DNA of 64,000 nt from Lama guanicoe (Eukaryota), in assembly GCA_013239625.1 (NCBI GenBank), contig MU053823.1, forward strand, positions 147,698 through 211,697, written 5' to 3'. Shown piece by piece: positions 1-64,000 of the stretch; position 1 is the first letter of the stretch; each line of letters starts with the position of its first letter. A model generated the notes under the pieces. That model was not told where the DNA came from and made no database searches. It saw nothing but the letters and a program-made list of their open reading frames with translations. Position numbers and translations under genes: made by a program.

Positions 1-176
1 TCAGGTTGTCCGCAATGCTCTGTTCTGCCTGGAAGAGGCCTGGAAATCCACCTCAGAGGCCCAAAGAAGTCTTGTCTATACCAAGGCATTACTGGCCTAT
101 GCCTTCGCCCTAGCAGGAAACCAGACCAAGCGGCGTGAGCTGCTTGAATCCCTAAACAAAGAGGCTGTAAAAGAAG
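1..176 (+). CDS. PZP-like paralogue exon 28 (probably starts just before the window)
   Basis: [57 protein letters not shown]; donor G|gtaaga at 177. Confidence 0.92.
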
Positions 177-632
177 GTAAGAGCTCCTACAGCAAAACTG
201 ACTTCCCAAAATCTCCAGTGACCAAAAGAAGAGAGAGGACCTGATGAATTCACACCTATCACCCATCATGCTTGTATTATATTGTATCCATTATTTTGTG
301 ATAAGAAGAAGATGATGAATTATTATTGATATAACCCTTAAATTCTCTAGGTAACATGAATCATTTTATCATTTCACACATTATAGACTCTCAACAGCCC
401 AGCTTCTAATATCACACAGATATGTAATAGACACAAAGGCACAAAACACAGTGTGATTGGCTGAAACCCTAATTTACTTTCTTGGCAAAGTTTTGCCTGA
501 TTGGTGATTACTTAATACTTTAATTTCATGTATGTCCATTCACTAGGGGAGCTCTAATTACAATGATCATTCACGAATCAGGTTTTGAAACCGCTCTCTA
601 AGCTTAAGATTGGATCCTTTTTTATTTCAAAG

Positions 633-856
633 GGGACTCAATCCACTGGCAACGTCCTGGGAAACCTCAAGAAGTTCATGCACTCTATTATCAACCCCGG
701 GCTCCTTCTGTTGAAGTGGAGATGACATCTTACTTGCTTCTTGCCTATCTCACTGCCCAGCCTGCCCCATCTCCAACAGATCTGTCTATGGCTACAAGTA
801 TTGTAAAATGGATCACCAAGCAACAAAACCCCAACGGGGGTTTCTCTTCCACTCAG
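633..856 (+). CDS. PZP-like paralogue exon 29
   Basis: [40 protein letters not shown]...[12 protein letters not shown]; 224 nt, same as A2M exon 29. Confidence 0.93.
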
Positions 857-1709
857 GTCTGTGAAGACACTCTAGGGAGAAAATTAAATATATGAATATG
901 TATGTAGACACAACCATCTTCTAGAAGTTGAATAATTGAAAAGTGCTTCTAATTTATACTTTATTTCTCCACCACCAGAAAGGTTCCAGCCTCATTATTT
1001 TCTATATGGATAATTTCTGTGTCCTCTGGACAGTCTCAGATTTTCTCTCCTTAGTGGATCCTCAACTGTAAAATAGGTCAGCCTCACTAAAGCAATCATT
1101 ACTTTCCTGATAAAGTAAATTTTTCTTCATCTAAAGACTAAAGTTATCTCATATTCTGCCCAAAATATTTCCTCCCCAATAAACATGAATACTGCTATCT
1201 AATTAGGCTGATCCCTTCACTTTTTCTGGAATTTGCTGACTGTTTTGCATGTCTTCACATGTAATATTTCCCACCCTGGTGCTCCCTGATGCCTGTCTTC
1301 TGTCTCTATAAACTTTTCTCTTTTAAAATTTAGAGATAATCCTGTTTCTTACCTTCTTCAGTCTTCTCTTCCTATGCTAGCTCCAATTTCTTCTCTCTCC
1401 TCTGAATTTTTCCAACAAATATTGTTACATAAATTTATAAATTATTGAAATATCCTCTGGTTTAAAATTTTTGAGTCTTATTGCTATACATATATTGTAA
1501 ACTACTTGAACGGGAAACTTCTTCATTTGCCCCCAGAGTACTTAGAGTAGTTCATGATTAATAACCAGGTCTGGATTGACTGGAAATTCAATTAATGAAC
1601 TGTGTTTATGACTAAATAACTCTGAGAGAGAGCGGTGTTGACGTGGTTTATATCCAGTTGGACTTTGTTACCTTCCTCTCCTGTAATTTCTGCACACATC
1701 TTTTTTCAG

Positions 1710-1928
1710 GATACGGTGGTAGCGCTCCAAGCCCTCTCCAAATATGGAGCAGCAACTTTCGCTAAAAGGGAGAAAGCGGCTACAGTCACTGTCAAGTCTT
1801 CAGACTCCTTCTCTAAAGAATTTCAAGTAGATGAAGCCAATCGCCTACTGCTGCAGGAGATCAGGTTGCCAAAGATTCCAGGGGACTACAGCACAACAGT
1901 GTTGGGGTCAGGATGTGTCTACCTGCAG
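1710..1928 (+). CDS. PZP-like paralogue exon 30
   Basis: [17 protein letters not shown]...GSGCVYLQ; 219 nt, AG/GT flanks. Confidence 0.93.
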
Positions 1929-2096
1929 GTGAGACTGCCACGGTTTGGGGGATACTACAAATGGGAGAAAGTCTCAAGAATTAGATTTGAATTTCAAAAT
2001 AGCAAAAGAAATGTGGGCTAAGGTATAAATCACCTAGAGGAGATAGACTATTTGAGTGCAAAGATAAAGGTTTTTTTTTTTTTCAATTTGTTTTAG

Positions 2097-2227
2097 ACCT
2101 CGTTGAGATATAACATCCTGCCCAAGAAAGAAGGAAAAGCTCCCTTTACCCTGCAAGTTGATACTCTCCCCAAGGACTGTGATGGAGTCAAAGCTCACAG
2201 AAAAGTCCAGATTCACATCAACATTAG
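2097..2227 (+). CDS. PZP-like paralogue exon 31
   Basis: [43 protein letters not shown]; 131 nt (one codon longer than A2M exon 31). Confidence 0.92.
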
Positions 2228-2590
2228 GTAAATCCTAAATCACTACCAGACCTTTTGTAGAATATGGTGAAATTGATTTTCTTGTGCAGGGCAACTCCAT
2301 GATCCAAGGTCATGCATAGTGAATAAGAAATTCTTGCAATATTTACTAAAAAGAAAAATTTCTTCACTCTTACTGAAAAGCCCTAACATTGAGAATTTGA
2401 TGTTATCATACCTGCAGAGTATGAGTTTATAATGATGAGCTTTCCAAACAAGTATAGCAGAGGCCAACAGAGAAGCTGAGTAGTAGGTAGGGCTAGGGAA
2501 CACTAGAAAAGGAAGAAGAGAGAGTTCGGTCTTGAATGAATTCCAAAGGATTTTATTTGACTGCCTTGTCCCTGTGCCTTGGCTTCATAG

Positions 2591-2681
2591 TTATACTGGG
2601 GAACGACCCAGCTCCAACATGGCCATTGTGGACGTGAAGATGGTGTCAGGCTTCATACCAGTGAAGTTATCAGTGAAAAAG
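2591..2681 (+). CDS. PZP-like paralogue exon 32
   Basis: [30 protein letters not shown]; 91 nt. Confidence 0.93.
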
Positions 2682-3013
2682 GTAAGCCCCACATCCCTTA
2701 CAAGAGCGAAGTCACGATAAACGCTGGCATTTCTGTTTGTCAGTTTGGTTCTATTGACTCAGATCTCCAAGAGGTTGTTTCCCCAGTGTGTGTTTCCGTC
2801 ATTTTAATGGTGGGCATCCTAGTTCCGTCATGTGGTCTCAAGTATAAGATATAAATCATAAACACGATTAATAATGTTCCAGCAGGCCCTATGACTTCAA
2901 GGGATGTGGAGTGCATTGAATTATCTTCCAACTATATAGAAAAAGAAAAAGGGAGACCATAAGTATGTATATACAAATATTCTCCCTTCTTTTATATATA
3001 GTTGGACAATAAT

Positions 3014-3028
3014 TCTCTCTCTCTCACC

Positions 3029-3065
<37 letters not shown>
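3014..3065. repeat. (CT)n(AT)n compound microsatellite
   Basis: Directly visible. Confidence 0.9.
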
Positions 3066-3280
3066 CTGAAAATATATATATTATATAGGTAGAGAGAAAG
3101 AGAAGGTTTAATAAATACTACTTTTATTATTTTTTAATTATTATTACTATCATTCTCAAAAACATCAAAATCAGTGGTTTTGATGTTTCTGAGAAGCCAT
3201 TTAGAACATAAATACCAGAAAACTGCTTCAGCCCCAAATTTCCTCATCCCATACCTTTGGCTTGTCTTCTTGGTCAACAG

Positions 3281-3349
3281 CTCCAAGAAAAGCCTTAGAT
3301 ACAAAGGACTGATGTGAGCACCAACCATGTCCTGATTTACTTTGAAGAG
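3281..3349 (+). pseudogene. PZP-like paralogue exon 33 with in-frame TAG
   Basis: CTC CAA GAA AAG CCT TAG ATA CAA AGG... = LQEKP*IQRTDVSTNHVLIYFEE; 69 nt, canonical AG/GT. Confidence 0.9.
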
Positions 3350-3685
3350 GTAAGATTCTCTGCTAGATCTGGGAGAGCCTCTCGACGCTCCAACAACCAA
3401 TCCAGATTCCGATTAACGTATTTCATATACACAACGTATGAGGGGAAAAGAAAAGCTACAGAGGAAGTGAAGCCTGGCCAGCTCAGATTACTGCATTTGA
3501 CTGTCCATAGAATTCCCTCTTTTACTGGTACTGAGTGTGTTATGCAAGACTTAAAATGGCTCATTCTTTCCATAGGTTTCAGTACAGAGGACAGCCTAAG
3601 TACAGGGCCTGATAATACCTTCAGCAAAGAGTAACTAGTAATTAAATGACTCTTTGATTCCAATTCAATTGTCTTGTCTCTCCAG

Positions 3686-3788
3686 CTAACGAATCAAACC
3701 TTGAGTTTCTCCTTCTTAGTGGAACAAGACATCCAAGTAAAGAATTTAAAACCAGCTACTGTGAAGGCCTATGATTATTATGAGACAG
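3686..3788 (+). CDS. PZP-like paralogue exon 34
   Basis: [34 protein letters not shown]; 103 nt. Confidence 0.92.
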
Positions 3789-4616
3789 GTGAGTGGGACT
3801 CAGACATGCTGAGCCTTGAAAAGAAAGAGATGACTAACCTAGCATAGGGTCACCTGAACTGAAAGAAAACTCCATAATCTTTCATTTGATGAAAGAGTGA
3901 ATTTATGGTTTCACAGGACAATCATATCCCTATATATTAATATGTCATGTGCCCCTAAACAAATCTTAGAGCCACTCTTATAAATTGATCATAAAGCAAC
4001 AGAGTATCAATTCTTTCTAATTCCTCTGTGAAGTTGTTAGTTCTGGACTGAATTATTCCAGAAAGATAAGAAGAGCAGCAATAACTAAAAAAATAAATAA
4101 ATAAACACCTCTTGGTACTGATGTGTGACACAAGTCCCCAGATTTAATCTATTTTTAACTTGTGCTTTGATTAGTCTCACAGATTTGGGGCAACTTTGTC
4201 ACATATCAGAAAATTCTTCCATTTGCTCATAACTTGGAACTAGAAACTTACCAGCATCTTAGCATGCGAGTAGTGTTCAAACTTTACTCTTTCTTAGAAA
4301 ATAAAATGTTCAGAGAGGAAGGTACAACTCCAATAACAAAAATATAGATGTGAAAAAGGGCTATACCGTGTCCTATGGAAAGACAGTTATCTATTTGTGA
4401 AATCTACCTCTCAGCTGTGTTTTCAAGCCCAATTTTCTCTCCCCCCCTATCCTGCAACCAATCCCAAATGGTTTAGTACAGAAGTCAGTCTTTTTTATTG
4501 ACTCCATAACTGTGCTTTATGCTTTCTTTGGTAGCTCACCCAGTTTATGTACAATTCACTACTCATGTGCCTATTACTGAATGGCTTCACTCTGTCTCAT
4601 CATTTTTGTGTTTCAG

Positions 4617-4658
4617 AGGAATTCACCATTGAAGAGTACAGTGTCCCCTGCAGTTCTG
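4617..4658 (+). CDS. PZP-like paralogue exon 35
   Basis: EEFTIEEYSVPCSS; 42 nt, AG/GT flanks. Confidence 0.9.
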
Positions 4659-5279
4659 GTAAAGTATAAACAGCAAAATCAAATGCCAACATGAAGAAAA
4701 TAAATAAACATTTGTTGTTGGCATAAAGCTGCTTCTTGAGCATCCCTTACCATACTATAAAACTCCCGGGTAAATTATATTGAACAACCTCAAATGTTTT
4801 ATACAATTTCTCAGTAGAAAAAAACACAAGTATAATTACTTGGTGTCTAGGGTGACCTGTTTGAAGATGAATCCAGGAATTTGCCACATATAAAAGCTAA
4901 AGCACCTAATATTCAGTGTACAAGTCTATACTCACTGGTGATATATCTACCACTCATGACCTTTCTAGGATGTGTCTAAACTTATACTAGTTAAGATCAG
5001 GAAACTTTTCATTGTAAATTATCTATATAACACGGCATAAGAGACATGATCTACAAGATCTTCCTTTAGGCTGTTGACAGGGTTCACCTTCAACAATACA
5101 GCACTTGCTGTGAGACCTTGTGCTCTCCACTGTAAAGCATGAAAAAATTGGAATAACCTTGTCATTAAAAAAATTAAAATTTATTTAGTTCAAATATTTA
5201 TAATTAAAATATGAAAAAATATTCCTTTATTAGATCACAAAATTTCCCTACTGTTTCTACCTTTTCTTCTACTGTTTAG

Positions 5280-5296
5280 AACATGAAAATGCTTGA
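5280..5296 (+). CDS. PZP-like paralogue last exon, coding part
   Basis: Polypyrimidine tract + tttag, then (G)AA CAT GAA AAT GCT TGA = EHENA*; same length as the A2M last coding segment. Confidence 0.8.
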
Positions 5297-5419
5297 AAAT
5301 GGAAACTCATGGACCTCATCAGATGAACTTCTCCAGAAACAAAGAACAGACTTATCAAGAGAGAAGACAGTGGGGGAAAGAAGGGACAAGAATTGGAAGT
5401 ACGTGAAATTTGTATGTCG

Positions 5420-5425
5420 AATAAA
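5420..5425 (+). terminator. Polyadenylation signal of the PZP-like paralogue
   Basis: AATAAA about 125 nt after the stop, followed by a T-rich tract. Confidence 0.65.
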
Positions 5426-5624
5426 TTTATGACATTTACAACTCTCTCTTTTCTTTTGTTCTTTGTCAGTGTTATAACTCTCTTCTGAAATATCTGTTTT
5501 CCACAGTGTTTCTAAAAACACTGAAAAAGTATACAAAGAGGTACCTTCAAAAAAACTATAGATGAATCAAAATGAAATTCCAAAAACGTAGTAACCACAG
5601 GAAGATAGGGAAAAGAAAACAGTA

Positions 5625-5960
5625 TTTCCAAATACTGGAAACAGCCTAAATGTCCATCAATAGATGAAAGATTAAATCTAACTGTGGTACATCCATACCA
5701 TGGAATACTACTCAGTAATAAAGAAGGACTAACTCCTGATACAAGCAACAACTTGGATGGATCTCAAAAATGAGTGAAAAGAAAGACAGTTTCAGAAGGT
5801 CATACTATATGATTCCTTGTATAGTCAACATGGAATGGAATGATGGAATCATAGAATTGGAAAATAAATGAGTGGTTTCCAGGGGTAATGGATGCTAGGG
5901 CAAGGGGGGAGGGGTGGCTTACAAAGGGATAGCATTAGAGACATCTTTGTGGTTATGAAA
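5625..5960 (+). mobile_element. Old L1 3' fragment
   Basis: aaatactggaaacagcctaaatgtccatcaa...gtggtacatccataccatggaatactactcag is typical L1 3' end sequence; boundaries approximate. Confidence 0.7.
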
Positions 5961-7134
5961 TCCTCCATGCGTGGAAGCAAAAGTCCTGGTTCACATTTTT
6001 ACAGTTAATTCCATCTCAAATTATTTTGTTGTCGGTTGGGTGGTGACTGAGAGAACATCTAAACTGACTTTTTTCCCTCATATCACTTTATAACAGTCCC
6101 ATTATCACTTATTGACCAATTCTATCAATTCTGTATTTCCCTGCTAATAAAAACTGCCTCCTTTATCACAAATTAAATTACCATACATTTTAGGGCTTGC
6201 TTCTGAGTGATTTATTCTATTTCGTTGATTAGCTAGTCTATTCCTTCACATGCACTAAAATTTTTGAATTATTGTGGCTTAATAAAATATTTTTATAACT
6301 ACTCTGGCCAGACTGTCCTCATTCCTCTGTTGTCACCTTTTCTTTGCAATACTAAGCTTATTATTTATTCCAGGTAGAACTTTGAAATCATTTTTTACAG
6401 GGAATTATCCCCATAGTCATATGGGGTATTGTTTGGAATTTCACTGAATATGAATTAATTTATAATGATGATGAATGTCAACTTTTTACAATTTTTAGCC
6501 TTCCCTATTCAGACACATTTTATCTTCACTTATTCATTTCACATGATGTGAATTCTAATTCTGACTTAATTTCTGAATTTGGGCTGAATAACAAAATGAA
6601 AAGTAAAGATTAATTTCATGGACACATATAGTAAGATATGTTGAAAGAATTATACAATGTATAACAGAAACAAAAGATATGGGCAAAAATAAAATTACAT
6701 GATGATGAAAGACTAGAACAATATGTCTCATTTGTTGATAGAAACCACTGAAAATTTTTAAGAAAGAATATTATTTCAGAGTTGCATAATAGATAGTCTG
6801 TCTTCTAAGCAATGATGGGAAGAAGAAAGCAAGTTTTTCTGATTTTTCTGATTTCTGATACACAGCCCACTGGTACAAAGTTGGGCTCTCCTCTTTACGT
6901 TGCCTATGGTTTAGGATATGTATCCCTCTTTCAACTTAAAAAACTCACACTTTAAAAAATTACTTACTTTCCCCTCATTTATTGATTTAGACCTCTTCGA
7001 AAGCCAAACCTGTATCTTAATCATGACTGCAGTCTGTTCACCCAACACTGTGCTGGGAATGTAGGGGACACTCAATAAAAAAACAGTGTGACTGAAGGGA
7101 CCAGTGCTGAGTGAGCATATTTGCATAGGTAGGT

Positions 7135-7590
7135 AGGGCACTTGGGTTGCTTCCATATGGTGGCTATTGTAAATAATGTGATGAACACTGGGATGCAGAC
7201 TCTTTTCAAATGGGTGCTTTTGTTTACTTTGGATAAATCCACAGAAGTAGAATTGCTGGATCGCATGCTAGTTCTATTTTTTATATTTTTTTTGAGGAAC
7301 CCCCAAACTATTCTCCATAATGGCTGTAACAACACCCACCCACAGTGTCCTGGGGTTGCATTCTCTCCACAGTCCCACCAACATTTACTACTTGTTGTCT
7401 TTTTGAAGCTAGCCATTCTGACAGGTATGAGGTGATATCTCAATGTGGTTTTGATCTGCATTTCTCTGATGATTAGTGAAGTCTTTTCATGTGTCTGTTG
7501 GCCATTTGTATGTCTGCTTTGGAGAAATGTCTATTCAGGACCTCTGCCCATTTTTCAGTCATCTTGTTTTTTGGTACTGAGTTGTAACTT
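7135..7590 (-). mobile_element. L1 ORF2 3' fragment
   Basis: Minus-strand ORF 7072-7461 [17 protein letters not shown]...KCW resembles the L1 ORF2 C-terminus. Confidence 0.85.
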
Positions 7591-7899
7591 TAAAAATATA
7601 AAGTCACTTTCTTTCAATAGCAATAATGTGAGAAATATCCTCATGTTTTTCACTCAATATTCCTAGGCACTTCTGTTACAAAATTTAGGAATCAGAATTA
7701 ATATTATGTTAAAATAAAGAATACCCAAAGCACTAAAGACAAAAGAGTCTCTAAGAATTCAAGTTACTGTTCAACAAAATTTTTCCTGAGAAAAAAATCT
7801 CTCCCAAAATGTAATGTGTACTTAATTTGACAACAAAACTTATCATGTCCAGTAAGTGATCCTTGATGACTCAAAGTCTGTTAACATATAAACCACACA

Positions 7900-9960
7900 A
7901 AAAACTTTCATCATCAGTACACTTGCCCCCCAAATTCCCTTTCCACAGGAACCGAGTGGCAGAATATAAAATTAAACTGCTTCTTGTGATCAAACATTTT
8001 AAAAAGATTGAAAAGTAAAAGGGAACGCCTTTTTCAAATTGTGTAAAATAAAATAGCATCTTTTCTATAAAATATTTTATAATTCAAACTGGGACTCAAA
8101 AGATGGATATTATTAACTTTGGTAGCTTCTTATTTTGAAAAACTATCTGTCAAACTATAATTTTCAAAAAGAAAATATATATTCATATGTATATATAAGG
8201 AAAATTTATAATCTCAGGCAAATATAAAAAGAACATGAGTCAAACATTTTATTTAAACTAGTAATTAATGAAGTAACCAGTCAGATGTTATAACTAGTTC
8301 ACAGAGTACTCAAGAGATCATACTTCACAGACAATTTAACAAAAACTGTTAGGATAAGAATGATGGGTTAGGTATAAAACGGAGTAACAGAACATACCTT
8401 AAAATCTTTGGGGTTATCTGTTCCACTGAACAGAAATTCTTTGCATGTGTACCTGATGAAAATTAGCAAGAAACTTACACTAAGCCTGGAACCTTTAATC
8501 TGTATTAAACAATGTGATGAACTAAGTATATGCTGCTAGGTGTTCCTTACGTGGCCCTTGCTTCTAAGTCGCCTTGAAAGAATGTGCTACTCCGCATTTT
8601 TACCTTATTTCTGCATTTCTGATAATTTTTCGGACAGTCTCCCCTCTTCAAAGATTTATTCTTGACTTTCAAAACGGGGCATGCTTGTCTTATCAAGTTT
8701 GTACCAGTTTTTTCATAGGTTAACAAGAGGGTTAATTAGCCATGCAGGCAGGCCTGCATGGCTTCATCTGCAAATCTTGAGCCTTCAGTGTTTAGCAACT
8801 ACTAAGGCCACATAATTAACTTCAGTCAAGAAACTTTCATATGGAACCTGGTTTAGACTTTAAAGAACCTCTAGAACTTGTTATTTCATCTGTAGTACCT
8901 ACAAAGTTGGCTGAATTCCTCTCATCTAGAAGTCCTCCAAATTCCCAAGACCCTTGGCCTGCCAGGACACAATCTTTATATTTGCAAGGCTGGGACCCTA
9001 TACATCAGGCACCATGTCAGTTTCATGAGAAGGCTTTGTAGGTATTGACTTCACCCATATTTCTCAACAGAGAGCTTGTCGTGTCTGATTAAATAAGAAT
9101 TATTTTCAAATATTATTGTTCCAAGTAGGCCTTGATTACACAATCAATCGGTCCAATTAAGTCCAGGTTAAAAAAAAAAAAGATTCTTATTAAACTAATG
9201 CAAATAACTATGTTGCCATGAAAAGTACGGAGATCCAGTAAAAGTATCTGTTCCTGAATTCTAAGGGAGTCAGCACGAATCAGATGTCATTTTAAAATGT
9301 TTTGTCTCCATCTACAGAACCAAAATCTACTAAGTTGGGGGTTAGATACAGTGTAAAAAGAAAGAGGAAGAATTTTCCCCCTTATGTGTTAAAAATACAA
9401 CATTTAAAATAATACCTATCATATTCCAAATAAACAACCACATTTTAATTTCCCTCCTTTTTTCATTTTATCTTAGTAACTCCTGTTCTGTTTGTTCTTA
9501 GGTCAAGCATTCTTCTTTAATGAAGTATATTTGCTTCCCAAGTAAAAAGAGTCATGGAAAGAGGGGAGGGTATAGCTCAGTGGTAGAGCACATGCCTAGC
9601 ATGCACAAGGTCCTGGGTTTGACCCCCCCAGTATCTCTGTGAAATAATAAATAAAATAATAATAAATAAATATTAATTTTTTACAAAGGGTAGTGGAAAT
9701 CTTATCTTGATCCACTCATGCAGCCTGAAAGTTGTCTAAGGAATAACATCTCAGAAACCTGAATCCAAGAGCCTGCTCTTTGAGATAGCAAAGTTTGGAA
9801 TATCTAGTAGAACCCTTTCCAGAACCTGTCAGCAAGCATCAAGAAGCAAACTGCTTGATAGGAAAATGAGTTAACTGATTACAGTAACCACTCCTTCACG
9901 ACTGGGAGAGGACACTGTTTCACTTAATACATAGACTCAAACACAGAGTTATTCCCCCAA
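7900..9960. mobile_element. Possible degraded ERV internal sequence (MER4-group-like), interrupted by a SINE
   Basis: Resemblance from memory only; no readable ORF. Confidence 0.35.
9563..9670 (+). mobile_element. tRNA-Ala-derived SINE (camelid Vic-1-like)
   Basis: ggggagggtatagctcagtggtagagc (A box), ggtcctgggtttga (B-box-like), A-rich tail. Confidence 0.85.
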
Positions 9961-10069
9961 ATAACCACAATTTAATTGCTAAAAACCAATATACCATTTA
10001 ACAAAGAGAAACCAAAGTTTTAGCTTTGCATTAATATATTTTGTAGCAAGTTTTATAAGATTTAAAATT

Positions 10070-12290
10070 TTTCTTAGTTGTTTTCTTGTTGCTTTTATAG
10101 TTCTTCTCTGTTCCTTTCTTCTTCTCTGGCTCTCCTCCCTTGGGATTTGACGACTTTCTTTAGTGTTATGTTTAGATCTCTTTCTCATGACTTTTGTACA
10201 CCTGCTGTAGGCTGTTGCCTTGGGGTTATCTTGAGATTATCACGTAAAAGCCTATATATGTTAACAGTCTATTCCAAGGTGACAGCAATTTAAATTTGAA
10301 CACATTCGTTAAAAACTCTACATTTTTACTCCCTACTCCCACGTTTTATGTTTTTATATCATGTTTTACATTTTTAGTTGGAATTTCCCTTAGCTTACTG
10401 TTAACTGTCTACTGTGGTTGTAGTTAATTTTACTCTTTTGTCTTTTAACCTTCATGAGAGTTTTATAAGTGGTTCACTTATAAATATATAGCTTTACTAT
10501 ATATTTGCCTTTACCAGTGAGATTTTTACTTATATGTGTTTTCTTGTTATTAGCATCTTCTCTTTTCAGCTTAAAGAACTCCCTTTAACACTTCTTGTAA
10601 AGCCAATTTAGTGGTGATGAACTCCTGCAGCTTTCACTTGTATGGAAAACCTTTCTCTCTCCTTCAATTCTAAATGATAGGCTTTCTTGGTTGGAAGTTC
10701 TTTCCTTCACAACTTTGAATATATCGTGCCACTCTGAAAACTCAGCAGAGGGTCTTATGCGGGTTCCCTTGTATGTTACAAGTTGTTATTCTCTTGCTGG
10801 TTTTAAGATTCCCTCTTTAAGTTTTGATATTTCAATTATAATGTGTCTCGGTATAGATCTCTTTGGGTTCATCTTATACAGAACTCTCTGTGCTTCCTGA
10901 ACCAGGATGTCTGATTCCCCCACTAGGTTAGCAAAAGTTTTCAGCCATTATTTCTCAAATAAATTTTCTGCCTCTTTCTCTGTCTCTTCTCCTTCTGAAA
11001 TTCCTACAATGTAAATGTTATTCTGTTTGATGTTGTCCAATAAGCCTCTTAAACTATCTTCACTTTTTTTAAATTCTTTTTTCTTTCTGTTGCTCTATTT
11101 GGAAGAGTTCCACTGCCCCGTCTTTCAGGTCGCTGACGTGTCTTCTGCCAAAGCCCTCGAGCGTATTTTCAGTTCAGTGATTGTTTTCTGTAGCTCTGTG
11201 ACTTCCGGTTTGGAACTTTCTTATATTATCTGTCTCTCTGTGGAAGTTCTCACTATAGTCGTCCATTCTTTCCCAAGCTCAGTGAGCATTTCTTGACTGT
11301 TAACTTTGAACTCCTTATCAGATAGATCACTCATCTCCATTTTATTAAAGTCTTTTTCCAAAGCTTTGTTTCATTCTCTCATTTGAAACATCTTCCTTTG
11401 TCTCCTCTTTTTGCTTAACTCTCTGGGTTTGAGTCTATGTATTAAGTGAAACAGCTACTCTCCCAGTATTGAATGTGTGACCTTGGGGAGGAGGTGAAAC
11501 TTCTCACTTATCCTTGCCCTAGCTCTGGGTTGTCTCTCAAACCTGGGTGTTTGTCTAAGTAGCCTGATTTATTCTTGACAGGTCCTAGTGGTTGAAGGTG
11601 TCTCAAGACCTGACAATGTTCCAAAAAGAGAGCTGTCCGTCAGCACCTAGTTTCAGGCTGACTGAAAGCCAGATCTTCAGGCAGGCAGTAGCTTTTAAGG
11701 CATGTAAATGTATCTGGTCCTGTGAGCCTGCAACTGTAGGCCCTGTGGACCTCCAGACCAGCAGATCTGGGGGTGTTCACCTGGGCAACAGTTGCAAGAA
11801 TTGGGGTTTCAGGCGAGTGTATCAGCTCATTTCTGGGAGGTACCAGCAAGTTGCGGCAAGGCCGGGGAGGGTGCGAAGATGGCTTCCTGCCCACGTCCCC
11901 TGCGAGTGCCTCTGTAGCCTGTCAAGCACTGGGGGTACGTTCCATTCTGCTGTCCGGGCAGTGCCCTGGGTGTGGCAGCCTGCCTGGAATTGCCTTTCTG
12001 ACGGTTGCAGACCTGTGGGGCCCAGGAATGTCTGTCCCTCTGGCTGTCAGCGCCAGGTGATCAAGAGAGCTCCCCTGTGCAGACTGTGCTGAACCCCCAG
12101 CTTCAGCAAGACTGCAGGAGAACCACGCGGGTGGGGCACATCTGCAGCCACGGGGATGTAGGGGGGGCGGGCGCTGTGAGCAGGAGCGGCCTTCAGCTTT
12201 AGCAAGGCGGGGAGGAGTGCCGGGAGTAGGGACACCTGCAGCCTCAGTGGCGCACAGGCACTTCTCCTGACTCCCTGTCCCCCAGGGACT
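10070..12290 (-). mobile_element. L1 5' portion (inter-ORF region, ORF1, GC-rich 5' UTR)
   Basis: Antisense L1 ORF1-like text (ccctttaacacttcttgtaa...gtggtgatgaactcc, ttcagccattatttctcaaataa) grading into a GC/CpG-rich stretch at about 11590-12290; boundaries approximate. Confidence 0.7.
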
Positions 12291-12499
12291 CCTACTCAAC
12301 CCTCTGTCAAGAAGTCCCCCTAAAACTATACCTCACTCATTCCCAGAAATGAATCTGCATTGAGTGAGTTACAGGCAGAGGGACACGTCCCAGGACCTTC
12401 AAATGCAGCTTGCTTTGCCATCTGCTTATAAGAGTTTTGAGGGAGTTGAAGAGAGGTGGGTTGAAAGGCCCTCATCATCTTTGCTGTCAAAGTTACAGA

Positions 12500-12769
12500 A
12501 AATTCCTTCTTACTAGAAGGTAAACTTTATCCTCTGGAAATGCTTCGGAGCCTGTCAGGGTTTGGCCTTGCGAGCACTGAGGCAATCACTGAGAGCAACA
12601 GCCCTTTCAGGGAATCCGTGCCCAGCTACGAACTCTGTTTGGAGGCCCCAGGGTGGAGTTTGTTTACAAGGAGTGGCCTCATAAAGCCTGGTAACTTGGA
12701 GAGATCGCAGGGACCAGGCTGAGGGCAGGGAGTCGGACACAACACAGCATCTGAGCCTTGTCCCTCACT
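12500..12769 (+). promoter_or_regulatory. Orphan alpha-macroglobulin (PZP-like) promoter and 5' UTR, paralogous to the A2M promoter
   Basis: Colinear blocks shared with 22030-22296: tttatcc, agcctgYcagg, tttcag, gtggaN..TGTTTAC (12661-12667), CATAAAGCCTGG (from 12680), gggaccag, gcagggagt, acaacacagc. Confidence 0.8.
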
Positions 12770-12852
12770 ATGGGGAAGGACAGACTTCACTCCTGTCTCA
12801 CGCTGTTCCTCCTCGTCCTGATGTCCATCAACACCTCAGCCTCTGCAGGACC
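12770..12852 (+). CDS. PZP: Orphan signal-peptide exon 1 of a PZP-like gene (relic, or alternative first exon of A2M)
   Basis: ATG in strong Kozak context (actATGG); MGKDRLHSCLTLFLLVLMSINTSASAG-P; phase-2 donor CC|gtaagt. Resembles A2M exon 1 in this window and my recollection of human PZP (MRKDRLLHLCLVLLL...). No own exon 2 found before A2M. Confidence 0.75.
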
Positions 12853-13363
12853 GTAAGTCTCGCTCCAAGTCGCTTCCACAGGAGTCTGTTTGTTATTTCA
12901 GTCTCTCCCTTATATCTTTGCTTTGCCTTTCCTACTAAATACTACCCTCTGTTCCTTAGCATACCTTATGATTATAACAGATTGAGACACTTTTTCTTTC
13001 ATTTACCCTACACTTTTGAAACAATGTTTTTCGTTGGGTTGATAACAGTCATAAACACAGTCTAAGTAGTCACTGAGAAGCAAGATTTGATGAGACACTG
13101 AAACCTCAGACCCCACCTTCACAGAATCAGTCTTTAAGATAGAAGCTATTGGCTATAAAAATATTTAAAATGTACAGTCGGGAGCAATTTAACTCATATT
13201 GCAGGTTATATATGTTTAGAAAGCAACGAACATGTTAAGTTAAATCATGAGCATATATTTTACAAAATTCATACTGTGGAAAACTGACAAATAGCTCAAT
13301 TTCTCCAACAAATAAATTGTCTCAGAAAGAAGAGAGAGAAGCAACAGAATTTGGGAGATTTAA

Positions 13364-13475
13364 GAATCTGAAACGAATATATGTATGTTCGTGTATGACT
13401 GAAGCATTGTGCTGTACACCAGAAATTGATACAACATTGCAAACTGACTATACTTCAATAAACAAATAAATAAAT
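13364..13475 (+). mobile_element. Short 5'-truncated L1 3' end with target-site duplication
   Basis: gctgtacaccagaaattga...ctgactatacttcaataaa tail; flanked by agaatttgggagatttaa (13346-13363) and agaattgggagatttaa (13476-13492). Confidence 0.85.
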
Positions 13476-15069
13476 AGAATTGGGAGATTTAAAAGACATT
13501 GTCAGTCAACCAATCACAGTATATAGACCTAATTTTGATCTTGAGTCCAACATTTTTTTAAAACATCATGACATGTTAATAAGTAGTTATACATTTTCAC
13601 TGGCTGAATATTTGAATATATATGATATCAAAATACTTTGCTAAATGTTTGTGTGTAATAGTGATACATTTTTTGTTTAAAAATAACCCTTTTCTTTTGG
13701 AAATACACATTGAAATATTTATGGGTTTTGCTTTAAAATGATAATGGGAAAGGCGAAGTGGTGAAAAGGTGAAGGCAGATGGGACGGTGGACGGGATGGA
13801 GGTAAGGCAAAAGTGAACCCAGGTTGATGATATTAGAACCAGGTGTTATGGGTCCAGTAGTTCATTATATTAATATAATATTTGGATTCATTATACTATT
13901 TAGCCTAATTTTATATCTGTTTGAAATTCTCCACCATAAAAGCTTTAAAATTAAAAGAAAATAACAATGAAAGTTATAAAACACTTAGAATTGAACAATA
14001 ATTAAAACATTATATATCAAGATACCTAGTTTATTTGTTTAGATACCTGATACACATAGAAGTACATTTTATAAACCTAAACTAACTACACATATTGAAA
14101 AATCAAGAAAGATTTGTTAAATGGAAGAAATGAGTTAGAAAAAAAGCTAAAAAAAATGAAAAAAAGAAAAATGTAAAGAATGTTAACAGGGAAACTGTGA
14201 AGAACAGAAATTAATAAAGTAGAAGTCAATAAAATGACAAAATCAAAAAAACAAAAAGTCAGTATTCTAAAGATTAATGAAATAAGTAATTGGTAACTTT
14301 GAAAGCCTAGATGAAAAAGAGAATACTCTAGAAGAAAAAAATTTTACAAATGATCAAAATTAAAGGTAGATTACTTTGAAAAACTGAATAAACCAGTGAC
14401 CATAAAAGAAAGTGAATTAGTAATAAAAAGTATTCCTTCACTTAGAAAATACATTAGCATAACAATATTTTACAGAAAAGCTTCACCAAGCTTTCAAAGA
14501 AATGATTACCCTTATCCTAAAAACACTATGTAGAGAGCAGAAAAAGAACACCTGCGCGAATAATTTTAAGAGTTTACTATCACAAGAATCAGGTAGTCTA
14601 TCTGTGTATGCAGGTGGAAAGGAAGAGGTTTGTCTAGCAAATACGATTTAAGAGGAATAACCTTAGATTCTTAGAAGTCTTTTTTTTCCCACCTAAGAGT
14701 GTCTGCTAGGCATACACTTACTTGTTCTGAATCTTAATGTAGGGTACTGTAGTCAAAACTTTGACTTCTTTTTATTTCAAGGGTTCATTTATTGTCCTGG
14801 ATATGATTTTTCTCATGATACCCAGGAATAAACATGAAAGAAATATTTAAATATATATATAAGAAAAACTTCAAAATACTAAAGAAGAACACAAAAAGGA
14901 CTTGAACAGAAGTTAAAACTTACTATATCTTTGGATAGGTTAAGTTAGCATCATAAAAATGTCAATACTCCCTAAATGTATTTATAAATTTTATATAATC
15001 TTGAAATAACACTAGAATCAGAGATGCTGATTCCAAAATTCACATGAAAAATAAATGCATAAGGATATG

Positions 15070-15362
15070 TGAAAAAATATAATATTTTATATTATAAATT
15101 TATTTATATATATAAATATATATATGCACGGATTGGTCTGTGCCCCCAGTTCCTGGCACAGAGCTCCTAAAACCCTTGCAATTTCCTAAGTGCTAAGAGT
15201 ACTTGGGTCATTACTAGGCCTGGTTCCCGACACAGAGCTCCTAAATCCGATGAAATGTTTTAGGTGATAGGAAGGCTTTTGTTCTAGTGAGGAAACTTTT
15301 GGTGGGCTCCTGGATAACTTCAGGATGGGGGCTAGTCACCAGAAAGAGCAAGCCATGATTAG
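15070..15362 (+). mobile_element. MER21-like LTR, 5' fragment
   Basis: tcctggcacagagctcctaaaacccttg ... ggatgggggctagtcaccagaaag...agccatgattag matches my recollection of MER21. Confidence 0.65.
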
Positions 15363-17698
15363 CGCCTATTCGTGCCCAACACAATGGCTTCGATCTCCAC
15401 ACCTCAGTGTTCTGGGCGGCTGCGCCCCCTTCTGGTTTATCCTTATCTCTGCACTGCTTATTATAACGCCTTTTGATCTCGTTCTCATCGGGTCAAGTTG
15501 CTGATCCGTTCTTTCATAAGGAATGGTAGCTACTTAGGAAACAAAGTTAACCCATGTTCCCACCATCTCACTGCTTCCAGAAAAGAAACAGTTAAGTTGC
15601 AATGCTAGTGTTCTTTATTGAATCCTGAGATTAAAATTCTACATTTCTAGAACCATATTTCAGCTTGTAGAGGTAGAAGGAATATATGTGTGGTGCAGTA
15701 ATGGCGTTATCAAGTAAGGGCCAAAGGGGAAACTGGGGGAGGGTCATTCTATTCACTACTATATAAGACAGTCATAGCCCGGTAGCCTAGCAAGAGGTCT
15801 CTGCAAGCTTTTTACCCAGTAATGTGAGGTTATGAAGATAGATACGTGAAAATGAGAATTCCAAGACCACCCTGCTCTTCCCCCCACCTTTATCTTTTAT
15901 TTTCTTTTTTCCAAAAAAAAAAAGTTACACAACATACCTAAATTTAAACTGTGCATGTTTATTTTTCTTTTCTCAAAATAAGCAAAATACACGTTTTCCC
16001 AGCTTGTTTTCTTTCCCAATGTGGAAAAAGACTTTACTAAAACATTAACCAGTGCTTTGGTTTCACTGCTGAAAAGGATTTGGAAAGAATGTGATCTGTG
16101 CTGATTTTTATCATCTGGTATTTTTCCCTTCCCTATTTCAAAAGTGTAGCCAGATCCTTGTGTTCTTCTGCCTTAAGAGTTTTCAAGGGTCAAAGCAGAG
16201 GCTGCTCAAAGATAACTTTGCAAAAGCCCTGGCTACTTGGGCCAATTACTCTAGGTGTTCCCGAGGAACGGGAGAAAGAAGTCTTTTGCAGGGAGTTTCA
16301 AAAAGAAGCCCCACTGGTACAGAGGATTCAAAACCAGGGGGTGGGTGGAGGTTTAGGGGACCCAGGATACTAGGCACCCGGGGGTCCCCTCCATCATTGC
16401 ATGCAGGGTAAAAGACGGGACCTCTGAGTTAAATGGCTGTGTGAGACAGACTCTGGGCCACAGAGCTCCCAGTTTCAGCAAAAACTGTGTCCAAATATAG
16501 CAAAAAAACAGCCAAGCAGTCAGGCATCAAAGTGACTGAGGGACTGGAGATTGGCATGGTTATACAGGGGTAACCGGTTTCAAGCGAAAACTAAAGCAAC
16601 TTCCCAAATATTTTGCTTTACAGACCCCAGTGTGGGAGAGCTCTAATAAAAACTCAGATTAATTCTCACCAAGAATTTTAGAAGAATGGAAGCTGAGTCA
16701 GACTTAATTCAATCTAAAGAAAATAAAGCAATGTTATATTTCTCTTTTCTGAATTGAAGTATGATTGACCTACAACACTATGCCAGTTCCAGATGCACAA
16801 CACAGTGATGTGATATTTCTATATATTACAAAATAATCATCACGATGCCATCTGTTGCCATAAAAAGTTATTACAGTATTATTGACTATATTCCCCAAGT
16901 GGTACACTTCATCCCCACGACTCAATTATTTTCTAACTAGAATTTTGTTCCATAACAACAGAGCATTGAACCATAAGTGGGAAAAACGAACAGATCTGCA
17001 AAGAGGAAGAGACGAATCTACTATAACAGGTGGAGACTTAACAACCTCCTGTCAGAAATGGACAGTTAATGTCTAGCTAATTAATGGAGTTATTTGTAAT
17101 TATTGATAAAAGCCAAAAATCAGGGTTTGGTACACTTATTAAACAAATATCGTGCCTTTTTTTCATACCTTTTGCTTCATAAATAACAATTGTACCTCAA
17201 ATTATACTTCACTATTTCAAATGAAGTAATACAAGACTACGTATTTATTCACTTGCTATGAAAGCACATGAATTTAAAAAGCAATACCATTTAAAACCTA
17301 ACAGCTTTAATAGTATTTTGCAAAATATATTGAATAATTTATTTCTTACAAAATTTTATAGTATTACTAGAAATTGTTATTTTAATAGCCTGTAACTTGA
17401 TAACATTTGGGAATAACAAAAATCAAACAAATTAGAATATACAAAGCTCTCAGAACTCAGCACACTCATATATAAGCACTTGTCATCACCACCCATCAGT
17501 ATCGTTGTCGCTGGCAGTATTGTCATTGTCATCTAAGTAATCAAAGCTTGACATCTTTCCTATTAAAATCTGACTCCAATGTTTGTTCCCAGACTAAATA
17601 TAGCTCTCTAAAACGAAAGTTCTGACACGAAAACGTTCCACAGTGAACATGAGGGCTACAGAGAACAAAGTGGATTCTTAAGGGTCATGAAACACCCC

Positions 17699-17757
17699 TG
17701 TGCGCACCCGCACACACGCACACTGTGCGTGCACACATACGCGCACACGCACACACA
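17699..17757. repeat. Imperfect (CA)/(CG) purine-pyrimidine alternating tract
   Basis: tgtgcgcacccgcacacacgcacactgtgcgtgcacacatacgcgcacacgcacacaca. Confidence 0.75.
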
Positions 17758-19364
17758 TTTTTCTTTCACCAAAGGAAAACTCGTCCTGTAACACATTCCC
17801 TACCTAGTCTTACATTCAGAAATAAACTGCATTGGGTTAAAGATAAAAACAAAAAACACAAATCCTTACATTAGGAAAAACATGTAGGAGAATAGTTCTG
17901 TAATGGGGGGAGGGGCAGTGGTACGAAAGGACATCTAATCAGAAAACAAAACCCCAGGACAAAACTTGAAGTTCAAGCGGCAGAGTTGCTACAAGTAACA
18001 GTGATATAATACATCATTAGAAATAACAGTAATCTAAACTTGGAAAGGGAAAAATACACATCATGCACTTCTCCCTGTCAGACAGTAAAATTTTTAGAAG
18101 GCATGGGAAAATACAGTCGTAGGCATTGCTGGTGGAAGACAATTGGCAGGGTCCTTTTAAAAGGTGATGTGATCTATGAATGTTTTAAGTGTGTATACTC
18201 TTTGACATAGCAAATTTACAGTACGGATTCATCATACAAAAATACCTCTAGATGCCCAGAAGTCTGTATATATGAGGACAGTCATTGAATTCTATTGGTT
18301 GTAGTCAATTGTCCTAATTTGGGCACTAATTCCTCTGCATCACAATGCAGCGTCTAGTAAAACAGATTTTTTGTGAATATCAGTACTCTTAAAAATCTAA
18401 AGGAACAAGTGGCTTTTAATTTCAAAGAGAAAACACTAAAATTTTGATGATTTTGAGAAACTGTGGCAAGCATAGTGTTGGTTGAGAAATAATCTGAGAA
18501 TTTGTTGTGCTTTTTATCTTTGTACATTCAAGTATTCTTCTCATTAAAAATTAGAAAGTGTGAATGAGATAGAACAAATGAGAAACACTGATCTCTGAGA
18601 ACACCTCTATAGTTAATAATGCTCTACGTAACTTCAAAACTCTGTTTGCCCAAGATATTTCTGCAAAGATAAGGCAAGTATACTGTCTGACAGAGTGAGA
18701 ATGGTATGCTATCAACTGAGCTTTCTGATTTTGAAAGTGGTTAATATGTAACCAGCTGAAATGTCCTTCATTATCACTACTGTTAGGAACTACAGGTGGC
18801 CTATGTGTAACAATTGGTGTGGTTGGAGAAGCTACCTTCAGTTCCCGGCAAGCACTGCAGGGGAATCTTTCACAATCCAGAGGAAGCTTTTTTTTTCTAT
18901 TTATTTTTATTTAGGCCCTTGTACCTCCTAATCTTATCGTCCCCTCAATTGCCAAATGATCCTCCTTTGTTCTGCATGGCTGTGTTTCACTGCGCTTTGC
19001 TCCACCACTTTCTTTTCCGTACACTGCCTTCCGTCTTCCCCTTACTTTCTTTCTTCTCTTACCCCTTTACCCTCAGCTTCCTAACAGTAGTTATTTGCTA
19101 AATACTTCAAAATTGTATAGAACTTGTCCAACTTGCGTGCTCTCATTCTGTCAAGGACGTGTTAGGCAGGTGGCCTACCTTTCTTTCTTGGGATGCTGTC
19201 CTACATCAAAGCCCAGAGCAGGTATGAAACAGCTCTCTTCCTCAGTCTTTAAGGTTCAAAACATAGTCATTTTGATTGGTACAGTAAGGTTACAGATTTT
19301 AAAACTGTTACATATAGCATCTTGTGTAAAACTACCCCCTTGGAGCTTACAGGACATACATTTC

Positions 19365-19500
19365 TTTTATTTAAAAAAAATTTGGAGAGAGGTAATTAGG
19401 TTGGTTGGTTTGTTTATTTAATGGAGGTACTGGGCATTTGAACCCAGGACCCTTGTGCATGCTAAGCATGCACTCTAGCACTGAGCTATACCCTCCCTCC
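19365..19500 (-). mobile_element. tRNA-Ala-derived SINE (Vic-1-like)
   Basis: Reverse complement of the same SINE (ctgagctataccctcc). Confidence 0.85.
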
Positions 19501-20589
19501 AGGAGAGATATTATTAACCCCCTATTTATTGGTGAGGAAGCTGAGGCTCAGAGAGGTTAAATGACTTATCCAGAACCATAGAATGAGTCAGAACTAGCAC
19601 TCAGGTGTCCTGACAACTGATCCAGTCTGTTCTCTTTTTACCCTTTGAGTTCATTTTCTGGCTTCCCCAGAAGAGAAAGCTCTATCTTGGTAAAAGGAGC
19701 ATTTTAGATAAAATTTTCCTCTTTATCTGTGATTATACTGAAGTGGTGTCGCTTCTCTTGGGGATAATTCCTCCATCCACACCATGCACCCACCTCATGC
19801 ATCCTCAGAGTCCTCTGCCCTGGGATTATGGCTTCCCAGTTCCGATGTTCAACCCCTCCCCTTTCATTGATCCTCCTTCTCAGCACTCATAGGAGCAACA
19901 TTTCAGTTAAACTTGTTCAAGTCTCTCTCTCCTTAAAGAAATGTCCCTCCCACCCCAAAACCTCTGCCGGGTACCGCCCTCTCCTTCTCTTTCCTCCACA
20001 CAAGCTTGGAACAGGCTCTTGTTCCCTAGATTCTCTTCCTCCCCCTGCAGTCGGGTTCTGCCCCACACAGACACTTAAAGCTGGGTCCCCATGTTTTTCT
20101 CATCCCTCAATTCAACAGAACAACGATCATTCCATCTGTTATTTGATTTCACAATGGCGTTTGACATGAATAGCCAGGGATTTAGCAATAATCTTTACAG
20201 ATCATCTTTGTAATTTATAAGGCACCAAATGAATGCTATTACTGCTATTGCTCCTTCCTTCTTTAAGTAATGAATCTTGCAAATAAGTAGGTTTTTCTAA
20301 TTTCTTAAAAACAATTTAATTTCTGTTATAGTTTGAGTCAACATATTATAAAACTAAACAAGCTTTCGAAATGATTTTTTTTTAATTTTGTATGTTATTA
20401 ACACTGATGTCTCGGTATCAAGCCCCAATCACTCTGACTAGTAAAAACCTTCTCTTGACTATTTTTTTAAAATTGTCCCTTTTTTGGGACTCAGAGGTCC
20501 CACACTCTCCTGACTGTGTTTCTCTCTCGGTCTGGCCGTCCGGGATCCATTCGGGTGCCCATGGCCTAGACACTGGTGTTTCCTGGAGC

Positions 20590-20772
20590 TCCTACTGTAT
20601 AGCACAGGGAACTACATTCAATACCTTGTAATGACCTATAATGAAAAAAGAATATGAAAAGAACATATATATGTATATATAAACTGAACCACGATGCTGT
20701 ACACCAGAAATTAACACTGTAAATTGACTATACTTCAACAAAAAAAAATAATAAAAGCAGAAAAAAAAAGAA
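20590..20772 (+). mobile_element. L1 3' end fragment
   Basis: ctgtatagcacagggaactac...gctgtacaccagaaattaacac...poly-A. Confidence 0.8.
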
Positions 20773-22009
20773 TACCCTAGCTCAAAATGCCATTATTTCT
20801 TACCCATATAATTGTACCAACTCCCACGTTGCCTCCTGGATTGCCTCCTTTCAATCAGTCTTCCAAATATCAGTAAGAGTGATCTTTCCAAGAAGCAAAT
20901 CTGGGCAAGAAGTCACTTCACTGATTACTCCCTTAACACCCAGATAGTGCCAACAAGTTCCTTTTTTATTTGAAGCAAGCTTGCTCCACCACCTTCCTAA
21001 GTGTAAAGGCATTTTCTCCATACCAAACCCTTCTCATTCTACTAAATGTGTCCCTACTGTTCTCGCCTCCTGCGCCTTTGTTTGTGTCATTCCTTATGTG
21101 CTTAGAATGCACTCTGCATCTCTGTCTTTCCTCTGACTAACCACTACTCATGCTGCAGACCTTCATTTATATTTTTCTTTTCCTTAGACTTCCCTTCCCA
21201 GGCCCAAGGTTGAATTACGTGCCCCTCTCATGTGCTCCCCGAGCATCTTGAACTTCTCTGATAATGATGTCTGGCTTCTGTATTTTAACAGCTTGCTTAT
21301 TTGTCTGATTTCACACCCACAAGAATGTGCATATCTGTTTGTACATATTTGACCATTCCATCTCCATGATTTTGCATGATACCTAGACAAACTGGGCTCA
21401 ATAAATGCTTATAAAGTAATCAAATCATTGGGTAAATGAATGGATGGATGGATGGATGGGTGGATGGGTAAAATAGATAATATGATTAAAGACTGGAGAG
21501 GAGTAGCGTATTTGGAAGGCAGTCACAAAATGTGCTTGTATAGTAGATGGTAAAGGCACTGAGATTTTCGTAGACACAGTAGGTCAAAGGTTTTTTTTTT
21601 CAGGTCCTGCTACTTCTCCTGTCATGTTTTCATTCTCTTAGTACAGGAAAACTTTTCTATCATCCTTCTTCCAGGGCCTGGTTCTTCATCTGCAATCCAG
21701 TAATATCCTCAGGGTTAAAAACTTGTTCTTTTAACCCAGTATCATTTCCATAGAGAACTGCTAAATTCTGAAACCCCTTCAGCATTTGAGGTAGGCATAG
21801 CCAATGACAGACTTGCAGGCAGACTGACTTGTAGTGAAATATCTATTTTGAGTCTGTCCAGGGTTGCTTAAATTATAGCTTCCTCTGTCAGCTATTCATG
21901 CAAGAGATGTGAGGAAAGCCATAAAAGGTACTGTGGGGAAGTGGAAGGAGGGAGTAAGGGAGAGAAGGGGCTGAACAGCTGATTAGCTGCTTTACGGTAA
22001 ACCCCAGGG

Positions 22010-22296
22010 AAAGTGAGCACTAGTGGGAATGTGGATTTTATCCCTGCAGGAATCCTACTTAGCCTGCCAGGCATTAACCTTGACTGTAATTGGGTCCCTC
22101 AGAGTAATGACGTTTTCAGAGAACCTTCAGGGACCTCTACTTTGTTTAGACACCTTGTGTGGGTGGAACTTCCTGTTTACACAGAGAGCAGCATAAAGCC
22201 TGGTTGCTCTGAGGAATGTTTGGGACCAGACCAGACCAACTGCAGGGAGTAAGGGACAACACAGCCAGGTCTCCTCCGGCCCCTTCTCCCTGCAGC
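22010..22296 (+). promoter_or_regulatory. A2M: A2M proximal promoter and 5' UTR
   Basis: FOX/HNF3-type TGTTTAC at 22174-22180, TATA-like CATAAA at 22192-22197, directly upstream of ATG 22297. Confidence 0.8.
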
Positions 22297-22382
22297 ATGG
22301 GGAGGAACAAACTCCTTCAGCCACGGCTTTCTCTCCTTCTTCTGGTCTTCCTGCATGCAGAAGCCTCAGTCTCTGGAAAACC
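22297..22382 (+). CDS. A2M: A2M exon 1 (signal peptide)
   Basis: [29 protein letters not shown]; donor CC|gtgagt. Confidence 0.95.
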
Positions 22383-25300
22383 GTGAGTTTCATGTAGAGT
22401 CCTTTCCTTTATTTCAAATTCTCCTTTCTATCATTCGTCTTCCCCATGAAACTGTCTCATCTCTAAGGTCTCTTCCACTGATGAGATTTTTACAAATCTG
22501 GTTTATTCAGTCTTTACTTATTCTTAACCACATTTCTCTAACTCTCTGGGTCTCTGAATCTACCAGTTCTCTGGAGATATACAAAGGCTTTTGAAAGGGC
22601 ACTGGAGATTGATACTTTCAAAGGAATCAGTTTTTAGCTCCTCACACTCACCCTGATCTGCTCCAGACCATGCTATTTAATCCTTTCTTACCTCCCCTTT
22701 CTGAATTGCCCATCTTCTACTTTAAAAGAGAAAGACAAACCTCCCTCAGTCAGATGCCACCGTGGAACACTGTCCTGGAGTATAAAAGCCTCTAGTATGC
22801 CAAATAAAGGAGCAATTTGAAATACTGATGTTGACATTGAGAAAGCAAAGGACTCTAATGACAGGAGGCAAACTCCTTTTGCAGATCATGTGGTGACGAA
22901 ATCTTTGTTTGAAAAAAATTGGAGGATCTGAGAGAAATACCAGCTGATAGATGATTAGAAGCAATTCTTTTTTTTTTACAACTTCTTTTTTTTTTGTCTT
23001 TTTTTTTAACATTTTTTTTATTGAGTTATAGTCATTTTACAATGTTGTGTCAAATTCCAGTGTAGAGCACAATTTTTCAGTTATACCTGAACATACATAT
23101 ATTCATTGTCACTTTTTTTCACTGTTTGAAGCAATTTTTGATAACAGAACACTGGGTGATTTGGGGCAGGTGACGCAGAAGTTACAAGAACTAGTTAACG
23201 GTTGTATTATTGTGTCACCTGTCATTTATTTACTTTTGTGTGAATAATTTTTCATGGCACTTAACATCTACACAAACCAAAAATAGCAACAGAATGAATC
23301 TTAGATCTTGTTTAATTCTTGCAATAAAGAATATCCATTCATGGATACAGAAAATGAACTTATGGTTACCAGGGGGAAGGGGGTGGGAAGAGATAAATCG
23401 GGAGTTCAAGATTTGCAGATACTAACTAATATATATATAATAGACAAACAACAAGTTCATGCTGCATAGCACAGGGAACTATATTCAATATCTTGTAGTA
23501 ACTTATGGTGAAAAAGAATATGAAGACGAATCACATGTATGTTCATGTATGACTGAAGCACTGTGCTGTACACCAGAAATTGACACAACATTGTAAACTG
23601 ACTATACTTCAATAAATATATATATGCAAAAACAAACAAGACAAAAAAAAAGCTCATTGTTTTCATTAAAGATGTGCTTCAAAAGTATTTTGATTTTATG
23701 CATAATATATATGAATCATAATCTGTAATATATTTATTTTGTTTTGATTAGTTGTATACTAGTAAGACTTCTGAAAATAATTCAATCCAGAAGAAAATGT
23801 TTAACATTAACAACTTTATGGTCACATTAAATCTAAAAGAAGAGTTAAAGTTAAATTTATTTATCCACATAGAATATTACATATATATGTGTGTGTATAT
23901 ATACATATATGTGTATGTATATTTATATATCTATATAATAAGTAAATAAAGAAGTAAGAATGATCCAGAAAATATTTTGAAGTACAAAAATCTTAGGATA
24001 AACTTCTGTGTGGTAAGGGGCATGATAATTCAAGTTCAAGGAAGAAAAGGGGGAAAGATGCTAAATTTCTGATCACTGCCCAAAAAAACACTGTGGTACA
24101 TTTTTTAAATAAGTCATACTGGGTATCTTATCACTGATATTTAAAATTCCATGGAAGACTTGTAAAAGAGTAATGTAAGTATTAACTTAAAATATCATCA
24201 AAAATAATGTATTTTGCTATTGTTTAACTTGTGATTTAAAAAAAGATCTTTACTTAAAAATATGTAAGGAATGTATAATGTCTAAAATTTATTTTAGGAA
24301 TTCTGTGACCAAAAATGTCTGGCGACTACAGGATCAATAAAATCATCTATTTGTCTAGCCATGAGTTGAAAGGCAAATATTTAATATGCAAACATCTAGG
24401 GTTAAGTAACACACTAAGATCTTATTAGTTGCTTAAAACACTGAGACTTTAAACTAATGACTCTCATTAAGCTTCAGATTTCATATCTGTAAAGCGGAAA
24501 GCAAATACTTGCCGTGCCATTTTCACAGGGTTGTTGAATGTATATATTTTTTCAATGAACAATTCTGTAAATTGGTTTTTGTAGTGCCACAAATGAGAAC
24601 TTCCTTGCTTTTTACAGCAACCCTAATGTAAAATGGATTTACAGTGTTAATAAATATACTTGGCATATTTTTATTTGAATTCAGATGCTTATTTGGGTTC
24701 CTTAAAAGTGAGCTATACCTACAAGTTTTAATCTGCCTAAGGCTCACTTCAAGTAAAATGGTCACAGCCAGGGCTCTGATGATGGAAAAGGGAATAACTC
24801 TCACACGTGCCATTCAACTGCAGAGAGCAATTTCACGCTAATCAATATGCCTTCACTTGGCACAGAACTAATGATGGTAACATGAACTGCAGGGGAAGAC
24901 AGTGCTGCTGAGAACAGTGCCTCACTTGCCACACTCTCCTCTAACTGGACTCCCGCTCTTCCAGGCACTATATGGTGCTGGTCCCCTCCCTGCTCCACAC
25001 TGAGACCCCTGAGCAGGGCTGCCTCGTTCTGAGCCACCTGAATGAGATGGTGACTGTAAGTGCCTCCTTGGAGTCCCTCAGAGAGAACAGGAGCCTCTTC
25101 ACTGACGTGGTGGCAGAGAAGGACTTATTCCACTGTGTCTCCTTCACCGTGAGTATGGCTGTTTGGCTTAATATACTTGTTTTCATTGTCCAGGGACACA
25201 GGGATCTAGAATTCAGTCAAGATAAGACTTTGAGAGGCTGGCAAGGACTTCAGGAAGGGATTTAAATGCAGTGATGGGGTGTAGAAAATAAGAGCAATGC

Positions 25301-28300
25301 ATGAATTTCCAACCACGATAGACGGTATTCATGGAGACATTAAAAATCAACTTAATGATCAGAGAAAATTCCTATTAGCCAGAAAAAAACAGCAGTATGC
25401 ACTAGACAAAGGGGAAATGTGACTTCTACTTAAAATTAAAATGGAAACAATATCAATAAAGCAAACAAGGCCGATATTCAGCATAAGCCCCAGTGGTGGG
25501 CTGACAGGACCACGTCACCCCATTGTCTAAGAGTGAAACTGTAGACCTCACCATGAGCAAGTATGCAGTATCTCTTCAGAACTGCCCATATGTAAAATGC
25601 TCACAGCCTATGAGAGTCCAGTGTATAATTGAATCCAGACTGTATCGGCTGGTCTGTAAGGAGATGTGGGTCTCATTTATGACCTCTCTCGCTGATGTAT
25701 TTTCCTCCATCTTGTGTTCTGTCTTCCCAGTCGTAAAATGACAGAAGTCATTCTACCCGTGAATTCCTGTCTATGCTAACTTTTCTCTTCTGAGGCTGAG
25801 AGAATGAAATTAAGCTAAAGGGAGAAGTGGGACAGGGACTTGGGGAGGAAACTTGGGAGACTGAATGGGTTCTCAAGATCTCTCCTATATTTCAGGTCCC
25901 AAGATCTTCATTCAAAGAGGAGGTAATGTTCCTCACTGTCCACGTGAAAGGACCAACCCATGAATTCAAGAAGCGGACCACAGTGCTGGTTAAAAACAAA
26001 GAGAGTCTAGTCTTTGTCCAGACAGACAAACCCATCTACAAACCAGGGCAGACAGGTACAAAGAGGCCTATAGTCAGGACAGCTCAAAAACGAAAGGTCC
26101 CCCTCCTCTGCGTATTCCTCAAAGGACTCCTGATTCCTTAATCGTTTGTCTTACTTGCCTATAGGGCTGGTTCAAGGCTTTTGAGATTCATGGAAAATAT
26201 TTCTGTTTCAGTGAAGTTTCGTGTTGTCTCGTTGGATGAAAATTTTCACCCCCTGAATGAGTCGGTAAGTCTCTTAATATCTATATAGAATTATTATTAT
26301 CTATATAAATAGGCTGGGAGCTTGTTTTTGGTGTTGGAGGAGGACCAGGGAGAGAAAGAATCTGGTATTTATAACAGCAATTTCTGGCATTACCATAGGG
26401 CAAAATCACAATTTAAAACAGTCTTCTGGCCAAGAGAGAGTAGTTAGTTCTATCTTGGTAGTGGTACTTAGCCATTTGTCACACAGTTCAACCAACTCTT
26501 TAGAAAATTCTTAATGAGGCATGTATCCATCCCTATTAGAATGTAAGCTCCATGAAGGTAGATATATTGTTGTTTTGTGTGTTGCTGTATTCCCAGCACC
26601 TAGAATTACATACAGCACGTGGTAGGCACTTAATAAATATTAGTTTTAAAAATGAATAAACAATGACAGTAGAGGAGCTATTCCCATTCCTCCTTATTCT
26701 TAGAACTACCTAAGAATACTGTGACCCACCGTAACATTTGGATCTGAACACGGTAACTTATAGCTCCATTAGTGTTTATTTCTCAGTCTGTAGAACAGCA
26801 TAGCAGTGTTCTTCACTGGGATGCTTACAAGCATTTAAGTGATATTAGTAAATCCCATTCCGAATGAATGGCACGTATGCATTTGCTGCTGACAGCCCAG
26901 TAAGTGCTTAACATTATTCATTAATTGCTTATAATGGATTAATTAAAAGTTCTGTAAAACTTGATCTACCATTTGTCTGTGTTTTACTGCAGATAAACTT
27001 ATTCTACATAAAGCGGTCTTGCTTATAAATTAGAACTGAGAATATTTCAGAACAATTCTCAATTCCTTTCTTCCTCTTTTGTCTTTCAGAGTCCACTAGT
27101 ATATATTGAGGTAAGCAATGTGAAACATTCCATAATTAGACATAAAGTAATAAATTCGAGGAAAATGTTCTTATTTGAGAGAGTCTTACAATAGTTCAGA
27201 AACGTGTTACTCATGGAGAAGCCTTCAGACTCATGTAACACTAGGTGGTTCTGATCTTCCCGCCCCGTCCCTCATCACCTCTTTGTGGACAACATAGGAG
27301 TCCCCATAGATTTCCTTTACTGTCTCTAATGCTCTAGGCTCTTTTGTAAATTACAGTAACTGTGCCCATAGGACCCCAAAGGAAATCGCATCGCACAGTG
27401 GCAGAACCTCAAGCTAGAGAATGGCCTCAAGCAATTGACCTTTGCCCTCTCGTCAGAGCCCATCCAAGGCTCCTACAAGGTGGTGGTACAGAAGGAATCA
27501 GGTGGAAAAGCAGAGCACCACTTCACTGTGGAGGAATATGGTATGGATTATGAAAAAATCATGGAACTTTTTTTTTTTAATTTAAACTTCAAGGGCCTAG
27601 AATTTGAGCAGACTTGGAATTCTTCTGTTTCCCATGGGTGAGCTTGGGCTTGGAGCTAATCTAATCTAGCTTACGTCTAAATTCAATGAGGACCATCAGT
27701 GATTTGTGAATAGGACTTCATATAGCTTTATGTAGCAATTTTTAATCTGAAAAAAATGTAAAACACTCTTACTCTAGTGGCGTCTTCCATAATTCATTTA
27801 GGTTACACTGATCCACCATAGTCCTTCAACCCAGGATTTCCATTTGCGAGTACGGTGGATACGCTGGAGAAGGGGGCTACCTTTCGGGGCCCTGAAGTAT
27901 TACTAGGGAATTGTTACTGAGAACCTGGAAATACCAGTTCCCTGAAAGGTGAAAACCAATCACGACTTCCTTTATCTCCACGAACAGTGCTCCCTAAGTT
28001 TGAAGTGCAAGTTACAGTGCCAAGGATAATCACTATCTTGGAAGAAGAGGTGACAGTGTCAGCGTGTGGCCTGTGAGTTTATACTTTTAACAAATCTTTT
28101 GAGGGGAATGAATTATTTAAAGGAGGCTCACCATTGGAGCTATTTTGGCTGGCTTGTTAGGAGCAGAACAGCACAAATACCTTCCATACACGGGCACACC
28201 CCCATCTCTAGAACTGTCCTCTCCTGCTGCTTTTCCATTTTCCTTCTTATTCCCTTTCATGTCCTTACCAGGATTATTACAGCTATCATGGGGAGAGCAA

Positions 28301-31300
28301 CTGTTCCGAGAGAGGCTATGCTACTAGGGTGGATTCTGAAAGTAACAAAGTTAGTCAAGCATGTGCACGCACACACACACAAATGAGACAGTGTTGAAGG
28401 GTAGTGACTTTCCCTTCACCAGCTTGTAGAGAAAATTCAATTAACAACAGATCATTTACCTGACCTTGCATACATAGTGGAAAATGGCTTACATTCAGAA
28501 CCGGCAGAGATAAACATATTACAGAAATCTCACCTAATCTCATCCTCTCATGCACCCACTGTTCAGATGGGTCCCTGCCTCAGCACTATCTTGAGAAACC
28601 CCTGCCAAGTTCCTGATCCTACGTAGCTGGTGAGCCAATATTCTTGCAAACAGAGATACAGACGAAATCTCAAATAGGGAAGCAATTATCAATGACAGAT
28701 TTAGGGCACAATCCCATTTTTGTCAAGAGTAAACAAGTACAATTCTATATGAACAGAGGAGGGATGGTGGGAAGACAGATAATAGTTTATATTTTTAAGT
28801 AGAACTCAGTGTTTCTTCTCTTTGCTTTGTTCATATTTTTTTTTTCTCTCTTAAGAGCTAGTGTAGCTTTGGCAATAAGAAAAATATTTTTTAAAAAATG
28901 AAACTGAAAATTAAAGATTAAGAAAAAAGATATGGTAAAAGAAGACTGCAGGAAACTTCAGCATGTTGCACTAGAAATTTATAAAAGAAAAGGATCATTG
29001 CTTCGTTTACTTGCCCTCAACACTGTATGAGCCCTGCAGAAGTTGAAGGGAAGTACAGGGAGTGAAAACATACCATTGCTAAAGGGGAACCGTAAGTAGG
29101 TGGAAAATGGGGGTGTTCAGTGTCTCATTTGATTTATTTGGCAATGTTCTGGTGACAGATACACATATGGGAAACCTGTCCCCGGACATGTGACGATAAG
29201 CATGTGCAGAAAGTACAGTAACCCCTCTGACTGCTTTGATGGAGAGTCACGTGCCATCTGTGAGACGTTCAGTCAGGAGGTATGTGGGAAACTTTTCGTT
29301 CAAGGCATTGTTGATAAGCAGTGAGTTACAACACGGGGCTAACTCAGGAAGAGACCCATCTATGAGAGGATTCTATGCTAATGACAGTAGTTTTTGAAAA
29401 ATTAGTGACTTAGCACAATAGGAATTCTTTCTTGTAACTGTCCGTTGTGAGTGTTTTTGGCGCACCACGCCCCCAGAATAACGGAAGTCGCGCCATCTCC
29501 AGCACCTGGTATCAAGCCGCCTTGAGAATCCAACTGGGTAAAGGAAAGAGGGAAACATACACACCTTAGCCACCTCGGCTGGGAAGGACGTCAACTTTTC
29601 TCTTTCTATGAGCCACGCTTGTCATATGCCCCCACCTAGATGCCAGAGAGGTAGGAAACACAGTCCTCAGGTGGGCAGGCACTTCCCAGCAATAGCTCCA
29701 AACTATGGGAAGGGAGCCAGACTTCAGTGAGGAGTTGGCTGCCTGCTATAGTAAGATTACCCCCAAATCTTACAGCATTTCACTCTCATTCACTCTACAG
29801 AATATCAGATATTAAGGAATACACTTGTGGATTATAAGCCAGAAACTGTTGCAAGATGTAATAATAATTAATCCCTAGAAAATGTGTATTGTGTTCTTAT
29901 CATGGAAAATTCCAAGGTTATGCTGCCTCAAAAAAGAAAAAATCCCACCAGATTGACCACTGATGTGTCCAGTCTTATGTTTTTGTATTTTATTTCGTCC
30001 TCTCCCAGCTAAACAGCAAGGGCTGCTTCTCTCAGAAAGTAGACACCAAGATCTTCCAGATGAAGAGACAAGGATTTGAAATGAAACTTGAAGTGGAGGC
30101 CAAGATCCAAGAAGAAGGAACAGGTTTGTGTACACAGTGTAATTTTGGGAGAACGAACAATGGACACTGATTCATTTCCTTTGCCAAATTACGAGTCGTA
30201 AGGGGGAGGTAGTGTAAATTCAAGGAGCGCATCCTTCCAAAAGAGAACTTAATTCCTCCTTCTTTTTCAGAGGTGGAATTCACTGGAAGAGGGTCCACTG
30301 AAATAACAAGAACCATAAGCAAACTGTCATTTGTGAAAGTGGACCCGTACATTAGACAAGGAATTCCCTTCTTTGGGCAGGTGAGGTATTTTTCAATTCA
30401 CAAATACCATACCTAATTCATATTATCTGTTGATTAATATAATCAGAGTTTTAAACCAATTAAAATAGATTTGTTCCTCTGTAAATCTGTGTACCAAATC
30501 TGTAAAAATCATTCCAAAGACTATCAAAATTAGAAGTTTTTTGCAACAGCACCGCGTGACGTCACTCGATCTCTTTCCCATGGTTCACCAGGCACCCTCA
30601 GACTTTTGTAACATTTTCTCACACGAATCTCAAACTTCATGGCGGCCAATTACATTCTCCTTCGAACATTAACGTTGTATGGAAATGAGTGGGTCAGAGG
30701 CTTTAATTTTTATTTTGACATATAAAAGATCCTACCATACCTAGGGTTTCTTTCCTGGATATTATATTTACATTAGTTCTTCCATAATAGCAAGCATATT
30801 TCAAAAACAGGACACATGGGGTAAAGGACTGCTATTCAATGTTCCCACATTTTAAAAATCTAAATTTTCTCACAGATCTACACAGAAACCTTCTGTAGTT
30901 ATTTTTTTTCCTTTATAAGTGCATATGCAAAGGGATCCTTTGGATTCCACAAGTCTAAGATGACAGCTGTATCTACCTCCGTGTGTAATTACTGTGTATC
31001 TTGTTACGAATGGAAATGTTACAAGACCTTAGCTGTGGAGCATGTAAAAGAGGGACCAGACTGCACAAAAGAGTGGGTAGAATAATTTTAGGATGTTTTG
31101 ATTACGCTATGACAGGAAACATATTCAAAAACTTTGGTCACTTCCTAAAATGAAAGTAAATTCACCTTTTTTAAATTTCTCAGAGGTACACTGCACTTCT
31201 TTGAGATTTTATCCCTGCTAAGTAACTGTCCTACTAGTCATAAGACTCTTGTCGAAAGAGAAATAGTGAACTTTGTGCCTGTTCTTTGTCTTCATATCCT

Positions 31301-32623
31301 AGCTGACATTTCATTGGCAAACTGAGATTTTGTTAATCAGTTACAAACACTAATCCAAGTCTGCTGGCTGTGCTTCCTTGTACCAGATGTAGCTTATACA
31401 CCATCTTTACAATCTGAACTGAAGTATTCATCTTCTGAGTTCAATATGAGCTGTAATTTGACTTTAGGTCCTTATTTAATACTTTGTGATTCTTTTCAAT
31501 TTCACATTTTTCAAATGGAAAGTGCCTTCTAAAATTGCTCACTGTGATATGGCTCTTGTGGTCTGTGACTTGCCAAAAGTTATATATAATAGACGGCATC
31601 TCCCAGACATGGACAGAATACAGTCTTCAGGTCACCTCTGTCATCATCTCCATCATTCTCTTCATGCTGCTTTGTCTTCTTTGAACTGATTACCACTCAA
31701 TAAGTACATATTATTTACGTGTTTATTTAGCTTCTGTCTCTTGTACTAGTCTGTAAGCTCTGTGATGGAAGGAACTTTGTTGTGTTCACTGCTGTTGCCT
31801 CAGTGCCTGGAACCATGTGCAACATACTGGACACACTCAATAAATACTGGGGATAAAATGAATGTATGGTGCCTATTGGATAGGAGCCACATAACTGATC
31901 TGCAGTTTTTAATCTTCAGGTGCTCCTAGTGGATGGGAAAGGTGTCCCCCTGCCAAATAAACGCATCGTCATCACAGCGAACGAAGCCAACTATGCCTCT
32001 AACGCCACCACCGATGAGCACGGCCTGGTGCAGTTCTCCATCAGCACCACCAACCTCACAGACACCTCCCTCACTGTCAAGGTAAGTTTGCAAGGAAGTG
32101 ACCAATGACATGATGTGGCCTTGGGGAAAAAAAAGGTTGCAACCTAAAAGTGATGAAATGTCCGAGTTGTGTTTAGTCCCATGGAGAGAAAATAAAGCTA
32201 GACATTAGAAACCAATTTCAGGTCAATTTTGAAAAAAGTAAATTAAAAAGGAGGCAATGGAGTGTTGTGGTTAAGGGGGGTTCCATTCATGCACTCCTGC
32301 TGGGAATATAAAATGGTGCAACTGCTATGGAAAACAGTATGGCAGGTCCCCTAAAATGAAAGTAGAACTACCACATGATCCAGTATCCCCACTTCTACGT
32401 GTATATTCAGAAGAATTGAAAGCAGAATCTCAAAGGGATATTTGCACAGCCATGTCCATAGAAGCACTACTTACAATAGCCAAGAGGTGGAAGCAACCCA
32501 AATATCCATCAACAGATGAATAGAATGCGGTATGTACACAGCCTTAAAGAGGAAAGAAATTCTGTCTTGTCTTACCATATGGATGAACCTTGAGGACATT
32601 ATGCTAAGTGAAATAGCCAGTCA

Positions 32624-32658
<35 letters not shown>

Positions 32659-35600
32659 GTGTATGATGCAACTTATACGTGGTACCTAAAGTACTAAAAG
32701 TCAGAGAAATAGAAAGTAGAATGGCGGCTGTCAGGGGTTGACGAGAATGAGAAGTGGGCAGTTGATGTTCAATGGGTATAGAGTTTTAGTTTTGCAAGAT
32801 AAAAAGTTCTGGAAATGGGCTGCATATTACTTAGCATTACCAAACTGTACATTTTAAAATTGTTTAAATGGTCATTTTATGTTGTGTTTTTTACCACAAT
32901 TTTTTTTTAAAGTGTAGGGTCCAGAATCAGATAAATTAGATTAAAATCCTGGCTCAACTCTGTATATAGAACAAATAACTAAGACTTCTATACTTCATTT
33001 CCTTGTCTATAACATGGATGCAGTATCAGTACCTAACTCTTGGGGTTATAACGAGGACTAAATGAGATAACACATGCTAAAGCACTTAGTAAGCCCCCTT
33101 TCATGGTTACATTACTATAAAAGCCCATTTTAACACTGTTAGTATTAATTCCATAAATTATTGCTCTGACTTTATTTTCGTCCTGCTATTCTAATTTTCT
33201 GCAGATTTTTTGTCCATACCCATATAACTTGCTTTGAATAGGGGCATACAGTCCTCTGTTCATTCTTTTATGATTTTTATATAAAATAAATCATGTTTTA
33301 CTGATTCAGCTTTCTATAAATGGCATAAAAGCCCGTACTTCTAAATAATTCAGAAATTGAAAATTCACTCATTTGTTTAATCAAAAGGCATCCTGAATGC
33401 GTTCTCTGATTATGTTTAATCATGACGTGCCTTGGGAGAGGGTGCGCTCAGTGGTAGAGTGCCTTCTTAGCATGTGTGAGGTCCTGGGTTCAGTACCTCC
33501 ATCAAAAAAGAAAGAACGAAGGAAATCTAATTACCCCTAAAAAAAAGAATTAAAAAAAAAAAAGATGTGTTTTGAATGCTAGTCCTGAACATGAAAATAT
33601 TATTTTTGAATTTTGTTTTCCTCTTTTTGATGATCATTTACATGTTATCACTATAAGATATATTGAGATAAGAACACACAGATCCACTTGTGCCACTTGG
33701 GAGGTGAGAATGAGGGTAGGGGGAGCCTGGAAAGAACGAAGGAACAAATTCTGCATGGAGGAAAGTGGAAACATAACCCAAATAGGGCCTATGAAGATTA
33801 AGAGCCCAGAATCACAAGAAGTGTTAAAAATAATCAGCCCAACACAGCCCAGGAGAGGTGGACTTCAACTACTTCACAAACTCGCCTCTGGAATCAGTGC
33901 TCTTTACAGAATTCTCAGACCCCCAAATTTGCAATATTACATTTATTCATAATACCCATTTGAAACCCATCATAAGTGAGGCATGTACTTTCTCAAATGC
34001 AGTTCCTCGGTTTCTGAAGATTGGTTAGTCTCCTCAGTGAGGTTTCATAGCTCCAGTGTCTCTGTCTGAATAGGTGAAGTGGCCACAGAAAAGTAGAGAA
34101 AGCAGATCAAAGCGAAGGGTGCCTGCCTCCTTTCATGCTCTTCAGAAATGAAAATACCAGCTCAAGGCGCCTCTGCCCTGTAAAGGTCTGCAGTGCAGAT
34201 AACAGAATTAGGGACCCTTCTCCCTCACATTTTTGTGTGCAGCAAAAGATGTCTGGGCACTAATGAAGGCAGGGCAGTAAACCAATGTAGTTTGATGAGA
34301 ACGCTGATTTCCTTTGATACAGAATCTGTAAGATAATTTTTTTTTCTAATTCATCAGGTCCAGCACCAGGACGACAATACCTGCTATGGCTACCTGTGGC
34401 TATCAAAGGAACATGAAGAAGCTTATCACACTGCTTATCTCGTATTCTCCCAAAGCAAGAGCTTTGTCTACCTTGAGCCCTTGCCTCGTGAACTGCCCTG
34501 CGGCCAAGCTCAGACAGTCCAAGTGCATTACGTTCTGAATGGACAGGTCCTGCAGGAGCTGAAGGAGCTTGAGTTCTATTACCTGGTGAGAAGGCAGGCC
34601 ACTGCCTTGACTCATCTGTAGATAAAAGCGCCCTTGGGCAGGGGTTTATAAAGCTCTTTAGATATCATTATTTTGATGTCTTGTCCATGTTCCTTTTGAA
34701 AGTCTGACTTCTCTCCAGTTTAAGTTTTAGCAGCAGGGGCTCAATAAAACAAGTGTATCACCTGGAGGGCAAGACCTGGGGGAAGATCTCTGCCAGGCAA
34801 ATTAAATTCTTTTTCATTTCCTTTTTTGCAGATAATGGCAAAGGGAGGCATCGTCCGAACAGGGACTCACGTATTGCCCTTGGAGCAGGGAGACAGTGGG
34901 TATTTCCATAATTTCCACCCTTCTGCCCTGTTCCGTGCGCCACATGCAGCCTTATGCTGCAGAAATACCAGGAATGGTTTCAAATGAAGAGAGACCATTT
35001 TCATCTAATGCCAATAAAGAAGTTGAGAGGGGAAAGCGATCATTTTTCTTTTTTTTAACCCTGTATCAAATATTTATTTTCTTTTCCTTTTCCAGGTTAA
35101 TCTGTTTAGACTATTTAAAATGTTGAGTTGTTTCATAATCTATGCTTATTCCAAATTTTCAAACCACAAATATTCATGGACCTTCTTCTCCAAATGACAT
35201 TTCAAAATTGTTTTAGACAATGGAGAGAAGGTCAAATTTTGGGTGTGTCTTCTGTAGAGTAGGTCCTGTACTGAGTCATGTATATCTTTATATCATATTT
35301 CCCTTTTGAAAATAGTTATGATTTATGAAGAGTCAAATTGGGTATTTCCACCATTGAATTGGACTCCCCCTAGGAACAAATGTGAAACAATTTTTTAAAA
35401 AAAGAAAAATGCTGAAGGTTTCTCCTATTATAAATGAGTCTGAAAGATCACTTACTAGAAAACTATCGGTGTACCACTCTTTTATTGTTTCTTCATAGCA
35501 ACACAGAAGATTTAGAGACATTTCATGCAACCTCTAAAGAACCTACATAGGCATCAAAAAATAACTTTCAAAGGAGCACAGTTCACCTCTTAAGAAGAAA

Positions 35601-38600
35601 GGATAGGTTATTTGGTTCATAGAAAGTTTAAGAGGATAGAAGGATTAAATACAATGCGTTAAACTCTTACATCTTACAACTTCAGGTCCTAGTTCCCTTC
35701 TCTGGTGGAAAGTCTAGATCAGATGGTAGCCAAGTGGATGTCTCCACATCCTTAGATGGCATCAGAACGTTACATAGATGAACTCAAGCTTCAAACTGGA
35801 GGATAAATCACTATGTGATTTATAAAGAAGAGAGCGCTTTGATAAGGTTTTTTTTTAAGCCAGAGTTCTAAGAGATATTCAGCTGTTTATTATATCTGCT
35901 ATTTATTATATCTCATATCTATTACACTTACTAATAGAAGCAGTCATTAGCCAGACCAGGCTCCTAAAATGACTTTGTACAACAGAAAAATGTCATTTCA
36001 GCCCTGATATGTCTAATCCATGACCACTTCCTCTTCTCTCTGTGCTCCAGTGAAAGGCCATTTTTCCATGTCATTCCCTGTGGAGTCAGACATTGCTCCC
36101 ATCGCTAGACTGCTGATCTATGCCATTTTACCTGATGGGGAAGTGATTGGAGATTCTGCAAAATACGAGGTTGAAAACTGCCTGGTCAACAAGGTGGGTG
36201 TTTTATACCCTAAAATGTTCAATATTTAAAACTGGAAATTACTACTGCTATCAAGTATTTTCTACGTGCGAGCATTGGAGCCAGAAGGGTTGAATGAACT
36301 CCGCACAGGTTTTCAGCAGGGTGATGGCAGAGTCACACTAAGAAGCCATGTCGCTTGACTCCTAGTGCAGAATTCTCATGTGCTGTTCAAAGTACCTTGT
36401 TCCCTTCTTCTATGATGAAATGTTGGGAAATATGTAACCAAGTTTTTAAAACTACAAAAGAACCAAAAGAAAACTACAAGAGCATCTAGAGCTATGTGCA
36501 TTCTTCCCACCGTTAATAAACACCCCACTGTGTGTTGAAGGTAAAAAATGGCATCTCAAATTTAATAACTTATAAAAACAGACATCATTATAATGATTCA
36601 ACTGATTCTTGAGAATCAGAGTGGCATAGAAGGAGGGGACACACAGCCTCAGGACTCACATGGTGTCCACCACCACGAAGTCAAAGTGATCACGCATCAA
36701 ATGTGAGGAACACTCAGGAAACACTGGTGGATGCACGGTTAAACCAGGCCATTTGTTTTTCTGACTTTGTCCCCAATTCCACAGGTGAATTTGAGCTTCA
36801 GCTCAGCACGAAGTCTCCCGGCCTCCCGAGCCCACCTGCGAGTCACCGCATCCCCTCAGTCCCTCTGCGCCCTCCGCGCCGTGGACCAGAGTGTGCTGCT
36901 CATGAGTCCTGAGGCCGAGCTCTCCCCCGCCTCGGTGAGTCCCATCAGCCTCAGGGTCAGGAAGGACCACATGAGGGGCTCAGAGCAAGGAGAAATCCGC
37001 TCTGAGTGGGATAGGAGCTACTAAAATTACAGTTATCCAGGAGTTAATAGTTTTGAGCTCTTTCATGGGCATTTCTGGGGGAAGAAGATATTACATATGA
37101 ATATGAATGCATGGAATATGGAAGATATTACATATTAATATATATGTAGACATATGTAATAAAAATCACGTGCCATCCAAAATCCTTGAAATCCTACAGC
37201 TCTATGAAACCAATAATAGGAATTTTAAAACTAGTTTTAATGTTTCAAAAAGTCTAACAAAAGTGGTACATATACCTACACTAAGACTGCATGGACTAAA
37301 TCAAATATCAAATTTTTGTTTTTATAAGAATGACATGAACTGAAACACTGCATGTCCCAAGATAAACACAGTTTCTGAAGGAAGGTCTATATTGTCTCTG
37401 ATGAATACAAATTAGGGAAAATTAATTCCTATATGATAAATGACACTGATAAATGAAACTTTTAAAATCTTAAGTTAATAGAAAAAATAACAAAAGGGTA
37501 TGCTTAACGGAACAACAAGGAACTTAGTGTGTATTAATAGTCTGTCTCTTCACATTTTCAATGAGGCCAACTGGAATAACCTCTTACTGTAGTTCTTTTA
37601 GTTTTTTTACTATAAAAATTCTATAAAAGGAAAGTTGTATTTTTACTTCCCTAAAAGAGAAACTTACAAGAAAAGATTTCTTACTTCTTGGTGCTCCCAA
37701 TGGCATTTCATTAAAAATATTAGAATACTTGTAAAGGCAGTATTAAGTACATCTCAATAGTGGGAGCAAGGAGATATGTGGAAAAGTAACATTAATATTT
37801 TCTGTTTGTATAACATAATTTTATAACTCTCAGGGTTTGTTTTTTTTTAATTATAAGAACCTTAATGGGTAGATAAGGCAGAAAATTCTATTAGTTTGTT
37901 CATAGTAAAGCAGAAGCTTTCAGGTATCCAGCAGTAGACTTGGGTTAGAACAAGAGTTCCTCTCAATCCCTGATAACACTTTATTAATGAAACACTGCAC
38001 CTGGTAGTGTAAGTCATTCATTCAGCACATTTATTTAGTGCCTACTATGTTCTGGGTGTGCCTACCATGTACCTAAGTCCTGGGGAATCTCCTAGTGAAC
38101 TACTAGAATGACAAAAATCGATGCACTCGTGAAACTTCACATTTTCATAAATGAGACAGACAATAATTATGGGACATGCTTTGGAGGAAAATAAAGCAGA
38201 GGAGGGAGATGAAGAATGGTAAGAGGGAGCTGCCTTTGAGAAAGGGTTTAATTTCATGATGCTACTCAGTTTGCTGATCGGTTCTTGTCAAACAATTTTG
38301 AGCTCCTATAAATATAATACGGTGCCACTGGGGGGTTTTATGTTTGTCTTATTCCCTTTCAAGTGAATTTGAAAGTATCATTTTCAGTATCCCACAGTTA
38401 AAGTTTTATGTATTTTGTAAAGATATGGAGCATCTTGTTTCCATGAATAATACCTTAGAAAATACTATCCTAACTTATATAGAGGACGTGTACTTATCCA
38501 CATGCCTGCTTAGAACGTGTGTCCATTTATTTACTTTGTTATACACCGAGTCAGTTACTAACCGCAAGGCAGAGGTGAAACTATTAATTTTATTCTATCA

Positions 38601-41600
38601 TCCCAAAGCGTGCTACAATATCTTAAATAGAGCAGACCTCAATTTCTCTTAATAAAGTTTTATTTCATTCTAGCGTAGAGCCTAGGGTTTGCCTCTGAAC
38701 TGTGTAACAAAGGATCTTTGAGTACTTAGATGAGAGTATTTGGGGGGTTTTTTTCTCCTAAAATTGTTAAACACCTTCAAAATCATCTTCTCTATAAATT
38801 ATCTACTCAATGGAGCCACTCAAAGAAAGACTAGTCGTGATTGTTCTTTTCTTTACTCCTTGCACTTAAGAAAACTAAGCCATGAATAATTTTGTCCTTT
38901 TGTCCTTTGCGTTTGTACAGGTTTATAACCTGCTACCAGTAAAGGACCTCAACGGTTTGCCAGAGAGTTTAAATCAACAGGAGGAAGATGATGGAGACTG
39001 TATCAGTCACCAAAATGTCTACATCAATGGGATCCTGTATTCCCCAGTAACAAATACAAAAGAAAAAGATATGTATAGCTTCCTACAGGTAAATCCCTCA
39101 TATTGTTGATGGTCAGTTCTTAAGGTTAACAAAATATTATATATGAGAAAAACTTATTTTAATGCTGTCACATCATAGTTGATGGTAATGGGACATTAGA
39201 GAGGTCAAGTGACTTCTCCAAGGTCACCAATAGCAACAGAGGCAGGACTGAAACTTTTTGGACCATTAGGTTAAGTTTTTTTTTTTAATTTTTACTGAAA
39301 TTCATTGCCTTGTGATGTTTATAAATATCACATATATAAAATAATTACTGTCGAAAGAGTTACAAAAATAGAATGAAATTACCTCTGTAAGTACATCAAC
39401 TTCCTTTCTACTAATATGAACATTAAAAGTTTAATAATAAACTAACTGGATCGTTACTTAAATTCAATGAAAAGAAGTATGTGCCTATATATATATATTT
39501 TACAATATTTACATACTGATTAGATGATAATTTCCTTTACAGGACATGGGCTTAAAGGTATTTACCAACTCAAAGATTCATAAACCCAAATTATGTCCAC
39601 AACCTCAACAATATGAAGTACATTCAGCTCAAAGACTATTATTATCTTCTCCAGGTAAAAAATTTAATAAAAATTAATTGCTTAATATATTGAACCAAAT
39701 ACAATAATTCTTTTAAAAAAAGATTAAATGTGATAAAAAAAAATTAACCAAAAAAGTATTTGTGACTCAGATATATTAAGGTTCTTGCTCAAGGTCACAT
39801 AACAGTCAAACCAAAAAATTCTGATTATGTCAAACCCCCATATACACAAAGCTAGAAAGACTATAAGACAGTACTTGTAAAAAGTGTTATCAGACAGGTA
39901 CAGATGTACAGAATAAAAGAAAAGATTGATTCCGATTGAGGAATCAAGAAAGTCATTCACAAAGAATCTGCTTCTACTAAAGGGAGATGTGTGGAGTTCA
40001 AAAGGGAAGAGAAGGTTTCCAGGTGTAGGATCAGTGTAAACAGAACCAGAAATGCTCACAAATTGGGGCCACATTCTCACCAGTCAAGTAAAGAAGCTCT
40101 TGAACATCCCTAAAACATCAGCCAATATCCATGTTGAAATCACACTCATTTCTCAATGATATGGGCTACTTCTCTGTTGAATCGCATAGTAATCAAGCAT
40201 TTATTTATTCACAGTCTGATATTATCAAGTCATAGTTCAATATAGGTTGAGTACAAATAAAAGAATTTGTCAAAAATCAAGGAAAATATCCAGTGGGAAT
40301 CAATTTGACTATATGGAACTTAAATAAAGTTTATTGTATATTTGTATCATTATTTATAAATTATATTACTTAATCCTTTATCAGTAAGATTTGTAGTAGA
40401 TTCATCTGTGTGTAAGTGTATAGGTGCCCCAGATTTTTCCCAGCAAGCTGGTTGTTAAATATTTAGCAGTACACCATTAACAGAAGGTAAATATGGTGAG
40501 AGATCCGGAATCTGATCTTCTGACATGTACGGAAATAAAGAGGTTTTTTTATTCTTGATCCTTTCACTCCTATAAACTGTTTCTCAAAGTCACCGACATG
40601 TTTGGGCACGACTCTTCTTTGCTCCCACAGAGAAGGAGATGAAATTCCAACCCCATGTCCCAGTGCTCCCCATGGGGGACAATGTGCAGTAGCCCCGGGG
40701 CCTCCTTCCCGCTCCTCGGACAACCCAAGACGCTTTCTGCCTCTAGGTCTCTGTGCTCTCTGCTTGTGAGAACACTCCTAGCTTACCCTAATACTGCAGA
40801 ATTCACCTGAAGTATCACCTCCTCAAAGCAGCTTTCCCTTAACACCCAAGGGTCCACTCATGGTTCCTATTTCATTACCCTGTTTCTGTTGTAGCACTTA
40901 TCACAGTCTCTCATAAGCTTTATCTTCATATTTGTTTCTGTCTCCTCCACAGCCTTAGTGGAAATGGGACGAAGACATGAGATTAGGAATATGATACACA
41001 TTTCAGAGCCTCCCACAGAGACACTGCGAACGTACTTCCCTGAGACGTGGATCTGGGACTTGGTGGTGGTAAAGTAAGCGACTTCTTTTATATGTAAGAA
41101 GCAGCAATGTAGATCCCTCACAGTTTTCAATTCTTAGCTAATTTTTCAATATCCAAGTATATCTTTTAGACACATTGCTGTTTTCAGGAGAGGTTTAATG
41201 TAACACTTCTGTTGTGAAGTCTCACTAATCTAACTGTATCATTTTGCACAAATTTAATTCTAAGATTTCCAGAAAATGGGCATAAGGACTAAATATAACC
41301 AAGCACTGCACAGATTAACACCTATAAGAGATCTTTCACTGGTCAGCAATCTTGAGTTAAGTACAGAATCAGTCAGGCCAACTATATACACAGTAGTAGT
41401 AGAATTAAAAATGATAAACCTGTCCTCAGTGGAACAATATGTTAAAGAGAAAAATTTAAGAACAATCTAAAATTACATATTTAGTTTATAATTATATTGC
41501 CTATAATAGAATATACTACAACTCTATGTCTATAGGGGATTCTCATATTAACTAGAATTAAAAACACGGTTGAAGAAAAAGGACTTATACATTCCCATTT

Positions 41601-44600
41601 CAAGCCTTGATTATACTCTCCATTATTGGTATTTCTACTGAGTGCATTCAAGTCGTGACAATAGAATTATTCACAGGGGTTGTCTTCCTAGAAAGGATTT
41701 ACAAACATACCTCAAAGATATTGTGCATCTGGTTCTAGACCACTTCAATAAAGCAAATATCACAATAAAGTGAGTCACCTGAATTTTTTGATTCCTCAGT
41801 GCATATGAAGGTTACGTTTATACTACACTGTAGTCTGTTAAGTGTGCAACAGCATTATGTCTTTGACAACTACATACCTTAATCAAAAAAAATATTTATT
41901 GTTCTAAAATGCTAACTGTCATCTGAGCCTTCAGTGAGCCATAATCTCTTTGCTGGTGGAGTCTTGCCTCCATGCTGGTGGCTGCTGACTGATCAGAGTG
42001 GTGGTTGCTGAAGGCCAGCATGGTTGTGCTAACTTCTTAAAACAAGACAGCAATGAAGTTTGCTGCATCAATGGACTCTTCCTTCCACAAACAATTCTCT
42101 GTAGCATGCAGTGGCGTTTGAGAGCATTTTACCCACAGTAGAATGTCTTTCAAAGTTTCAGTCCTCTCAGACTTGCCGCTGCTTTGTCAACTAAGTGTAT
42201 GTAATAGTCTAAATCCTGTATTGTCATTTCAACAATCTTCACAGCGTCTTCACCAGGAATAGACTCTACCTCAGGAAACCACTTTCTTTCTTCATCCACA
42301 AGAAGCAACTCTCCATACATTAAAGTTTCATCATGAAATTGCAGCAATTCGGTTAAATTTTCAGGCTCCACTTCTAATTCCGGTTTTCTTGCTATTTCTT
42401 CCACATCCATAGTTACTTCCTCTACTGAAGTCTTGGACCCTTCAAAGTCATCCATGAGGGTTGGGATCAACTTCTTCCAAACTGCTTTTAATATTGATAT
42501 TTTGACCTCTTCCCATGAAGCATGAAGGTTCTTAATGACATCTGGAATGGTGATTCCTTTCCAGAAGGCTTACCCAGCTCCATCAGAGGAACTGCTGTCT
42601 ATGGCAGCTATAACCTTACAAAATGTATTTCTTAAATAATAAGACTTGAGAGTCGAAATCACTCCTTGTTCTACGGGCTACAGAATGGCTGTTGTGTTAG
42701 AGGCATGAAAATGACACTGATCTCATCCATCTCCATCAGAGCTCTTGGGTGACCAGATGCATTGTCAATGAGCAGCAATGTTTTGAAAGGAATCATTTTT
42801 CTCAAGAGTGGGTTCAAAATATTTAGGCAACTATGTCGTAAACAGATGTACTTTCATCTAGGCTTTGTCATTCCATTTATAGAGCCCAGCAGAGTAGATG
42901 CAGCATAACTCTGAAGAGCCCTAGGATTTTGAGGATTATTGCATTGGTTTCACCCTCAAGTCACCAGCTGCATTAGCCCCTAACCAGAGAGTCAGCCTGT
43001 AATTAAAGCTTTGAGGCCAGGCTTTGACTTCTCCTCTCCAGCTATGAAAGTCCCAGATGCATCCTCTTCCAATATAGGGCTGCTTCACCTACGCTGAAAA
43101 TCTAATTGTTGGTGTAGTCACCTTCACTAATTATCTCAGCTAGCTCTTCTGGATAACTTGCTACAACTCCCATATCAGCACCTGCTGCTTCACCTTGCAC
43201 TTTTATGTTATAGAGGCAGCTTCTTTCTTTAATCCTCATGAACCACCTCTGCTACCTTCACACTTGTCTTCTGTAGCTTCCTTACCTTGCTCCGCCTTCA
43301 CAGAATTGAAGAGAGGGAACGGTCTGGATTAGGTTTTGGCTTAAGGGAATGTTGCGGCCCATTTCATCTTCTATCTAGACCACTAAAACTTTCCCCGTAT
43401 CAGCAATAAGGCTGTTTTCCTTTCTTATCCCTCGTGGGCTTATTCAGGTTGCATTTTAAATTTCCTTCAAGAACTTTTCTTGTATATTCATCACTTGGCT
43501 AACTGTTTGATGCAAGAGGCTTAGTTTTTGGCCAATCTTGCTTTCAACATGCCTTCCTCACTAAGCTTAATCATCTCCAGCTTTTGATTTAAAGTGAGAG
43601 ACTTACGACTCTTTCCTTTGTTTGAACACTTAGAGGCCACTGTAGGGTTATTAATTGGCCTAATTTCAATATTGTTTTGACTCAGAGAATAGGGAGGCCC
43701 AAGGCAAGGGAGAGAGACAGGGGAACAGCTGGCCAGTGGAGCAATCAGAACACACACAACATTTATCTATTAAGTTTGTCATCTTCTATGGGTGCAATTC
43801 ATGGCACTCCCAAACAATTACAGTAGCAACATCAAAAATTACTGATCACAGATCACCATAACAAATATAATAATAATTTAAAAGCTTGAAATATTGAGAG
43901 AATTACCAAAATGTGACACAGAGACATGAAGTGAGCAAATGCTGTTAGAAAAATGGCACCAATAGACTTGTCTAACGCACAGCAGCCACAAACCTTCCAT
44001 TTGTAAAAGGGACCGTATCTGTAAAGCGCAAGGAAGCAAAGTGCAATAAAACGAGATAAGTCTGTATTTAACTGCTTCCTTTTTGTTCTTCCCATCACCA
44101 CCCTCCCCAGACCGTCAGGTGTGGCTGAACTAGAAGTGACAGTCCCCGATACCATCACTGAGTGGAAGGCAGGGGCCCTCTGCCTGTCCAGCGACACTGG
44201 GCTTGGTCTCTCTCCAACTGCCTCTCTCCAAGTTTTTCAGCCCTTCTTCGTCGAGGTCACAATACCCTACTCTGTGATCCGCGGAGAAGCCTTCACACTC
44301 AAGGCCACTGTGTTAAACTACCTTCCCAAATGCATCCCGGTAAGGAGCTCTTTCTTAAATTGAACACAAGGTAACAGTCAGATAAATTAAAAACTGCATT
44401 CCTGGGGACACTGACAAACTCCTGGGTCTAAGAAGGGCTCACCAGGGGAAGAACACGCCCACAGACAGCCGAACGTTGTATGGCCATGGTTGCTGAGATC
44501 TCCAAATACCAAGTAACAACTTAAAAGAAGGTTCTGACCCTTATCCTAACCCTTTAAAGTTAGGAAGTTTGTGTAGCATGAAGATTTTTGACACGAACAA

Positions 44601-47600
44601 CAAAAACCAGTATGCTGATTCCACGTCTTATATTCTCCAAAGTTTCAACCTCTACATTCCCGCTGAATGTGCATCTTATGTCTGCTGAAACCGTAACTGT
44701 GTATAAATCTGTACACTCTGCTGGGAGAGCTGAGGGTGTGGTCAGGATCCCAGACCAAAGGAGAAGCACTCCCACAGGCAACAGTCCATCAGGACTTGTC
44801 CTCACCTCTGCTCCTACCTAATGGAGAAGCAGATTATCCCCAAATACTAATATTTTGATATCAGATCTACCTGTCAGGTTCTTGGTCTTCATTTATATCA
44901 TCTTCAGTATTAGGCAACCTGAAATCTAACCAACCACCTGACATGCTTTGTTTCAAGCCGTTCTCCCTTTGGTCTCCCCTTTCCCTCTCATCTGTTTGTC
45001 TCTTTGTCTCATGTGTGGCTCCAGGTCAGTGTGCATCTAGAAGCCTCCCCGGAATTCCTAGCTGTCCCAGGGGAGAAGGAACAAGAGTCTCACTGCATCT
45101 GTGGGGATGGCCGGCAAACCGTGTCCTGGGCAGTAACCCCAAAGTCATTAGGTAAGAGACAGTCTCCTAGAGACAGTTCTCCGCTCAAAGACTGTGCACA
45201 TCTCTGGGATCCTTATATCCAGGCAAAGACCCCCCCCCAGATGGTAGAATTTTTTCTTTTGTCTTTCATTCTAGAACATCTAAAAGGATATCCCCCCTTC
45301 CCTCACCTCCATCTCCACCTTGGGTTCTCAGTATCATTAACCTCTAGATTATGTTACTTCCATTCCTGCTCCTAGGGCTTTATAGAACAAAAAAAGGCCA
45401 CAAAGCATTAAACATTTATAAATTTAGGGGAGGGGAGGCATAGAGGGAGAGAGATGGTGCTTCACCTCTACTGGCCCCTTTTTTTAGGAAATGTGAAATT
45501 CAGCGTGAGTGCAGAAGCACTGGATTCTCAAGAGCTGTGTGGGACTGAGGCGGCTGTGGTCCCCGAACTCGGAAGGAAAGACACAATCATCAAGCCCCTG
45601 TTAGTTGAAGTAAGTAAGCCTGCCCATTTGATGGGTCACCATGAATCGAGAAAAACAATGGCGAATCCAGTTGGGGTTCCAACTTTTAGGGAAGAAGGGC
45701 TAAAGCCTATAAGGTTATGGGATATTTCACAATATGATTGCCCCCTCTCTCTCTCTCTCTCTCAACTTTGTAAATTTCCCCTCACTCTCTGGGATCTATC
45801 AACCTGTCTCCTTAATATCACATCTAGTTAGAGAATTTGTTTATACATTTGAAAATCAGTTCCAATTCTTCTCTTCACCATCAAGAAACCTGCAGTTCCC
45901 CTGTCAACACACCTGTCCTGAAAGTCAGTCCATTCTCTCTTCTAACTTTTCTTTCTTTCCACCTAAAGCCTGAAGGATTGGAGAAGGAAGCAACATTCAG
46001 TTCCCTGCTTTGTCCACCAGGTAAGACTCATCCATCATCATTAAAAGGAAATGTCTGGAAACCTCAGAATCCCATTCATATATGTTGAAGATATTTTTTT
46101 AAAGCTGGAATATTAGAAGAAGGATAACTTTTCAGAAGTTTAGGTGCAAGGCATAGCTCTGGCTTCTGGGTCTTGAAGGTCTTCAGGGAGATATATTTTC
46201 CAACAGAAAGAATTTTCATTACAGCTGATTTGTTTCTATCTCTAGGTGACAAGGCGTCTGAACAATTATCTCTGAAGCTGCCACCAAATGTGGTAGAAGA
46301 ATCTGCCCGAGCCTCTGTCTCAGTATTGGGTGAGTCTCCAGTCCTCATGGACTACTGTACTATATTGATAATGTCTACTATTGTTTTCCCATAAATACTT
46401 TCTCAAAATAACAACTATAATTTTAACTTCTTTCTTCTCTTCTTCTTTGGACTTGTTTATTGCTTCCGATCATATCTCTGTCCCTGGAAGACTCACCCTT
46501 CCTAAAAGTCCTCATTTATTTACCTCAGCTAATTATTCATTTCTTCTTAATGATTCTGACAAGTTATCATCTGTAAACTTTATGACTTGCCATCTCTCCC
46601 ATTTCCTAGGAGATATTTTAGGCTCTGCCATGCGAAATACACAAAATCTCCTCCAAATGCCCTATGGCTGTGGAGAACAGAATATGGTCCTCTTTGCTCC
46701 TAACATCTATGTTCTGGATTATCTAAATGAAACACAGCAGCTGACTGAAGAAATCAAATCCAAGGCCATTCTCTACCTCAACATGGGTGAGTGACTGAAT
46801 AAGTGAGTGAAAACTTCACAGTGTTCTTTTAATAATAGGTTCAATTCCATAATAGGCTTGAGTTACTTATCAAGTCTCTGTTACATCAATTTATCATACT
46901 ATGATGGTTACAATAATAAGAATACCATGACAGTTCATTTCAATGGAAACTATCCAGTATCCAACCTCCGATAAAATGTTTAGGACTCAGAACCTTCTAA
47001 CGTATTATAGCAAAATTAGGAAATAGGACAAGACACCAAGGCATTTTAGTAATTTCTCTGGCCACAGAATGTACGAAATGCCATGTTGCTTCCTTAACCT
47101 TCCATTCAGGTTACCAGAGGCAGCTGAACTACAAACACTCTGACGGCTCCTACAGCACCTTTGGGGAGAAGCATGGCCGCAGTAAGGGCAATACCTGGTA
47201 AGGGAGAGACAGCTTTTTTGAGTTCCTATTTCTGTGTCAAGTCCTTTACATATATTATCAAAATGATATTCCCGGTAACCCTACCAGATATGTATTACTA
47301 AACCTATAGTTGGTTATCCTAGATCAATACACCAAGACTAGCAAGGTAACAGGCAAAAAAGTGAGATTCCAATACATGTATGTTGACTTGTCCCCAAAAC
47401 TCATCCTGCTAATAAGGCAGCAAGGAATTCTTTCTGAAACAGCGAATTTTTTTCTAAAATAGCTCAAATGATTGTGAGTTTTTTCATGAGATAGCTAATG
47501 AACATATCATATAACTTCTAGATAAACCATGTTAACCTCAGCTTATATTATGCTTTTTAGATCATATTCATCTTGACTGAGAATAAATTCACTAATAGGG

Positions 47601-50600
47601 GGAAAGGAATGAGAAGGACGCAGTGAAATGAAACACTGGTTTGAAATCCCTAAGGCAAAGCAGTATCAGGAGCTCTTGCATGTAAGAGCTGTACGCGAGA
47701 AGATTCGCTACCTATAGAAGAAAATCAGTAAAGAAAGATTTGAAGCCTCACTCAAAAAAATAGGAAAAAAATAAGTAACATTAGAAGTACAGTTGACCCT
47801 TGAAAACCACAGGGCTTAGGAGCGCCAACCTCCCCCGGTAGAAAATCCATGTGTCACTTTACAGCAGACCCTTTGTATCCCCTGTTGTGTATCCACAGAT
47901 TCAACCAACTGGGGGTCACGTAATGTTGTAGTACATATTTAGTCAAAAAAAGAAAAGAAAAGAAAAAGAAAAAGAGAAGGAAAAAAAAATCCATGTGTAA
48001 GTAGACCCATGCAGTTCAGACCATGTTGTTCAACGGTCAACTGTACTAGATCTAACAGATTCGTCGAGTAAAGGTGACGAGAGCTCTAAGGACATAAGAA
48101 TTCCCATCAGAAGACTCACATCAATGGAAGAAGTATCCTATGCAGCCTGTGGCTGTGAATTGGTCATAAAACCATTGTAACAACGTGAATATTGTCATCC
48201 CTTAGGCTCACAGCCTTCGTACTGAAGACTTTCGCCCAGGCTCGAGCCTACATCTTCATTGATGAAGCACATATTACTGACGCCCTCACCTGGCTCTCCC
48301 AAAAGCAGAGGGATGATGGCTGTTTCAGGAGCTCTGGGTCACTGCTCAACAATGCCATTAAGGTGAAGTGTTCCTGGAGCTAGTTTTGATTTGTCCATTA
48401 TGATGTCTACAAGGATGAGGAGAGGAAGTAATAACATAAGAATTCCTTAAGGAAGGTATCAGAAAAAGAAAATGTGGAGAGGAGGGTATAGCTGAAGCAG
48501 TAGAGCGCATGCTTAGCATGCAGGAACAAGGTCCTGGGTTCAATCCCCAGTACATCCTCTGAAAATAAATAAATAAACAAACCTAATTACCTCCCCCTGC
48601 CAAAAAAAAAATTTTTTTAAAGAAAAATAAAACCCAAATAGCACCAAGAAAGTGGGGATGGAATTTAGGGTGACTGATATTTTGCCCCGGGGGATGAGTA
48701 TGGGTAAGGACATATTCCATACCAGCAGAATACAAGGAGATGATTAACAGCATTCTCGGAAGGGAGATTACTCAAATCTCCATCTCTCTCTCATACTTAC
48801 AGGGTGGAGTGGATGATGAAGTGACCCTCTCTGTCTACATCACCATCGCCCTTCTGGAGATTCCTCTCCCTGTCACTGTACGTGCCCTTACTGAAGCATA
48901 GTTCTGGATGCAATGAGACTGCTGACCTGCTGTCTGAAACACTACCCCGCTAACAGCCAAGTGTCAGCTGTCCCTCTGTGCAACACCAGTGCCTCCCACA
49001 TCAGCAGAGAATTCGGTCAATCCATTAAGAAAGATTTACACTTTCCCAGTGATGCCCTCCCCCGGCTATTTCTCGGCCAGCAGCCTCACCACCACTGCAC
49101 ACACACAAAGTGAATGCTAAAGATATATTCCTGCCTTATGAATGTGAGGGCAACAGATTTAAGAAATACTATTCCAGAAGAGTGTGGCTAGAGGGACAAA
49201 TGCATGTGGAAAACGTCTTTACCTGTGTGCTGTGCTCTGTGAGTAGACCTGGGAGCACCAGCCTCCCTGTCACATAGCCCAACCCCCCTTGCTCTCCCTT
49301 CACAGCACGTCGTTGTCCGCAATGCCCTGTTCTGCCTGGAGTCAGCCTGGAAGTCAGCCAAGGAAGGAGCCCACGGCAGCCACGTCTACATCAAGGCACT
49401 GCTGGCCTATGCGTTTGCCCGGGCGGGTGACCAGGAAAAGCGGAGAGAAGTTCTCAAGTCACTTCACGAGGAGGCTGTGAATGTGAAGGAGGGTAAGCGC
49501 ACCCCAGATCCTTCTCCCATCCCACCTTCTCTGCTGCAAGCACTCCACTGCAGGAATCCCCAGGAGACCTCTCAGCATCCTTTCCCCTCTCTTCTTTTGT
49601 CTGTAACATTATAGAATCTAAGATTTGGAACTCAAGTCACACGTCCAAGGTGAGAGGCGGTACACTGTAATAGGGAGACGCTCGGCCTCTGAAGGCTGGC
49701 TCCAAAACACAGTCCCCACGTGACGTCGGGCAAGTCTCTTAACTTGTCTGTTTCAGCTTCTTCATCAGTAAAACGGGAGTAATAACAGCATTTATCTCAA
49801 AGTAAATAGTATTTATCTCATAGGATTAAATGAGCTAATACATGGAAAACAGAGAATACGGCATGGAGCACGTGCTATAAAAGTATTAGCTGTTAAGATT
49901 AAGATATCAGTTTTCTACTATATACCCAACCCTTATATCATATCATCTTAAACATAAGAAAAGATTGAAGAAAGTAACCCTATGAATAAATTCTCATATT
50001 TTATGCTCATTTCGCAAGACTGGTGATGTTGACAGATCTATTCATTATTTACACAGCACTTCTACGGATACAGTGGTCTATATGAGGGGTTGAAGAAACA
50101 GAAAAGAAAATGCAAGTAATAATAAGATAGCCAATAAAACATATTCCCCCTTGACAGTGTCATTCATTGTTTATTCTTAAAAATGTTGGGAAATATTTCA
50201 GGCATACAAAAAGGCACGGAGAATAATTAGCAAGCACCTTCAGGACCTCCCTTCCAGCTTAAGAGAAAAGTATCACCAGTGCTGGAAAGATTCCCACCCA
50301 CAAGGGAACTCATTGTCCTGAATCTGTCATTACAACCTTCATGGACTTCTGTATCTTTTTACTACATATGGATCCCTAAATCATATTCAGAATGTTTACT
50401 TTTCATCTTCAGATCAGAAGCCTCATCCTTCTGAGGATTTCTGCTTGCTTCCTTGTCTGTTTGCTTTTCGGTTTTTTTTTTTTAAGTTCAGCCTCAGGCT
50501 GGTAAGAGTCCCCTGCATGGGTACCTGTACCTCCTGCTCACTAGCTGTCAGTCATACTTGCTGCGGAACGCGTTACAGCACATAAAAGGGTTGCAGCTTA

Positions 50601-53600
50601 TATCGGGAGTCTCTCCTCATGGATATTTTCTTGTTTTTTATTTGGTGCTGCTTCAAACCATGCTGCAGTGACCATTCATGTGAATATTCACATACGTGTC
50701 TCCTTGCGGTGTGTGTGAGTTTCTCTAACTCGCACTTAGACACGCGTAACTGCTGAGGAGTGGACCCAGCGCGTCTCCCGCTTTGCCAGACTGCTCTCCA
50801 AAGGGTCGTTCCCCTCCCACAGTGGCGCAAATCGGTCCCCGAGATTTCACAGCCTGGCAGTCTTTGATATTTTGATGGTGACTGTATTTTTTTTTCAGTG
50901 ATCTAATGAGTGTAAACTGCACGATCCCATGTGATCTGTAATCCTCATAAGCAACCTCAAAGGACAGGCTTTCTAGACAATTTAACAGACCCTGGAAAAG
51001 GCCTGGATGACATCACAAATAGGGAATTACCACGGCCAGTCAGACAACTTGCTCTGCTCTTTCTCCCATCCACCAACACAACATCCTTTTGAAAACTTAG
51101 GCCTGACTCGAGCAGCATCACTCACCCCAGCCCAGCTGAAACAAAGCAGGTTCAGCTTTCCGTAGAAGGCAGAGCAGCGCGGAAAGGTTTGAGATGATAA
51201 TTGAAAAAGGCAACCCTCCCCTCAGCTCCGGCTGGCGTACTTTCCCCTGAAATTAAATATGAGTGTGTCGTCATTTTCATCGTTTCCTCCCCTCCAGATA
51301 ACTCCACCCACTGGACACGACCGCAGAGGCCCGGAGCGTCGCGGGGGCACTTTCACCGGCCCCGGGCCCCCTCTGCCGAGGTGGAGATGACGGCCTACGT
51401 GCTGCTGGCTCACCTGACGGCCCAGCCCGCCCCGACCCAGAAGGACCTGGCCTCTGCCACGCGCATCGTGAGGTGGATCACAAAGCAGCAGAACTCCCAG
51501 GGCGGCTTCTCCTCCACCCAGGTCTGCAGTTAACCAGAACCTTCTACTTCACCTTCAGGTAGCAAAAGGTTTGAACAGGATATAAACACATGCAAAAAGG
51601 AAAAATGAAGATGAGAATAACTTGAAATGAGGACAATGCTATCAGTGTTCAAGGATGGTGAGAAATGAGGAAAAATGAAAGTCAAAGAGGGCTGAAAAGA
51701 AAATGCCTTGAATTCTGCTGCCGCCCGCATGTTATTATCATGGGCTCCTGTTTCCAGTAACCACTTTGCACCCCTGAAGCAATAGTGGGACACCAGTAAC
51801 CCTACACACAATGGCAGAATGAATTTAAAACTCCAACATTTTCTGGAAGTTCTAAGAGACCTTTCAGATTGTTCCCAGAAACACTATTCAAACCCAATAA
51901 TCTCTCCCTGCAAATCTGTCCATTTCTAGGCCCATGTTTACTGGCTTCTTTTAAAGCTGACACATTTCATGCTTCCTCTACCGGCCTCTTAATATATAAA
52001 CATTTGTTTGTCAGGAGCATAAAGAACTATCTTTCTTCATCCAACTTCCTGAGCCTAACAACTATATAGTCTCACGTCTGAAAAAATCCTCCAATATAGA
52101 CAGAGCGGGAAGTTTCACCTCCGGAGAATTTAGAGGTTAGCATATGCATCCTAAAAGAGAATATGGCAACATGGAATCCCATCCTTTTTCCATTGTATTG
52201 AATCTCTTATTTTTCCATAGGAAGAGAGAAAATAATCATTTTGTTAAAACAGTCATCATTTGCTTCTGAGAAAACTATCGTTTAAAGGATGCCAGGTTCA
52301 GTGTGGATGAGAATAGAGAATGTGATGTGCCAGGGAGAGATCCAAGCTTCCAATACAAAAGAGACAGCCAAATAAAAATGTCAATAAGTCAAGAATATAA
52401 TTATAATTACTCATCCTGCATTTCTCTGGAGAAACTGAAGCATGACCTTGATCATGGCTGCAAAGGATCCCGGGTTCTCTCGGGACTCTGACCTCAGCAG
52501 CAGAGCAGAGTTTAGTCTGGAGGGAGAGCCAGACTGAACTTTGGTTGGTTGGTGCCAGGTATGACCACAGTTGTCAAGAAAGACATCTTAGGCAAATAAC
52601 TAGGGCTAAAAACTAATTCCCATTCATACATGTTCTCCACACTACATATCCCACATATATTTATAGAGAGAAAAGGATTGATTTTTCTGAGAAATAAAAT
52701 CAATTTCTAGGGCACATAGTCCTTGACAGATATGTGAAGGTTATGGTTCCGTCACCTAGGTAAGGATTATAACAGTCTTGATAGAACTCCAATACTTCCA
52801 TAGTCAGGGCAAAAGGAAAGAGAAAATCAAAACCCCTTTTGTGGCAGCCAACATGGGCCTTTGGGTCGTCAAAGGGCCACCATGCCTAGGTGGGCCCCTC
52901 ACCCTTCTCTTCCAGGACACAGTGGTGGCCCTCCACGCCTTGTCCAGATATGGGGCAGCCACTTTCACCAGGACTGGGAAGGCTGCACAGGTGACCATCC
53001 AGTCTTCGGGGACATTTTCCACAGAATTCCAAGTGAACAACAGCAACCTCCTGTTACTACAGCAGACTTCACTGCCAGAGGTGCCTGGAGAGTACAACGT
53101 GACCGCAACAGGACAAGGGTGTGTTTACCTCCAGGTGAGAGTCTGGGGCGGATGGGACAGGGGGCCTGGAGTAATCATCCTCACTGAAAAGGCCTAACTT
53201 GGCCTAACTGATTTGGTGGGACAAATCAGAAAGAGTTGAGGAAGTTGGGAGGAGTCCTGGAGAAGGGTTTTCCCCCTTCTAAACTCAGATTTTTGCCTTT
53301 GATGTTCCACAGACATCTTTGAAATACAATATTCTCCCGAAAAAGGAAGAGTTCCCATTTGCTCTGGAGTTGCAGACTGTGCCCCAAACTTGTGATGGAC
53401 CCAAAGCCCACACCAGCTTCCAGATCTCACTGAATGTCAGGTAAGTCCTCTGACCGTGTCGCTGAATTCTGGGTAGAACGACCAGTCTGCTCACTGGAAG
53501 GCCTCAGTAAGCAGAGCAGCGTGACAGGAAATATTTGTTCTATATTTCCTGAAAAAGCAATGTGTTCTCATGTCGACACAGAACCTCTCAGTGGTGGGGT

Positions 53601-56600
53601 TTACAGTGTACAGCCCCGACTCCAGGATCTATTACTGTCTGACCTCACTATTTATAGGTTATTCATGCCTGTCAGCAATAATTAAATAAAGAATATTAAT
53701 GCCTTGCCTGAATTCCTGATTTTATTCTAATGTAGTGATTCATCCTGATTTCCTTCTATTGTAATGAAATTCTGTATTATTTTTGCTCTATTTGGGACAG
53801 AGATGGAGACTTGTTGAAAAGTGTGAATAGAAGGAAGTAGTGATTTCCCAGTACCGGCAATAAATAAATCTCAGATTATATATGAAATAATCAAGTTGGG
53901 GAAAAACACATACATAGGCAGCAATACTCAAACAGCTACAGGGCTTCTTGTATCTGCCCGCGAGAGTGTGATAACCTGGAAGGCGGTACTCTTCAGGGAA
54001 AAAGAGAAAGTCGTGTAACAAGTGACTGGGACCAACTTAGCGGTCTCAAGCCCAGGTGTGCTTCACATATAGAGCTTTCTTAAAATGCAGATCCTCCGAA
54101 ATTCTGATTTATCAGGTCCAAAGGAGGACCTGGTCTCTGTGGCTTTAACAGGCTCGCCTGAAGATTCTAATTCACAGCCAGTTTTCTGAGCTACTCGAGT
54201 AAGAAATTTAGGAAGAAGTCCATGTCCCTTTCAGGGCTCTTGAGTGCTTATATTGGACACAGAAAAAGAGAACAATTAATAACACAAAAATTCCTTCTTT
54301 CTTTCTTCTCTGCATCTCTAGTTACACTGGAAGCCGTCCTGCCTCCAACATGGCAATTGCTGATGTGAAGATGGTATCTGGTTTTATTCCCCTGAAACCA
54401 ACAGTGAAAATGGTACATTTCTTATAAGCCCAGGAGACCCTATTTTATTTAATGTGTTATGTATCTCTAGACTGACAATATTAATATGAGAACACCATTA
54501 AATCAACCTCTATCAAAGACTTAATACTTTCTCTGAACTCAGAAATATAATTTAGTATGTTTGCATGGGGGCTGGTTGGTTGGTTGGTTTTCTCATTAAA
54601 TTTTGTTTTAATGGGTCTCAAAATTCTGTGATGGAGTTTCGGTCATGTTTTCGTTAAGATACTCATTAAAAAATACTAATTTTAAAAACTAACAACTCAA
54701 AACTGCCACACACGGAAACACGTATGATCCAGAAAACATTTTCCTTTCCCTCGGGTTTTATGATGCATTGTTACCGCTCACCAACCTTTCACTACCAAAC
54801 GGCGGTGGTCGCTTCAGACGGTTTTGAGGCTGTCCTTTCATCACTGAGGGACCTGGGGTGGCAGGTATTAGAGATCATGTTCATTCAGCCTTCTGAGCTT
54901 TCTGGGCAGATCTGGTGACCTCGCCAGCTCCACCTGCTTCTTGTCCATGGCTTTGGTGACACTCACAGCAATCGTCTGGCTCATGTCATAAATCACACTC
55001 TGCCAGGAGCCATGTGTACTAGGGAAAAGCTGGCAGCAGGCTCCTGCTTTAATGGCGCTTAGATACTTCAGAAGATAAAGCGTATGCACATGAGCCAGTG
55101 GGAAAAAATATGAAAAAGATTGATTGACATAAACTATAAATATTAAGAAGTACAGAGAAAAATGAGATTGCTATATAGCTTGAGAAAGCAAAAAAAGTGA
55201 AAAAAAAAAAACCCAAAAACAAAAACCTCCTTCATGAAGGAACGGAAGATGAATTGAACCTTGAAATATGGGTAATTCCCAAGTTTCGGATATTTAGTTC
55301 CCTTTCCTTCAAATAAATCTCCTTTATACGTGGGTCCTGTGTCATAACTAATACTAAACCTTGCATCCCAATTACCTTTCATTTCTAATTTTGCCACATT
55401 ATTGTCTTTGCTTATAAAAAGCATTTGAAGAAATGTTACCCTGAGGCTTAATAAACATCCTTCTTTCCTCTGGTTTCCCCCAGGGTTTTCATCTGTTTAT
55501 TAACATTTATGATGTCTTAATTTTCTTCAGCTTGAAAGATCTAACCACGTGAGCCGGACAGAAGTCAGCAACAACCACGTCTTGATTTACCTGGATAAGG
55601 TGAGAGCCCTGCTGTTCCGGTTGCAAAAAATGTAGACAGTGATGCCTCTACAGAAGCTACCTGGGAAGTGAATGAAGGCATTTTGGAGGCATCACTTCCA
55701 TGCTAAAAATCTGGGAATTGTAATATTAGTTCCAGTGAATATTCGCCTCTTCTCTATTTATTTTTCATCTGGGACTATGGGGAGAAATGACTTGTTACAA
55801 ATATTGGAATATGAATATTTCTAGGACTCCATAAGCAAGAAGTTCCCCACAAAATGTGCTTACTATGTGCATAAGTTATTTTGAAGATAGTAATATAAGA
55901 AAGTAACTATTGGGATTAGTCAATTATTATTTCAACATTACATCAATGAGACAAAAGGGGACCTTACTATCAATCTCATCAAGGACTTTGGCATAAAATA
56001 ACAAGATCACTCCACCAATAAACCAATGTGATTTCACAGCTGTGTGTTGTTACATAGTTTATTCATTACTATACTGATGGATATTATAGTTTGCAAATTT
56101 TGTAAAACAAGGCAGCAGTGATCAACTGTTGATATTCCTTTTGGAGTCAACATAAATATTTCTATAAGACAGAGAAGTAAAACTGTACCAAATCTCCAAT
56201 ATTTAAAAATGAACGTAATTATTTAAACAATAAAAAGCATACATCATTCGCCCTCTGTGAACAGAGCCCTGTGCTCACATTGATGGGAGTATATGAATAG
56301 TTTTAGTTATTTAAGAAACAATTTGGGGAAGTTTCCATCTGCTCTGAGAGCTTTTGGCCCAATTTAAGGATCCTGTTAGTTGACAAAAAGTTTTTCCCCA
56401 AGATAGATGAGTACTTATACTCATTCAAAGAAGACAGAAGAAACGTCCCTGGAGGGTCATTTAACTGCCTTTTGCTTTCTAGGTGACAAATCAGACTGTG
56501 GGCTTGTCCTTCACGGTTCTGCAAGACGTCCCAGTAAGAGATCTGAAACCAGCCATAGTGAAAGTCTATGATTACTACGAGACAGGTGAGTGAGAGCAAC

Positions 56601-57469
56601 TTTCACACAGAAATTAAATTCCTGATCACAGAAATTTAGATTTGAGAAATGTGTTCGGGCAATTCATTACTCTGATTGCTCTTATCACTTCATTTTGTGT
56701 CCATCAAAGTCTGAGTCTCCTGTCTTTATCTTCTGTACACACATTGTAAAAATAACCTATAGGATAAATTTACCAACTACTAATACAAAGCACCTTTTCT
56801 TCAGATAAAATCAACTGTAGGACAATATGAAATTTAAGCAAGCATAACATCTGAACTGCTACCCTTCAGGAGTTTAGGGTAAAGCAAAGCATAACATACA
56901 GTATCTGAAAAGTTAATAACATAAGGCAGAAAGCAATACATCAAATGAATGATGCTCATACAACACAATTCTTGCCACAATAAAGATTCTTCCACTGACC
57001 TGTATCCCGTAGATGTTTGCTTTCCCTCTCACTTGACCTGACAATTTTTGTTTTTATTCAGATGAGTTTGCAGTTGCTGAGTACAATGCTCCTTGCAGCA
57101 AAGGTAAGCAAAGCAATTCACACTCCTTCCAAATGGAGTCAGAACCCCTTTGGCTTGTCCCCCAAATCCCCTGCATAAAATTCTGGCTAAATACTTTTCT
57201 CAGACTTCATACTGCTCACAGTGCAAGTTATTACAGAAAAAATGCACTTATTGGGAAAGGGCCACTGATGGTCAAACTTCAGACAGCTCATAAAATTGCA
57301 TTTTGGATAATTTTAAGTAACGGATCTCATTTCCCACGTATATACTAGTTGGATTTCCTCAGGCACTATGCTACCTGGATCCAAGAGAAGGAATATTCAC
57401 TGCTCAGGAAACCCAAATCCATCTTAATTTTCTCTTCTTTCCACTATCACAGATCCTGGAAATGTTTAA
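22297..57469 (+). CDS. A2M: Alpha-2-macroglobulin, complete 36-exon gene, 1480 aa
   Basis: All 36 exons located with GT-AG boundaries and consistent phases; summed CDS 4443 nt with no internal stop; signal peptide [11 protein letters not shown]..., bait region, GCGEQ thioester, C-terminal receptor-binding domain ending DPGNV*. Confidence 0.97.
22985..23125 (-). mobile_element. L1 3' end fragment in A2M intron 1
   Basis: Poly-T then ttgagttatagtc...tacaatgttgtgtcaaattccagtgtagagcac. Confidence 0.75.
23338..23651 (+). mobile_element. L1 3' end fragment in A2M intron 1
   Basis: gaacttatggttaccaggggg...gcacagggaactatattcaata...gtaaactgactatacttcaataaa. Confidence 0.82.
24965..25148 (+). CDS. 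A2M: A2M exon 2
   Basis: [22 protein letters not shown]...FHCVSFT; 184 nt. Confidence 0.95.
25896..26055 (+). CDS. A2M: A2M exon 3
   Basis: [13 protein letters not shown]...[12 protein letters not shown]; 160 nt. Confidence 0.95.
26212..26264 (+). CDS. A2M: A2M exon 4
   Basis: [18 protein letters not shown]; 53 nt. Confidence 0.93.
27090..27110 (+). CDS. A2M: A2M exon 5 (21-nt microexon)
   Basis: SPLVYIE; strong polypyrimidine acceptor, donor gtaagc. Confidence 0.9.
27372..27540 (+). CDS. A2M: A2M exon 6
   Basis: [15 protein letters not shown]...HHFTVEEY; 169 nt. Confidence 0.95.
27988..28072 (+). CDS. A2M: A2M exon 7
   Basis: [29 protein letters not shown]; 85 nt. Confidence 0.95.
29159..29279 (+). 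CDS. A2M: A2M exon 8
   Basis: [19 protein letters not shown]...CETFSQE; 121 nt. Confidence 0.95.
30009..30123 (+). CDS. A2M: A2M exon 9
   Basis: [17 protein letters not shown]...KIQEEGT; 115 nt. Confidence 0.95.
30271..30380 (+). CDS. A2M: A2M exon 10
   Basis: [37 protein letters not shown]; 110 nt. Confidence 0.95.
31920..32081 (+). CDS. A2M: A2M exon 11
   Basis: [16 protein letters not shown]...DTSLTVK; 162 nt. Confidence 0.95.
32280..32910 (+). mobile_element. Old L1M 3' fragment containing an (AC)14 microsatellite at 32627-32655
   Basis: gctgggaatataaaatggtgcaactgctatggaaaacagtatgg...ggaagcaacccaaatatccatcaacagatgaa. Confidence 0.8.
33434..33563 (+). mobile_element. tRNA-Ala-derived SINE (Vic-1-like)
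   Basis: gctcagtggtagagtg...gaggtcctgggttca + A-rich tail. Confidence 0.8.
34358..34585 (+). CDS. A2M: A2M exon 12
   Basis: [15 protein letters not shown]...ELPCGQ...LKELEFYYL; 228 nt. Confidence 0.95.
34832..34895 (+). CDS. A2M: A2M exon 13
   Basis: [21 protein letters not shown]; 64 nt. Confidence 0.94.
36051..36193 (+). CDS. A2M: A2M exon 14
   Basis: [24 protein letters not shown]...ENCLVNK; 143 nt. Confidence 0.95.
36785..36934 (+). CDS. A2M: A2M exon 15
   Basis: [14 protein letters not shown]...[13 protein letters not shown]...SPAS; 150 nt. Confidence 0.95.
38921..39088 (+). CDS. A2M: A2M exon 16
   Basis: [12 protein letters not shown]...KDMYSFLQ; 168 nt. Confidence 0.95.
39543..39654 (+). 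CDS. A2M: A2M exon 17 (start of bait region)
   Basis: [37 protein letters not shown]; 112 nt. Confidence 0.94.
40953..41073 (+). CDS. A2M: A2M exon 18 (end of bait region)
   Basis: [40 protein letters not shown]; 121 nt; FPETWIW motif. Confidence 0.94.
41702..44064 (-). mobile_element. Near full-length Tigger1 DNA transposon in A2M intron 18
   Basis: TA flanks (41700-41701, 44065-44066); degenerate TIRs caaacatacctc / gagataagtctg; minus-strand ORF remnants [21 protein letters not shown] and [19 protein letters not shown] are Tigger/pogo transposase. Confidence 0.92.
44111..44339 (+). CDS. A2M: A2M exon 19
   Basis: [24 protein letters not shown]...NYLPKCIP; 229 nt. Confidence 0.95.
45025..45151 (+). 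CDS. A2M: A2M exon 20
   Basis: [13 protein letters not shown]...WAVTPKSL; 127 nt. Confidence 0.95.
45488..45609 (+). CDS. A2M: A2M exon 21
   Basis: [19 protein letters not shown]...IIKPLLVE; 122 nt. Confidence 0.95.
45969..46020 (+). CDS. A2M: A2M exon 22
   Basis: [17 protein letters not shown]; 52 nt. Confidence 0.93.
46246..46329 (+). CDS. A2M: A2M exon 23
   Basis: [28 protein letters not shown]; 84 nt. Confidence 0.93.
46610..46786 (+). CDS. A2M: A2M exon 24 (thioester motif)
   Basis: [33 protein letters not shown]...; GCGEQ encoded at 46666-46680; 177 nt. Confidence 0.97.
47110..47197 (+). CDS. A2M: A2M exon 25
   Basis: [30 protein letters not shown]; 88 nt. Confidence 0.95.
47790..48043. 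mobile_element. Tigger2-family MITE (MER8-like)
   Basis: TIRs cagttgacccttgaa / ttcaacggtcaactg flanked by TA on both sides; 254 bp. Confidence 0.85.
48206..48362 (+). CDS. A2M: A2M exon 26
   Basis: [12 protein letters not shown]...[15 protein letters not shown]; 157 nt. Confidence 0.95.
48476..48630 (+). mobile_element. tRNA-Ala-derived SINE (Vic-1-like)
   Basis: gagggtatagctgaagcagtagagcgcatgcttagcatg...ggtcctgggttcaatcccc + aataaa tail. Confidence 0.85.
48803..48877 (+). CDS. A2M: A2M exon 27
   Basis: [25 protein letters not shown]; 75 nt. Confidence 0.95.
49306..49492 (+). CDS. A2M: A2M exon 28
   Basis: [15 protein letters not shown]...[10 protein letters not shown]; 187 nt. Confidence 0.94.
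51298..51521 (+). CDS. A2M: A2M exon 29
   Basis: [12 protein letters not shown]...[10 protein letters not shown]...[12 protein letters not shown]; 224 nt. Confidence 0.95.
52916..53134 (+). CDS. A2M: A2M exon 30
   Basis: [17 protein letters not shown]...GQGCVYLQ; 219 nt. Confidence 0.95.
53313..53440 (+). CDS. A2M: A2M exon 31
   Basis: [19 protein letters not shown]...FQISLNV; 128 nt. Confidence 0.95.
54322..54412 (+). CDS. A2M: A2M exon 32 (receptor-binding lysines, KPTVK)
   Basis: [30 protein letters not shown]; 91 nt. Confidence 0.95.
55531..55599 (+). CDS. A2M: A2M exon 33
   Basis: [23 protein letters not shown]; 69 nt. Confidence 0.95.
56483..56585 (+). CDS. A2M: A2M exon 34
   Basis: [34 protein letters not shown]; 103 nt. 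Confidence 0.95.
57062..57103 (+). CDS. A2M: A2M exon 35
   Basis: [14 protein letters not shown]; 42 nt. Confidence 0.94.
57453..57469 (+). CDS. A2M: A2M exon 36, coding part
   Basis: (G)AT CCT GGA AAT GTT TAA = DPGNV*. Confidence 0.92.
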
Positions 57470-57566
57470 AGATCACATCAATGAAAACTGCTTTGCTAGA
57501 GTCCCTGTTCCACTGACTCAGGTCTCCATGGAGCAAAAGAGTCTTTGAATCTCTGCAGGCTTGATG

Positions 57567-57572
57567 AATAAA
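57567..57572 (+). terminator. A2M: A2M polyadenylation signal
   Basis: AATAAA about 100 nt after the stop, followed by T-rich sequence. Confidence 0.8.
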
Positions 57573-58439
57573 CCTTTGTTTCTGGTCAGCTCTATCACTG
57601 TTTCCTCATTTATTCCATAAACATTTATTACACTTCCACATGAGTCCCAGTAGAACGCTGAGGAAAAAATTCATAGCGATCAAGAGCTGAGGGGCTTTGG
57701 GCTTCAGAAATTGAAAAACATTACAGAGATGCTGGTCTGAGCAGGCTTCACGTAGAGGTTACAGGGAAAATAAGAATGTATTGGATTATGTACTAGGAGC
57801 GTGTAAACTTGTTTGGTGACAGGTATATTCTAAGAAAAAGCCAAAGAGTGAAATTAGGAGAAAATAAATGGCTGACTTGACAAGGAAAGACTTTCCACTT
57901 CAAAGGGAAGTAATCAAATAGACAGTTGGGCATGTCACATTGGGAGGCAGCATAATTAGCTGGGACTTGATTTGAATTGGAAGTTATGAGTCCTCAGAAC
58001 CAAATCTGCCATTGACAGATATGAGTGATCAATCAGTTAACCTTGGGTTTCAGACTCAGTAAAGGATGGCAGATTGAAAATACTGAAGAGGTGACACAAG
58101 TCACAGAGAGTTTTTCTAGAAGAAAGGATATATAGTATTCAAAGCACAAATACACTGGAGTATCTTTTTTTCTGAAACTCTGAGCCAGAACCAAAGGATG
58201 GATATAAACTCAAGGAGGTATTCAGATGCATTAAGTATTAAAATTATCCATTACATAGATGGAGGGGCAGAAGCTTTGGGAGTCTGAAGAGAAGATTCCT
58301 GGGGAAGTCCCAGGAGTTCTAGTCTTCATTTGATTTAGTCTGACAGAAGCCTAGGTGCTGCAAACTAAGAACTCCAAAGGACTGTGAAGTTCAAGCATCC
58401 TTAGCTGTCTCCAGGATAGACAAAAATAAAAGGTAAAAG

Positions 58440-58630
58440 TTATCACCTTCAGACTAGGTTCTACACTAAGCACTTCACAGGTATTAATATATCAACCCTA
58501 TGAAATAGGGACAATGATAACAAATGAAGAAACTGAGGCACACAGTGGTGTAACCTGCCCAAAGTTACTCAGCCAATAAATGGCTGAACCAGAATTCAGT
58601 ACCAAGAAGTCTGGTTTCCAAGTCCACGTT
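58440..58630. mobile_element. MIR fragment
   Basis: MIR core aaatgaagaaactgaggcacacag...cctgcccaaagttac; similar cores near 19520, 32950 and 49740. Confidence 0.65.
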
Positions 58631-61349
58631 CATAACCACAAACCACGCTGTGAAAGGAAAAGTACGTGCAGACATGACAGTAAAGGAGATAGAAATGTTC
58701 AGGGGTCAGTTCATATGGTGTTTTATATTTTATTTGTATTTTATTTTTTAAAATAATAAGGTGCTGTGTGCTTGCATGTCCTTATATGTGCCTCTCCGCT
58801 GACCTCATCTTTCCCCACCTTGAATCAGTTGGTCAGGGGCGTCCATTTGCCTCAGGGAAATTGAGAGGTTATGGCAGGAATTCAAAGAGAAAGAAATAGA
58901 ATACTTGACCTACCTTGCCAAAATAAATGACTTCTAAATTTATTTTGACTCCACTGATAAATCACAATTCTGGCAGATTAGAATATAACAATTTACCCCA
59001 TGAAAGAGGTCACAAGAATTCAGAATATGTTAGGAAACAGCTAAACAACAGCAAAACATGTGACTGGAAACAGAACGAGGAAGCACTCTGTATATCAACA
59101 TAGAAATATCCCCGGGATTACATTGTTCAGAGAAAACAGTAGAGCAAAGAACAGGATACATATTACAGACTCTTTTATATAATAAGGGGGTCGGGGAGGA
59201 AATAATGTGTCTGTATTTTTTGCACTTACATAAAATAATACTGGAAGGAGACCCATTAGAAAAAAAAAACAGCTATTAAAGTGTTTCCCTACCTAGAGGA
59301 ACAGGGTAAAATAACTGGAAGTTTTCAAGGATGGGAAGGAGACCATTTAGTGAATACTATTTAAAATTATTTGACTATTGAACCATATGAACATATTTAC
59401 TATTCTGAGAATTAAACTAAAATCCAATGAATAAGAAGCTTAAGACTAAGAAGAAATATTGAACTCAGTACCTGGCAATCTGTACAAGGAGAAAGAATAT
59501 ACTTATTCTATCAAGTAGCATTAAAGGTGTCTTACCTCATAATCATCATTTGGTCCTAAAGCCCGAATACTCTTCATATCTTGTTTTATGAAATGCATTT
59601 TCCTGCTTCTGCATCCCTTTTTCCTCCTCTTCTTTGATTTCTTCTCCTCCTTTCCCCAAATGTTTCTCTCTTTCTCCTCAGCCTTTGTCTACTAAAGAAG
59701 ACAAGAAATAAACTCTTTAAAATTTGATGGCACGTGTCCACCCTGACCCATTAAATATTCTTTCTTTCCATTAAATATTCTTACAACAAAAACCTAACAC
59801 CTTTATTCCAGGAGGTAACGGTAGATTTTGAATTATTCACATTAAGTGAATAACAATAATAGTATTAATCGCCAATATACTAAGACTTGGAGAGGTTAAG
59901 ACATTTTCCCAAGGCCTAACAGTCTTGTTATGAAGCCTGTAATTTATTTTAAATTATTTAGCACGGACAGCACAGCACTGTCAGGCATGTTTATTAGAAG
60001 TTAGTACTCTGGAATGGGGCCTGTGCATCAGGATGTTAAATGCTTCTCGGATGCATCTAATGCACAGCCAAGGTGGCAAGCGCTGCTTTAAGCCCGTTCT
60101 CAAAGAGTGATCTCCAGACAAGCAGCATCAGCATCACCAGGGAATGTGACCAAAATGCTAATCTTAGGACCCCACCCCAGGCTTACTGAGTCAGCAACTC
60201 CGTTAGTAGAACTCAGTGGTCCATTTTAACCAGTCCTTCAGGTAATCCTTGTGTACCCTAAGAGAAGCAACAAGCTATCCTTCCTTCAGGGCAGAGAGTC
60301 TCAATCCTACTTGAACATTAGAATCACCTCATTAGAAGAAGTTTTTTGTCTGTTTGCTTATTTTGCTCTGTTTTATTTTGTTTTACTAATGCCATGGCCC
60401 CATGCCAAAATATTCAGATTTAATTGGTTTAATTGGCCCAGAATGGGGTCTAGACAGCAGTATTTTTTTCTTTAGGTTGATTCTAATATACAAACAAGGA
60501 TGAGAACAACTGTTTTACGGGCAGTGCCTAACCTAATCAGTAAGTCATGTTCCAGGTATTTCAGCTTCCAAGCCAGCAGGTCTCACTCCTACACAAAAGG
60601 ATCATCTACAGAGATTTAAAAACATACTAATGCCTGGGCACCAACACCAGAGTCTTGATTTAATAGGTTTGGGGTGGGGAATGTACATAGCTAGCCAAAA
60701 CACTATAGTGAGTGTTCCTTTCACCAGAAGTTGAAAACAACTAATCTAATTACAGGTTGTGCTACTAAGAGCATTTCAATCATCTTTATTTCCCATCAAT
60801 AACAGAGGTTTTGCTTATTATCATAATAAGTGTACAATGGGTTTTCATTAGTGAAATTAGTGGCTTTTATTCAGCCTAATGGTTGGAAATGAGTTTCCAT
60901 TAGTGAAATAAGTGGTAATCCAGAAATGTCAATAGGCTAAAATATGCCAAAGCAGTGGCTTTTCAGAGTTTGGTTCCTGGACTATTAGCAATACAGTGTT
61001 AAAAAATGCAAATTATAGACTCCTTCCTAGAGTTTCTGACTTAGAAACTGCAGGGTTGTGTCCCTGCAGTTCATATTTGAACAAATCTTCCAGTTGATTC
61101 TGATGCACACTGAACTTTGAAAACCAAATGACTAGAAATTTATGAACTACTACCAAAAAAAATAAACTATTAATGTAACTGGAACAGAGTGAGGCCAGTT
61201 CACAACGTTTGACACATTTGAGGAAGAATGTAATTACTTAAATTATGAGTTAAGAAAAGGAAATGTGTAATCTTCCATAAAAAAAAATCTGAAGCTGAGG
61301 AGACTTGTAACCTTGTCTTGGTGCCTGAAAATTCTAAAACTGAAAAATA

Positions 61350-62290
61350 GAATAATTGAAATTAAGAATTCAAAGGACAGACTTAACAGTATATTAAACA
61401 TAGACAAGTAGAGAATAAACAACTCAGAAGATAAGTCAGAAGAAGCTATTCAGAGTAAGTCATGGAGGACAAAAGGATAAAAGATACAGGAGTAAAGGTG
61501 TGAGTCATAGAGATACCGTGAGAAAGATCAACATATATGTGATTACGATCCCAGAAAAAGAGTGGAGAGGAAATGGTATAAACACTACTGAAGTGATAAT
61601 GACTGAGAACTTTTCGAAACTAATGAAAGACATCATGGCACAAACTCAGGAAGTGCTAAAACTCAAACACAATCAGTAGAAACAAAGCCATTTCTGAGCA
61701 AGCACAGACAGTTCAAAATAAGATGAAGCCAAAGAGATCCACACCAAGACACATACCAATTAAAACGCCAGAAGTTAAAAGATAAAGAGAGACTCTTGAA
61801 AGCAGCAAGAGAAAAAACAACTGGTTATGTACAAGGGAACCCCCATAAGACTAGCTGATTTTTCAGCAGAAAATTTACGGGCCAAAAGGGACTGGCACCA
61901 TATATCCAAAGTACTGAAAGGAAAAAACTTAAACCAAGAATACTCTACCCGGAAAGGTTAGCATTCATAAGTGAAGAAGAGAGAAAGAGTTTAACAGACA
62001 AGGAAAGGCTAAAAGAGTTCAGCACCACTGAACCAGCTTTACAAGAAATGTTAAAGGGACTTCTCTCAGCGGAAAAGAAAAGGCCACAATTAGAAATGCG
62101 AAAATTATCAAAGTAAAAATTTCACTGTTAAAGGCAAACATACAGTAAAGGTAGTAGATCAACCACTTATAAAGCTAGTAGGAAGTTTAAAAAACAGAAG
62201 TAGTAAAATCATCTATATCCACAATAAGTAGTTTTAAAATACACAAACAAGAAAATGTAACATACGAATGTCAAAAGCATCCAATATGGA
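61350..62290 (+). mobile_element. L1 ORF1-region fragments
   Basis: gatccacaccaagacacatac...tcttgaaagcagcaagagaaaa...gatttttcagcagaaa...acaagaaatgttaaagggacttct. Confidence 0.8.
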
Positions 62291-62949
62291 AGGGGAGGAA
62301 AAATTGGTAATTATGTGATGTCATAATGGTGTTAGCTAATGCTATGGCCATAATCATTCTGCAATATGTAAGTGTATCAAATCAACATATTGTGCGTCTT
62401 AAACATATAATGTTGTATGTCAATTATATCTCAACAAAGCTGGAGGAAAAACAAATGAGAGACAATCTACAAAATAACTGACCTATAACCTTTTAAAAGC
62501 AATTTCACGAAAGACAAAGTGTGAAGAACTGTTTTAAATTGAAGATGAGTGAAAAACCACAATGAAGAAATACAATGTGTGATTTTGGATTAGGCTCTGG
62601 TCTGGGCTGGAGGGAGGCAGGAGAATGACTGAGATTGCCATTAGGTTACTGGAACAGGCCCGCTGATGAAATCTGAGTATGTAATGTATAGTAAATAACA
62701 GTGTTGCATCAATGTTAACTTTTCTGAGTTTGTTTTTTTTTTTAATATAGCTGTCTGTTCTTGTTCTTAGGAAATACACACTGAAGCACTTAGGGTTAAA
62801 GGGGCCTGATCTTTACAACTAACTCTCAAATTGTTCAGGAAAAGCAAATGTACCAAAATGTTAATAATTGATGAATCTAGGTGAAGTGCACTCAAAAGAC
62901 TTTGCACTATTTTGTAACTCTTCTGTACATTTGAAATTATTAAACAATG

Positions 62950-64000
62950 TCTTAATACCCAAAAAATCAATCAGTGTAATCTGCCACATGAATAGGATGA
63001 AGGGGGAAAATGTGATCATCTCAATAGTTGCAGAAGAAGCATTTAACAAAATCCAACACCCTTTTATGATAAAACACTCATGAACTAGGAAGAGAAGGAA
63101 GTTTCCACAACATAATGAAGGATACATATGGAAAACCCACAGCTAACACTATACTCAATGGTGAAAGAATGAAAGCTTTCCCCTGCAGATCAGGAAAAGA
63201 GAAGAATGCACACTTTTGCCACTTCTGGCTACAACTTCTACAACCGAACACTCAGACAAGGAAAAGAAATAAAAGGCATCCCCCTTGGAAAAGAAGAAGT
63301 AAAACTTCCTCAATTTGTAGATGGCACAATATATAGAAAACCTTAAGAATCCACACCAAAAAAATTAAAAGGCTAGCTCTGATAAACAAACTCAGCAAGT
63401 CACATGAAACAAAAATAAACACACAAAATCAGTTGTATTTCTATATACTAGCAACAAACAATCTAAGTAGGAAATTGAGAAAATAATGTTATTTACAATG
63501 GCATCAAAAAGGATAAATACTTAGGATTAAGTTTCACCAAGAAGGTGGCAAGACTTGAACACTGAAAACTACAAATGTTACTGGAAGAAATTAAGTAAAC
63601 AGAAAGATATTCCATGTTCATGGATTGGAAACTTACTGCTATTAAGATGATAAAGCAATTTATACAGAGATTCATTGATACCTCTATCAAAATTTCAACA
63701 GTGTTTTGTGAAGAAATAATGTGAAAACTCATCCTAAAATGCATATGCAATTTCTAGGGACCCTGAAGCCAAACCAATCTTGAAAAAGAAGAACAAATGT
63801 AAAGGACTCACACTTTCTGATTCAAAACTTAACTACAAAGCTACAGTATACAAAACAACATAGTCCTGTCATAAAGATAGATGTACAGACCAATGGCATA
63901 GAATTGAAAACACAGAAATAAACCCTCACATCTATTGTCAATTGATTTTTGACAAGGATGCCAGGATCATTTAATGTAGAAAGAACAATCTCTTCAATAA
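62950..64000 (+). mobile_element. Degraded L1 ORF2 fragment
   Basis: ORF remnants [20 protein letters not shown] and YGKPTANTILNGERMKAFP resemble L1 reverse transcriptase. Confidence 0.88.

Follow-up and report, generated by a model that had tools for sequence, protein, structure and literature searches.

The window analysed here, i.e., the whole stretch of 64,000 nt of Lama guanicoe DNA (G000:C1746:147698-211697), carries on its + strand, in this order, PZP2, a lone first exon of the PZP class and A2M (Table 1). PZP2, whose 3' exons lie at the window start, is a third paralogue that was absent from the initial annotation. For the exon at 1710-1928, the best protein matches are named 'pregnancy zone protein-like' and reach 78-96% identity, and the exon pieces are 81-94% identical to the camelid protein P0003, with five of the six pieces at 92-94%. 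Such PZP-like proteins feature N-termini of a third class, MRGNQLPNPVLILLFLLLPRDAS..., and form their own clade in a tree of 65 proteins from which the exon 1 part had been removed. The upstream neighbour of the lone exon is a PZP2 gene that appears intact. For the human locus, the initial annotation had assumed the order A2MP1-PZP-A2M. The gene name PZP2 was adopted from Braschi, Seal & Bruford (2026, PMC12874980), the main text of which uses the name PZP2P and never A2MP1, and describes PZP2 and PZP as adjacent in most species, with PZP adjoining A2M. The lone exon is situated between PZP2 and A2M and hence occupies the slot held by PZP in other mammals.

Table 1. Features of the alpha-macroglobulin locus in the window (positions in nt from the window start; a slash marks an exon-intron junction)
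Feature	Position	Strand	Basis or remarks
PZP2 last exons ('pregnancy zone protein-like', alpha-1-macroglobulin type)	1..4657	+	ORFs, splice contexts, protein matches
PZP2 exon pieces	about 2-175, 632-856, 1710-1928, 2589-2687, 3275-3352, 3683-3796, 4613-4657	+	
Putative relic PZP-type promoter and 5' UTR	12520..12769	+	blocks common to A2M core promoter
PZP-class exon 1, coding part (candidate distal A2M exon '1B')	12770..12852	+	ATG, 27 codons + CC, GTAAGT donor
DNA between distal exon and A2M promoter (front part of the candidate distal intron 1)	12853..22160	+	9.3 kb, no alpha-macroglobulin exon
Proximal A2M promoter core and exon 1	22161..22382	+	ATG 22297, donor after 22382
A2M exon 2, acceptor common to both first exons	24965..25148	+	TTCCAG/G
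Remaining A2M exons, exon 3 to last coding exon	25890..57102	+	HSPs of Camelus A2M P0123

The downstream gene (22297-57102) is A2M, as shown by 32 HSPs with Camelus A2M (P0123), which are mostly 90-100% identical, compared to 38-89% against human PZP. The isoform X1 models of alpaca and camels begin at an in-frame ATG at 22216 (MFGTRPDQ...). As the TATA-like box of the proximal promoter of A2M precedes this ATG by only about 25 nt, the resulting N-terminal extension of 27 residues is probably a longest-ORF artefact, with the real start at 22297. In addition, an older alpaca model (XP_031526388.1, P0250, 1486 aa) reads intron sequence (48698-48901) instead of the exon 48207-48362; it looks like a mis-spliced prediction which has been superseded by the newer models X1 and X2.

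There is no N anywhere in the window. An Rfam search of 3800-25300 returned two tRNA-like SINE heads, at 9569-9635 (+) and 19422-19495 (-) with 31 and 35 bits, respectively, and nothing else; further copies of this tRNA-derived SINE family are located in A2M introns at about 33446-33513 and 48475-48593. The contig itself exceeds 320 kb and holds further members of the alpha-macroglobulin family about 63-68 kb upstream (+) and about 106-110 kb downstream (-) of the window. In these (G000:C1746:79562-85424, +, and 317267-321894, -) the two most conserved exons reach 42-52% and 59-61% identity to bat PZP. Based on their position, the upstream relative is perhaps of ovostatin type and the downstream one of A2ML1 type.

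The lone exon and its upstream region comprise all elements that had been reported for them in the initial annotation, each at the position given there: a TGTTTAC motif (12661-12667, +), which we take to be forkhead-like, a TATA-like element CATAAAGCCTGG (12680-12691, +), the ATG at 12770, a signal peptide and a phase-2 donor at 12852. The distance to the A2M start codon, formerly put at 9.5 kb, amounts to 9,527 bp (12770 to 22297), with no coding sequence separating the lone exon from A2M. The distal ATG is flanked by A at -3 and by G at +4, and 12680-12769 contains no further ATG. The frame opened at 12770 comprises 27 codons plus 2 nt and encodes a hydrophobic peptide of signal-peptide type, MGKDRLHSCLTLFLLVLMSINTSASAG, before the exon ends at the donor ACC/GTAAGT. 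A distal transcript would be expected to start near 12710, about 30 nt past the TATA-like box. The promoter-exon stretch of 431 bp is single copy in the 2.05-Gb assembly. The lone exon has a start codon, an open frame for a signal peptide and the donor phase of the proximal exon 1, and no disabling change (loss of the ATG, stop, frameshift or loss of the splice site) occurs in it within the window; likewise, the proteins of camels, cattle and Kogia that start with a PZP-class exon imply none. Judged by disabling changes, the distal exon would therefore not be classed as a dead pseudogene. Directly 5' of the putative relic promoter, a block at 11600-12400 shows 56-60% G+C, compared to 39% for the window. 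Its CpG observed/expected ratio of 0.31 rules out a CpG-island promoter, and the block may be an old repeat.

The assignment of the exon to one of the paralogues relies on its peptide. Among the proteins retrieved with A2M exon 2, two N-terminal classes were found, namely an A2M class (MGKNKLLHPSL.LLLLVFLPTDASVSGKP) and a PZP class, the latter being carried by human PZP (P0174), Myotis PZP (P0218) and proteins of squirrels and xenarthrans. In a permissive tblastn search of 3850-22200 (11 protein queries, E<=50), all nine queries with a PZP-class N-terminus matched 12770-12853, six of them at E<=0.01, while neither the A2M-class query P0248 nor the PZP2-class query P0003 gave a match at 12770-12853 among the 60 best of 550 rows. 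Counted by hand on the tblastn alignments, the lone exon has 21 of 29 positions in common with Myotis PZP and equally 21 of 29 with the Kogia isoform X2 described below. Thus, by its encoded peptide the lone exon is a member of the PZP signal-peptide class. The same search found family matches in 3850-22200 only at the lone exon and at the last PZP2 exon, in line with the earlier statement that exons 2-36 of PZP are missing ahead of A2M. Accordingly, the position and the exon 1 class of a PZP orthologue are present and the full coding body is absent. The proposal that the exon represents the head of the PZP orthologue is borne out by its PZP-class peptide and its place between PZP2 and A2M; with no PZP body left, it is a relic of PZP and not a PZP gene.

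Both first exons of the locus fit the same acceptor. As in the distal exon, the final codon of the proximal A2M exon 1 is cut after its second nucleotide, and Pro results when the terminal CC of either first exon meets the first G of exon 2. Joining 12770-12852 to 24965-25148 results in 89 codons without a stop, and the translation equals the first 89 residues of alpaca A2M isoform X2 (XP_072810495.1) without any difference, by which the reading frame of the junction with A2M exon 2 postulated in the initial annotation is confirmed. The distal intron 1 would span 12853-24964 (12.1 kb) and hold the proximal promoter and exon 1. The distal exon is 100% identical to residues 1-28 of the alpaca isoform X2 (P0242), and the same exon, with the single substitution M18I (27 of 28 residues identical), is found in Camelus dromedarius (XP_010989099.1) and Camelus bactrianus (XP_074213342.1). 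Proximal exon 1 plus exon 2 correspond to residues 28-117 of alpaca isoform X1 (P0248). Past exon 1, isoforms X2 and X1 show no mismatch in alpaca, C. dromedarius and C. bactrianus. The description of the exon as an orphan can thus not be maintained, as it is already annotated as a first exon of A2M in three camelids, albeit in records which are automatic gene models.

Isoforms of the same kind occur beyond the camelids. The Bos taurus protein A0AAA9SLL8 has a PZP-class start followed by a sequence without mismatches to a Bos taurus A2M over 440 shared residues, and isoform X2 of A2M from Kogia breviceps (XP_058938489.1) shows no mismatch to X1 over 1448 residues past exon 1. Both proteins were placed in the A2M clade of the 65-protein tree, which was calculated after removal of the exon 1 part. 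In a search with full-length Myotis PZP, the rows named PZP among the best 120 of 4141 hits (at least 71% identity) came from bats, bears, felids, hyena, mole, shrew, primates, squirrels, xenarthrans and tree shrew. No cetartiodactyl PZP was named among these best 120 of 4141 hits; all seven named cetartiodactyl rows (Kogia, Orcinus, Camelus, Bubalus, Bos mutus, Ovis and Sus) were A2M, with 67-70% identity. Two perissodactyl rows were A2M as well, and seven of the 120 rows had no name.

Given this distribution, the deletion does not seem to be a recent one, as had been considered in the initial annotation: the arrangement is common to alpaca and camels, and the same kind of isoform exists in cattle and Kogia. 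Camelids diverged from the lineage of ruminants plus whales in the early Cenozoic. The arrangement is old if it is ancestral, but independent deletions may have occurred. Among the felid proteins concerned (P0200, P0201, P0233), one from Lynx (P0201, 'A2M-like isoform X3') is the same as the true Lynx PZP (P0200) over the first 75 residues printed and has a body near felid A2M, with 28 mismatches in 1446 columns to Prionailurus A2M as opposed to 377 to P0200. It represents either a chimeric gene model or a PZP-to-A2M read-through transcript. As a parallel to the camelid exon it was ruled out, since Lynx keeps a true PZP and P0201 shares both exons 1 and 2 with it.

We consider it probable, as far as sequence can tell, that A2M has kept a relic PZP promoter and exon 1 as an alternative, distal first exon. 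According to this explanation, the PZP body (exons 2-36) would have been lost, and promoter and exon 1 would have been left 9.5 kb 5' of A2M on the same strand. In a transcript begun near 12710, the donor GTAAGT at 12852 would be spliced to 24965, by which the 12.1-kb intron would be removed and the proximal A2M exon 1 left out. The predicted product is a pre-A2M with a PZP-type signal peptide. In analogy with the cleavage site of A2M, the signal would be cleaved near ..NTSA/SAGP, and the secreted A2M would be changed only in its first few residues and be one residue shorter. We infer that the promoter fires, in certain tissues and with PZP-like regulation; that such regulation has been kept by the distal promoter is speculation.

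Public sequencing runs were searched with 12700-12852. Of 24 runs listed, 18 contain at least half of 11 sampled words. These include six runs recorded as RNA from two studies, one of them labelled as reproductive-system transcriptomes, in which 9 of the 11 sampled words of 12700-12852 were found, together with eight runs guessed to be RNA (four studies) and four of unknown kind (one study). All of these matches are shared words, and an RNA run may contain the stretch as contaminating DNA; the RNA-recorded runs lend weak support to the alternative first exon.

The most serious competitor, which we nevertheless regard as unlikely, is a silent relic, i.e., a decaying PZP promoter and exon 1 to which the X2 models would have been attached as artefacts of alignments with PZP or A2M proteins from other species. 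The X2 models are indeed automatic, the exon is short, and the Lynx protein P0201 with its PZP head and A2M-like body illustrates that such models can be chimeric. Moreover, an ORF of 27 codons, one ATG and one GT could outlast some time without selection, which speaks against the retained exon as well. The camelid, cattle and Kogia lineages parted tens of millions of years ago. Still, alpaca and two camels, and likewise the isoforms of cattle and Kogia, show an undamaged ATG, ORF, phase and GT donor, and the core promoter blocks are still in common with A2M. Besides, the same design emerges from two annotation sources, RefSeq and the UniProt entry for cattle, and the RNA-labelled runs of two studies contain the exon.

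The relation between the two promoters was assessed by local alignment, in which 12651-12861 and 22161-22391 are identical in 158 of 237 columns (66.7%, score 51). By comparison, the top score was 32 among 200 shuffles and 34 among 181 further genuine 1-kb pieces taken from the window. As the observed score exceeds both maxima, promoter and exon 1 of the distal copy are true paralogues of the proximal ones, beyond chance. MAFFT additionally pairs blocks farther upstream (about 12527-12575 with about 22034-22083) and indicates a weak similarity to A2M intron 1 over the first approximately 80 nt of the distal intron, up to about 12930, whereas the local alignment ends at 12861 and reaches neither the upstream blocks nor the intron similarity. 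The similarity to A2M into the intron start, which had been claimed earlier, is hence confirmed only in part, being reflected in the MAFFT blocks but ending at 12861 in the local alignment. A blastn comparison of the intergenic DNA with the A2M gene returned interspersed repeats only and did not detect the promoter paralogy itself. Paralogy with, and proximity to, A2M exon 1 would also be expected if the lone exon and its promoter had been copied locally from those of A2M within the camelids, without any origin from PZP. This is very improbable, as an identity of only 66.7% is too low for a camelid duplication, the peptide is of PZP rather than A2M class, and PZP-class counterparts exist in Bos and Kogia.

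Searched with bat PZP, the 2.05-Gb assembly (55,231 contigs) contains no PZP exons of PZP grade elsewhere; this whole-assembly search, which used a stricter first look, yielded exons of A2M (up to 81%) and of PZP2, besides weaker relatives with at most 61% on this contig and at most 59% on others. That a complete PZP was collapsed out of the assembly or placed elsewhere is scarcely credible: despite the 55,231 contigs and the proneness of tandem paralogues to collapse, the window is free of N and lies within a contig of more than 320 kb with further family members, the exon is single copy with no PZP-grade match elsewhere, three camelid annotations give the same isoform, no cetartiodactyl PZP is named among the best 120 of 4141 bat PZP matches, and cattle are reported without PZP in the main text of PMC12874980.

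Under the preferred reading, in which the PZP head is retained as a distal first exon of A2M, a further step may be proposed only tentatively and with some doubt: in even-toed ungulates and whales, splicing onto A2M might have preserved the head over tens of millions of years, and A2M would thereby have gained inducible expression of the PZP type (pregnancy, oestrogen, inflammation, reproductive tract) beside its own promoter. If true, the choice of promoter would let a single gene cover the tasks of two. If the promoter is active and differently regulated, it would offer a genomic basis for pregnancy- or inflammation-linked changes of A2M in livestock, and expression studies should count both first exons separately. 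The notion that PZP is missing would be refined for camelids, and probably for cattle and whales, in that the body is gone and the regulatory head may persist as a second A2M promoter. With regard to annotation, the exon deserves the label PZP-derived. In practice the finding carries modest weight, given that a public transcript model exists already and the mature protein hardly differs. The case is of moderate interest for specialists of the alpha-macroglobulin family and otherwise of low surprise.

Parts of this picture are already known, since the exon is annotated in camelids and the loss of PZP has been published for several species, cattle and horse among them. In the literature searched, no description of a PZP-derived first exon of A2M was found. 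In the main text of PMC12874980, the terms 'first exon', 'promoter' and 'alpaca' occur zero times and 'camel' only within the name of the ostrich. What was found in neither is the link between the two facts, namely that a PZP head survives and, according to the reading preferred here, works for A2M in the camelids and, it seems, also in cattle and Kogia.

Compared to known systems, the closest counterparts are the isoform X2 models of camelids in RefSeq, which represent the same object as the distal exon joined to A2M exon 2; these records are named as A2M isoforms only, and no PZP origin is stated in them as seen. The Bos protein A0AAA9SLL8 and the Kogia isoform X2 resemble the camelid case in combining a PZP-class first exon with an otherwise unchanged A2M, though the orthology of their exons to the camelid exon rests on 28-29 residues, the comparison being one of proteins. 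According to the main text of Braschi, Seal & Bruford (2026, PMC12874980), PZP is missing in cattle, horse, lemurs, rabbit, mouse and rat, and the dog has a PZPP pseudogene. The camelids match the losses reported there, with PZP gone and both PZP2 and A2M kept. The PZP genes of human (P0174), Myotis (P0218), bears, felids, squirrels and xenarthrans share the exon 1 class with the camelid locus and, as far as the same text describes it, the slot between PZP2 and A2M. Full PZP genes differ by a body of about 1480 residues, which forms its own clade, whereas the camelid locus keeps promoter and exon 1 only. As a whole, the arrangement would belong to a known kind of event, in which a gene takes over the promoter of a deleted tandem paralogue as an alternative to its own.
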